Assembly: GCA_965226785.1 (NCBI GenBank)
Contig: CBDDEC010000004.1
Location: 588,093 to 652,092 of the forward strand
Direction: 5' to 3'
Length of the DNA: 64,000 nucleotides
Source of the DNA: Dehalococcoidia bacterium
GTDB lineage: Bacteria > Chloroflexota > Dehalococcoidia > UBA2979
A model generated the notes under the pieces. That model saw nothing but the letters and a program-made list of their open reading frames with translations. It had not been told where the DNA came from and ran no database searches. How positions within the stretch are numbered: position 1 is the stretch's first letter; each line of letters opens with the position of its first letter. Shown here one piece after another: positions 1 to 64,000 of this stretch. The translations under genes and the position numbers were made by a program.

Positions 1-2
1 TA

Positions 3-845
3 ATGGCAGGTGCCAACAACGAAGCCGCCGCTGATCGAACTAGGGATGCCTGGATGCGCCACACGACACCCGAGATGTTCTATTCGGGGCTGCGACTGAG
101 TGACATGGAGGATGCCAGCGCGCTAGTCGGGGAGCTTCAGATGCCGACGCTCGTGGTCCACCGCCGAGAAGCGGGCGTTCCGGACGGCGCGCAGATCGCG
201 GGTCTCACGGCGTCCGTTCCCGACGGAACACTGCGCTTGCTTTCGGGCTCGGCGGTATACCCCGAACTCGGCGACCAGGCGGAGGCCGTGGAACTCATCT
301 CAGCATTCGCTGGGCTCGAGCCGCACGATCAAGCTCACGATCGGGCTGTCCAGACCATCCTCTTCACCGACCTCGCCGGTTCCACGTCGATGCAATCGCG
401 GCTCGGCGACGAGGCGGCGAGAAACGTTCTGCGCGCGCACGACGCTGCGGTGCGGCAGGCCATCGAGGAGTTCAACGGTCGCGAGATGAAGCACACGGGC
501 GACGGCATGATGACAGCCTTCGGCTCCGCCGCCGATGCCGTGAACTGCGCCCTCACCGTCCGCCGCGATATCGCGACGTACAACGACTCGCACGAAGGCG
601 AAGAGCTGCGCGTGCGCTTCGGGCTCAACGCGGGCGAGCCGATCGCGGAGGACGACGACCTCTTCGGGCTAAGCGTGACGCTGGCTGCGCGCATCGGGGA
701 CTGGGGCGAGCCGGGGCAGGTGCTCTGCTCGAACGTGGTGCGCGAACTGCTGCTCGGCAAAGAGTTCAAGTTCACCTCGGTGGGGAGCGCGGAGTTGAAG
801 GGGCTCGACGAGCCGGTACCGCTGTATCAAGTGCTGGGCCAGTGA
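3..845 (+). CDS. alpha/beta-hydrolase–class III nucleotidyl cyclase fusion protein, C-terminal part (5' end outside window)
   Basis: ORF is open to the window edge. Cyclase-domain motifs FTDLAGST, KHTGDGMMTAFG, GLNAGEP and LAARIGDWGEPGQV are present. About 85% identical over the last 150 aa to CDS 9939..11297. Confidence 0.75.
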   Translation: MAGANNEAAADRTRDAWMRHTTPEMFYSGLRLSDMEDASALVGELQMPTLVVHRREAGVPDGAQIAGLTASVPDGTLRLLSGSAVYPELGDQAEAVELISAFAGLEPHDQAHDRAVQTILFTDLAGSTSMQSRLGDEAARNVLRAHDAAVRQAIEEFNGREMKHTGDGMMTAFGSAADAVNCALTVRRDIATYNDSHEGEELRVRFGLNAGEPIAEDDDLFGLSVTLAARIGDWGEPGQVLCSNVVRELLLGKEFKFTSVGSAELKGLDEPVPLYQVLGQ

Positions 846-1335
846 GCGGGGGTGGGGGTGCCGAACAGACACTCCCGACCCGAGCTGTCCTGATCTACGA
901 CGGCACCTGACGGTTTTGTCGCGCAGCGGCGAGGTTTGTCGCCCGGCTCGATGCTCGCGAGCAAATCGCGTACCTGCCGTTCGAGCGCCTCGAGGCAGCG
1001 CAGCTGCTGCGGGCTACGCCGACCGATAACCGCGAGAACCATTGGCACGTGCTGACCCCAGACGGCGAGGACCTGGTCGGCGGTCGCGCTGGGGTGGCAG
1101 TCCTCGAACTGTTGGGGCGGACGCGTCTTCTGGGACACACGCTACGGGTCCTGCACCTGCACCCTGTCGTTCACGGCATGGACTGGCTCGTTGGGAGGCT
1201 CCGCTCTCGTCTTGGCCGATTCGTAGATCCTGGTCCCGGCCCAGAACGATATCCGTAGGACGCGCGCGACACTTGCCCCGCGTCGACGATCTACGTGCTC
1301 GCTACGCAGCGGCTACCTCATAGGACACGTACTAT

Positions 1336-2631
1336 TTGGCCTCCATGCTGTCGAACTGGTCCTCAGCCACGTTCCGGGCCCTGCGGAATCGTCACTTCCG
1401 TATGCTCTGGTTCGGCACGGCTTTTTCGTTTCTCGCTTTCAACATGTCCTGGATCGTCCAGAGTGTGGTTGCGTTCGACATCACCGGGAAGAACACCTCG
1501 GTAGGGGTCGTCTTCACGGGAATGGGGATCGCCACACTGTTCGTCGCCCCGTTTGGCGGCGTCATCGCCGACCGCGTCTCCAAACGCCGACTGCTCCTTC
1601 TGGGGCAGTCGGCGATGTGCCTAACCGTCTTCGTGGTCGGCGTCCTGGTGTTCACAGACAGAATCACGATCCTGTGGCTCTTCCTGTCGACACTGTTGAT
1701 GGGGCTCGTCTTCTCGTTCATCGCCCCCGCGAGACAGGCATGGGTCGGCGAGATTCTTCCGGAGGAAGAAATTCCAAACGGCGTCGCCCTCACTCAGGTC
1801 GCAATGGCGGGTACGCGAGTTATCGGTCCCGCCCTTGCCGCCATCTTCCTCGCTCTGGCCTTCGTTGGTGCCGGTGGGACGTACCTCCTTATGGGCGTCT
1901 TCCTGGCGATTGTCGTCGCGACGCTCGTCCTGCTACCTCCCACCCGGAGCATCCCTGCGCGTGATCGCAGCCCAGTCCTTGATGATCTTCGGGATGGGTT
2001 CCGGCACATTGTCGGTCGACCGCGTTTGCGACTCCTGGTGCTCAGCTTCATCGGCATCACGGTGACGGCCTTCTCATCCCAGGTCGTATTCCCTGGACTG
2101 CTGGAGAACGAATTGGGTATCGACCCCGAACAAGGTCTGGGGCCCGTGTACGTCGTCTCAGCAATTGCTGGGCTGATCGCGACCGTGCTGCTCGCAGCTG
2201 CGGCGAGTGGTGGCCACGCTTGGCGCTTGATGCTGATATCAGGCGTAGCTCTCGGCGTTGGCACGACGGCGACAGCCTTCGTACCGAGCTACCTCGCTCT
2301 CGTCATCCTGATGATCCCGGTCGGGGTCGCCATGAGCGCCTTCCAACTCCTCAACAATGCCTTGGTCATGCGAGAGTCGGAACCAGCCTTCTACGGCCGC
2401 GTCATGTCGCTCACGATGATCGCCTGGGGGCTGAACAGCCTCGCCGGCCTCCCGTTTGGGATGTTGGCGGACAGCGCTGGCGAACGAGAGTCTTTGGTCG
2501 TGATGGGTGTGCTCGCTACCGTCGTGGCTGTGGGAGTGATGCTGATATTCGCTCGGCTTCGGGAGCAAGAGTCACGGGACCTATCGGCAGCAAGGGCGAC
2601 GGGCGTCGCAAGTGAGTTCCGAAGCGGCTGA
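1336..2631 (+). CDS. MFS transporter
   Basis: 431 aa with about 12 predicted TM helices. MFS-like loop motif GGVIADRVSKRRLLLLG. A degenerate paralog fragment lies at 37176..37830. Confidence 0.8.
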   Translation: MASMLSNWSSATFRALRNRHFRMLWFGTAFSFLAFNMSWIVQSVVAFDITGKNTSVGVVFTGMGIATLFVAPFGGVIADRVSKRRLLLLGQSAMCLTVFVVGVLVFTDRITILWLFLSTLLMGLVFSFIAPARQAWVGEILPEEEIPNGVALTQVAMAGTRVIGPALAAIFLALAFVGAGGTYLLMGVFLAIVVATLVLLPPTRSIPARDRSPVLDDLRDGFRHIVGRPRLRLLVLSFIGITVTAFSSQVVFPGLLENELGIDPEQGLGPVYVVSAIAGLIATVLLAAAASGGHAWRLMLISGVALGVGTTATAFVPSYLALVILMIPVGVAMSAFQLLNNALVMRESEPAFYGRVMSLTMIAWGLNSLAGLPFGMLADSAGERESLVVMGVLATVVAVGVMLIFARLREQESRDLSAARATGVASEFRSG

Positions 2632-2818
2632 AAATCGAGGCGGACACTAGGGAAATCCTCATCTCGGAAGTGGTGCGACAGGCGGTGGCGGGCAAGGCCT
2701 TCGAGTTCGAGGACCGCGGCGAGGTGGAGCTGAAGGCTTCGACCGGCCGGTGCGGGCGTGGGCCGTACGCTTGGTCTGGTAACCCGGTCAGCCACCTTGA
2801 GCCCGAAACGGCGTTAGT

Positions 2819-2879
2819 GGGCCGCGCAAAATAGAAATTGAGATTGACGGTTCGAACCCTTTCAGGGTCGCCATACCCG
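2819..2879. repeat. conserved ~58-bp intergenic repeat, copy 1 (GGCCGCGCAAAATAGAAATTGAGATTGACGGTTCGAACCC..GGGTCGCCATACCCG)
   Basis: Near-identical to 7849..7906. An internal hairpin ACCCT-TTC-AGGGT matches copy 2 (ACCCG-TTC-GGGGT) with compensatory changes. Confidence 0.6.
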
Positions 2880-2912
2880 CCTCCATCCTGTTCGTGATAT
2901 GACTCCAACCGA

Positions 2913-3572
2913 TTGTCGGATGACTATCGGGTTGCGTGGAGGGCAGAGCAAATGGTTGATACGAACGTCTGGTGGAACCGACTCAGTGCCGTGAGCGGCC
3001 TGATTGCCGTCGTTGTGCTCGCGGCGGCATTCGCGGTGACCGGGGCGTTTGACGGGGACATCGATCCGTCAGACTCAGCTCAGACCATCGCCAATGAACT
3101 GGCCCACCGCGACATCGGGATGGGCCCGGTGATCGTCCTCGCGGGCATGCTGGTCTTCCTCGTATTTGCTAGCTACCTCAGACGCCACATCATGCGGGCG
3201 CACGATTCCTGGCTCGTCGACCTCTTCTACGGCGGCGCGTTGCTGATCGTGGCGGCGGTCTTCGCGTTCGCGGCGCTCTCCTTGTCTATGGATGCGCTCG
3301 ACGATCCGCGTGCCAACCCAGAGATCGCCAAGACGCTCTTCGTCATGGAGTGGAATCTCATCTGGATTCTTGGGCCTGGGATCATCGCCACCGCCGGTGC
3401 TGCCGCGGCGATGAGTATCCGATTCGGGGCGCTGCCCACATGGCTCGGTTGGTTCTCGGTCCTCGTGGCCATGACCGGCCTGATGCCGTGGATCGGTGCC
3501 CTCGCCTTCCTACTGTGGGTCGGCGTTGTTAGTGCGACGCTGCTTGTCGAGCAGTTCAGAACGGCGTCGTAG
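2913..3572 (+). CDS. hypothetical integral membrane protein
   Basis: 219 aa, multiple hydrophobic helices, good codon bias. No family recognised. Confidence 0.55.
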   Translation: MSDDYRVAWRAEQMVDTNVWWNRLSAVSGLIAVVVLAAAFAVTGAFDGDIDPSDSAQTIANELAHRDIGMGPVIVLAGMLVFLVFASYLRRHIMRAHDSWLVDLFYGGALLIVAAVFAFAALSLSMDALDDPRANPEIAKTLFVMEWNLIWILGPGIIATAGAAAAMSIRFGALPTWLGWFSVLVAMTGLMPWIGALAFLLWVGVVSATLLVEQFRTAS

Positions 3573-3796
3573 CTGCGTCCAGGTGACAAACATCGAGGGG
3601 CCCCGCTTCGGCGGGGCTTCTGCATCGCCGCCGCCGTATCTAGGCCTGGGCTTCGACCTGACCCCCAATGTGGATCCGGGGAGCCCGCCCCGGCCGAGAG
3701 AGTAGCGAGGGACCTCTGAGGCTCGGAGAGACGCGGGGCGTCGTACGTGAGTCGACCGATATCGTTACAGTGCGTGTCTCGAACAGGGGGCTCCCC

Positions 3797-4204
3797 ATGC
3801 CGATCGATCCACCGAGCGGAATTAGCCACTTCGCCATCCGCGTCAGAGATATTGAAAGCGCCAAGAAGTTCTACGGCGAGACCCTCGGCTGGACGATGGT
3901 CCGCGAGACGAAGCGTGAAGAGGACACGGTCATCAATTTCGTGCTCGGAGGCACGATGTTCGGGATCCGTGGCAGCCACGCAGCAACAGACAGCGACGAC
4001 ACGTTCAATCCCTTCCGCGTCGGTCTCGATCACCTCGCCCTTCCCGTGACGGACGAGGCCGACCTTCCGAAACTGGTCGCCCAGCTCGACGAGGCAGGCG
4101 TGCCCCATGCGGGCATCCAGGAGCAGTCCGGGTCGAAGTTCATCTGCTTCAAAGACCCCGACGGCATTCCCTGGGAGCTCTTCTTCGCACCTCCAAGGGG
4201 CTAA
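3797..4204 (+). CDS. VOC/glyoxalase-family protein
   Basis: Motifs ISHFAIRVRDIESAKKFYGETLGW and LDHLAL. Start taken at the internal ATG (MPIDPP); the ORF extends upstream to 3668. Confidence 0.65.
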   Translation: MPIDPPSGISHFAIRVRDIESAKKFYGETLGWTMVRETKREEDTVINFVLGGTMFGIRGSHAATDSDDTFNPFRVGLDHLALPVTDEADLPKLVAQLDEAGVPHAGIQEQSGSKFICFKDPDGIPWELFFAPPRG

Positions 4205-4360
4205 CCAAGGCTGGCGAGAACCGGGCTGTACCCCGTTCAGGCTCCCATGGCCGGCTCGAGGCACGAGTCGGACGCCGCTGAATTCGATGCTCGTGGTGTC
4301 ACCATCGCCGCCAACAAGGCGTAACGCGGGGACCGGACCCCGACGGCTGGCGGCGAGCGA

Positions 4361-5134
4361 TCAGCGTCCGCGGTAGACCGGCGTGCGCTTCTCCCACCAG
4401 GACGCGCGGCCCTCGGCCGCATCCTCGCTACCGCGAGTGCGGTCGCTCAGCTCGAGCTCCCGCGCCAACGACTCGCGCAGACTGTGCTCAGCGGAGTAGT
4501 CGATCGCCGCCTTGAAGACCCCGGACGTGATCGTGGGCAGCTGCGCCAGCATCGAGATGTACTCGGCGGCACGCTCGTCGAACTCTTCGAGCGGCCACAC
4601 GTAGTTGGCCCAGCCCCACGCCAGCGCCTCCTCGGCGCCAAGATGGCGCCCGGTCATCAGCAGCTCGAGCGCCCGTCCGCGACCGACCAAGCGCGGCACG
4701 AACCAGGACGAGCCGCCGTTGAGCGCGATCGAGCGTTGGACGCGATGGTCGCCGACCTCGCAGTTGTCGGCCACGAGGCGCAGGTCGCAGGCCGAGGCCA
4801 GCTCCCAGCCGTGCCCGAGCGCAAACCCCTCGACGAGAGCCACGACCGGCTTCGGCAGATCGCGAATCGACAGCAGCAGCGGGTGGTGCACGGTATGCGA
4901 GCTGTCGACCCCCGGCTCCGGGTCCATCCCCTTGAGGTCATCGCCGGAGCAGAAGGCGCGGGAGCCCGCGCCGCGCAGGGTCACGAGCCGGACCTCCTGC
5001 GTCGCAGCCGCATGATCGATCAGCTGCTGCAGCTCGCGGAGCATGCGGAAGTTGAGCGCGTTCAGTCGCTCCGGACGGTTCAGCGTGATCGCCAGGGTCC
5101 CCTCGGCACTGTGCTCCCAGAGCACCTCGAACAT
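4361..5134 (-). CDS. enoyl-CoA hydratase/isomerase (crotonase) family protein
   Basis: Motifs TLNRPERLNALN and AFCSGDDL. Start set at MFEVLW (ATG 5134); the ORF is open to 5395. Confidence 0.7.
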   Translation of the reverse strand: MFEVLWEHSAEGTLAITLNRPERLNALNFRMLRELQQLIDHAAATQEVRLVTLRGAGSRAFCSGDDLKGMDPEPGVDSSHTVHHPLLLSIRDLPKPVVALVEGFALGHGWELASACDLRLVADNCEVGDHRVQRSIALNGGSSWFVPRLVGRGRALELLMTGRHLGAEEALAWGWANYVWPLEEFDERAAEYISMLAQLPTITSGVFKAAIDYSAEHSLRESLARELELSDRTRGSEDAAEGRASWWEKRTPVYRGR

Positions 5135-5644
5135 CTCGCGCTCCTCGATCGGGGGAAGGGCGCGAGCCTCGCCACGGCTGCCGGATCGCAGGTTCGTCAT
5201 CTCAGGCTCCTCGACGCGCTGAGAGCATAGCCGCGCCACCCACGTCGCGGCGTCCGCGCCCCGACCCTTGCGTCCGAGGTAGCGTAAGCCGAGACATGTC
5301 AATCCGCTCCAGCTTCGAGGCCCGCCTAACGTCGACCCGACACGCATATGGCGCTCAGAGGCATCGAGATCATCGTCTGGGATCGAAACCCGCACGGATG
5401 GGAGAACACACCGCCCGCCGACATCGAGATGTTCTCGAGTGAGCTGGTGACTTTGTGATCGGCCCGCTCATCGGGGGCGTGAGAACGGCTATCAACTGCC
5501 GACGATGGCGCGACGCAAGCAGGAGGATTGTGGTCTGAGATCTGAGAGAGCCGAGTGTGAGATCGTCCACCGGAACTGTCAGTCGATGCGCACCACACCC
5601 GACGCGTACTTGAAGCGCTGGCGCGCGATCCCGACAGCGCAGGC

Positions 5645-6268
5645 TCAATCACCGCTGGTCAGCAGTTCGGCCTCGAGCAGATCGCCAAGCCATCGCTCGT
5701 AGCGGGAAGGTGCCCAGCCGAGGCCATCCGTAGCGAGCAGATACTGCTCGGCACTCGTCAGGAGCCATAGACGCTCGGCGGCGTCCTTCGGTCTGACGCC
5801 CTCGCGTAGAGCGCCCTCGCTCGCTAGCTGACGGGTCAGCCTTGTGGTGCCCTCGCGTCGGTTGCGGTCTCCCTGTTCCGCCACGGCCGCTACATCGGGA
5901 TGACTCCGCGCCGCCATGAGCGCGCGGAGGATCGGCGCTCCCGCCTCGAAGAGCGCACGGTTGAACGAGACAAACAGCCTGAGCCGCTTGTGCGGGTCCG
6001 CCTCACCGAGCATGCGGGCCACCCATGCGTCCTCGTCGGCGGCCTGCTCGAGGTCATCAAGCATCGCGCCCACGATGCCAGCCTTCCCGCCGAACACGGC
6101 GTAGACCGTCTGAGATGACACGCCGGCTTTGTCGGCGATCTGGTCGATCGTGGTCCGCGCGAAACCCTTGGCCTCGAACAGTTCCCGTGCGGCACGGCGA
6201 AGCCTGAGCTTCGTCTCCTCGGCTTGCTCCTCGCGAAGCGTCGAGCGGTATCGGCGACGGCTTGTCAT
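5645..6268 (-). CDS. TetR/AcrR family transcriptional regulator
   Basis: N-terminal HTH RTTIDQIADKAGVSSQTVYAVFGGKAGI. 207 aa. Confidence 0.8.
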   Translation of the reverse strand: MTSRRRYRSTLREEQAEETKLRLRRAARELFEAKGFARTTIDQIADKAGVSSQTVYAVFGGKAGIVGAMLDDLEQAADEDAWVARMLGEADPHKRLRLFVSFNRALFEAGAPILRALMAARSHPDVAAVAEQGDRNRREGTTRLTRQLASEGALREGVRPKDAAERLWLLTSAEQYLLATDGLGWAPSRYERWLGDLLEAELLTSGD

Positions 6269-6356
6269 GGACTAATCCTACTTGACAGGAGTACCCGATA
6301 TTAGATATAGATCACTATAATCGTTATATTATCATCTCATGAGCTAGGGAGCCAGC
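6269..6356. promoter_or_regulatory. AT-rich divergent promoter/operator region between tetR-like gene and membrane-protein operon
   Basis: A locally AT-rich stretch (gatattagatatagatcactataatcgttatattatcatct) in a 68% GC background, with partial dyad symmetry (TAGAT...ATCTA). Separates divergent genes 5645..6268 and 6357..7040. Confidence 0.35.
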
Positions 6357-7040
6357 ATGGAGCAACTCCAGAACACACACCGCTCTAGCCCGGCAGTGCG
6401 ATGGTTGGCGCTTGGCGGGGTCGTGGGGTCGGCGCTGTTCGTCACGCTGATCGTTGTCGCCGGCCTCCTCGACGAGGGCTACAGCCACACCAGCCAGGCG
6501 ATCAGCGAGCTCGGCGGCGAGGGTGCCGACTACCCCGCCCTCCAGAGCGCGAACTTCATCGTCTTTGGCCTCCTTGTCGTTGGATTCGCCTGGGCTCTGG
6601 GTCGCCATCTCGGGGGCTCCCTTCTCGGCCCCGCGCTGATCGCCTTCTTCGGACTGACCACTGCCATCGGGAACGGCGTGCTGCAGTGTGATCTCGGCTG
6701 CGAAGGGCAATCCACCGAGGGCCTGCTGCACAACATCAGCGGCGTCTCAGGATTCGTGGCGGCCATCGTCGGCATGTTCGTGCTGGTGCGACGGTGGCGG
6801 CCCGACCCCACTTGGCAGTCTCACGCCCGCTTCACCCGTGTGATCGCACTCGTCGCTCTCGGGGGTCTCGTCGCGTTCATCGCAACGCAGGGCTTGGAGG
6901 CCGAGGCGGTTGACGGGCTCGCTCAGCGCGTGTTCGCGGCGGCACTTCTGATCTTCATCGCCGTCACCGCACTTCGGCTGCACCGAGAAGTGAGTCGATC
7001 CGCGATCGTGGCAGCGTCCAGCTCGACGAGGTCGGAGTAG
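6357..7040 (+). CDS. hypothetical membrane protein
   Basis: 227 aa, about 6 TM helices. Immediately followed by a second membrane-protein gene. Confidence 0.55.
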   Translation: MEQLQNTHRSSPAVRWLALGGVVGSALFVTLIVVAGLLDEGYSHTSQAISELGGEGADYPALQSANFIVFGLLVVGFAWALGRHLGGSLLGPALIAFFGLTTAIGNGVLQCDLGCEGQSTEGLLHNISGVSGFVAAIVGMFVLVRRWRPDPTWQSHARFTRVIALVALGGLVAFIATQGLEAEAVDGLAQRVFAAALLIFIAVTALRLHREVSRSAIVAASSSTRSE

Positions 7041-7044
7041 AACT

Positions 7045-7722
7045 GTGACGCGGGCGATATCTCGTACTGAGGCGCACAAGCTGCTGGGCGCGTTGTCCGG
7101 AGTCGTCGTGGTGCTGGGCTTCACCGCGGTCCACTACGTCTTCATCTCCGACATCTGGGCCTACCTCGGACAGATGTTGTTCGCGGGCGCCCTGTGCGGC
7201 GTTTTCATCGTGTGGAGCTACCGCGAGGCGGTGACCGAGCACTCCACTGGGGCGTGGTTCCGCTATTGCGGACTGTACGCCGCCGAAATGATCGCCCTCG
7301 GAGGCGTATCGCTGCTCGTCCTACGGCCCCAATTCACGATGGCGGAGCTGCTGGCAGCCGACGATGCCTTCGATCGGCTGTTGCCACCGTCGATACCGCT
7401 GATGATTGGAGCGATGGCAACCGGCACGATTGTGATCTGGTGGTACTACGGTCGGCGGCGGGCTGCGCTCGCCCCGATCCTGGTGACACAGGTCATCCTG
7501 GTGTTCCTGCTGGGACACCAGTTCGCGTTCTTGGGTCTGGTGGAGCCGTCGACGTCGTTGCTCGTGGTGTTCGGCGAGTTCGCGCTGCTCACGATCGCCC
7601 TGGCGGCGGGGTTCGGCGCCAGCGTGATGTGGGCAGAGATGGCTGCGGAGGGCATTCGGGCGAGGGCCCAGCAGGCGCCGCGCGAGGCTCGCCACGACGG
7701 CGAGCAGAGGTCGAAACGATAG
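7045..7722 (+). CDS. hypothetical membrane protein
   Basis: 225 aa, about 6 TM helices. 4-bp gap after the previous gene, so probably co-operonic. Confidence 0.55.
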   Translation: MTRAISRTEAHKLLGALSGVVVVLGFTAVHYVFISDIWAYLGQMLFAGALCGVFIVWSYREAVTEHSTGAWFRYCGLYAAEMIALGGVSLLVLRPQFTMAELLAADDAFDRLLPPSIPLMIGAMATGTIVIWWYYGRRRAALAPILVTQVILVFLLGHQFAFLGLVEPSTSLLVVFGEFALLTIALAAGFGASVMWAEMAAEGIRARAQQAPREARHDGEQRSKR

Positions 7723-7848
7723 AGGTGCACTCCCCCACCACGCCTGCCGACCGCCGATTTCCGATTCGCTGCCGCCCCTTAGGGGTGCCGCGCGGAAATG
7801 AATAGTGGAGTGCCACCGCAATTCGAATCCGCGGCCTCCCCCTTAGGG

Positions 7849-7906
7849 GGCCGCGCAAAATAGAAATTGAGATTGACGGTCGAACCCGTTCGGGGTCGCC
7901 ATACCC
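7849..7906. repeat. conserved ~58-bp intergenic repeat, copy 2
   Basis: See copy 1 at 2819..2879. Preceded by a related partial unit (cccttaggggtgccgcgcggaaatgaatag) at about 7776..7806. Confidence 0.6.
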
Positions 7907-8037
7907 GTTTAACTCAGCCGCCCTCCCGGGGCGGCTCTCTCGTGTGAACGACAGCCGGCGCGGGCCGTCGAAAACCATCCTTACGCGGTTGAATCGGCCG
8001 AGCTTTGGCTGAGGCCGAACTTGCGCGCGATCGCCGC

Positions 8038-8346
8038 CTAGTCCAGCTGCTTCAATTCGACCTCAATCGTGTGCGTGGGCCCAACCAGAACCTCGGCGGC
8101 GTGCTCCTCCCCGTCGGACCAGACGGTGTCACCAGAACGCCGCTCCACGATCGAGACGCGCCCCGTTTCATCCGTGGACTTCATGCGGTACGAGTTGATA
8201 GCAACGATGACTCTCGGGGGATGTGAGTGCATCGCTAGCTCTGCGCCCTGTGGCAGCCTGATCTCGAGCACTCGGACGTGTTCATTCTCCATCGCCACCA
8301 GATGACCCTCGGGATCCACGACGGTGGAGTCAGGTGACCGCGCCAT
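8038..8346 (-). CDS. hypothetical protein (possibly cupin-like)
   Basis: 102-aa ORF with coding-like composition. Weak cupin-like segment HSHPPRVIVAINSYRMKS. No strong motif. Confidence 0.35.
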   Translation of the reverse strand: MARSPDSTVVDPEGHLVAMENEHVRVLEIRLPQGAELAMHSHPPRVIVAINSYRMKSTDETGRVSIVERRSGDTVWSDGEEHAAEVLVGPTHTIEVELKQLD

Positions 8347-8492
8347 TTACTCTCCTCCATCGTCCGCGACCAGACCGCACGTAGCCGCTCGGCCAGGTCA
8401 GGCTTCGTGCGACGGAGCGTATCGCGTCCACGGCCCGCTATCATCACGTTCGCCATGAACCGAGAACTGCAGCACGTGACGTACGCAGTGGG

Positions 8493-9824
8493 GTGGGCGT
8501 GATAGACGCCCGTCTGATCCAGTACGCGATGACGGAAGACGGGGTGCGGATTGCTTTCACCGCCGTGGGCAGCGGACCACCGCTTATCCATCTTGCCCCC
8601 TCTGGCTGGGGTCACGCCGCTGCCGAGTGGGATGTCCCGGAGCTCAAGTATTGGTACGACCTGCTGAGTGCGTCGTTCCGCTTGATCAGGTACGACCATC
8701 GCGGATTCGGTTCTTCAGATCGCGCGCCGGTACTGGAGACGCTCGAGGATCGGACACACGACCTCGAAGCGGTCGTCGAGGCACTCGAGCTAGAAACGGT
8801 CGCGATTCTCGGCTGGCAATACGGCTCGCCGTCCGCCATCCGGTTCGCGGCGCGCCATCCCGATCTCGTTTCGCACCTGATCCTACTGAACGGCGGCGCA
8901 CGATCTGCCGACTTCGTCCAGAGCAACCGAACGAGCGACGCCATGCGTCAGCTGATGCATGACGAGTGGGAAGCCTACGCAGCCTTAATGGGGCTGAGGA
9001 CCTGGGGCTGGAACCGCGCCGAGACGGCGCGACGATGGGCGGCGCTCACGTCTGAGGCCGCGTCCGCTGAGGCGATGGAAGGGCACCTGGCGATCATCGA
9101 GGAATTCGATCTGTCGAACGAGCTCTCTGACATTCGCGCAAAGACACTCGTAGCGCAGCAAGGCGGCACGGTTTCGCAGGAAGGCACTGCGCTCGTGGCC
9201 AGGGCGATTCCCGACGTAGCCGTCGTCGCGTGGGACCGCCGTCATTGGCAGCCGTGGTGGGACCAGGAAACGGCGGACGCTGGATTCAAGCTGGTCAGCG
9301 ATTTCCTCCTCGACGGCGAACGGCCCTCGGAGAGCGCCGGGAGGCCCGCACTGCAGATTGTCCTCTTCACCGATGTCGAGGCGAGCACGCCGCTCACTCA
9401 GCGTCTCGGCGACGAGGGCGCACAGGAGCTGCTACGAGCCCACAACACAACCGTCCGAGGAGCCCTCGAAGAGCACGGAGGCCGCGAGGTGAAGCACACC
9501 GGCGACGGCATCATGGCGTCCTTCCCCTCGGCGGTATCCGCGGTCACGGCTGCATTGCAGATTCAGCGGGGGCTAGCTGGCGGCGAGGTGCGCGTGCGCG
9601 TCGGGCTGAACGCCGGTGAACCCATTGCTGAGGACGATGACCTCTTCGGACTCAGCGTCATCAAGGCGGCCCGCATCGCCGACCGCGCGGAGCCGGGTCA
9701 GGTGCTCGTCAGCAACGTGGTCATGGAGCTGTGCGAGGGCAAGACGTTCGAGTTCGCCTCGCTAGGAGCGGTAAGCCTCAAAGGGTTTGACGACGCGGTC
9801 GAGCTGTTCGAGGTGCGCGGTTGA
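8493..9824 (+). CDS. alpha/beta-hydrolase–class III adenylate/guanylate cyclase fusion protein
   Basis: N-terminal alpha/beta-hydrolase fold (LIRYDHRGFGSSD, GWQYGSPSAIRFAARHPD). C-terminal cyclase domain (FTDVEASTP, KHTGDGIMASFP, GLNAGEPIAEDDDLFG). Paralog of 9939..11297. Confidence 0.8.
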   Translation: MGVIDARLIQYAMTEDGVRIAFTAVGSGPPLIHLAPSGWGHAAAEWDVPELKYWYDLLSASFRLIRYDHRGFGSSDRAPVLETLEDRTHDLEAVVEALELETVAILGWQYGSPSAIRFAARHPDLVSHLILLNGGARSADFVQSNRTSDAMRQLMHDEWEAYAALMGLRTWGWNRAETARRWAALTSEAASAEAMEGHLAIIEEFDLSNELSDIRAKTLVAQQGGTVSQEGTALVARAIPDVAVVAWDRRHWQPWWDQETADAGFKLVSDFLLDGERPSESAGRPALQIVLFTDVEASTPLTQRLGDEGAQELLRAHNTTVRGALEEHGGREVKHTGDGIMASFPSAVSAVTAALQIQRGLAGGEVRVRVGLNAGEPIAEDDDLFGLSVIKAARIADRAEPGQVLVSNVVMELCEGKTFEFASLGAVSLKGFDDAVELFEVRG

Positions 9825-9938
9825 GGGCGGCTCTGATGGGAACCAGTCGCTGACTCGCCCACGCTTTAGCGGTCGGTGAGCGCCACTCCGTACGGCTACT
9901 ATGCCTTTCGTTATTGAGCCTCCGTTCAACAGGGTCAG

Positions 9939-11297
9939 GTGATTACCGTGGACGCACCCCCCGTTCAGTACACGCAGACGAGTGATGGGGCGAACATCGC
10001 GCTGGCGTCGATCGGCGCGGAACCAGCCGTGGTCCTGCCTCCCGCGTGGATCACCCATGTCCAGCGGACGTGGGATGTCTTCGGGGCTGCGTACCAGCAG
10101 TTAGCCGATCGCGGCAGAAGAGTTGTCTGGTACGACAAGCGGGGCACAGGGCTCTCCGACCGCGAACACTCAGACTTTTCGTTGGAGGCGCTCGTAACCG
10201 ACCTCGAGGCCGTCGTCGACCACATTGAGCCGGAGGATCCTGTCTCGCTCATCGGTCTCTCGCTGGGTGGCCCAACGGCGATCGCCTACACCGCACGGCA
10301 TCCCCAGCGGGTCGGTCGCCTGGCCCTGTGGGGATCGTGGGCGGGACAGCCGGAGATCGACGCGGCGACCGAGGCGATCGTTGCACTCATTCGCGCCGAT
10401 TGGGATACGGGCTCGGGTGCCCTTGCCTATCGCTTTGCAGGCGACGAGCCCACGGTGCCGGACGGAGCGACCGACTTCAGCGCAAGCATGTCCGCGTACG
10501 CTCGCCTAATGCGCAACGCTGCCACGTCTGACGTTGCGGCGGATGTCTGGGAGGCGCTCCACAGCGTTGATGTCTACGACCTGCTCTCGAGTCTCACAGT
10601 TCCCACGCTCGTCGGACACAATCAGTTCGACCGCGTCGTCGCGTTCTCACGTGGTCAAGAGCTGGCTGCCACGATCGACGGGGCGCTCTTCGTCGCTCAG
10701 GAGGAAAGCTCGCACGCCCCAGCCCCCACAGGCTGGGAGGCCATATTTGAATTCCTCGTGGCCGGCGATGACGTGGATACGACGCTGGACCTCGAGCGCG
10801 CCCTTCAAACAATCCTCTTCACGGACCTTGCGGGCTCGACCGCGATGCAATCGCGCCTCGGCGACGAGGGCGCAATGGAGGTCCTGCGCGCTCATGACGC
10901 GGCGGTGCGACAGGCAATCGGCGAGTTCAACGGACGCGAGGTGAAGCGCATCGGCGACGGCACGATGGCCACGTTCGGCTCTGCCGCCGATGCCGTGAAC
11001 TGCGCCCTAACCGTCCGCCGCGACATCGAGACGTACAACGACACGCACGAGGGCGAGGAGCTGCTCGTGCGCTTCGGGATCAACGCGGGCGAGCCGATCG
11101 CGGACGACGACGACCTCTTTGGCCTGTCGGTGACCCTTGCCGCTCGCATCGGGGACTGGGGCGAGCCGGGGCAGGTGCTGGTGTCGGATGTGGTGCGGCA
11201 GTTGCTGCTCGGTAAGGGGTTCGAGTTCACCTCCGTCGGGGAGGCGGAGTTGAAGGGGCTCGATGAGTCGGTAGCTCTGTACGAGGTGAACCTGTGA
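9939..11297 (+). CDS. alpha/beta-hydrolase–class III adenylate/guanylate cyclase fusion protein
   Basis: Same architecture as 8493..9824. C-terminal 150 aa about 85% identical to the partial gene at 3..845. Confidence 0.8.
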   Translation: MITVDAPPVQYTQTSDGANIALASIGAEPAVVLPPAWITHVQRTWDVFGAAYQQLADRGRRVVWYDKRGTGLSDREHSDFSLEALVTDLEAVVDHIEPEDPVSLIGLSLGGPTAIAYTARHPQRVGRLALWGSWAGQPEIDAATEAIVALIRADWDTGSGALAYRFAGDEPTVPDGATDFSASMSAYARLMRNAATSDVAADVWEALHSVDVYDLLSSLTVPTLVGHNQFDRVVAFSRGQELAATIDGALFVAQEESSHAPAPTGWEAIFEFLVAGDDVDTTLDLERALQTILFTDLAGSTAMQSRLGDEGAMEVLRAHDAAVRQAIGEFNGREVKRIGDGTMATFGSAADAVNCALTVRRDIETYNDTHEGEELLVRFGINAGEPIADDDDLFGLSVTLAARIGDWGEPGQVLVSDVVRQLLLGKGFEFTSVGEAELKGLDESVALYEVNL

Positions 11298-11307
11298 GCT
11301 GGAACCG

Positions 11308-11802
11308 TTAGCTACCGCCGTCGATGTCGAACCCGCAGAAGTCAGCCAGTCGAGCCGCTGCGGCCCCGTAGCTCTCGCTCTGGAGTACGGTGAAGCGCGG
11401 GTCATCGGCGCCATCAGTAATGACGCGGCTTGCATCGAAGTCGTACTCCTCGAAGAGCTGAAAGAGACCCCGCATGACGGCAACAATCGCGTCGACTTCA
11501 GCCTTGATTTCGTCCGGGGCGCCGCCGACTAGCTGGTCGAGGGCGGGGTTCATCAGGTCGATCTGGTCTTCAACATCGTCGATACCGGAAAAGTCCAGCC
11601 CGTCGAAGATCACCTCCACATTGTCGGGGGCGCAGAAGTCGCCACTGGACGGATCGCCGGCGGGCGTGGCGCTCGCGTTCGGCGTAGTGCCCGGTCCGCC
11701 TGAGTCGGCGCTGGAGTCGTCACCGCCGCCGCCGCAAGCGATAGCGAGCGCGAGCATCGGGACAGCGAGCATCGAAGCGACTCGGCTCATATCGGCTTTC
11801 AC
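11308..11802 (-). CDS. putative secreted lipoprotein
   Basis: Signal peptide with lipobox LAIAC followed by a Gly/Asp/Ser-rich linker. 164 aa. Confidence 0.6.
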   Translation of the reverse strand: MKADMSRVASMLAVPMLALAIACGGGGDDSSADSGGPGTTPNASATPAGDPSSGDFCAPDNVEVIFDGLDFSGIDDVEDQIDLMNPALDQLVGGAPDEIKAEVDAIVAVMRGLFQLFEEYDFDASRVITDGADDPRFTVLQSESYGAAAARLADFCGFDIDGGS

Positions 11803-12272
11803 CTAGCGACTTTTGGCGGGCTAGACAATAGAAGGCAGCGTGCCCTCAAGCAAGGAGCAACACTCGACGACACCCGCGCCTCCCGAAGCGCCGCTAAGGC
11901 GCTGACCACTACCTGCGCGCAGCCAGCAGCGAGATGCGCGTCTCGTCGCGAAGCTGAATCAGGGTTTCGGGTACGTCGCCGGAGCCGCCGCGAGTCGGAT
12001 GGTGCGCTCTGCATCGAGGTAATCGGCCCTGGAAAAGCCATCACCCCGACTAGCGCGCTCCGTCATGGCACGGCGCTTTGGTGTTCGGCGCTCCACTTGT
12101 GGCCGCAGTGCACGCACTCCAAATCGGTCCTCCCCCTGCGCATGCGCGACAGCATCGAGCCTGACGCCGGCTCGTTGCGACAGGAACCGCAGTACCAGAC
12201 CTCGCACGGCTTGGAACCAAGAGTGCCCCGGTGGACCGATCCGCCGGGGCACTGTCTGAGCAGGGAACTCGG

Positions 12273-12851
12273 CTAGCTGCCTTGCACATCCTCCTCGAGG
12301 ACCGGGTTGGGGGCCGCGTGGATTTCTTCTGCGTTGGGATCTAGCACCGGCACTGGGTCGGACTCGGATCCGTTCACGACGGCTTGTGTTACCGCCGTCA
12401 CCGCTGTGCCAGTAGATCCGCTCGAAGCCTGAGCCTCGATCCGGTCCGAGCTCGCGAGGCGAGGCTCCGACGAGTCCGGGTGTGGTTCCCCGACGGCGAT
12501 CCCCGGGGAGGGAGGCGGCTTGACGGCCGGCATCGACACCGGCTCGTCACTCGGGTTGCTGACCGAGACGGTGCCATCTGGGAGGTCTTGAACACTCACC
12601 GGGTGGTCCAAGGCGATCATGGGCTCGCCGTCGATGAACAGGGGCTCAGGTATGCCGATGCTTTGCTGTGTGTCCGCACCGAGATCGGCTGCGGTGGGCA
12701 GTGACTCAGATGCCACTGCGCCGGCAACGGTCTCTAGGTCCGTGGTGTCATGGCTCCTGATCGCCAGGGCAGTCGACATGGCTGCTGTGGCGACGAGGAC
12801 GGTGATCCCCAGTACCGCAGCAGGGAGCTTGAGTTTGCTTCGGTAGTTCAT
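12273..12851 (-). CDS. hypothetical secreted protein
   Basis: N-terminal signal peptide (LPAAVLGITVLVATAAMSTALA). 192 aa. Confidence 0.55.
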   Translation of the reverse strand: MNYRSKLKLPAAVLGITVLVATAAMSTALAIRSHDTTDLETVAGAVASESLPTAADLGADTQQSIGIPEPLFIDGEPMIALDHPVSVQDLPDGTVSVSNPSDEPVSMPAVKPPPSPGIAVGEPHPDSSEPRLASSDRIEAQASSGSTGTAVTAVTQAVVNGSESDPVPVLDPNAEEIHAAPNPVLEEDVQGS

Positions 12852-12987
12852 TTCGCGATCCGTGTTCGTTGAGTGCTTCGTCTTCTACTCAAGCAAGACG
12901 CACTACCCGCTCAGATTGTTCCCAGAGGCTAGAAAGCATCGGTGGTGGGGGTGTAGTGAACCGCCCCGGGTTTAGTGGAGACTCGGT

Positions 12988-14195
<1,208 letters not shown>

Positions 14196-14355
14196 CGCTC
14201 CATCCTCTCAAGGACTGGAGCCTCCAACATTCCCGGGGCGGTTCACGCAGCTACTCAGGTGTCGCGCCAGCTCGCGTCTTGACAGTCTGGCAGCGCGCTG
14301 ATAGCACTCCAACGATGCAAGCTCCGACCGGACGTCGTTTGGCGGTGGTGAGCTG

Positions 14356-15300
14356 ATGCTTCGTTACACGGTGCGTCGTCTTGCGCTGATCCCCATCACC
14401 CTGTTGCTGCTGTCGGCGCTCGTGTTCTGGTCTATCCGCCTGATCCCCGGGGATGTTGTTGCTATCCGACTGGAGGACAGCTATACGCCGGAACGCGCTG
14501 CTGCGCTCCGCGCGCAACTGGGGCTGGACCAATCATGGTGGATCCAGTATCCGAAGTGGCTCGCTGGGGTCGTACAGGGAGACCTTGGGAAGTCGTTCCT
14601 CACCGATCGCCCGGTCGCGACTGAGCTCTGGGAACGGCTACCCGTCACGCTTGAACTCGTCGTGTTAAGCATGATCATCAAGACGGCAATTGGCGTCCCG
14701 GTGGGGATCATCGCTGCCGCCAAACAGGGGTCGTTCACCGATCATTCCGTCAGATTAGTCTCGATTCTAGGGTTGGCTTTACCTTCCTTCTGGATCGCCA
14801 CGCTCGTGCTCATCATCCCGTCGCGGTACTGGGGATGGGCTCCGCCCTTCGGATACAGCCCCTTCTTTGACGATCCGCTCCGGAACCTAGAGCAGTTCAT
14901 GATCCCAGCGATCATCAATTCGGTGGGGCTCGCTGCGGTCATCATCCGGCTGACGCGAGTTCAGATGCTCGAGGTGATGCGACAGGACTACATCCGCACC
15001 GCCCAGGCCAAGGGGCTAACCGCCTCCGCCGTACTCACGCGTCACGCGCTCAAAAACGCACTCTTGCCCATAGTGACCGTTCTTGGACTCTCCCTCGCGA
15101 ACGCGCTGAGCGGGTCAGTAATCATTGAAAGCATTTTTGCGCTGCCAGGCTTGGGCACGTATGGAGTAGATGCGGTCGCGCGGCGAGACTATACAGCCAT
15201 CCAAGGTTTCGTGTTGCTCATTGGCCTCATATATGTCGTTGTCAATTTTGTGGTTGATCTCTCGTACGTTTACCTCGACCCGCGCGTCCGTCTCAGCTAA
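14356..15300 (+). CDS. ABC transporter permease (peptide/nickel type, DppB/OppB-like)
   Basis: 314 aa, 6 TM helices, binding-protein-dependent permease architecture. Confidence 0.8.
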   Translation: MLRYTVRRLALIPITLLLLSALVFWSIRLIPGDVVAIRLEDSYTPERAAALRAQLGLDQSWWIQYPKWLAGVVQGDLGKSFLTDRPVATELWERLPVTLELVVLSMIIKTAIGVPVGIIAAAKQGSFTDHSVRLVSILGLALPSFWIATLVLIIPSRYWGWAPPFGYSPFFDDPLRNLEQFMIPAIINSVGLAAVIIRLTRVQMLEVMRQDYIRTAQAKGLTASAVLTRHALKNALLPIVTVLGLSLANALSGSVIIESIFALPGLGTYGVDAVARRDYTAIQGFVLLIGLIYVVVNFVVDLSYVYLDPRVRLS

Positions 15301-15321
15301 AACTGACACAAACCTCGAAGG

Positions 15322-16221
15322 ATGCAATTGGTGACCATTGAGCGAACGGCGCTGCTGGTCCAAACAACGACTCTGACTGCCGGTCAGCGTCGTATCAGGC
15401 GGGTCAAGCGATTTGCTCGTGAGCAGCCGCTGGGTGTGTTGGGGTTATTCATCATCTTGCTGGTCGCCTTCCTTGCCATCGCAGGCGATGTAGTAACGCC
15501 GTACGACACGTTCAGCACGTCGCCTACAGAGCTGTTCGAGGGCCCATCCCGAGACCATTGGTTCGGTACAGACGACTTTGGCCGCGACTACTTCACAAGG
15601 ATTGTTGCGGGCGCGCGTGTGACAGTCACGATCAGCATCACGTCCATGTTTCTAGGCACTCTCATGGGTACGTTCCTGGGAGTCGTTTCTGCTTATCTCG
15701 GGGGAGTATTCGACCTCCTCTTCCAACGTGTTATCGACGCGATGCTCGCCCTCCCGACGCTGATCGTGGCAATGCTGCTGATCGCGGTGTTCGGTTCAAG
15801 CATTACGAGCATGATCACTGTGCTAGCGATTGCCGTTGTTCCTGGGGTCTCACGGCTGGCACGAGCCGCGACGTTCGGCGTGCTCGCCGAGCAATACATC
15901 GAGGCGGCTATCGCTCTAGGCTCTTCCTCTCCTAGGCTGATGATTCGGCATGTCGTACCAAATATTACGGCACCGATCTCGGTGATCGTAACTACCGGGA
16001 TTGGCGGCCTGATCCTCGCTGAGTCGAGTCTCAGCTTCCTTGGGCTCGGTCTAGGCCCACCAACCGCCGCGTGGGGACAGATGCTCAGCACAAGCAGGGA
16101 GTTTGCAATCGGTGCGCCAATGCTCGCCGTGTATCCAGGTCTGGCGATCGGGATCACCGTGCTCGGCTTCAACCTGCTGGGAGACGCGCTGCGCGACGTG
16201 CTCGATCCCCGAATGCGTTAG
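15322..16221 (+). CDS. ABC transporter permease (DppC/OppC-like)
   Basis: 299 aa. EAA-like loop and TM pattern. Confidence 0.8.
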   Translation: MQLVTIERTALLVQTTTLTAGQRRIRRVKRFAREQPLGVLGLFIILLVAFLAIAGDVVTPYDTFSTSPTELFEGPSRDHWFGTDDFGRDYFTRIVAGARVTVTISITSMFLGTLMGTFLGVVSAYLGGVFDLLFQRVIDAMLALPTLIVAMLLIAVFGSSITSMITVLAIAVVPGVSRLARAATFGVLAEQYIEAAIALGSSSPRLMIRHVVPNITAPISVIVTTGIGGLILAESSLSFLGLGLGPPTAAWGQMLSTSREFAIGAPMLAVYPGLAIGITVLGFNLLGDALRDVLDPRMR

Positions 16222-16355
16222 CGGGAACAATCAAGGGGATTCGCCGAACCCGAGTCAACCGTACTACTCGGCCAAGCTTGTGCTCTTGTCAGAAACGTGT
16301 TAGCACGGTCCGAATACGAACGTGTTACATGGCTCCCCCAGAAGGACACTCCCAA

Positions 16356-18026
16356 ATGCGGTACTGGGACTCACTCACTCGGTCGAGGTTGTCGCGGCGT
16401 GGGCTACTGCGGGGATCCGCAGTGGGAGTGGCTGGGTTAGCCGGGGCTGCGATCCTCGGCTGTGGTGACGACGACGACGACGACGACGACGCGACTAGCG
16501 CACCAAACGGGGCGGGCCCGACCGTAGACGCGGCGAAGGGCGGTGGCATACTTCGCATGCCGGACTTGGCTCCGCCTGACGTTTTTGACCCGGCCCAGAC
16601 CCTCCACACAGTGTCGATGAGCTTCGGCACGACGACCGCCCTTACTGGCCTGCTGTACTACAACGACGACGGGGTCGTCGTCGACCATATGTCGAACATG
16701 CCAGAACAACCTGACGATGTCACGTACGTCTTCACGCTAAAGCCGGGAATCTTTTGGCACGACCTGGAGCCCGCGAACGGACGTGCGTTCACGGCTGAAG
16801 ATGCGGTCTTCGGCCTAGAGCGTTTCACTGAGGATGTACCGGGCTTCATCTGGGGTTCGAGTCTAAACGCGGTGACCAAGTTCGAGGCGATCGACGATGT
16901 TACATTCCGTCTGACCACCTCGGAGCCATTCGCGCCCCTGCTCTCGGCGCTCGCGAACGACTTCGCCATGATGGTGAACCGTGAGATGCGGGAGAAAGTC
17001 GGCGACGACGGCTTGAAGCTGTACGAGAACCTCCTCGGCACCGGTCCGTTCATTCGCAGCGAGCACATCCCGAACGTATCGAATGAGTTGGTGAGGAACC
17101 CAAACTACTTCAATAACCCGAGGCCGTATCTCGACGGCATGAGATTCGACCTGATCACGGATCGAGTGGCGCGGCTTGCGGCATTCAGGTCGAAGCAGAT
17201 CGATATGTCGAGGCTTTGGAGTGGCTTCAGAGGCGAAGAGCGCGATTCGCTTCTCGATCAATTTGGCGATGACGTGGCGTGGGGCACACGCGTATCGGAC
17301 GCCTTTGGGAATAACCAGTTCAACGTCAAGGAACCACCGTTCGACGACATACGCGTCCGCCAGGCATTCCACCTAGCGATTGACCGGCAGGCCATCACAG
17401 CCGGTGATCGGATCATCTCGGGGCCGATTCCGCAGGCGCTGCCGTTCTGGGCGATTCCCCCTGACGAGCTTGAGAGCCGCCCCGGCTATCGTCAGCCGAA
17501 AGACCAGGACCTGGTTGAGGCGAAGCGCCTGCTCGACGGCGCTGGTCACGCGGGCGGGCTCAAAGTGAAGATGAATACTCAGACCCGCAACACGTCTGGC
17601 GTGATCATTCAAGACAACCTCCGGCCGCTCGGAGTTGAGATCACGATCGAAGAGCTAGCGCCGGCAGACAATCTGGCGCGCCGGGCATCGGGTGACTTCA
17701 GCTTCATCTTGGCGGGTCTGACGGGGGCTCCCGACCCCGATCAGTACCTGTATCTCCCATACAGGACGGGAGGCGGCAGTAACTTCGGCGGGTACTCGAA
17801 TCCAGCCGTGGACAAACTCGCCGATGACCAACGCAAGCTCTTCGACCCGGACGAACGCCTCGAAGTCGTACTCGAACTGCAGGACCTCGTGCTTGAGGAA
17901 GTCCCTATGGTGATGACGAGTTCCGCGGTCGCCTACCCCGTGTGGTACAGCTATGTGAAGGATCGTGTTATCACGTCCGGGCGGAACCAGGGGCCGATTA
18001 CGCAGAACATCTGGCTAGACACCTAG
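16356..18026 (+). CDS. ABC transporter substrate-binding lipoprotein, family 5 (peptide/nickel)
   Basis: TAT-like signal SRRGLLRG and lipobox ILGC, then a D8 linker. Family-5 SBP length. Start at ATG 16356; the ORF is open from 16071. Confidence 0.75.
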   Translation: MRYWDSLTRSRLSRRGLLRGSAVGVAGLAGAAILGCGDDDDDDDDATSAPNGAGPTVDAAKGGGILRMPDLAPPDVFDPAQTLHTVSMSFGTTTALTGLLYYNDDGVVVDHMSNMPEQPDDVTYVFTLKPGIFWHDLEPANGRAFTAEDAVFGLERFTEDVPGFIWGSSLNAVTKFEAIDDVTFRLTTSEPFAPLLSALANDFAMMVNREMREKVGDDGLKLYENLLGTGPFIRSEHIPNVSNELVRNPNYFNNPRPYLDGMRFDLITDRVARLAAFRSKQIDMSRLWSGFRGEERDSLLDQFGDDVAWGTRVSDAFGNNQFNVKEPPFDDIRVRQAFHLAIDRQAITAGDRIISGPIPQALPFWAIPPDELESRPGYRQPKDQDLVEAKRLLDGAGHAGGLKVKMNTQTRNTSGVIIQDNLRPLGVEITIEELAPADNLARRASGDFSFILAGLTGAPDPDQYLYLPYRTGGGSNFGGYSNPAVDKLADDQRKLFDPDERLEVVLELQDLVLEEVPMVMTSSAVAYPVWYSYVKDRVITSGRNQGPITQNIWLDT

Positions 18027-18129
18027 CCTGTTCATTGGGCGTTGAGCGCGGGCAGCCGCCAAGCCCGAGCGTGCTGCGCGAGTGGGGGCATCGGTGATCG
18101 GTCTCGCCCACTCCTGCTCTCCGAACGCA

Positions 18130-19194
18130 TCATGACTCGTCCGCTACTGCGTTCGGTGCGCATGCGCACATCGCGGCCAAGATCGAGGCGGGCTCCCGGC
18201 GAGCCGGAACGACGCGCAGGATTGCTATATCGAGTCCCTCGGCGAGTCTGAGAAATGCTTCGCGCGCGCGGGACGCCGGACCGAAGTAGCCTAGCGCACT
18301 CAGGATCTCATCAGGGAAAGCGCTAATCAGCTCCGAGCGCGATGCGCCGCGAAGGCGCATCTGGTCCAGCTCCGATAGGCGCTGCCCGAAGCCCATTCGC
18401 TCGAAGTGGGCGCGATAACCGAAGCGGCGTTCGCCAGCGCTTAGTGCCGTCGGGCCAACGACATACCTCAGGAGCGCCTGCGCAAGAGCAGCGCGAGCAG
18501 CAGCAGTGTCATCGTCGACACAGACCCGCACATATTCCGCAATCGGAATGTCGGCATGTTTGCGACCTGCAGCTCGAGCCCCCTCAGCAACACGATCGCG
18601 AGCCCAGGTCCGGTGCGCCGGGGTTGACCAGTTCAGCACAACGCCATCGGCTAACCCGCCCGCGAGGCGCAGCATCTTAGGACCCAATGCTGCGGCAAAC
18701 ACTGGTGTGCGTTGCGGCAGGTGGCCCGAGAGCTGGGCACCGTGGAGCGACAGAGTGTCCCCCTCATAGTCGACGCGCTGGCCGGCCAGCAGGCCGCGCA
18801 TGCTTACCAGGTAGTCGCGCATCACGGATAAGGAAGAGACCATCCGGCCCGCTCGCGAGACCAGTTGTACGGTACCGCCCTTTGTGCTCGGTCCCACGCC
18901 AATTCCGCACAAAAAACGGCCGCCGGTAATAGCGTTCAGCGTAGCGGCTCGTACCGACAAGCTCATCGGACTGTGCTGATTGACCGGGATCACGCCGGTG
19001 GCGGTCAGAAGCCCACCAGGCACCACCTCGGCGGTTGCCTGCCAACGAAGTAAGCACAGCTGCAGCACATCCTGTGAACCGTCATCTGAGGTCCACAGGC
19101 TGCCATAGCCCAGCTCCGCAGCGCGGCGGGCGAGCGCGATGTGCTGGTCGAACGTCAAATCGAGCGATGCGCCAAGCCCGACCCCTACTTGCAC
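18130..19194 (-). CDS. LLM-class (luciferase-like) flavin/F420-dependent oxidoreductase
   Basis: MQVGVGLGASLDLTFDQHIALARRAAELGYGSLWTSDD. 354 aa. Confidence 0.75.
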   Translation of the reverse strand: MQVGVGLGASLDLTFDQHIALARRAAELGYGSLWTSDDGSQDVLQLCLLRWQATAEVVPGGLLTATGVIPVNQHSPMSLSVRAATLNAITGGRFLCGIGVGPSTKGGTVQLVSRAGRMVSSLSVMRDYLVSMRGLLAGQRVDYEGDTLSLHGAQLSGHLPQRTPVFAAALGPKMLRLAGGLADGVVLNWSTPAHRTWARDRVAEGARAAGRKHADIPIAEYVRVCVDDDTAAARAALAQALLRYVVGPTALSAGERRFGYRAHFERMGFGQRLSELDQMRLRGASRSELISAFPDEILSALGYFGPASRAREAFLRLAEGLDIAILRVVPARREPASILAAMCACAPNAVADES

Positions 19195-20190
19195 CGTCCG
19201 CCCCTATCATGCGTATTGCGAGATCGGTCATCGACCGGGACTGGCTCGTCAGGTACCGGCTTCTCGCTACCGTTGAGCATCGTTGGGTCTCCCGCTCCCG
19301 CAACACAGCCATCCTTGCAGCGATGACAAGATTGCCTCCCAACGCGGTCAGCAGTCGTGGCGGGTGTCCCTGCGTCGGTCGACCGAACCCTCGTCCTCCC
19401 CGACGCCCGTCGGGCATCTTGCGCACAAGACACCTGTCCCGGCATGGTCAGACGGATGCCTCCGCGGTCATTCTGCCAGTGTTAGTGTGTCTTCGCTAGA
19501 CGCCCAGGGGCGGCTGTGTCAGCCGGAGTTCGTCAGACAGGAAGCTAGGCAAGATCGAGGCACGGCGTCACGCTCACGGATCGGGCGGCGAAGCGCGAAC
19601 AGGACTCCGGTTCGAGCGCCTCCTTCCATCAAGCGACGGCACGCGCGCACCGAGGTATTTGATCCGCTACTCGCAGCGGGCTGATCGATCCAGTGTGGAA
19701 CGTCCTCGATCCATCTGAAATACCGTATTTCGCCGCGCCGACATTCTGAGGCCGCGGCGCGGGGTCAACCCAATACCGGCGTCCCCCCGCTGTCGTAGCG
19801 CGGCCGTCGGACCTCTACTCCGATCGGCAACCGTCGCATCGAGGGTTCTTTGTGACGCGACCATCCCGTGATCGGCCGAACGTAATACGATGGCCGGCGA
19901 CAAAGTGCCCCGCAACACCGCGCCGCCCACGAAAAGACGGGGCCGTTTCTGGGAGAGGACAATCAGCAGGTCCGATTCGATTGCCGAGTACGCAGTCGCC
20001 GGAGCGCCGAGATTGAGCTAGCAGCTGTCGCAGATGGGAAAAGTCGATCCCGGGCACGTAACTGAACTCTCAACGTGCCTCCGGATGGATCTCTCGTCGG
20101 ATCACGGCACGTCGCGCGGAGTGCGCCATGTGTCGCACGCACTCGCTGAGACGGTATACGGCCAGGGAACGTAGCAATCGGGAGGATCAA

Positions 20191-21225
20191 ATGGTCGGGA
20201 ACGTGCCGAAAGTACGATACGACGGTCCCGAGTTCGCAGGTTACGGTCAGCTCGGAGAACCTTACTCGCGATATCGCCGTAGGTCCGCTGTGCGCTTCGG
20301 TAGCGGCTCAAACCGCTTTGAGGTAGTTGATAACTGGGCTCGGCGCCCAAGCGGCTTCCCGCTCGGCGACGTGGCTGGCATCGCGGTCGACTCGGAAGAC
20401 AACGTCTTCGCCTTCACCCGATCCGATCGCAGAGTACAAGTCTACGATCGCGAAGGTCACTTCCTGGACTGGTGGGGCGACCGCCGCGAACACACGACAC
20501 CTCACGGCATCACGATCGACGCTGATGACAACGTATGGCTTGCCGACACAGGAGACCATACCCTCAAGAAGTTCACTCGTGAGGGTCGACCGCTGCTGAT
20601 GCTCGGGAGGCGCCACCAAAACGCCGAACGAAATAGCGGTCGGCCTTTCAACAGCCCGACACGACTGGCTGTCGCCTCAAATGGCGATCTCTTCGTTAGC
20701 GACGGTTACGGCAACAGCAAGATCCACGTCTTCACGGCCGATGGCGACTTTCAATTCAGCTTCGGAGAGCCGGGTGCGGGGCCCGGTCAGCTCAACACAC
20801 CGCACTCGATCGTAATAGATGAAACTGACCGCATCTGGGTCTGCGATCGCATGAATAGTCGAATCCAGATTTTCAACGTGGAGGGCGAGTACCTGACGGA
20901 GTGGAACGGGCTGCATCACCCAGATGATCTTGTTATTGCCCCCGACGGCACGGTATATGTCGCGGAGCTTCAGCACCGGATCAGCATCTGGAGTCCAACA
21001 GGCACACGGCTCGCAGGCTGGGGCGACGAGGGCTGCGACTGCGAACCGGGCCCTGTCGCGACGAAGCGCTGCTCGGGCGAAAGTCTCGACGCCGGAATGG
21101 TCATCGGACCCCACGCGATCGCCCTCGACTCAGAGGGATCCCTCTATGTGGGCGATCTGGCCGACTCCTACCGCGGTGTGGACCGGGGCTCGCGTTCGCT
21201 CCAGAAGTTCTTACCGGTGAGCTGA
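20191..21225 (+). CDS. NHL-repeat six-bladed beta-propeller protein
   Basis: Repeated motifs P-GIAVD, VADTGNH-like and SDGYGN. Paralog (about 40% identity) of 35347..36408. Start chosen at MVGNVPK; the ORF is open from 20128. Confidence 0.65.
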   Translation: MVGNVPKVRYDGPEFAGYGQLGEPYSRYRRRSAVRFGSGSNRFEVVDNWARRPSGFPLGDVAGIAVDSEDNVFAFTRSDRRVQVYDREGHFLDWWGDRREHTTPHGITIDADDNVWLADTGDHTLKKFTREGRPLLMLGRRHQNAERNSGRPFNSPTRLAVASNGDLFVSDGYGNSKIHVFTADGDFQFSFGEPGAGPGQLNTPHSIVIDETDRIWVCDRMNSRIQIFNVEGEYLTEWNGLHHPDDLVIAPDGTVYVAELQHRISIWSPTGTRLAGWGDEGCDCEPGPVATKRCSGESLDAGMVIGPHAIALDSEGSLYVGDLADSYRGVDRGSRSLQKFLPVS

Positions 21226-21303
21226 CCTTCTTGCATGTCTTCGTGGCCGACGCCGTTGCGTGGCGACACCTGATCGCGGTACACATCACCGAGCAGACGA
21301 ACC

Positions 21304-22599
21304 TTGTACGAGGCGGCCAGTGCTCAAACCGGCTGTCGGAATGGTTGGTGGCCTAGGTTGAATGCCGCCCAAGCTGAGACGCCCGCCCCCGGTCCCCTCA
21401 CGGGCGTGCGCGTAGTCGACTTCTCCTGGTACGTCGCTGGCCCATTCTGCGCCCGTATGCTCGCGGACTACGGCGCGGATGTCATCAAGGTGGAGCGTCC
21501 TCGCGTGGGGGATCCGGCTCGTTCATTCGGTCCGTTTCCCGGCGACCGGCCTCACCCCGAGCGGTCGGGGGCGTTCCTGAGCCTGAATACCAGTAAGCGC
21601 GGGATCACGCTAGACCTCCGTGCTCCCGAGGGCCTGGAGATCGCCTCTCGCCTGGTTGCCGAGGCAGATGTCGTGGTCGAGGCGTTCAGTCCGGGCGTAA
21701 TGGACGGACTTGGGCTCGGCTTTGAGGCGCTCGCCGTATCGGCGAGTCAGCTTGTGTACTGCTCGATCTCCAATTTCGGTCAGAGCGGGCCCTACCGCGA
21801 CTACCAACTCACTGACTTCACCCTCTACGCGATGGGCGGCGCCATGCACGCCACCGGGCTCCCCGATCGTGAGCCGTTGAGGCTCGCAACCGGCACTCAG
21901 CTCATCCAGGGGGGCTACATTGCTGCGACAGCGGCGCTCATAGCCTACTACGGTGCTCGGCGCTCGGGAATTGGTGACTGGGTGGACGTATCGCTCTTCG
22001 AGACAGCGATGGGGTCGATCGATCGCCGGTTGACTCACCTGACCGCGCATGCGTACGCCGGCGGGCTGCAGAGGCGCGAGCCCCAATGGGGCACCGGCTA
22101 TCCTACCGGCTTCTATCCATGCAGCGATGGCTACGTTCTGATCACGGGTGGCGGTCAATTTTTCCCGCGTGTCGCGAGAATGGTTGGGCGACCGGAGCTC
22201 GGGATCGACCCACGGTACGCCGCCGATGAGGCGCAGCGCGATCCGGCCCGCCGCGAGGAGTTTGAAGCGACCGTCCTTCTCCCATGGATTCTCGAACTTA
22301 CGAAGGAGGAGGTGTGTCTGGCCGCGCAGGAGGCAGGCGTACTCTGCGGCGCGGTGAACACGGTCGCTGACGTGATGCGGTCGGCACAATTCCTCGAGCG
22401 AGGTTACTGGGCGCAGGTCGACCATCCCGAAACTGGCGAACTCCCATATCCCGGCGCACCATTCAAGATGTCGCGAACCCCTTGGGCTATCGGTCGCCCA
22501 GCTCCGCTGCTTGGCGAGCACAACCGCGACGTGCTGGTCGAAGAGCTCGGGGTGCCTGTGCGGCGCTTCCAGCGGTTGCAACGAGCAGGGGTGATCTGA
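21304..22599 (+). CDS. CaiB/BaiF family (class III) CoA-transferase
   Basis: GVRVVDFSWYVAGPFCARMLADYGADVIKVERP. Start uncertain. Stop overlaps the next start (ATGA). Confidence 0.75.
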   Translation: MYEAASAQTGCRNGWWPRLNAAQAETPAPGPLTGVRVVDFSWYVAGPFCARMLADYGADVIKVERPRVGDPARSFGPFPGDRPHPERSGAFLSLNTSKRGITLDLRAPEGLEIASRLVAEADVVVEAFSPGVMDGLGLGFEALAVSASQLVYCSISNFGQSGPYRDYQLTDFTLYAMGGAMHATGLPDREPLRLATGTQLIQGGYIAATAALIAYYGARRSGIGDWVDVSLFETAMGSIDRRLTHLTAHAYAGGLQRREPQWGTGYPTGFYPCSDGYVLITGGGQFFPRVARMVGRPELGIDPRYAADEAQRDPARREEFEATVLLPWILELTKEEVCLAAQEAGVLCGAVNTVADVMRSAQFLERGYWAQVDHPETGELPYPGAPFKMSRTPWAIGRPAPLLGEHNRDVLVEELGVPVRRFQRLQRAGVI

Positions 22600-23978
22600 T
22601 GGCGAAGTGGCCGGCCCGGAAAGAACGCCCTGTTCCCTCGACAGCCGGCACGGTCTTGCCTCTCGAAGGGATTCGTGTCTTAGATTTCACACTTGTCCTC
22701 GCTGGTCCGTACGGAACAATGTTACTAGCGGACCTAGGAGCGGAGGTGATCCGCGTCGAATCGCCGAGGCACTTTCCGAGCAGCACGCGGGGAGCAAAGC
22801 CGCGCCCGGAGCCCCGCGATCTGCAAAGTGCCACGCTATACGGCCGCGCGTACCCAGGAGCGCAGCCAGGCGAGCGACCGTGGAACCGCTACGGACCATT
22901 CAACTCGCACGCCCGAAACAAGCTTGCGATTACGCTGGATTTCGGCAAGCACGGCGCGCAGACGCTCGTCCGCCGTCTGGTTGCGGAGAGCGACGTGGTC
23001 GTCGAGAACAACGCCCCGGGGGTGATGAAGCGCCTCGGGCTCGGATTCGACGAGCTTCGCAGTGCCAATCCCGAGATCATCATGGTCTCCTCCAGCGCGT
23101 TGGGCGCCACAGGCCCATTAGCTCGTCTCCGCGGCTTCGGCGGGCACATCGACGCCATGACGGGACATCTCTCGATGCGGGGTTACCCGGATACGGATCC
23201 GTCAGCGGCGGGGAATGTTGTGATCTCAGACGCGGCCGCCGGACCGGCGATCGCGTTCGCGACGCTTGCCGCGCTAATCCATCGGGACCAGACGGGCGAG
23301 GGTCAGCACATCGACATGTCCCAAGCCGAAAACCTTATGCACTACTTCGCGCTCCCGGTCTTTGACTACTCGATGAATGGCCGCATCCCGACACCGACTG
23401 GTAACCGGCACGAGAAGTTTGCACCTCAGAGCGTTTATCGATGCCGAGGCGATGACCAGTGGATTGCCCTAACTGTCCGCGATGACTCCGACTTCGCGGC
23501 ACTCTGCCGGGTCCTGCGACGCCCTGATCTCGTGGGCGATGTGCGGTTTGCCGACTCCGCCGCGCGGTACCGGAATCAAACCGCGCTTGACCCGATCATC
23601 GAGGAGCGAACATCGCAAGAAGAAGCTCGCGTTCTTTTCGACGCCTTGCAGCGTGAGGGAGTACCGGCGGGCATCCTCCTCAACGAGGCCGACGCGTACT
23701 CCGATCCGCATCTGGCGGCTCGAGGATTCTTTGAGTCCGTGCAGCATCCCGATGCTGGAACGCATCGCTACCCAGGGATGCTCTGGCGACAGCTCCGTCG
23801 GCCGCTGAAGATCCGCCGATATGCGCCGCGCCTTGGCGAAGACAACGCCTACGTCTATCGGGACATCCTCGGGTTGAGCGCTGAGGAGTACGTCACGTTA
23901 GAGGCCTTGGGGCATGTCACGACCGAGTATCTGCCGCCAGTAGTTGAAGCAGATCATGACCCTAGCCGTTCCGGTTGA
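22599..23978 (+). CDS. CaiB/BaiF family CoA-transferase
   Basis: GIRVLDFTLVLAGPYGTMLLADLGAEVIRVESP. ATG at 22599 overlaps the upstream TGA. Confidence 0.8.
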   Translation: MAKWPARKERPVPSTAGTVLPLEGIRVLDFTLVLAGPYGTMLLADLGAEVIRVESPRHFPSSTRGAKPRPEPRDLQSATLYGRAYPGAQPGERPWNRYGPFNSHARNKLAITLDFGKHGAQTLVRRLVAESDVVVENNAPGVMKRLGLGFDELRSANPEIIMVSSSALGATGPLARLRGFGGHIDAMTGHLSMRGYPDTDPSAAGNVVISDAAAGPAIAFATLAALIHRDQTGEGQHIDMSQAENLMHYFALPVFDYSMNGRIPTPTGNRHEKFAPQSVYRCRGDDQWIALTVRDDSDFAALCRVLRRPDLVGDVRFADSAARYRNQTALDPIIEERTSQEEARVLFDALQREGVPAGILLNEADAYSDPHLAARGFFESVQHPDAGTHRYPGMLWRQLRRPLKIRRYAPRLGEDNAYVYRDILGLSAEEYVTLEALGHVTTEYLPPVVEADHDPSRSG

Positions 23979-24053
23979 GAGGCCCGCAGCGTAGTCACGT
24001 TGCGGCCTGGACGGCATGGCAGCGTGAACCACGAGTCTCCGACGGCGTGACGG

Positions 24054-25214
24054 CTAGAGCGAATTGTAGACGGCTTGAGCTAATCCCGCAGGACGCGGAT
24101 CCGCCGCCGACCCAGCCCACATGCAATTCGTGACGTAGCCGAAGCCAATCCGCACGTCGCCATCGGCCCAGCCAGCGGAACCGGCCATACCGGAGTGGCC
24201 GAAGGCGTTCTCGCCCCGGACGTCACCAGTCTCAGGCAGCGGCAACACGAACCCCATCGACCGTCGCACCTCGACATTCATCACCGCGTCGAGGCCTCGT
24301 ACCTGCTCCGTGCGCGCTCTCTCGATCGTCTCCGCGCTCATCAGCCGGACACCGCCGATCTCGCCTCCACGTGCTAGAGCGCCATAAATACGTGCAAGCG
24401 ATCGAGCATTGCCATGACCGTTCCCAGCCGGGATCTCGGCTGCGCGTAGTTCTCGATGGTTTATACCTACGCCCTCTTTAGGGGGACTGTTGCGGAACGA
24501 GCGCGCAGCCACTCTCCCGCGTTCCGAGACCGAAGCGGGAATGCCACTTCCCGGAAAGTCCGGCGTAGCCACGATCATATCTGCGACGCGGTGGTCCTCT
24601 TCTGGCCCGAAGCCGATGAAGAAGTCAACACCGAGCGGGCGCGCAATCTCGTCGCGTACGAAGTGTCCGACACTCAACCCTGTGACGCGTCGAATCACCT
24701 CACCGACCAGCCAGCCGAACGTTCCAGTGTGGTACCCGTGCTTTGTTCCGGGCTCCCACATTGGTGCCTGCCGCTCGAGAGCGCGAACCATCGTTCCCCA
24801 CTCGAGAGTGGCGCCAGCCGGGAGCTCCTGTTCAACCAGCGGGAGGCCTGCCTGGTGAGTGAGCAGCCATTTCACAGGGATATGCGCTTTGCCGGCCTGG
24901 CCGAACTCGGGCCAGTAGCGGGCGACAGGTGACTCAAGGTCTATCAGCCCCTGCTCGGCTAGCATGTGCGCCGCAACCGCGACCACTCCCTTTGTGCATG
25001 AGTACAAGATGACAATCGTATCGCGCCGCCAAGGTCGGGTCCGTGCGGCGTCTGTAAAGCCCCCCCAAAGATCGACTACCGTTTCGCCATCGAGTGTGAC
25101 GGCCACCGCCGCCCCCACCTCGCCATGGTCCGTGAAGTTGCGAGTGAAGGCCTCGCGGACACCCTCGAACCCTGACTGACATTGCCCATTGATATTGACC
25201 GCCGGCCCTGGCAT
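24054..25214 (-). CDS. serine hydrolase (beta-lactamase/esterase family)
   Basis: S-x-x-K motif in ILYSCTKGVVAVAAHML. 386 aa. Confidence 0.7.
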   Translation of the reverse strand: MPGPAVNINGQCQSGFEGVREAFTRNFTDHGEVGAAVAVTLDGETVVDLWGGFTDAARTRPWRRDTIVILYSCTKGVVAVAAHMLAEQGLIDLESPVARYWPEFGQAGKAHIPVKWLLTHQAGLPLVEQELPAGATLEWGTMVRALERQAPMWEPGTKHGYHTGTFGWLVGEVIRRVTGLSVGHFVRDEIARPLGVDFFIGFGPEEDHRVADMIVATPDFPGSGIPASVSERGRVAARSFRNSPPKEGVGINHRELRAAEIPAGNGHGNARSLARIYGALARGGEIGGVRLMSAETIERARTEQVRGLDAVMNVEVRRSMGFVLPLPETGDVRGENAFGHSGMAGSAGWADGDVRIGFGYVTNCMWAGSAADPRPAGLAQAVYNSL

Positions 25215-25271
25215 CTTTCGACCCTATACTCAGTCTTATCGAGTCCCTTTGGAGCGCGCTCGCTGAGACAC

Positions 25272-26408
25272 TCACTTGGTGCGAGACTCGGACCGCCATG
25301 TTGGCTTGCTTGGAAGGGCAATTGTGCAACTCCCGACTGTGTTCGTGCGCCCATCCTGACTGTGGGCTCGAAGATCGCAATCGATGAGGTGCTCGTCCCC
25401 CAAGACACGCTTCGCTGTGACCTGTCCGGTGTAGTAGTTGCAGTCGCCGCTCAAGTTCAACCCGATGAGCTTCCCCTTCAAGTACTTCAGGTCGGCGTCA
25501 TCCCCCATCCAGCTCGCCACTGCTCGCATCAGCCACGACATTCGCTGAGGTCCGCTGTCGAATGCGCGCGGTATCGCGCGGTTCGCCCACGTCGAGGCGC
25601 TCGGGTTAGCGCTCGTGTGTCCACTGGTCCATGGATCCGGTTCAAAACTACGCATCGCGGCTTCAGGCTCGCGCGGAAAGCCAGCAAATCCAGGATCATC
25701 CGGTCCACGCCGCGTTCCCATTGTCCAGATCGCGATTTCAGCTTCCCAAAGCGGTCCCTGCACGACCGGCGTAATGACGTCGCCCTCGTGTGTGTCCTCA
25801 TAGAATCTCGGTTCAGCGCCACGGGGCCGTAGGCCCAGAGCCTTGTCCTTTGCGATCCGTCGCTGGTCCGCATCCGAGTAGACCGGAATTGCCGACACGT
25901 CTCGGTAGAGACTGCGTTTCGATGCGGCCTCGGCGGGCGCCACAACCGCATGAGCGATGGCGGTCGCCAGCAGCTCTCCTCGCTGGTTCACGTATCGGAT
26001 CTCCGCAGACAAGACTCCAGATTTGCTGGCATAGCCACTTACCTTGTCCTCGGCGTCGAGAAACTCATGCTCCACCGCGATCACGTCGCCGGACCGGACC
26101 GGTCCGTAAAAGGTCCAATCGGTACCAGCGTAGAGTGTGTTCAGCTTGGGCGTGCTCGCCTCCAGCGCCGGCAGCGTGATCAGTAATTGGGCCGTGTTGT
26201 CGATGGCGTAGAAGAAGTAGGGTGCGCCGATCACTCCGCTGAAGCGCGTGTTCCGAGCGTAGCCGGGGTTTGTGTAAAGGGGGTTGTAGTCGCCAACCGC
26301 GTACGAGCACTTCCGAATTTCCGAGGCGTCTACAGGCTCAGCGTTGTGAACTCGCGCCGGCCATCGCCTCCCCCTGTACTCCTTAAGATGGTTGAGACTG
26401 AACTCCAC
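25272..26408 (-). CDS. MaoC-like (double hot-dog) dehydratase
   Basis: N-terminal GDYNPLYTNPGYA resembles the FAS1-like/MaoC N-terminal domain. 378 aa is consistent with two hot-dog folds. Confidence 0.5.
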   Translation of the reverse strand: MEFSLNHLKEYRGRRWPARVHNAEPVDASEIRKCSYAVGDYNPLYTNPGYARNTRFSGVIGAPYFFYAIDNTAQLLITLPALEASTPKLNTLYAGTDWTFYGPVRSGDVIAVEHEFLDAEDKVSGYASKSGVLSAEIRYVNQRGELLATAIAHAVVAPAEAASKRSLYRDVSAIPVYSDADQRRIAKDKALGLRPRGAEPRFYEDTHEGDVITPVVQGPLWEAEIAIWTMGTRRGPDDPGFAGFPREPEAAMRSFEPDPWTSGHTSANPSASTWANRAIPRAFDSGPQRMSWLMRAVASWMGDDADLKYLKGKLIGLNLSGDCNYYTGQVTAKRVLGDEHLIDCDLRAHSQDGRTNTVGSCTIALPSKPTWRSESRTK

Positions 26409-26495
26409 GGCGGTGATCCCTTCTACGTCGCGGCCCGGGCTTGGCCGGGTTCAACTGGCCACTCGCCCCAGCCGCGCCGCTGCGCGAAGGTCGCG

Positions 26496-27299
26496 CTAGC
26501 CACGACTTGATGCCGGATCACGCTTCTCGCGAAATGCGCGCACCGCCTCACGAGCAAACTCCGTCGTCCGAGCCATCGCCATCGCCCAGTCAGCATCCTC
26601 GAGAGCATGGTCCAAGCTCGTGTCCTGAGCGCGATACGCGAGGCGCTTCGACAGTTGGATCGCAACTGGCGATTGGTCCGCGACGCGGGCCGCAAACTCG
26701 TGAGTCGCTGAGACCAGACGCCCGGCAGGGAAGACACGGCTGACGTAACCGGTGGCGAGCGCGGCTTCAGCGTTCATGAAGTCACCGGTCCACATCAACT
26801 CGAACGCCTTTGAGAGCCCCACGATCCGCGGAAGGAAGTACGCGCCACCGTCACCGGGAACGAGACCGCGATTGACATAAGACATGGCAAATCGAGCGGA
26901 TTCCGACGCAAAGCGAACGTCGCACATGCTCGCGAGGTCCATCCCAGCGCCGACGGCCGGCCCATTGACTGCGGCTATGTAGGGCTTGTCGAGGAGCTGT
27001 ACGGCACGTGTGAGGGCGTGGGCTCCGTCTCGCAAGAAATTTCGCCGCGAGGCGGCTGTTTCGAGTTCATCAGTGGCGAACTGGGCTTCCCCGCCGCGGA
27101 GATCTGCACCAGCGCAAAACCCTCGACCAGCTCCGGTCAAGATCACGACGTTCACTGCCTCGTCCCGGCGGGCATCATCGATCGCGACGCGCCACTCATC
27201 CAGCATGCGGAATGTGAAAGCGTTCATCTGCTGTGGGCGGTTCAGCGTGATCGTCGCGACACCATCCGCACGTTCATAGGCTATGTCTTGGAAATTCAT
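26496..27299 (-). CDS. enoyl-CoA hydratase/isomerase family protein
   Basis: Motifs ITLNRPQQMNAF and GFCAGADL. Start at MNFQDIAY (strong GGGGAGG RBS upstream); the ORF is open to 27314, abutting the IS end. Confidence 0.75.
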   Translation of the reverse strand: MNFQDIAYERADGVATITLNRPQQMNAFTFRMLDEWRVAIDDARRDEAVNVVILTGAGRGFCAGADLRGGEAQFATDELETAASRRNFLRDGAHALTRAVQLLDKPYIAAVNGPAVGAGMDLASMCDVRFASESARFAMSYVNRGLVPGDGGAYFLPRIVGLSKAFELMWTGDFMNAEAALATGYVSRVFPAGRLVSATHEFAARVADQSPVAIQLSKRLAYRAQDTSLDHALEDADWAMAMARTTEFAREAVRAFREKRDPASSRG

Positions 27300-27347
27300 C
27301 TTGGACCTCCCCATAGTGAACCGCCCCGGGTTTAGTGGAGACTCGGT

Positions 27348-28555
<1,208 letters not shown>

Positions 28556-28628
28556 CGCTCCATCCTCTCAAGGACTGGAGCCTCCAACATTCCCGGGGCG
28601 GTTCAGAGAGCCGAACTAAGCGAGGTTG

Positions 28629-29441
28629 CTACTGCCCCGTATAAAGTGGAGCGCGGCGCTCCTGGAACGATCGACGGCCTTCCTGGTAATCCTCTGTCGC
28701 CTTAGAGAATGTCCAGAGAAACTGCTCGTACTCCGCGTGAGACGCGAGGTCCGGTTCTGCGAGTGCGCGGTAGACCAGCCGCTTGGTTAACTCGATCGGG
28801 ACCGAGGGGCCGGTAGCAAGATCACGAGCGAAGGTCATCGTGCGCTGCATCAGCTCTTCGTGGGGGACGACTTCCTCAACGAGACCTTGGCGCCAAGCCT
28901 CCGATGCGTCGATCGCCTCTCCTCGCCAAAGCAAATGTAGTGCGCGGCTGGGCCCGATGAGGTGTGTGAGCAAGTGCGACGCGCCACCATCCGGCAAGAT
29001 CGCACGACGCAGGAACGCAGGAAGGAAGCTCGCTCTGTCCGAGGCGAACCGCACATCACAGACCAGTGCTAGCGAAATACCGGCACCCGCGCACACACCG
29101 TTCACCGCCGCGAGCACCGGCTTCTCGAGCCCCCGAAGCTCCGTGATCCATGACCAGCGTCCCTTATACCACTCCGCGCGCGGTCCTTCCTTCTGGGTGA
29201 GCATCGGACTACCTGTTGTCGCGCTCAGGTCTGCGCCTACACAGAAGCCGCGTCCCGCCCCGGTGAGGACCAATACTTTTGCGTCGTCGTCGTGAGCAAC
29301 TTGCCTAATCGCCTCAAGCAGCGCCTTCTTCATCTCGTCTGTGAGCGCGTTTAACTTGTCTGGGCGGTTGAGTGTCACCGTAACCACGCCGTGGTCCTGT
29401 TGAATCAGAACTTGTGTGTCACTCACTGAGCACCGCCTCAA
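28629..29441 (-). CDS. enoyl-CoA hydratase/isomerase family protein
   Basis: VTLNRPDKLNAL and GFCVGADL. 4-nt overlap with the upstream amidohydrolase gene. Confidence 0.75.
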   Translation of the reverse strand: MRRCSVSDTQVLIQQDHGVVTVTLNRPDKLNALTDEMKKALLEAIRQVAHDDDAKVLVLTGAGRGFCVGADLSATTGSPMLTQKEGPRAEWYKGRWSWITELRGLEKPVLAAVNGVCAGAGISLALVCDVRFASDRASFLPAFLRRAILPDGGASHLLTHLIGPSRALHLLWRGEAIDASEAWRQGLVEEVVPHEELMQRTMTFARDLATGPSVPIELTKRLVYRALAEPDLASHAEYEQFLWTFSKATEDYQEGRRSFQERRAPLYTGQ

Positions 29442-30406
29442 GACGTCTCGGCTGAACGGACCTCGGTGTCGAGGCCCAGCAGTCGCGCGGCGTTTCCTCC
29501 GAGAATCAAGTCGGCCTCGTCGCGCGTGAACGCTCTTCCGTAGCGGTCGGCGCGCTCAGGAAGCTCGCGCATGAAGGTAATGATCTCGGGGTAGGTGCCG
29601 CCCGCGACAGTCCTCGGCCCAGCGGCAAAGTCAGTGCCGAGCAGGATCCGATGCGCGCCGAGAACGTCGCGCATCTCAGACAGCACAGTCACAAACAGCT
29701 CTGGATTACGGAGAGCTTCCCCTGTCCACTGCGAGATCTCGATGTACGAAGTGGGATGGCTGCGGCTGACCTGAAGGGCCTCCTCCCACCAATAACGGTA
29801 CCCCGCGTGTCCGTAGATCAGCGTGGCTTCCGGGTAACGCGCCGCGAGCTCGGAGACAGCGCTGGGGCGCGTGAGCGCCGCTCGGAGGGGCGGCGGTACA
29901 TGCGCTGTGTGCACGAGCACAGGTAAACCTCGCTCAACACACGTTTCGATAAGCGGCTGACAGATGTCGTCCGCAACGCTGTAGCCGCACGCCGGATAGA
30001 GCTTTAGCCCCTTGAAGCCCCACTCATCAACCGCTCGTCTGAAATATTCAAGGGTTTCGTCGCGACGCGGATCCATGCCGAAGAACGCAAAGAAACGACC
30101 AGGGTATTTGAGGATCAGCTCCCCGTGATGCTCGATCACGGCTGAGGGCGGGGTGTCTTGATCTTGGCCGAATGCGAGACCCAGGTCGACGGTCATCGCA
30201 ACTACTGCGTCAACTCCTGCTCGATTCATCTCATCGAGGAGCAGGGTTCCATCAGGATCCGAAGCCCCTTCCATCACCCTCGGAAGAATGGCCAACGGAT
30301 CGCGGTGAGGGAGCGTCCGGTATGCCGCCGACTTAGCCATCCCGAGCTTGTAACCCGGCGGCTGGTAGCCCTCGTCCCATACATGCACGTGCATATCAAC
30401 GATCAT
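29438..30406 (-). CDS. amidohydrolase-family (amidohydrolase 2-like) metal-dependent hydrolase
   Basis: MIVDMHVHVWDEGY start motif and HAGYRYW. Confidence 0.65.
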   Translation of the reverse strand: MIVDMHVHVWDEGYQPPGYKLGMAKSAAYRTLPHRDPLAILPRVMEGASDPDGTLLLDEMNRAGVDAVVAMTVDLGLAFGQDQDTPPSAVIEHHGELILKYPGRFFAFFGMDPRRDETLEYFRRAVDEWGFKGLKLYPACGYSVADDICQPLIETCVERGLPVLVHTAHVPPPLRAALTRPSAVSELAARYPEATLIYGHAGYRYWWEEALQVSRSHPTSYIEISQWTGEALRNPELFVTVLSEMRDVLGAHRILLGTDFAAGPRTVAGGTYPEIITFMRELPERADRYGRAFTRDEADLILGGNAARLLGLDTEVRSAETS

Positions 30407-30451
30407 CGATTGTTCTCTGTCACAGGCCGAGCAGGGCGTCCTTCCCCCTCA

Positions 30452-31264
30452 TCATTCGGTCTCGCCTCGGTTAAACGCGGCGATCGCTTCCTTCAATCCG
30501 TTGGTCCGGACCATGTTCGCCAGCTTCTCCACAGGCTCCGATGCGTGTAACAGCGCGTCGATCTCGGAACCGAACGTCACGGCTACGCGGAACCCCTGGG
30601 TATCCACCGTCCTGTTGACGGAGAGCTTTTTCATCTGGAGGATCTTCGATGGTACCGTCGCGATCTTCATCGCCATTGCCCTGACCGTACTCTCTAGCTC
30701 CTCGGGAGGTACGGCGCGATTTGCCCAGCCCCAGTCTGAGGCCTGTTTTCCGCTAATCTGGCTGCCTGGTACGAACGACATCTCCTTTGCCCGCTTCGGT
30801 CCGACAAGCCAAGTCCACATCGGACTTATGTAGCCGCCTCCGACTGGAATCCCAGGAAAACCGACGATGGCGTCTTCGGCGATGATGGTGATATCGCAGA
30901 AGATACAAAGCTGTGTCGCTCCGCCCAGACAGTAGCCATGGACCTGAGCAATAACTGGCTTCGGGCAATCCCAGATCTTGAGCCACAGATCCGTGTTGCG
31001 CTGCAGTCGGTTGCGATCGTCTATCGTATCCTGCGTCGGCTGACTCGCTTCATCCCCCGGGCTGAGGTCGTACCCCGAAGAGAAGGCTCGTCCGGCTCCT
31101 CGGATGATGATCACCCGCGTATCCGGGTCGTTCGTCGCATCTTCGATAGCGGCCGCGATTCCCTCCCGGATCTCATCGTTGATGGCGTTCAGCCGCTCGG
31201 GGCGGTTCAGCGTAAGAACGCCAATCTGCCCGTCCTTCTCCCACAGCACGCTGTCACTCGACAT
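30452..31264 (-). CDS. enoyl-CoA hydratase/isomerase family protein
   Basis: LTLNRPERLNAIN and AFSSGYDL. Confidence 0.75.
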   Translation of the reverse strand: MSSDSVLWEKDGQIGVLTLNRPERLNAINDEIREGIAAAIEDATNDPDTRVIIIRGAGRAFSSGYDLSPGDEASQPTQDTIDDRNRLQRNTDLWLKIWDCPKPVIAQVHGYCLGGATQLCIFCDITIIAEDAIVGFPGIPVGGGYISPMWTWLVGPKRAKEMSFVPGSQISGKQASDWGWANRAVPPEELESTVRAMAMKIATVPSKILQMKKLSVNRTVDTQGFRVAVTFGSEIDALLHASEPVEKLANMVRTNGLKEAIAAFNRGETE

Positions 31265-31369
31265 CCTTACTTCTCCCTTCGGTCACCCCAGAACCAAGCA
31301 CGGGCGGACCTGCCACCGAACGACGCTCCGAGCCGACGGCACCGCTGGGGGACTTGCACCCGACGCCAT

Positions 31370-32683
31370 CTAAGTCACCGGATGCCAAGTCGGCTCGTTT
31401 CCGATGACTTCGTCAGCCTGAAGCTGAGCTATCTCCTGATCGGATCGCCCCAGGATCTCCTTGAGAACAACAAGATTATCTGCTCCCAGAGTTGGAGAGG
31501 CTGTGTCCCACCCTGCAACCGATCGCTGGAAATGGAACGGAAAACCGACGTAGAGGTGCGCCCCCGATACCGGCCGGTCGAGAAGCTTTATATCACCACG
31601 GTCGTGAAAGTGTTCGATTGCGAGCGCCTGCGACTGATTCGCGACCGGTACTGCCGAAACACCCACTGCTTGCAACGTCGAGGCCAATTCGAAGGCGTTG
31701 TGTTTCCTTGTCCAATTGGAGATGTCCCGATCGAGATCCTCCAGGTGCTCCCGACGCCCTTGGATCGACAAGTACCGCGGATCGTCTGCGAAGCTCTCAC
31801 CCGAAGCTACGCCGCACAGGGCGGTCCACTCCAAATCCGAGTCCACGTCGATTGAAATCCACTCATCAAGGGCAAGCTTAACAGGGCGTTCCTCGGTCGA
31901 GTTCGCCAGCGCGATGATGACCTCCTGCTCGTCGCCTGGCTGGCATAGGTATACATTCTCTGGACCTGGCTTGCGATTCCCATCAGGCTCCTGCACCCGC
32001 TGATTCAGTGCGGAGTCCATCAGGAACTCTATCCCGAGTAACGCAGTGATCTCGACCTGTGCCTGTTCGATGATTTGACCTTGGCCGGTTGCATCACGGC
32101 TACGCAAAGCCGTGATGATCGAGAAAACGGCAATCGCCGCGTTGAAAACGTCCGAGTAAGGGACCGCCGCATCGCCATTGGGCCGCTCGCCACGATATGC
32201 ATGGGCGGCCGCGACGCCGGCAAGCTGGGTGAACGTGGCGCCGTAGCCAGTTCGGCCTGCGAGCGGTCCTTCGGAGCCGAAGCCATCGAGGCTCGCATAG
32301 ATCAGGCGCGGGTTCACCTGAGACAGCTGCTCGTACCCGATCCCGAGTTTCAACGCACTACCAGGTCGGTAGCTTTCGACCACGACATCGCTGACCCGCG
32401 CGAGATCGAGGAAGATTCGGTGACCGCGCTCATCGTCGAGGTTGACGGTGAAGCCGAGCTTCGCGTGATTGTACCCATTGAACGCAGCGCTCCATTCATG
32501 GCCGTCGGGGCCAGGCCTGCAGATGCGCATTAGACGAGCACCGTCATACCGCTGGATCGCTTCGACTTTAATCACCTCGGCTCCGAGGCCGCCGAGCAGG
32601 CAAGTCGCCAGTGGCCCAGCCCAATGCGAGCAATGATCGATGACACGGATGCCGGCGAGCGGCCCAGCCCTAACGGCGGGCAT
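31370..32683 (-). CDS. CaiB/BaiF family CoA-transferase
   Basis: GIRVIDHCSHWAGPLATCLLGGLGAEVIKVE. Start overlaps the upstream stop by 1 nt. Confidence 0.75.
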   Translation of the reverse strand: MPAVRAGPLAGIRVIDHCSHWAGPLATCLLGGLGAEVIKVEAIQRYDGARLMRICRPGPDGHEWSAAFNGYNHAKLGFTVNLDDERGHRIFLDLARVSDVVVESYRPGSALKLGIGYEQLSQVNPRLIYASLDGFGSEGPLAGRTGYGATFTQLAGVAAAHAYRGERPNGDAAVPYSDVFNAAIAVFSIITALRSRDATGQGQIIEQAQVEITALLGIEFLMDSALNQRVQEPDGNRKPGPENVYLCQPGDEQEVIIALANSTEERPVKLALDEWISIDVDSDLEWTALCGVASGESFADDPRYLSIQGRREHLEDLDRDISNWTRKHNAFELASTLQAVGVSAVPVANQSQALAIEHFHDRGDIKLLDRPVSGAHLYVGFPFHFQRSVAGWDTASPTLGADNLVVLKEILGRSDQEIAQLQADEVIGNEPTWHPVT

Positions 32684-33876
32684 CAGTGTTCGCCCGCCAG
32701 GCTTAGCTCCTCGATCGCCTCGTTCGTCAGGCCCAACGCAGAGAGGACCTCGACGGTGTGCTCACCGACCAGCGGTGCCGGAGCCAGCGGAGCGAACGGC
32801 ATCCCGGATGCACGAATATAGTTGCTAGGCATGCGCACTGACGAGCCGTCAGGCAGAGCTTGGTCGGCGAAGTAGCCTCTCACGTTGAGGTGTTCTGCGC
32901 CGAGGACATCCTCGGCGGTCAAGACCGGGCTGATGGGGATCTGGTTCCGCTCGTTGCCCTCCTCAAAGAGTTCATCGCGCGTACGTTGCCGCATAAGTGG
33001 GTCGAATATCTCGTACAGTTCGTCGGCGTGCTCTATCCGAATCGCAGGGTTTGCGAACCGCGGATCTTCCAGCAGCGCATCCAATCCGAACATCGAACAA
33101 AGCCTTCGCCAGTGGTCGTCAGTCAGCAGGTTGATCCCGACGAATCCGTCCGCACATTTCATCACACCCGGAAAGGGGAGGTGGATACGCTGGGAAATGG
33201 CCCCGATATAGGAGAACCGCATCAGTCCCAGCGTCGCCGTCAGCAACTGGCTCCCCACCTGGCTAATATCAATCAGCTGCCCGAGGCGTTCCCGCCGGTT
33301 GGCTCGCAGAGGCGCCGCAAGCATCGCTGCTGCACACGCCCCGGTGAGAAGCTCGGAGGCTCTCCCTGGAGCCCGTAACGGTGGCCCATCTGTCGCGCCC
33401 CACCCGTACATCCCGCCCGCGATCGACTGGAACGCCAGGTCGTGGCCCTTCCAGTAGCGCCAAGGCCCGGTCATCCCGAAAGGCGTAATCCGAAGCCAAA
33501 CAAGCGCCGACAGGTCGGACCTCAGAGCGAGAATGGGGTCGTCATCAGGGTTGAGTGGACGGGAGTCGATCACTGCGTCTGCGCTGCGGAGCAGGATGTG
33601 GAGCGCTTCGCGACCCGACCGGGTCTCGACATCGAGTACTACGCTCCGCTTCCGAGCGTTCAGGAACGCGTGCATCCCGCTCAATGGAGGGCCAGTGGCG
33701 GACTGTTTGAGAGGCGGCAGGGACCGTGTGTCGTCGCCTCCGCTCGGCTCGACCTTGATGATGTCCGCGCCGAGGTCGGAGAAGAGCTTCCCGCAGAGAG
33801 CCCCGGCTATGCCACCACCGAGTTCTACGATGACGACCTCGGCATACGGACCGCTGTAAGATTCAGTGGTCATCAC
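32683..33876 (-). CDS. CaiB/BaiF family CoA-transferase
   Basis: VVIVELGGGIAGALCGKLFSDLGADIIKVEP. ATGA overlap with the upstream LLM gene. Confidence 0.75.
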   Translation of the reverse strand: MMTTESYSGPYAEVVIVELGGGIAGALCGKLFSDLGADIIKVEPSGGDDTRSLPPLKQSATGPPLSGMHAFLNARKRSVVLDVETRSGREALHILLRSADAVIDSRPLNPDDDPILALRSDLSALVWLRITPFGMTGPWRYWKGHDLAFQSIAGGMYGWGATDGPPLRAPGRASELLTGACAAAMLAAPLRANRRERLGQLIDISQVGSQLLTATLGLMRFSYIGAISQRIHLPFPGVMKCADGFVGINLLTDDHWRRLCSMFGLDALLEDPRFANPAIRIEHADELYEIFDPLMRQRTRDELFEEGNERNQIPISPVLTAEDVLGAEHLNVRGYFADQALPDGSSVRMPSNYIRASGMPFAPLAPAPLVGEHTVEVLSALGLTNEAIEELSLAGEH

Positions 33877-34883
33877 GTTCCGAACGTCTTTAGGATTCGG
33901 CGAATGTTCGCAGCTGCATCGGCGCGGGCGGGCCCGGCGGCATGCGAATACAAAATCGGGGTGACAACGCTCTGGAACCGCTCAACGCGATCGATGACGT
34001 CGCTCGCTGTGCCCGCAGCTGCGATGGTGTCGATCATTTCATCGGTGACAGCAGCTGCCAGCGCGTCCCAGTCGCCCGCGCTGAAAGCGTTTCGAATCGG
34101 CTGCTTTTGACTCGACCAGCCGTGCCAATCCAGCAGCTTCCCGTATGACTTGGTGCTCAAATAGTAGCCGATCTGATAAGCCGCTCGCTTGCGCGCCACC
34201 CCGCGATCTTTGTCAATCGAGGTGATGACCCAGCTCGTCAACCTGAAAGCGGCGTCACCCCGTCCGGCCTCATCCAGGCCCTGTTTCACCTTTGGTGCCG
34301 CAGCGCGCTCTAGGTACTCTGGCGAGAAACAGGGATGGCCGGCGAGTCCGTCGAACGTGCGACCGGCCGTCCGGAGCATATAGTCGTTAACCGCCGCCAA
34401 GTAGATCGGGATCGGCGGCTCGACGCGCGCTCGTTTTAGCGCGGGCCCGTCGAGCGTGACGTTGATGAAGGTCCCGCTGAAGTTAAAGGCGCCCGGTTCG
34501 GCGTAAGCCCAAACCTGCCTAAGGAACTCGCAGAGCTCGGCCACACGCGGAGCGGGGTGGTCGAATTCCTCGCCGAGTTGGTAGAGGTTCTGACGCTTCG
34601 TACCGGTGCCAAGGCCAAGGATGAAGCGCCCATCAGTCAACGATTGGAGGTTGGCGGCAGCCGTCGCCAGAGTCAGAGGTGAGCGAGCGAAGGCGCGAGC
34701 GATCCCGGTCCCAAGTGTGGCGCGCCGCACGACGTGGGCGATTGAGGCGAGGGCGACGAAAGCGTCGCCGTCCTCCACCCAGATGGAGTCTAGGCCGCCG
34801 CGGTCGGCGATCTCCGCCAGCCGGATTCGTTCGCGCACGTCAACATGGGCCAACGAAACCCCTAGCGGTTGTCCTGCATCCAT
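33873..34883 (-). CDS. LLM-class flavin/F420-dependent oxidoreductase
   Basis: Luciferase-like TIM-barrel motifs (LGLGTGT, IYLAA). 336 aa. Confidence 0.7.
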   Translation of the reverse strand: MDAGQPLGVSLAHVDVRERIRLAEIADRGGLDSIWVEDGDAFVALASIAHVVRRATLGTGIARAFARSPLTLATAAANLQSLTDGRFILGLGTGTKRQNLYQLGEEFDHPAPRVAELCEFLRQVWAYAEPGAFNFSGTFINVTLDGPALKRARVEPPIPIYLAAVNDYMLRTAGRTFDGLAGHPCFSPEYLERAAAPKVKQGLDEAGRGDAAFRLTSWVITSIDKDRGVARKRAAYQIGYYLSTKSYGKLLDWHGWSSQKQPIRNAFSAGDWDALAAAVTDEMIDTIAAAGTASDVIDRVERFQSVVTPILYSHAAGPARADAAANIRRILKTFGT

Positions 34884-35346
34884 GAGAATCCTCTTCGAAC
34901 CGATCGTCGCAGCGAGCTTGTGCCTGTGTGGCCGATCTCGGCCATGTACCGATGCAGGCGGGCGGCGGACTGAAGACGCCTACTACCATAACGGCGCGCC
35001 GGCCCAATACGACCCACTCTCTCAGCGCTGTGTGTGCCGCTTCTCCTCCCAGGCCCACCCCTACATGTTGACGCGGATGTTAGCCTTCGCCGCGGAACGT
35101 GCTCGGTAAGGATATCGCGGACAGCGCGTCGCCACGGTGATCACCGCCGTCGAGGACCGCGAGGTGCCGGGGCTGCACACGCTGTTGCATCGCGACTTCC
35201 CGGAGATCACGATGCCGATGCCGGCCCAGGCTTTCGGCATCGGCATCGACGAGGGCGGCGACGAGATGATGGACGTGCGCGTCCACGGCGCCGTGATGTT
35301 CGTGATGCCGCTGGACGAGCTGTTCCGCAGCTGACGCCGAGTCCGT

Positions 35347-36408
35347 TCAGGCGGTGCGGACGAGCTTGTTGAGCGACTTCAGCTCCCGCGGCGGATCGAG
35401 GCGGCTGCCGGCGTTGGTGTACGAGACCTCGCCGACGTAGACATCGCCGCGCGAGTCGACGGCCACGCTGTGCGGTGCGATGAACTGGCCGGCGTCACTG
35501 CCCTCCTCGACGGCGCCGAACCGCCCGAGGAGCGTGCCGGAGCGGTCGTACACGCTCACGCGGTGGCCGATCCCGAGCGCGCCATCCATCAGCGCCACGC
35601 CGTTGAGCTCGCCGATGTAGACGAGACCGTCCTGCCCGACGGTGAGTCCGCACGGCCGGTGGACATCGTGCCAGACGTCGAGAAGCGTGCCCTCGCCGTC
35701 GAACACCTGGACGCGGAGCGCCTCGCGGTCGGCGACGTAGAGGCGGTCGTCGGCGTCGATGCTGATGTTGTGCGGGCACATGAACTGCCCTCGGTCGATG
35801 CCGGGCGAGCCCCAGGAGTGCAGCAACTCGCCCTCGGCCGAGTAGTGGTGCACGCGCGCGTTGCCGTAACCGTCGCTGATGTACAGGCTGCCGTCCGAGG
35901 CGACGGCAACGTCGGTCGGGCGGTTGAACGGCTCACCGCTGAACTTCTCGGCGGGCTCATCGGGGCGACCAATCGTCAGCAGCAGCTCACCCTCGGGCGC
36001 CCACTTCGTCACGGTGTGGCGGCCGTCGTCGACGCAGAACACGGAGCCATCGGGCGCGATGGTGATCGCGTGCGTGCGTGCGCTAAAGGTGCCCGCGCCG
36101 AACGTGCGGACGAAGCTACCGTCCGAGTCGAAGACCAGCACCGGGTTGTCCGTGTTGCGGGTGAGTGCGAAGAGCCGGTCGTCCGCGTCAACGGCGACGC
36201 CAGGCGTCTCGTGCAGCGTCATCCCGTCGGGCAGCTGATGCCAATCGATCTGCGCCTCGAACGCGGGCGCGGCCTGGGTCGTGGTGGTCATGGTGCGACT
36301 CCCCTCGATGGTCGAGGCAGCGATGATACGTCGCTTGGCGGGGCTGGGCAGCGCTTGACGCGAGCGTGCCGGCTCGACAGCCTGCGCAGCGAGAGCAGAT
36401 ACGACCAA
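35347..36408 (-). CDS. NHL-repeat beta-propeller protein
   Basis: Paralog of 20191..21225 (SDGYGN, VADREALRVQVFD). Start uncertain (possibly ATG at 36291). Confidence 0.65.
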   Translation of the reverse strand: MVVSALAAQAVEPARSRQALPSPAKRRIIAASTIEGSRTMTTTTQAAPAFEAQIDWHQLPDGMTLHETPGVAVDADDRLFALTRNTDNPVLVFDSDGSFVRTFGAGTFSARTHAITIAPDGSVFCVDDGRHTVTKWAPEGELLLTIGRPDEPAEKFSGEPFNRPTDVAVASDGSLYISDGYGNARVHHYSAEGELLHSWGSPGIDRGQFMCPHNISIDADDRLYVADREALRVQVFDGEGTLLDVWHDVHRPCGLTVGQDGLVYIGELNGVALMDGALGIGHRVSVYDRSGTLLGRFGAVEEGSDAGQFIAPHSVAVDSRGDVYVGEVSYTNAGSRLDPPRELKSLNKLVRTA

Positions 36409-36660
36409 GGTGCGACGAGGCGAGGTGCGGCGCGCAGATCACTGGCATCGAGACGTTTGTGGTGGACGCGGGATGGCGGCCGTGGGCCTTCGTCGCCGTC
36501 CGCACCGACGAGGGGATCACGGGCTACGGCGAGTGCTCGGACGGTCGCAATCCCTTCGGCATCGTCGGCGCGATCACTGACTTCGAGCCGATCGTCCTCG
36601 GGCGCGACCCGCGGGTGGTCGAGGCGATCTACTGGGACCTCTACCGCGTCGGACGCCAGA
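36366..36660 (+). pseudogene. enolase-superfamily (mandelate racemase/muconate lactonizing enzyme) N-terminal fragment
   Basis: ITGIETFVVDAGWRPWAFVAVRTDEGITGYGEC...AIYWDLYR matches the MR/MLE N-terminal capping domain. Similarity ends after about 95 aa. An overlapping minus-strand gene occupies the rest. Confidence 0.55.
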
Positions 36661-37174
36661 GCCCCGGCGGGCGACCCTCCGGCCGGTCGGTGCCGCGCTC
36701 GCCGCACACAGTGCAGAGATAGGCCTCTGACTCCAGCAGCTCCCCCTCGGCGCGCGAGCACTCCGCACAGATGCCCTCGGTGAGCATGGTCCGCCCGCAG
36801 CGCTCGCACTCGTACCGCGGCTGCGTGAGGTCCTTCAGGTCGCCGAGCTCGAGGGCCTGGAAGGCGTGTTGCATGGTCGCCTCTATGACCTTAGGGGCGT
36901 GCCACCCTCTTGCCCGGAACTTCTCTATCAGCTCTCGCGCCGTCCAGCCCTCGCGCAGCTCGAACACGGGGTCGGCGTCCGTGCCGGCGACGAGCCGGAT
37001 GGAATCGCCATCGCTGTTGCTGATATCCGCGGCGAGCCCGGACTGTACCGGCTCCGGCCTGGCGGCCTCCTCGGCCTCCTCGGCGGTCGCCAGGCGCCAG
37101 TGCTCCCAGCCGTAGCGGACCTTGCCGTCCACGCGCATTTTCTTGAGCGCTGGCAGCTTCGGGTGGAGCTGCAC
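36641..37174 (-). CDS. hypothetical protein with C-terminal CxxC zinc-ribbon motifs
   Basis: 177 aa. Motifs CERCGR...CAEC...CTVCGERG. Confidence 0.4.
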   Translation of the reverse strand: MQLHPKLPALKKMRVDGKVRYGWEHWRLATAEEAEEAARPEPVQSGLAADISNSDGDSIRLVAGTDADPVFELREGWTARELIEKFRARGWHAPKVIEATMQHAFQALELGDLKDLTQPRYECERCGRTMLTEGICAECSRAEGELLESEAYLCTVCGERGTDRPEGRPPGLWRPTR

Positions 37175-37175
37175 G

Positions 37176-37830
37176 ATGACCGTGCTTTACCTCGGCGTCG
37201 TGATCTCGGTGTTGACGCTCCCGGCGTCGCGGCCGACGCAGGTGGTGGTGGGCCGGTCGGTGTTTGGCGACATGCTCGCCGGGTGGCGCTACGTCATACG
37301 CCAGCCACGCCTGCGCACGATGATCCTGCTCTTCTACTGCATGATCATGCTCGGTCTGTCTTCGACCACCGCCTTCCCTGGCCTGGTCGAGAACGAACTC
37401 GGGCGCAGGGTCGAGGACATCGGCGTGATGTCTCGGTGAGCGCGGTCGGCGGCCTGCTCGCGAGCGTCTTCGTCGCTCCGATCGCCGGTTCGAGGCGTGC
37501 GCTGCCGGTCTACGCGGCTGGCGGCGTCCTCACCGGGCTGTCGTTGGTGCTCGTCGGCCTGACGCCGACGTTCCTGCTGGTCTTCGGACCGATGTTCCTG
37601 ATGGGCCTGGGCACGGGCGCATTCCAGACACTCAACAGCGCCGTGATCGTCACCGAGTCGGCGCCGCAGTACTACGGCCGCGTCATCTCACAGACCTCGA
37701 TGGCGTTTGGAGCGTTCATGCTCGCCTCGCTGCCGGTCGGCCTCGCTGCCGGTCGGCCTCGCGGCCGACGCGTTCGGCGAGCGGGCGACACTGATCGTGA
37801 TCGGACTGCTGATCATCCCGTGGGGCGGCA
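37176..37830 (+). pseudogene. MFS transporter pseudogene (5'-truncated, frameshifted)
   Basis: Two frames carry segments homologous to residues about 170-430 of MFS gene 1336..2631 (YVIRQPRLRTMILLF, FPGLVENELG, ESAPQYYGRVISQT). A 16-bp tandem duplication tcgctgccggtcggcc x2 at 37721..37752 shifts the frame. Confidence 0.65.
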
Positions 37831-37916
37831 ATATTCCATCCAGTCCATGATTTCAGCTTTTCGGAGTCAGCGGCGCGCCTCGCGGATACGGCGGATGAGG
37901 TTTTCGTGCCCCACAG
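37829..37916. repeat. MITE-like ~90-bp repeat element A, copy 1 (terminal inverted repeats CGTGGGGC / GCCCCACAG)
   Basis: Near-identical copies at 53626..53723 and 56495..56592. Imperfect TIRs. The internal GGCGCGCC palindrome is within a duplex-like region. Confidence 0.6.
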
Positions 37917-37921
37917 GGTGG

Positions 37922-39629
37922 GGGTGTGAGATCTCGGTACCCGCACGACAGAACGGCTCCGGTACGTGCACGACATGTGGTGCAGGGTACTAGGCTGCAT
38001 TGATCCGGTCCGGCCTGCCACCTGGGTTCGCAAAGGCACCATGCTCCTTCCTGCGGTCGTGTCTGGCCGCGTGCGTACGAATGATTCGGTCATCGCTCCA
38101 GATCGGCACCGTGTCGCCTGCCAGGGAGACCTCCACCTGGCGTCCCCGGAACGCGTTGCCGACGCGGTAGTTGGCGCCCGCGAAGCTCACCGAGCCGTTG
38201 CGGTCGACCTTGCGGACGACCACCCGGTCCGAGGCCGGACGCTTCGGCGCCGCGGCGAGCGCCTGCTTCAGCACCCGCTCCTCCTGCTCAGGGAGGTGCC
38301 GCCGGGCGTGCGTCGCCACGAGCACCGCGTCGTGGAAGACCTCCACGAGACCGTCGTGACAGACGAGTTCGACGGACTGTCCGGCGAGGTAGCGGCCGAC
38401 GTGGTACTTGAAGTTGAGCAGGCTCACCTTGCCGTCCACGAGCACCCGCCGGAGCAGGCGCGGGGCCGGTGGACCGGGCTCACCCTCCGGGGCTGTTGCC
38501 ACCGGCTCCGACTCCTCAAGGGGCGTCGGATGCGCGGTGGCGAAGCGCTCGGCCGGGGGCCGGTTGCCGAGGCTCTGGTGCTCGCGGCAGTGGTTGTAGT
38601 CGTGCACCCAGGCGTCGATCGCTGCCTGCGCCTCGGCGATCGACGCGAAGACCTTGCCGTCCAGGGACTCCCGCTTCAGCGTCTTGTGGAAGCGCTCGAC
38701 CTTGCCGGTGGTGGTCGGTGACGCAGGCGCGGTCAGCAGGTGGCGGATGCCGTGCTCGCGGCAGATCCGGTCGAAGCGCACCTCGCTCTGGCGCGGCCCG
38801 AAGCGGCCGGTGAAGACCTTGCCGTTGTCGGAGAGGATCGCCTCCGGCACGCCGTGACGGCGCATTGCCTCCAGCAGGGCGTCGCAGACCGGCCGGGCGG
38901 TGGCGCGTGCGACGACCTTCGCCGAGACGCAGAACCGCGAGTGGTCGTCGATGCCCGTCACGATCGAGGGGCGCGAGCCATCCTGTAGCCGCACCCCGAG
39001 CGTAATGTCCATCTGCCAGAGCTCCATCGCCCGCGAGCGCTCCCAGCGCTTGTAGTCGCTGGGCCGCCTGCGCCGTCGCTTGGGGTCGATGAGCTGGTGG
39101 CGGACGAGCGCCCGGTAGATGCCGGACCGAGAGGGGAGAGGCGAGACGCCGGCGCGGGCAAGCCTGCTCAGGATCGTGCGCGGCCCCCAGCCGCGGTGCT
39201 GTCGTCTCATCTCGACGACGCGGGCCTCGACCGCCGGCGGCATCTGGTGCGGGCAGTTGCTGGGGCGTGAACTACGGTCGGCGAGCCCCGGGAGTCCTTC
39301 GGCCGCGTAGCGCCGCAGCCACGTGTGCACCGTCTGCCGCCCGACGCCGTAGCGACGCGCGACGTCGGTGACGCTCGCGGCTCCGTCGAGTACCTCGAGC
39401 ACCGCCCTATACCGCTGTTCCACGAGCCCCAACTCCACCAGCATGGCGGCCTCCTCCGCTGCGGACGGGATCGTCCACCGGGAGGGGCCCTCGAGCAGGA
39501 CCAGGAAGAGCAGCCAGGTGTCGCCCGGCTACCGGAGCCAGTGTCGCCTGCGTACCGGAGCCGCGTCCGCGAAGTGTCGTGCAGGTACCGGCGCCAGGGT
39601 GTCGCCTAGCTACCGGAACCTCACACACT
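37922..39629 (-). mobile_element. IS481-family insertion sequence (type 2), ~1.7 kb, with subterminal repeated motifs
   Basis: Ends are inverted: both read (GTGTCGYSNNGTACCGGNGCC)xN...CTCACAC outward. There are four direct copies of the ~22-bp motif at 39520..39615 and two at 37930..37985. A solo right-end copy lies at 56775..56841. Confidence 0.65.
37990..39444 (-). CDS. IS481-family DDE transposase (484 aa)
   Basis: N-terminal HTH (VTDVARRYGVGRQTVHTWLRRY). DDE core MELWQMDITL...ILSDNGKVF...HNHCREHQSLG. Long C-terminal extension. Confidence 0.75.
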   Translation of the reverse strand: MLVELGLVEQRYRAVLEVLDGAASVTDVARRYGVGRQTVHTWLRRYAAEGLPGLADRSSRPSNCPHQMPPAVEARVVEMRRQHRGWGPRTILSRLARAGVSPLPSRSGIYRALVRHQLIDPKRRRRRPSDYKRWERSRAMELWQMDITLGVRLQDGSRPSIVTGIDDHSRFCVSAKVVARATARPVCDALLEAMRRHGVPEAILSDNGKVFTGRFGPRQSEVRFDRICREHGIRHLLTAPASPTTTGKVERFHKTLKRESLDGKVFASIAEAQAAIDAWVHDYNHCREHQSLGNRPPAERFATAHPTPLEESEPVATAPEGEPGPPAPRLLRRVLVDGKVSLLNFKYHVGRYLAGQSVELVCHDGLVEVFHDAVLVATHARRHLPEQEERVLKQALAAAPKRPASDRVVVRKVDRNGSVSFAGANYRVGNAFRGRQVEVSLAGDTVPIWSDDRIIRTHAARHDRRKEHGAFANPGGRPDRINAA

Positions 39630-39648
39630 CCATGCAAGTGGCGAAGTC

Positions 39649-39696
39649 TGGAGCGGGAGAAGGGATTCGAACCCTCGACCCTCTGCTTGGGAAGCA
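39649..39696 (-). other. tRNA 3'-terminal fragment (T-arm + acceptor 3' strand + CCA); candidate integration att site remnant
   Basis: Minus strand reads ...GGGTCGAGGGTTCGAATCCCTTCTCCCGCTCCA, i.e. T-stem GAGGG/CCCTT, T-loop TTCGAAT, acceptor 3' strand, discriminator and CCA. No complementary 5' acceptor strand or D-arm was found within 130 nt. Adjacent to a tyrosine integrase. Confidence 0.55.
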
Positions 39697-39800
39697 CGCT
39701 GGTTGCCGCAGCAGGCGACATAACTCAGATGTGAGACTGCAGGGAAACTGCAGGGGAATCGCAGGTCAGGGGCCCGCTCGGTGCCGCTTCTGAGGCGGGC

Positions 39801-40727
39801 TCAGCGAGACACCGGGCCGATCATCTGGTCGCCCGGGGAGAAGCGATGGTGGCGTGTTGCCGCCTGCTCCGAGCGGTAGGCCGAGCTGTAGCGACGCACC
39901 ATGTCGGGCGAGGAGTGTCCGAGCAGGTACTGCACGTCGAGTTCGCGGGCATCGTGTGCGATGGCCCACGTCGCGAATGTGTGGCGGAAGCGATGCGCGT
40001 GCACTTTCGCCACTTCTGCGCGACGACCCAGGCGGCGGAGCATCTGCTTGAGCCCGTTCGGTCGGAGCGCGGTCGCTGGCTTCAACTCACCAAGGTGGCT
40101 GGCCGCTACGAAGAGCGGACCCGGAGCCGTTCCCCGCCGCTCGAGGTAGCGCTCCAGCGCGGCGCCACAGTGCGCTGCAAAGGGCACCACGCGCTGCTTG
40201 TTGCCCTTGCCGTGGCGTACGCGCAGCCGGCGCGTCTCGAGGTCGAGGTCATCGAGCGTCAGCTGAACGAGCTCTGAGCATCGCAGGCCAGTGTCGAGTA
40301 AGCACAGCACCATCGCACGATCCCGCAGCCCGAGCGCGGTGGCTGAATCGCACCCCGCCATCAGCTGCGCGATGTCGGCTGGCGAGAACGGCTCGACAAT
40401 GCGCTGTGGCAGCCGGACGTTCTTGATCCCCCGGAACGGGTTGTCTTGGAGGTGGCGAGCGTCGACGAGCCAGTTGAAGAAGCAGCGGACCTCGCGGAAG
40501 TAGCGGTGTCGAGTCTCAAGGCTGAGGTGAGAGAAGCCGCCCAAATAGCGGTAGACGTCTTCCGGCGTGACCGCCGCCGCGTCGGCGACCGTCACTGCGC
40601 GGGCGAAGCGATTCAGTGACTCTCGGTATGCGCGCACCGTCTGCGCGGACTTGCCCTCGACCTCACAGCGCAGGAGGTACAGCGCGCTTAGCTCGGTGAG
40701 GGAGGGGCTCGCGTTCATCACGAGCAT
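39801..40727 (-). CDS. tyrosine-type site-specific recombinase/integrase (Xer/phage-integrase family)
   Basis: C-terminal catalytic motifs ...HRFRHTFATWAI...LLGHSSPDMVRRY. N-terminal SAM-like domain. Start at ATG 40727; the ORF is open to a TTG at 40754. Confidence 0.8.
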   Translation of the reverse strand: MLVMNASPSLTELSALYLLRCEVEGKSAQTVRAYRESLNRFARAVTVADAAAVTPEDVYRYLGGFSHLSLETRHRYFREVRCFFNWLVDARHLQDNPFRGIKNVRLPQRIVEPFSPADIAQLMAGCDSATALGLRDRAMVLCLLDTGLRCSELVQLTLDDLDLETRRLRVRHGKGNKQRVVPFAAHCGAALERYLERRGTAPGPLFVAASHLGELKPATALRPNGLKQMLRRLGRRAEVAKVHAHRFRHTFATWAIAHDARELDVQYLLGHSSPDMVRRYSSAYRSEQAATRHHRFSPGDQMIGPVSR

Positions 40728-40756
40728 GGACGCTCTCTCCCAGGCCGAAGTCAAGC

Positions 40757-41497
40757 GGTGCCGCGGCCATCCGCATCGTCGGCGAGCTGCGTGCGCTTGG
40801 CTTCGACGTCAGCGCTCGCACCGTGAGTCGTTACCGCCGGCAAGCGCTGCGGCGACCGCCGAGCCAGTCGTGGCGCACGTTTCTCCGCAACCACGCGTCC
40901 AGCATCTGGGCCGCCGATCTGTTCACGGTCCAGACGCTCGCCTTCCGCACGCTCTCCGTGCTCATCGTGATCGACCACGACCGGCGCCGCATCCGGCACT
41001 GGAACGTCACGGAGCATCCGAACGCGCCCTGGATCTGGCAGCAGATGATCGAGGCGACCGCCTGGGGTCAGCAGCCAGGGTTCCTCATCCGAGACCGCGA
41101 CCGTAGCTATGGCGGAGACTTCATCGCACGCGCTCGACGGCTCGGGATCGAGACGATTCTGACTCCGGTGCACGCGCCGAATGCCAACGCCATCGCCGAG
41201 CGCGTCATCGGCACGCTCAGGCGCGAGTGTCTCGACCATGTCATCGCGGTCAACGAACAACATCTCCGGCGGGTGCCTGGTGAGTACGTCCAGCACTACA
41301 ACGCGATGCGGCCGCATCGATCATTGGCGCTCGACTCTCCGGAGGGACGCTCGCCGGTGCAGCGGACGCCGAGTCAGCGAGTTGTCAGCAAGCCGGTGCT
41401 AGGAGGTTTGCATCATGAGTATCGGTGGGCCGCATCAGGTTTTGCCGACTTGTTTGAATCCGGCCAGACACCGGGGGTTGCGGCCCTAAGGTGTTGA
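40757..41497 (+). pseudogene. IS481-like (type 1) element copy D: 5'-truncated transposase, stop codon mutated, right IR interrupted by IS110
   Basis: Homologous to the transposase 51259..52338 from residue ~135 onward. Terminal GCATGAGGTTTTGCCGTCCCAC is altered to GCATCAGGTTTTGCCG|ACTTG. The remaining CCCACGG is found at about 42673. Confidence 0.7.
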
Positions 41498-51236: not shown

Positions 51237-52353
51237 GTGGGACGGCAAAACCTGATAGGTGCAGCTCTGTCCTGAGATAGCAGAGTATCGGCGAGCCACG
51301 AGAGGCTCGTCTGTGCTCTACCTCCGTCTGCTTGTCGCAGCACTCTTCGCATCGGTCCGCGCCCGCCGAGATCTCGTCCTCGAGAACTTGGCGCTGCGGC
51401 ATCAGCTCGCCGTCTACACAAGGGGCCGTCGTCGACCGCGGCTCCGTCGCCACGACCGCCGACTCTGGTCACTGCTGGCACGTGGTTGGTCCGGCTGGCG
51501 AGGCACGCTCGTGATGGTCGAGCCGGACACGGTGGTGCGCTGGCATCGTTCTGCTTGGCGCGCCTACTGGCGCTGGAAGAGTCGTCGCCGCTCCGGACGA
51601 CCCCGGATTCCCGCAGAGCTGCGACAGCTGATCGTCCGCATCGCCACTGAGCATCCGCGGTGGGGCGCCGTCCGCATCGTCGGCGAGCTGCGTGCCCTTG
51701 GCTTCGAGGTCAGCGCCCGCACCGTGAGTCGCTACCGTCAGCAGGCGCTCCGGCGACCGCCGAGTCAGTCGTGGCACACGTTTCTCCGCAACCACGCGTC
51801 CAGCATCTGGGCCGCCGATCTGTGCACGGTCCAGACGCTCGCCTTCCGCACGCTCTCCGTGCTCATCGTGATCGACCACGACCGGCGCCGCATCCGGCAC
51901 TGGAACGTCACGGAGCATCCGAACGCGCCCTGGATCTGGCAGCAGCTGATCGAGGCGAGCGCCTGGGGTCAGCAGCCAGGGTTCCTGATCCGAGACCGCG
52001 ACCGTAGCGATGGCGGAGACTTCATCGCACGCGCTCGACGGATCGGGATCGAGACGATTCTGACTCCGGTGCACGCGCCGAATGCCAACGCCATCGCCGA
52101 GCGCGTCATCGGCACGCTCAGGCGCGAGTGTCTCGACCATGTCATCGCGGTCAACGAACAACATCTCCGGCGGGTGCCTGGTGAGTACGTCCAGCACTAC
52201 AACGCGATGCGTCCGCATCGATCATTGTCGCTCGACTCTCCGGAGGGACGCTCGCCGGTGCAGCGGACGCCGAGTCAGCGAGTCGTCAGCAAGCCGGTGC
52301 TAGGAGGCTTGCATCATGAGTATCGGTGGGCCGCATGAGGTTTTGCCGTCCCA
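51237..52353 (+). mobile_element. IS481-like (type 1) insertion sequence, copy A (~1.1 kb, intact)
   Basis: Terminal IRs GTGGGACGGCAAAACCT (left) and rc at the right end. Copies at 57243.. (truncated), 60041..61158 (intact), 63921.. (edge), 40757.. (fragment). Confidence 0.8.
51259..52338 (+). CDS. DDE (rve integrase-core) transposase, IS481-like single-ORF type (359 aa)
   Basis: N-terminal leucine-zipper/HTH (LVLENLALRHQLAV, HPRWGAVRIVGELRALG). Core IWAADLFTVQT...LIRDRDRS...RPHRSL. Confidence 0.8.
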   Translation: MQLCPEIAEYRRATRGSSVLYLRLLVAALFASVRARRDLVLENLALRHQLAVYTRGRRRPRLRRHDRRLWSLLARGWSGWRGTLVMVEPDTVVRWHRSAWRAYWRWKSRRRSGRPRIPAELRQLIVRIATEHPRWGAVRIVGELRALGFEVSARTVSRYRQQALRRPPSQSWHTFLRNHASSIWAADLCTVQTLAFRTLSVLIVIDHDRRRIRHWNVTEHPNAPWIWQQLIEASAWGQQPGFLIRDRDRSDGGDFIARARRIGIETILTPVHAPNANAIAERVIGTLRRECLDHVIAVNEQHLRRVPGEYVQHYNAMRPHRSLSLDSPEGRSPVQRTPSQRVVSKPVLGGLHHEYRWAA

Positions 52354-52564
52354 CGGCCAGCCCGGGTCGCCGAGGTCCCTTGCCGAGATGGCCGTGGCCT
52401 CTGGCGAGATGGAGCCGGGAAAGAGCTCCAGCAGCACATCGGGCGAGCTGGTCCCCGCGCTAGGTATGGTGGGCTGCCCGCGAACTCCGCCACGATCAAG
52501 TCGGCGAAGTCGCCAGCAGAGACTTCGCGTTGGGGGGCAGCCTGTGAAGCAGGGCAGTAGGTCG

Positions 52565-52882
52565 TCACTCAGTGGGACTGCCGAGCCCGTGCGTGATCAG
52601 TTTCGTGGCGATCCCGATGTCATCCGAGTCTTTGAGGACGGCGAACGCGGGGACTCCGGCGAAGAACTCGACGACGCTGACCTCCAGTTCGTCGAGGATC
52701 GTGAGCAGGTTCACCACCGAGATGTCACGCGCGCCGCTCTCGTACAGAGAGAGCGATCCCTGGGACAGGCCCACGGCCTCTGCAACGCGCTGCTGCGAGA
52801 CCTTGCGTAGGAGACGAATCTCCCGGAGACGCGCCCCGACCGACCGCACCAACGCACTCTTCGGTGGTTTGCTCTTCGGCAC
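52565..52882 (-). CDS. XRE-family helix-turn-helix transcriptional regulator
   Basis: LREIRLLRKVSQQRVAEAVGLSQGSLSLYESGARDISVVNLLTILDEL HTH_3 pattern. 105 aa. Confidence 0.7.
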   Translation of the reverse strand: MPKSKPPKSALVRSVGARLREIRLLRKVSQQRVAEAVGLSQGSLSLYESGARDISVVNLLTILDELEVSVVEFFAGVPAFAVLKDSDDIGIATKLITHGLGSPTE

Positions 52883-53083
52883 GTAGTAGACCCTTCGCTG
52901 TCGATGGGCTCTGGCACGACCCCGCGCAAACCGCGCCGAACGTGCAGTGGGTGCGTGATTTCTACGACGACTTGCAGCCGCACTCGACCGGGCAGATCTA
53001 CGTCAATTTCCTCGGCGGCCGCGCATCGCTCCCGTGATTACGGGGCACCCACCAGCACGCCACGGGGCGACTGGTGAGTGGAA

Positions 53084-53413
53084 TCAGAACGGCGGATCGC
53101 CCTTCCCTGTTAGTTGGACAACGTGCGTCGCTTCTGGCCCGGCGGTATCCATCCTCACGGCGCCAAGGGAGCCGATGGGCGCCGATCGGCCGTCGCTGAG
53201 GCGTAGCTCGCTCGGTGGCTCGTCGCCCACCCAGCGTAGGCCGACCGCCGCTGGGGCGGTCAGCTCCCCGCCCCAGCGGGCACCGCGGACCTCGAGGCTC
53301 AGCTTCCAGAGCTCAGCCGCCACCTCAGCCACCACGATCCCGTTCGGATCGAGTAGCTCGGCGGTGCCCTGCCAGTGCACCGTCCGCTCGGTGGGTTTCA
53401 TGATCAACGCCAT
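53084..53413 (-). CDS. hypothetical protein
   Basis: 109-aa ORF upstream of, and co-oriented with, the XRE regulator. No motif recognised. Confidence 0.35.
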   Translation of the reverse strand: MALIMKPTERTVHWQGTAELLDPNGIVVAEVAAELWKLSLEVRGARWGGELTAPAAVGLRWVGDEPPSELRLSDGRSAPIGSLGAVRMDTAGPEATHVVQLTGKGDPPF

Positions 53414-53625
53414 CTTCCTGGTCGATCGGCGAGCGCATGCGACTCAGACAACGATACCGCGATCCTCCAGTGGGGCAGACATCAGGCGGTGGAGCCGAAG
53501 GGCTTCGACAGGCTGTGCGGGCGTGGGCCGTGCGCTGGGACGGCTACCCGACCGACCTACGTCGGCGACAGAGACACCACGATCACGATCTCGGCACAAA
53601 GACATACACGATGGGTGAACACACC

Positions 53626-53723
53626 CGTGGGGCGGCAATATTCCATCCAGCCCATGATTTCAGCGTTTCGGAGTCAGCGGCGCGCCTCGCGGATACGGCG
53701 GATGAGGTTTTCGTGCCCCACAG
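53626..53723. repeat. MITE-like repeat element A, copy 2
   Basis: See 37829..37916. Confidence 0.6.
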
Positions 53724-53752
53724 GTGTGGGGCGCGGGTGACACGGCCGAGGA

Positions 53753-54088
53753 GTGCATGCAGTCTCTCGACGAACGATTGGGCTCTGGGTCGAGGCGGAG
53801 CTCGAGGGCGGCCGGGACATTCCCGAGCCGAGTGACCCGGAGCGCTACTCGGGCCACTACACGCTGCGCATCCCGCCGGCGCTCCAAGCGGACGCTGCCG
53901 AGTTCGCGGAGCTGCAGGGTGTAAGCCTCAACCGTGTCTTCTCTGCCGCCATCGCGTTCTACGTCGGCCGGCACACCGGTGGCATCGCGGTTGATGAGCT
54001 GGCACCACCGGTGCACCGAGAGCTCGTGCCGTTTCAGCTCGAAGCTCTAGAGAAGATCGTCGACCTACAGGGGGCTGCGGGCGGATGA
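53753..54088 (+). CDS. ribbon-helix-helix (CopG/HicB-antitoxin-like) DNA-binding protein
   Basis: YSGHYTLRIPPALQADAAEFAELQGVSLNRVFSAAIAFYV resembles the C-terminal RHH of HicB-family antitoxins. No HicA partner found. Confidence 0.4.
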   Translation: MHAVSRRTIGLWVEAELEGGRDIPEPSDPERYSGHYTLRIPPALQADAAEFAELQGVSLNRVFSAAIAFYVGRHTGGIAVDELAPPVHRELVPFQLEALEKIVDLQGAAGG

Positions 54089-54651
54089 CGAACGTTCAGT
54101 CCAGCTTGGACCGTGCGCGGCTCGAGCAGTTCGAGTCAGGCTTTCGGGATCGTCGGCGCGAGATCGCTCTCGCAAGATCGTCGAACAAACACAAGCTCTC
54201 ACCCTCAGCAGCTGTGAAGTTGCTGAACGCACAGGGCTCTCGACGGCGGGTATGACGGCAGCGTGAGAGATGGCCCATCGCGAAATGTGAAGCCTCGCTG
54301 TCGCTCAGGATGCGGATTGGAGCGACCGACGGCGGCGCAGAGGGGGCTCGTCGGCAGTCGGTGGAGGTAGCCAGCGCTTTGCCCGATTGAGCCTCGAGGT
54401 GGGTGCCACCGACGACGCTCGATCTTGGTCGCACCGGGTATAGGCACCATTGGAGGCCCCCTGACCGCTCTCTAGTAGTGGGTGGGGCGGGCTGTCAGTC
54501 GAGCTCGTGGAAGTCGGGAACGGAGGAGCCGGCTTCGACGCCGTCGGTCGCAGTCTGGCGAGCGAGCTCGCCGCAGGGGCGATGCCACCTCGAGGGCGCG
54601 CGCCCGGCGCGCCTCGGGTGAGGTAAGCTCGCGACGGACCGAGGAGACGCC

Positions 54652-55708
54652 CGTGACGACCAGCATCGAGACCCCGCAGCCGCGCCTCCACGTCGTCGAG
54701 GACGAGGCATCCGCGATCGACTACTGCTACGAGCAGGGGTGGACGGACGGCCTGCCCGTCGTGCCTCCTACCGAGGAGCGCGTGCAGGCGATGCTCGAGT
54801 GGGCCGCGCGCCCGCCCGAGGAGGTGCTGGCGACGCACCCACCGACCGGACGCGCCTGCACGGTGTACGCGGCGGCGGTGAACGCCGTCCTTGCCGGGTG
54901 TTTGCCGGAGTACTTCCCGGTGGTGATTGCGGCGCTTGAGGCGATGAGCGAGCCGGAGTACGCGTACCACGCCTCGACGGCGAGCACGGGCGGGTCGGTG
55001 CCGATGCTGATCGTGAGCGGCCCGATCAAGGACGAGATCGCGATGAACTCCGAGGGCAACGTCTTCGGCTCGGGTAACCGCGCCAACGCCACGATCGGGC
55101 GCGCGATTCGCCTCGTCACACTTAACGTCTTCAAGATGACGCCCGGGATCGCCGACCGCTCAACGACCGGCTGGCCCGGCAAGTACTCGTGCTGCATCGC
55201 CGAGTACGAGGAGGCGAGCCCTTGGAAGCCGCTGCGCGTCGAGCTGGAGTTCCCGGACGAGATCAGCACGGTCACGGTCTTCGCCGCGAGCGGCTTCTAC
55301 AACATCGAGAACCACTACACCGACGACCCGGAGGCGCTGCTGACGACGTTCTCTGATGCGATGGCGAGCCTGGGCGCGTTCAGCCCCGGCGAGTCGGTAG
55401 TCGTGTTCTCGCCGGAGCATGCGGCGATCGCCGCCAGCGGTGGCTGGTCCAAGCAGGACGTGCGCGAGTTCCTCTTCGAGCGCGCCGCGCGCACGCGCGA
55501 GGAGCTGCGCCGCGCGGGCAAGGTCCCCGGCCCTGTCGAGCCCTCGGACGGGACGACCCTGGTACATCGCGGGCACTCGCCTGAGGACATATTGATCGCG
55601 GTCGCAGGGGGTGAGGCGGGCGGTCACTCCGCGTTCCTCACCTCGTGGAGCCGCGGCCGCGGCTCGCTACGCCAGACGGCGCCCATTGGCGTCTGCGTCG
55701 ACTGCTAG
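54652..55708 (+). CDS. hypothetical protein, co-operonic with the UGSC selenoprotein candidate
   Basis: GTG start with RBS GAGGAGA 6 nt upstream; the ORF is open from 54482. 352 aa with several Cys pairs (CCIAEY, GVCVDC). 9-bp gap to the next gene. Confidence 0.5.
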
Positions 55709-55717
55709 GGAGGCAGC

Positions 55718-56290
55718 GTGATGGCCGTACAACTGGTCGACCCGACCGTCGAGGCGCCGGACACCGACAACTCGTACGCTCCGCGCCTCGAAGTCCTCGA
55801 CGGGTTACGCATCGGGCTGCTCTGGAATGGCAAGGTGAATGCCGACGCGCTGCTGCGCGAGACGGCGCGCTGCTTCGAGGAGCATCACGGCTGCGCGGTC
55901 GTCGATGAGGCCTCGAAGCCCTCGGCGAGCCACATAGCAGAGCCGCAGGTGCTGGAACGTCTGGCGGAGAACGTCGACTTTCTGATCACCGCGGTAGGGG
56001 ACTGAGGCTCCTGCTCGACGTGCAGTGTGCACGACGGTATCTCGTTCGAGCAGCTCGGCAAGCCGGCCCTCGTGCTGTGCACGAAGCCGTTCGAGGCGAC
56101 GGGCCACATGATCGCCACGACGACAGGGCTGCCTGACTTCCGCTTCGCCCTCCTCGACCACCCGATCGGGAGCGCCAGCGCAGCAGGCATCGCCGCCCGC
56201 GCCGAGGATGCCTACCGGCAAGGGTTGTCGATCCTGCGCGCGGACCAGCAGCCAACCAGATTCGTCGAAAAAGCCAAGCCCTCACCCTGA
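55718..56290 (+). CDS. UGSC-family selenoprotein candidate (in-frame TGA at 56003..56005 read as Sec)
   Basis: Two same-frame ORFs (55718..56005 and 56027..56290) are joined by a single TGA. Translation through it gives ...DFLITAVGD-U-GSCSTCSV..., the U-G-S-C motif. A stable hairpin follows 11 nt later. Confidence 0.6.
56016..56036 (+). promoter_or_regulatory. candidate bacterial SECIS stem-loop
   Basis: CGACGTGCA-GTG-TGCACGACG: a 9-bp stem with one mismatch and a 3-nt loop, starting 11 nt after the UGA. Confidence 0.45.
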
Positions 56291-56494
56291 GGCGCTACCA
56301 GCCTGTTGAGCTCAGCGGTCTGACGCTCGCGGTGTGACGCTGGCAGGGTTCCGGACCCGAGCGCAGTGCTTCACACCTGAGTGTCGGAGTCAATCCGCTC
56401 GCGTGTCGCCGTAGAAGTAGAGCTGGTCGCCGGCGAGCGTCGGCGGTCCATGCCTCGAAGTCGCCCGGTGACATCGCCGCCCAGTCCGGGGTCT

Positions 56495-56592
56495 CGTGGG
56501 GCGGCAATATTCCATCCAGCCCATGATTTCGGCGTTTCGGAGTCAGCGGCGCGCCTCGCGGATACGGCGGATGAGGTTTTCGTGCCCCACAG
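56495..56592. repeat. MITE-like repeat element A, copy 3
   Basis: See 37829..37916. Confidence 0.6.
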
Positions 56593-56774
56593 CGGGCATG
56601 CCGAGTCACCGGCCAGCACCGCTCCACACAGCGCCGCCTGTCGGCGCGCGGCCACGGCGACGACGCGCTGCGGACGGAGTTGCACGCCTTCTCGCGTGGC
56701 CACCCCCGCTGGGGTTACCGCCGGGCGTGGCGCGGCGGCTGAATGACCGCCTCGCAGTCCGGCGCTATTGAGAA

Positions 56775-56841
56775 GTGTGGGTGTGAGATCTCGGTACCCG
56801 CACGACAGAACGGCTCCGGTACCTGCACGACATGTGGTGCA
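56775..56841. repeat. solo right-end remnant of the type 2 IS481-family element
   Basis: GTGTGGGTGTGAGATCTCGGTACCCGCACGACAGAACGGCTCCGGTACCTGCACGACATGTGGTGCA is about 95% identical to 37917..37985. No transposase adjacent. Confidence 0.6.
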
Positions 56842-56952
56842 CGCGAACTGGCAACCGCGCCCAGCCGCTTCGCATCGTCAGAAACTGCCGTCAGCACTGG
56901 GCGGATGCGCCGCGAGGACCTTGGGGTACACGAGCGAGGCGAAGCATCCGCG

Positions 56953-57238
56953 CTATGCGGGTGGTGAGTCGTCCCTCTCTTCACCATCATCGCCGGCATC
57001 CTCGTCGCCATCGCCATCGCCGTCGATAAGGTCGCGCGCCCGATCGACTGTTCCGCTGGCGGCGTCCACAACCGCCTCGGCCGCGTCGCCAGCCGTTTCG
57101 ACGACCTGGTCGGCGGCCGATGAGGCCGCCCCCGCCGCGCCGCTCGCTGCGTCAGCCGCGCCGCCAGCGAGGTCGCCTGCAACGCCCTTTCCTCTTCCGA
57201 ACATCCCCTTGATTGAATCGAGCAGTCCCATGCACCAC
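56953..57238 (-). CDS. small hypothetical acidic/Gly-Ala-rich protein
   Basis: MGLLDSIKGMFGRGKG... ORF ending at an Asp/Glu-rich tail. Start lies 3 bp from the IS481-like copy B left end. The longer 168-aa ORF is antisense to the IS end. Confidence 0.3.
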
Positions 57239-57242
57239 CGCC

Positions 57243-58172
57243 GTGGGACGGCAAAACTTGATCCGTGCAGGTCTGTCCTGAGATAGCAGAGTATCGGCGA
57301 GCCACGAGAGGCTCGTCTGTGCTCTACCTCCGTCTGCTTGTCGCAGCACTCTTCGCATCGGTCCGCGCCCGCCGAGATCTCGTCCTCGAGCACTTGGCGC
57401 TGCGGCATCAGCTCGCCGTCTACACAAGGGGCCGTCGTCGACCGCGGCTCCGTCGCCACGACCGCCGACTCTGGTCACTGCTGGCACGTGGTTGGTCCGG
57501 CTGGCGAGGCACGCTCGTGATGGTCGAGCCGGACACGGTGGTGCGCTGGCATCGTTCTGCTTGGCGCGCCTACTGGCGCTGGAAGAGTCGTCGCCGCTCC
57601 GGACGACCCCGGATTCCCGCAGAGCTGCGACAGCTGATCGTCCGCATCGCCACTGAGCATCCGCGGTGGGGCGCCGTCCGCATCGTCGGCGAGCTGCGTG
57701 CCCTTGGCTTCGAGGTCAGCGCCCGCACCGTGAGTCGCTACCGCCGGCAAGCGCTGCGGCGCCCCCCGAGCCAGTCGTGGCGCACGTTTCTCCGCAACCA
57801 CGCGTCCAGCATCTGGGCCGCCGATCTGTTCACGGTCCAGACGCTCGCCTTCCGCACGCTCTCCGTGCTCATCGTGATCGACCACGACCGGCGCCGCATC
57901 CGGCACTGGAACGTCACGGAGCATCCGAACGCGCCCTGGATCTGGCAGCAGATGATCGAGGCGACCGCCTGGGGTCAGCAGCCAGGGTTCCTGATCCGAG
58001 ACCGCGACCGTAGCTATGGCGGAGACTTCATCGCACGCGCTCGACGGCTCGGGATCGAGACGATTCTGACTCCGGTGCACGCGCCGAATGCCAACGCCAT
58101 CGCCGAGCGCGTCATCGGCACGCTCAGGCGCGAGTGTCTCGACCATGTCATCACGGTCAACGAACAACATCT
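57243..58172 (+). mobile_element. IS481-like (type 1) copy B, 3'-truncated by nested IS3 insertion
   Basis: Left IR and the first about 290 codons of the transposase (57265..58172) are present. The gene runs directly into the IS3 IR at 58173. Confidence 0.8.
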
Positions 58173-58222
58173 TGAACCGCCCCGGGAATGTTGGAGGCTC
58201 CAGTCCTTGAGAGGATGGAGCG

Positions 58223-59430
<1,208 letters not shown>

Positions 59431-59519
59431 ACCGAGTCTCCACTAGCGAACCCGGGGCGGTTCAGTCCGGAGAACCGGGTCAGGCTCCGAGAGCCTCAGT
59501 TTGAGTCGAGGAGGAAAGC

Positions 59520-59927
59520 ATGTCCATCCTGATTCGTGCGGCAGCGGCTTACCTTGTGTTGCTTGCGGCTGTGGTTGCCGTAAATTTTATCGTTACTCCC
59601 CTGTACCACCCGGGCGGAGACGAGCCATTCACGGTGTGGGAGATACTCAACTGGTTCATGGCGGTGGGTATGGTGATTGCCTTGGCCGGCAGCTACGTGG
59701 AAAAGCGCCGTGTCGATGGCGACGGTTCGGCGGACCTGAAGCGATACCTAGAAGCGAACGCGGTTTTCTACGGGGTAGTTGCTGTGTTCATCCTGTTCTT
59801 CTGGAACTGGTTTAGCTCTCTGTCTCCCAACAACGAGGCCGACGGACAATTTTGGGCCGTCATCGACACCCTCATGCCCATCGTGATGGGCGTAACGGGC
59901 TGCCGCATGTGCAGACACAGCAGCTGA
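59520..59927 (+). CDS. hypothetical membrane protein
   Basis: 135 aa, 4 hydrophobic helices. RBS GAGGAGGAAAG upstream. Confidence 0.5.
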   Translation: MSILIRAAAAYLVLLAAVVAVNFIVTPLYHPGGDEPFTVWEILNWFMAVGMVIALAGSYVEKRRVDGDGSADLKRYLEANAVFYGVVAVFILFFWNWFSSLSPNNEADGQFWAVIDTLMPIVMGVTGCRMCRHSS

Positions 59928-60040
59928 CCAAGGAACGCCGCGCAAGGTCTCTGGCAAAGCCCGTTGCGACCCTTGGTACGAGTTCGCAGTACAGCACGCT
60001 TAGGCCCACCACCCTGACTGAAGACAACACCGGGGCCGCC

Positions 60041-61158
60041 GTGGGACGGCAAAACCTGATAGGTGCAGCTCTGTCCTGAGATAGCAGAGTATCGGCGAGC
60101 CACGAGAGGCTCGTCTGTGCTCTACCTCCGTCTGCTTGTCGCAGCACTCTTCGCTTCGGTCCGCGCCCGCCGAGATCTCGTCCTCGAGAACTTGGCGCTG
60201 CGGCATCAGCTCGCCGTCTACACCCGGGGCTGTCGTCGACCGCGGCTCCGTCGCCACGACCGCCGATTCTGGTCACTACTGGCACGCGGTTGGTTCGGCT
60301 GGCGAGGCACGCTCGTGATGGTCGAGCCGGACACGGTGGTGCGGTGGCATCGTTCTGCTTGGCGCGCCTACTGGCGCTGGAAGAGTCGTCGCCGCTCCGG
60401 ACGACCCCGGATTCCCGCAGAGCTGCGACAGCTGATCGTCCGCATCGCCACTGAGCATCCGCGGTGGGGCGCCGTCCGCATCGTCGGCGAGCTGCGTGCC
60501 CTTGGCTTCGAGGTCAGCGCCCGCACCGTGAGTCGCTACCGCCGGCAAGCGCTGCGGCGCCCCCCGAGCCAGTCGTGGCGCACGTTTCTCCGCAACCACG
60601 CGTCCAGCATCTGGGCCGCCGATCTGTTCACGGTCCAGACGCTCGCCTTCCGCACGCTCTACGTGCTCATCGTGATCGACCGCGACCGGCGCCGCATCCG
60701 GCACTGGAACGTCACGGAGCATCCGAACGCGCCCTGGATCTGGCAGCAGATGATCGAGGCGACCGCCTGGGGTCAGCAGCCAGGGTTCCTGATCCGAGAC
60801 CGCGACCGTAGCTATGGCGGAGACTTCATCGCACGCGCTCGACGGCTCGGGATCGAGACGATTCTGACTCCGGTGCGCGCGCCGAATGCCAACGCCATCG
60901 CCGAGCGCGTCATCGGCACGCTCAGGCGCGAGTGTCTCGACCATGTCATCGCGGTCAACGAACAACATCTCCGGCGGGTGCTTGGTGAGTACGTCCAGCA
61001 CTACAACGCGATGCGTCCGCATCGATCATTGTCGCTCGACTCTCCGGAGGGACGCTCGCCGGTGCAGCGGACGCCGAGTCAGCGAGTCGTCAGCAAGCCG
61101 GTGCTAGGAGGCTTGCATCATGAGTATCGGTGGGCCGCATGAGGTTTTGCCGTCCCAC
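60041..61158 (+). mobile_element. IS481-like (type 1) insertion sequence, copy C (intact)
   Basis: IRs as in copy A. Transposase 60063..61142 (359 aa, a few substitutions relative to A). Confidence 0.8.
60063..61142 (+). CDS. DDE (rve) transposase, IS481-like type 1
   Basis: About 97% identical to 51259..52338. Confidence 0.8.
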   Translation: MQLCPEIAEYRRATRGSSVLYLRLLVAALFASVRARRDLVLENLALRHQLAVYTRGCRRPRLRRHDRRFWSLLARGWFGWRGTLVMVEPDTVVRWHRSAWRAYWRWKSRRRSGRPRIPAELRQLIVRIATEHPRWGAVRIVGELRALGFEVSARTVSRYRRQALRRPPSQSWRTFLRNHASSIWAADLFTVQTLAFRTLYVLIVIDRDRRRIRHWNVTEHPNAPWIWQQMIEATAWGQQPGFLIRDRDRSYGGDFIARARRLGIETILTPVRAPNANAIAERVIGTLRRECLDHVIAVNEQHLRRVLGEYVQHYNAMRPHRSLSLDSPEGRSPVQRTPSQRVVSKPVLGGLHHEYRWAA

Positions 61159-61588
61159 GGGCCCATAACTACGCCTGTATCGCGGTTCAGTGTGGCACCA
61201 TCACTCGCGGGTAGCAGCGGCGAAGTTGGGGCAATGGCCATGTACGCCGGTGACTCCGTGCGTTTCATCCGCGGGGTCGAACCTGCGAGTGAGATAGTTC
61301 GCGAGATCGCTGAAGGTGCCGACGAGCTCCTGCGTGCGCGGAGCTGAGATCCCCGGCCCCCGGCAGGGCTGACTGCGTATTGACGCCCGGGCAGCATCTT
61401 CCTCTGGGACGGCGACGGCTCAATGACGCACGAGGACTCGATGCGCAGCCTGCGGCTGATGGGCGAGGAGGTGCTCCCTGCCATGCGCGAAGTCGCCGAC
61501 GAACTCCGCCTAGACGGCCCCTTCGACGTCCACCCGATGACCGGAGCACGCCGCGAAGGCTCGGCCGTCGAGGGCTAGGCGCGTCTTC

Positions 61589-62815
61589 CTACGCCCCCAC
61601 CTCGCCGAGGTCGCGGAGGGCCTCGGCGAGACGCTCATAGTCGGCGCGGGTGTTGTAGAGCTGCGCCGAGACGCGCAACAGGCGTCGAGGCGGCGACGGC
61701 CAGCGCATCACGGGCACCTCAATGCGGTAGTCCTCGATCAACGTGGCGTTCAGTTTGTCGGACGGTCCGCGTCCGGGCGTGACGTCGTCGGGCCAGCGCA
61801 GCGGCAGCGCCGCCATCGAACCGAGCATGTCGTCGGGCGCTGGTGCTGTGGTCATGTCGAGGGCGTCTACCAGCAGGTCACGAGCCTCGAGGGCGAGTGC
61901 GTGGTTGCGTTGGCGGATGGCGTCCCAGCCGCCTTCGTGCGCCGCGCCGACCGCGTCGATCGCGGTCGGGACGCAGAGCCAGGGAGTGATGTCGGCGGTG
62001 CCGAGCCAGTCGAACTCGTGGTGGAAGCGAGAGCGCGAGGCGTCTTGAGCGTTCGCGCCGTGGCTGATCACAGTCGGGCGGATCGCGGACTGACGCTGTG
62101 GTGCGACCCAGAGGAAGCCAGCGCCCTTCGGCGAGCAGAGCCACTTGTGGCAGTTGCCGCTGTAGTAGGTCACGCCGACCTCTGCGAGGCTGTCGAGGTC
62201 CAGCGGGATCATTCCGGGCGCATGCGCGCCGTCGACCAGCACCTCAATGCCGCGCGAGGTGAGTGCCGACGCCATTTCCTCGAGGGGGAGCACTAGCGCG
62301 GTAGGGCTCGTGATGTGATCGACCATTGCCAGGCGAGTCCTCGAGCTGACGCGCTCGAGCAGCGAATCGACGACCTCGCCCGGCGACTCGATCGGGAACG
62401 GGATTGGCGCGACGACGACTGTGGCGCTCGCGCGCTCGGCGACGAAGTCGAGGGCATTGCGGCACGCATTGTAGGCATGGTCGGTCACGAGCAGCTCATC
62501 GCCGGGCTCGAAGCGCAACGAGCGCAGCACGGCGTTGACGCCGGTGGTCGCGTTGTTCACGAAAGCGAGATCGGCCGTTCGAGCGCCGACGAACGCGGCG
62601 AGTGCCGCGCGAGCGTCATCGATGCGCTGTTGTCTCGTGCGGGTCAAGAACTCGATCGGCTCGCGCTCGAGTTCGTCGCGCAACGCCTGCTGGCGTGCCA
62701 GCACGGGCCGAGGTGTCGCGCCGTAGGAGCCATGGTTGAGGTATGCGACCTCCGGGTCGAGCGCCCAGAACTCCTGTGTCGTGCTGCTCCCGGCTGGCGG
62801 CGCGCCGTCGCTCAC
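61589..62815 (-). CDS. class V aminotransferase-fold PLP-dependent enzyme (cysteine desulfurase/isopenicillin-N-epimerase-like)
   Basis: AYLNHGSYGATPRPV N-terminus. PLP-lysine region YYSGNCHKWLCSPKGAGFLWV. 408 aa. Confidence 0.7.
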   Translation of the reverse strand: MSDGAPPAGSSTTQEFWALDPEVAYLNHGSYGATPRPVLARQQALRDELEREPIEFLTRTRQQRIDDARAALAAFVGARTADLAFVNNATTGVNAVLRSLRFEPGDELLVTDHAYNACRNALDFVAERASATVVVAPIPFPIESPGEVVDSLLERVSSRTRLAMVDHITSPTALVLPLEEMASALTSRGIEVLVDGAHAPGMIPLDLDSLAEVGVTYYSGNCHKWLCSPKGAGFLWVAPQRQSAIRPTVISHGANAQDASRSRFHHEFDWLGTADITPWLCVPTAIDAVGAAHEGGWDAIRQRNHALALEARDLLVDALDMTTAPAPDDMLGSMAALPLRWPDDVTPGRGPSDKLNATLIEDYRIEVPVMRWPSPPRRLLRVSAQLYNTRADYERLAEALRDLGEVGA

Positions 62816-63795
62816 TGCGAGGTGGCGAGCGCGACCGCTGCGAACGATCGCTCGACCGAGCCGGCGCGGTCCTCGCGGTCGACGAGCGGCTGCGCGAGCA
62901 CCTCGTCGATGCCGGCATCGCGCCAGCGGTGAAGCCCTGCGGCGACCTCCTCGACCGTGCCTGAGACGACGAGGTCGTCGAGCAGGTCGTCGCTATAGCC
63001 GTCGCTGACGTCATAACCGGCGGCGCTGAACATGCCCTGGTAGTTCGGCACGCGGGCGTACATCGCGAGCTGCTCGCGCGCCCAGCTGCGAGCCGTCTCC
63101 AGATCGACGCCGACGGCGATCGGCACGTGTGCGACCAGCGGCGGGCGCTCACGGCCCGCGGTCGCGGCGCCGGCCTCCATCGCCGGCAGCGCCGTGCCTA
63201 GCAGGTAGCGCAGCGGGCTCATCCACGAGATTGCGCCGTCACTGAGCTCGCCACAGAGCTCGTACGACTTTGGGCGCAGCGCAGAGGCCATCACCGGCAC
63301 CTCGGCGGTGGCCGAAATTCGGCCGCGGGAGCGGACGTGCACGCCCTCGAACTCGACCCGCCCCTCGGCCAGCAGGGTGCGCAGCGTCAACAGGTACTCG
63401 CGCAGATTCGTGAGCGGCTTGTGGTACGCAGTGCCATAGAGGCGGGTGACAAAGAACTCGGTGGTCGGGCCGATGCCGAGGCGGAAGCGGCCGGGTGCGA
63501 GCTGGTCGAGAGCGAGCAGCTCCTGCGCATAGATCACGGGGTGACGCGGCCAGGTGTGGAGGATGGCGGTGCCCATCTTGACACGCTCGGTCTGGACCGC
63601 GATCGCGGCGAAGACGGGCAGCATATCGGCGCCCCCGGCGCCGTTCATCGTCGCCCAGATCGACTCGATACCGGCCGCCTCGGCGGAGATCGCCTGAGCG
63701 ACCGCGCCTCGCGCGTCGCTCGCCTGGATCGCTACACCGAACATGCTCGCCTGCTCTCTCGCAGCGCTCGTGCCGTAGGAGGCACAGCCTCGCAC
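62812..63795 (-). CDS. LLM-class F420/flavin-dependent oxidoreductase
   Basis: MFGVAIQASD...LGIGPTT...PMLAV luciferase-like pattern. 4-nt overlap with the aminotransferase gene. Start may be ATG 63744. Confidence 0.7.
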   Translation of the reverse strand: MRGCASYGTSAAREQASMFGVAIQASDARGAVAQAISAEAAGIESIWATMNGAGGADMLPVFAAIAVQTERVKMGTAILHTWPRHPVIYAQELLALDQLAPGRFRLGIGPTTEFFVTRLYGTAYHKPLTNLREYLLTLRTLLAEGRVEFEGVHVRSRGRISATAEVPVMASALRPKSYELCGELSDGAISWMSPLRYLLGTALPAMEAGAATAGRERPPLVAHVPIAVGVDLETARSWAREQLAMYARVPNYQGMFSAAGYDVSDGYSDDLLDDLVVSGTVEEVAAGLHRWRDAGIDEVLAQPLVDREDRAGSVERSFAAVALATSQ

Positions 63796-63920
63796 GCCTC
63801 GCTGTCCTCGTCACGAGCGCCAATCGAGGATTGGCCCTCTGGGCGCTATCATCGCGACCGTCTGCGGGGAGCGGACGTTGCTCGTGAACGGAGCGTCGAG
63901 GATGGACTGGAGTGACACGC

Positions 63921-64000
63921 GTGGGACGGCCCTGATAGGTGCAGCTCTGTCCTGAGATAGCAGAGTATCGGCGAGCCACGAGAGGCTCGTCTGTGCTCTA
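63921..64000 (+). mobile_element. IS481-like (type 1) copy E, left end only (runs off window)
   Basis: GTGGGACGGCCCTGATAGGTGCAGCTCTGTCCTGAGATAGCAGAGTATCGG. Left IR with a 4-bp deletion (AAAA missing). Confidence 0.7.

What the first reader, a model, noticed from the sequence alone, without database searches (positions are those of the whole stretch)
54652..56290. Candidate UGSC-motif selenoprotein with in-frame TGA and SECIS-like hairpin, in a two-gene operon
ORFs 55718..56005 and 56027..56290 are in the same frame and separated only by TGA at 56003..56005. Reading the TGA as selenocysteine gives ...ENVDFLITAVGD-U-GSCSTCSV..., a U-G-S-C redox-type motif, and a 190-aa product. From memory, a 'UGSC family (seleno)protein' exists as a named family. 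A 9-bp-stem hairpin CGACGTGCA-GTG-TGCACGACG begins 11 nt after the TGA, where bacterial SECIS elements sit. The upstream gene 54652..55708 (Cys-rich, 352 aa) is 9 bp away and probably co-translated. This would be a Sec-decoding gene in a high-GC genome, located on an IS-bracketed segment.
Basis: partly seen in the sequence, partly recalled or inferred. Interest (0 to 1): 0.8.

Follow-up and report, generated by a model that had tools for sequence, protein, structure and literature searches.

The report
UGSC selenoprotein gene with conserved partner
This is a real selenocysteine-encoding gene of the already described UGSC family, wrongly split into two ORFs in public gene calls; it sits in an operon with a very widespread, unannotated partner protein that is the best available lead to the family's unknown function.

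Summary
An in-frame TGA (56003-56005) joins two ORFs into one 189/190-aa protein. That protein passes both curated UGSC models (Pfam PF24696, 171 bits; NCBIfam NF041046, 126.6 vs cutoff 125). Cys-type homologs place Cys exactly at the TGA, and about 120 metagenomic homologs carry TGA there. The hairpin 56016-36 is not significant alone (z -0.6 to -1.3), but it meets all four published bacterial SECIS criteria. It is also conserved with compensatory changes in 58 Sec-type genes (90.8% paired vs 10-48% in slid controls) and absent from 77 Cys-type genes. The upstream gene (54653-55708, 351 aa, not Cys-rich) is a conserved partner. It is adjacent in 71/80 Cys-type and 57/78 Sec-type loci and fused to UGSC in 41/41 long forms. 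It has no Pfam, NCBIfam or PDB relative despite about 7,700 representative clusters. The UGSC domain is predicted to be a Rossmann/flavodoxin-like fold, not thioredoxin-like. No selA/B/C/D lies in the window, and the rest of the source genome (a 2.99-Mb contig, probably Chloroflexota) could not be searched. Verdict: a new member of a known selenoprotein family, of modest interest.

The parts
54322..57242 (.). Conserved module segment: partner gene, UGSC gene and about 950 nt of 3' flank. It is 99.2% identical to L083 9670-12603, while the flanks differ.
   Evidence: blastn of window vs L083
54653..55708 (+). Partner gene, 351 aa, GTG start preceded by GAGGAG at 54641-46. It belongs to a very large unannotated family with invariant D32, N77, N132, N145, R150, D168, K177, E184 and W191, and no invariant Cys.
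   Evidence: Adjacency and fusion.
55708..55713 (+). SD-like GGGAGG overlapping the partner's TAG stop codon. It lies 7 nt before ATG 55721 and 4 nt before GTG 55718.
   Evidence: read directly from the sequence
55721..56290 (+). UGSC family selenoprotein gene, 189 aa from ATG 55721 (190 aa if GTG 55718 is used). It ends at an ordinary TGA stop at 56288-90.
   Evidence: Pfam PF24696 171.4 bits and NCBIfam NF041046 126.6 bits; alignment A1; purifying selection 3' of the TGA
56003..56005 (+). Sec-UGA codon, aligned to the invariant Cys of Cys-type homologs and to TGA in about 120 metagenomic homologs.
56016..56036 (+). SECIS hairpin: upper stem 56019-24 with 56028-33 (6 bp), loop GUG 56025-27, A.A mismatch at 56018/56034, and two further pairs 56016-17 with 56035-36.
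   Evidence: fold; bSECIS criteria; covariation and Cys-type control; rare AGT codon in the loop
57238..58172 (+). IS481-like copy forming the right border of the module segment. It is truncated by the IS3-family element at 58173-59464.
51236..52356 (+). Nearest upstream IS481-like copy, 98% identical to the copies at 57238 and 60040.

Best explanation
Window 55721-56290 is one gene for a UGSC-family selenoprotein.

How it is decoded:
- The UGA at 56003 is decoded as selenocysteine. A SECIS hairpin starting 10 nt downstream (6-bp upper stem, GUG loop) would recruit SelB with Sec-tRNASec. This step is inferred from the bacterial SECIS model.
- Translation then continues 94 codons to an ordinary TGA stop.

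What the protein looks like:
- It is a single Rossmann/flavodoxin-like alpha/beta domain.
- The U-G-S-C motif sits between strand 3 and the N-terminus of helix 3. This position suits a nucleophilic Sec that forms a selenenylsulfide with the Cys three residues on.

How it works with the partner:
- It is made from the same operon as the upstream 351-aa partner and works with it as a two-component unit. In other organisms the two are one polypeptide.
- The partner has invariant polar residues but no invariant Cys. It is therefore proposed to bind the substrate, while UGSC supplies the only conserved redox-active residues. This step is inferred.
- The actual reaction is unknown. The recurrent catabolic neighbours suggest a small-molecule reductive step (speculative).
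For: Family membership:
- Both curated HMMs are passed.
- G-D-[C/U]-G-S-C-S is invariant in the alignment.

TGA is not an accident:
- 120 of 132 TGA-pattern hits pass a UGSC HMM when read through.
- Database proteins P0019-21 stop exactly at ...TAVGD.
- The gene is 100% identical over the 171 codons compared in a second contig (L083) and keeps TGA in Chloroflexota relatives whose partner is 74% identical.
- Codons 3' of the TGA show the same synonymous/nonsynonymous pattern as those 5' of it.

SECIS:
- All four published criteria are met.
- 90.8% of cells are paired vs 10-48% for slid partners. Covariation is 0.179 vs 0.064 for shuffles (0/500). Four pairs change on both sides.
- Wobble-wobble pairs 17-29 and 20-26 are 100% paired in Sec-type genes vs 43% and 51% in Cys-type genes.
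- The loop is GUN in 57/58 Sec-type and 0/77 Cys-type genes.
- The loop Ser codon is AGT, only 8.5% of Ser codons in this window.

One fold:
- In the AF2 model of a Cys homolog (pLDDT 90.2), the Cys lies between strand 90-94 and helix 99-114 of a five-unit beta/alpha domain. The two half-ORFs therefore cannot be separate folded proteins.

Partner link:
- Adjacent in 71/80 Cys-type loci.
- Same-strand neighbour in 57/78 Sec-type short-form loci; most of the rest are cut by contig ends.
- Fused to UGSC in 41/41 long forms.

Other:
- TGA is the normal stop in 17/26 window genes.
Against: - No selA, selB, selD or tRNA-Sec lies in the 64-kb window, and the rest of the 2.99-Mb source contig could not be searched.
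- The hairpin alone is not better than shuffles.
- The NCBIfam score clears its cutoff by only 1.6 bits.
- The module lies at IS-mediated rearrangement junctions, so recent transfer into this genome is conceivable.
- Nothing here shows expression, selenium incorporation, physical interaction with the partner or any catalytic activity.
- The redox and substrate-binding division of labour is inference only.
Confidence: 0.85

Rival explanations
1. Pseudogene: a Cys codon (TGC/TGT) of a Cys-type UGSC gene mutated to TGA, so only a truncated 94-aa fragment is made.
For: The gene lies in an IS-rich, rearranged region with other disrupted elements. Public gene calls list two separate ORFs.
Against: - TGA at this exact codon recurs in about 120 divergent homologs.
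- It is accompanied by a conserved hairpin with compensatory changes that Cys-type genes lack.
- The 3' half stays open and under purifying selection.
Confidence: 0.03
2. The gene is intact and a real family member, but it cannot be decoded in this host. It arrived by IS-mediated transfer into a genome that lacks the Sec machinery.
For: - The 2.9-kb module has different left flanks in two near-identical contigs and abuts IS copies.
- No sel genes or tRNA-Sec lie in the window or within the 30 Sec-type loci scanned.
Against: - The exact partner and UGSC half-products are on record on several contigs.
- Related Chloroflexota carry the same partner plus TGA-UGSC pair in ordinary, non-IS contexts.
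- Chloroflexi include known Sec users (PMC1794560).
- The gene shows no decay.
Confidence: 0.08
3. A genuinely split gene: the 94-aa and 87-aa products are made separately (the second from GTG 56027) and assemble non-covalently.
For: A GTG lies at 56027 and gene callers use it.
Against: - That GTG is the Val codon inside the hairpin loop and 3' arm, and it has no SD.
- In homologs the codon is CTG, TTG, ATG or GTC.
- The seven residues between the TGA and that GTG, G-S-C-S-T-C-S, begin with the family's invariant G-S-C-S and would be lost.
- The break falls in the middle of one alpha/beta domain.
Confidence: 0.02
4. UGA is read through as a standard amino acid (Cys or Trp by near-cognate suppression, or a reassigned code) rather than as Sec.
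For: None specific. Cys would be functional at this site, as the Cys-type homologs show.
Against: - TGA is the commonest ordinary stop in the window, 17 of 26 genes, including this gene's own stop.
- The conserved SECIS-type hairpin with a GU loop is unexplained by simple suppression.
Confidence: 0.02

Closest known systems
UGSC family (seleno)protein (NCBIfam NF041046; Pfam PF24696; 'UGSC-containing protein' of Zhang and Gladyshev, PMC1976440 and PMC2398784)
   Same: - Same domain over residues 6-173.
- Same invariant G-D-[U/C]-G-S-C-S motif.
- Sec and Cys forms coexist.
- The function is unknown in the literature (PMC13188914).
   Different: Nothing essential; this is a member.
- It comes from a probable Chloroflexota metagenome-assembled contig, where it is annotated as two ORFs.
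- The published suggestion of a 'Trx-like fold' (PMC2398784) is not borne out by the AF2 model of a Cys homolog.
Bacterial SECIS consensus (bSECISearch model, as summarised in PMC13188914); E. coli fdhF SECIS
   Same: - Hairpin inside the coding region just 3' of UGA.
- 3-nt loop beginning G-U.
- 6-bp upper stem.
- 19 nt from UGA to the loop.
- MFE -7.9 to -10.1 kcal/mol.
- From memory only: the apical ...UGCA-G(G)U(C)-UGCA... resembles the fdhF minimal hairpin GGUUGCAGGUCUGCACC.
   Different: - Triloop (or a 5-nt loop if the closing A-U opens) rather than the fdhF tetraloop.
- No bulged U.
- No Rfam model matches it.
- SelB binding is untested.
Glycine and D-proline reductase selenoproteins (GrdA, GrdB, PrdB), from established knowledge
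   Same: - A small UxxC/CxxU selenoprotein working with a larger non-seleno subunit.
- A plausible logic of Sec attack on a bound substrate, followed by selenenylsulfide formation.
- A catabolic gene context.
   Different: - No sequence relationship: PF07355 (GRDB) is not hit by any of 18 UGSC members even at E <= 10.
- The partner is unrelated to any Pfam family.
- The analogy concerns the mechanism only and is untested.
'UGSC/Unknown_1 fusion' (Fig. S1A of PMC2398784)
   Same: A conserved domain of unknown function fused to UGSC in aquatic metagenomes. The 41 long forms found here are UGSC-partner fusions.
   Different: The identity of 'Unknown_1' with this partner could not be verified, because the figure is held only as an image. 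The near-universal operon linkage and the size of the partner family were not mentioned in any passage read here.

Membership tests
UGSC family (NF041046 / PF24696) | Whole-protein HMM score at or above the curated cutoff | tested here: met
   NF041046: 126.6 bits vs cutoff 125, a narrow margin. PF24696: 171.4 bits vs 25, covering residues 6-173 across the TGA.
UGSC family (NF041046 / PF24696) | [U/C]-G-S-C motif at the family's invariant position | tested here: met
   G94 D95 C96 G97 S98 C99 S100 are invariant in A1, and the window's TGA is at C96.
UGSC family (NF041046 / PF24696) | Cys/Sec pair: homologs with Cys, and independent homologs with TGA, at the same codon | tested here: met
   17 full-length Cys homologs, 420 Cys-type genomic loci and 120 TGA-type ORFs passing the HMM.
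Bacterial SECIS (consensus model in PMC13188914) | Apical loop of 3-9 nt and upper stem of 4-16 bp | tested here: met
   Loop GUG (3 nt) and a 6-bp perfect upper stem.
Bacterial SECIS (consensus model in PMC13188914) | G in the first two loop positions, usually G[G|U] | tested here: met
   The loop is G-U-G in the window and GUN in 57/58 Sec-type homologs.
Bacterial SECIS (consensus model in PMC13188914) | [quoted passage not shown] | tested here: met
   19 nt (56006-56024), counted.
Bacterial SECIS (consensus model in PMC13188914) | MFE <= -7.5 kcal/mol | tested here: met
   -7.9 kcal/mol for the 21-nt hairpin and -10.1 kcal/mol for 27 nt.
Bacterial SECIS (consensus model in PMC13188914) | Structure conserved among Sec-type homologs, with covariation | tested here: met
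   90.8% paired vs 10-48% slid; covariation 0.179 vs 0.064 (0/500); 4 pairs with double-sided change. Absent from Cys-type controls.
Bacterial SECIS (consensus model in PMC13188914) | Binds SelB and directs Sec insertion | not testable with these tools
   Needs a reporter assay or a binding assay.
Sec-decoding organism | selA, selB, selD and tRNA-Sec (selC) present in the genome | not testable with these tools
   None lies in the 64-kb window. The source contig (2,986,355 bp) cannot be read beyond 10 kb around a known protein.
Thioredoxin-fold oxidoreductases (suggested for UGSC in PMC2398784) | Thioredoxin fold (beta-alpha-beta-alpha-beta-beta-alpha) | tested here: not met
GrdB/PrdB selenoprotein B (PF07355) | Sequence match to the GRDB model | tested here: not met
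   No hit in any of 18 UGSC members at E <= 10.
Any described family for the partner protein | Match to a Pfam, NCBIfam, PDB-sequence or PDB-fold relative | tested here: not met

The most novel reading that the evidence does not exclude
UGSC and its partner together form a widespread, so far uncharacterised two-component (or fused) selenoenzyme.
- The Cys-free partner has a fold without a solved relative and binds a small-molecule substrate.
- The Rossmann/flavodoxin-like UGSC subunit delivers a nucleophilic Sec/Cys with a resolving Cys.
- This would be a new class of Sec-dependent reductase, analogous in logic to glycine/proline reductase but unrelated to it, operating in catabolic gene clusters of Chloroflexota, Actinomycetota and marine Proteobacteria.
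Probability: 0.35. Interest if true: 0.6.

Novelty: new member of a known kind. Interest (0 to 1): 0.3.

Why it matters
For this locus, the result corrects an annotation. The public gene calls on the source contig list two fragments (94 and 87 aa) where there is one selenoprotein.

[quoted passage not shown] Three results give concrete handles for working out what it does:
- It is almost always encoded next to, or fused with, one particular partner protein.
- That partner family is large (about 7,700 clusters at 50% identity) yet has no Pfam or NCBIfam model and no solved structural relative.
- The UGSC domain is predicted not to be thioredoxin-like.

Cys-type versions occur in culturable Actinomycetota such as Microbacterium, Nocardioides and Pimelobacter simplex, where genetics is feasible.

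Tried and rejected
2. **Thioredoxin fold** (literature suggestion). Not supported.
4. **C-terminal CxxC tail of the window's partner as a general electron relay.** It is present in only 10/74 Sec-type loci and 0/70 actinobacterial partners. It is a feature of the sub-clade only.
5. **Rfam models.** No SECIS or tRNA-Sec match.
6. **ARAGORN 'tRNA-???' in L103.** Not confirmed by Rfam.
7. **Genome-contig scan.** It used a pattern containing GDCGSC, so it returned only Cys-type loci and could not find the source genome.
8. **Structure prediction of the window's own read-through sequence.** A 41%-identical Cys homolog was modelled instead.
9. **AFDB fold search.** Unavailable.
10. **Other TGA-split ORF pairs in the window.** Three further candidates appeared (62962+, 30143+, 35349-). 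The first two lie opposite genes on the other strand and look like shadow frames. The third is the normal stop of the NHL-repeat gene. None was pursued.
11. **Identity of 'Unknown_1' with the partner.** Not verifiable, because the figure is held as an image.

Full report
**1. The observation**

The sequence is as described. A GTG/ATG-initiated frame runs from 55718/55721 to TGA 56003-56005. The same frame stays open to a second TGA at 56288-56290. Read-through gives ...ENVDFLITAVGD-U-GSCSTCSVHDGISFEQ....

Small corrections:
- The upstream gene starts at GTG 54653, not 54652, and encodes 351 aa.
- It has 7 Cys, none conserved in its family, so it is not meaningfully Cys-rich.
- The probable UGSC start is ATG 55721. 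It lies 7 nt after GGGAGG 55708-13, which overlaps the partner's TAG stop, and it agrees with the 94-aa public gene calls.
- The '9-bp stem' contains an A.A mismatch. It is really 6 perfect pairs, the mismatch, then 2 further pairs around a GUG loop.
- Folded alone, the hairpin is no better than shuffled sequence in this 65% GC DNA (z -0.6 to -1.3). The single-sequence observation therefore does not exceed chance.

**2. Family membership**

With U replaced by C, the joined product matches Pfam PF24696 (UGSC) at 171.4 bits over residues 6-173. It matches NCBIfam NF041046 'UGSC family (seleno)protein' at 126.6 bits against a cutoff of 125.

Seventeen full-length Cys-type homologs align G-D-C-G-S-C-S invariantly, with the Cys on the window's TGA. 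Three database proteins end exactly at ...TAVGD, as expected for truncated calls of Sec-type genes.

A metagenome scan for A-V-G-D-TGA-G-S-C returned at least 120 stretches.

The 78 codons after the TGA show the same balance of synonymous and nonsynonymous change as the 93 codons before it. Against L084 the counts are 17/20 downstream and 24/29 upstream.

TGA is also the ordinary stop of 17 of 26 window genes, including this one. The code is therefore not reassigned.

**3. The SECIS**

A 2026 review gives the consensus for bacterial SECIS elements. The window's hairpin meets each criterion:

| Criterion | Window |
|---|---|
| 3-9 nt loop on a 4-16 bp upper stem | 3-nt loop, 6-bp stem |
| G in the first two loop positions, usually G[G/U] | G-U-G |
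| 16-37 nt from UGA to the loop | 19 nt |
| MFE <= -7.5 kcal/mol | -7.9 to -10.1 kcal/mol |

The decisive evidence is comparative. In 58 distinct short-form Sec-type genes the same helix sits at the same offset. Its sequence changes in compensated ways: CGUGCA/UGCACG, CGUGGA/UCCGCG, GGCCA/UGGCC.

On the ungapped alignment A2:
- 90.8% of cells pair, against 10-48% when the 3' strand is slid.
- The covariation score is 0.179 against 0.064 for shuffles (0 of 500 reach it).
- Four pairs change on both sides.

Three pairs join two codon wobble positions, which gives a clean control. Pairs 17-29 and 20-26 are 100% paired in Sec-type genes but only 43% and 51% in 77 Cys-type genes.

The loop reads GUN in 57/58 Sec-type genes and 0/77 Cys-type genes. 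This is because the Ser codon there is always AGT. AGT makes up 8.5% of Ser codons in this window, and this is the only AGT in the gene.

The A.A mismatch is shared by the sub-clade that has Thr (ACG) instead of Ser (TCG) at that position. It leaves the upper stem intact.

Rfam has no matching model.

**4. The partner**

The 351-aa upstream protein has no Pfam or NCBIfam match, even at permissive thresholds.

Its linkage to UGSC is very consistent:

| Set of loci | Result |
|---|---|
| 80 Cys-type UGSC loci from reference genomes, mostly Actinomycetota | homolog directly beside UGSC in 71 |
| 78 Sec-type short-form loci | same-strand neighbour in 57 (46 upstream as here, 11 downstream); nearly all others cut by contig ends |
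| 41 long-form Sec-type genes | partner domain fused C-terminally to UGSC in all 41 |

The fusions probably correspond to the 'UGSC/Unknown_1 fusion' mentioned in 2008. That could not be verified, because the figure is held only as an image.

The family is large. At least 7,981 hits were returned in the 90% clustered database. An exhaustive search found 7,694 representatives at 50% identity, 4,995 of them at E <= 1e-10.

Structure:
- The AF2 model is reasonably confident (pLDDT 81.6, pTM 0.85).
- Invariant residues are polar or Gly/Pro (D32, N77, N132, N145, R150, D168, K177, E184, W191). No Cys is invariant.
- The C-terminal CxxC of the window's protein is confined to its sub-clade.

**5. The UGSC fold**

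The window's own sequence could not be submitted, so a 41%-identical Cys homolog was modelled (pLDDT 90.2).
- The model has five consecutive beta-alpha units.
- The Cys that aligns with Sec lies between strand 3 and the N-terminus of helix 3.

The 'likely Trx-like fold' of the 2008 paper is therefore not supported. The local geometry (strand, U-x-x-C, helix N-terminus) is still the classic setting for a redox-active pair. Because the TGA falls in the middle of one domain, the two half-ORFs cannot be independent proteins.

**6. Context and source**

The exact partner and both UGSC half-products are on record on a 2,986,355-bp metagenomic contig (ENA ERZ28763718, ctg125171). There the gene is called as 94 + 87 aa.

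The nearest named relatives are Chloroflexota MAGs. The window carries five CoA-transferase III genes, four luciferase-like monooxygenases and four enoyl-CoA hydratases. From memory, that resembles SAR202-type Chloroflexota; this is an inference. Chloroflexi include known Sec users (PMC1794560).

The 38-64 kb part of the window is dense with IS elements. Only 54322-57242 is shared, at 99.2%, with the near-identical contig L083. Its right edge abuts an IS481-like copy, and the left flanks differ between the two contigs. 'IS-bracketed' is thus partly right.

No selA, selB, selD or tRNA-Sec is in the window or in the 30 Sec-type loci scanned. The rest of the genome is out of reach of these tools.

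Across loci, the recurrent neighbours are:
- a Zn-dependent alcohol dehydrogenase (36 loci, median 1.1 kb away),
- ABC transporter components,
- an IclR-type regulator,
- an aldehyde dehydrogenase,
- an amidohydrolase,
- luciferase-like monooxygenases.

The neighbour names are my reading of the cluster representative sequences; they were not scanned against Pfam. This is a catabolic setting with no single diagnostic third gene.

**7. Mechanism**

Shown:
- One gene, with TGA at the family's invariant Cys position.
- A conserved SECIS-type hairpin.
- A same-operon partner that is fused to UGSC elsewhere.

Inferred from the established bacterial Sec pathway:
- SelB with Sec-tRNASec binds the hairpin and inserts Sec at 56003.

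Inferred from motif and model:
- Sec acts as a nucleophile and Cys+3 resolves it to a selenenylsulfide.

Speculative:
- The Cys-free partner binds a small-molecule substrate that the Sec attacks. This is analogous in logic to glycine/proline reductase but not homologous to it.

**8. Novelty and verdict**

The UGSC-containing selenoprotein has been described since 2007-2008 (PMC1976440, PMC2398784). It has curated NCBIfam and Pfam models and appears in selenoproteome inventories. Only eight papers in the library mention it, and none is functional. A 2026 review still lists it among families of unknown function.

For a specialist its interest is modest. The added value is threefold: quantitative evidence for the SECIS, the near-obligate link to a large unannotated partner family of unknown fold, and the non-thioredoxin fold prediction.

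Noticed in passing
window 12957-14245 (-), 27317-28609 (-), 58173-59464 (+): Three copies of one IS3-family element, 99.5-99.7% identical. Each has an ALIL frameshift pseudoknot (Rfam RF01497, 88.1 bits) between orfA and orfB.
   Followed up: partly
window 51236-52356, 57238-58172, 60040-61160, partial 40755-41447: Several copies of an IS481-like element (HTH_32 + rve_3), 96-98% identical. The copy at 57238 is cut off at 58172 by insertion of the IS3 element, so this is a nested insertion.
   Followed up: partly
window 21304-23978, 31370-33876, 46942-49395; 18130-19194, 33873-34883, 50156-51100, 62812-63795; 4361-5395, 26496-27314, 28629-29441, 30452-31264: Paralog expansions: five CoA-transferase III genes (one an 816-aa double-domain protein), four luciferase-like monooxygenases and four enoyl-CoA hydratases. 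From memory this is typical of SAR202-type Chloroflexota.
   Followed up: no
window 3-845, 8493-9824, 9939-11297: Three adenylate/guanylate cyclase catalytic-domain proteins. Two are fused to an N-terminal alpha/beta-hydrolase domain.
   Followed up: no
window 52565-52882 (-), 53753-54088 (+): An HTH_3 regulator and a HicB-family antitoxin-like gene lie just upstream of the module. No HicA partner was recognised.
   Followed up: no
window 56953-57231 (-): A small acidic, low-complexity ORF with no Pfam hit lies inside the conserved 2.9-kb module segment. It is called as 92 aa on the source contig. Its longer 168-aa frame (56953-57459) runs past the edge of the conserved segment at 57242, where the IS481-like copy begins.
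   Followed up: no
L093 (2823, 8928), L115 (705, 6810), L167 (2152, 3867); proteins P0174, P0184, P0191, P0196, P0201: Fusion-type UGSC-partner selenoprotein genes occur as several paralogs per contig. At least five are named on one 13.8-kb Chloroflexi contig (locus tags HY675_24180-24225). Their hairpins 3' of the TGA differ from the short-form SECIS (motif UGSCTKY..., loops such as GUU or CUUGU).
   Followed up: partly
P0001, P0004 (Cys-type UGSC, 275-276 aa): Two actinobacterial Cys-type UGSC proteins carry a C-terminal NifU-like domain (PF01106) with its own CxxC. This may be a built-in redox or Fe-S relay.
   Followed up: no
P0263, P0274, P0276, P0287, P0290 (709-717 aa): Representatives of about 710 aa match the partner profile in two or more stretches. 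This suggests tandem duplicated partner domains in one protein.
   Followed up: no
window 61589-62815 (-): A class-V aminotransferase / cysteine-desulfurase-like gene sits 5 kb from the module, next to a luciferase-like gene, and is also present in L083. All NCBIfam matches are far below cutoff, including SufS (75 bits vs 475) and selenocysteine lyase SclA (55 bits vs 525). No link to selenium metabolism is established.
   Followed up: partly
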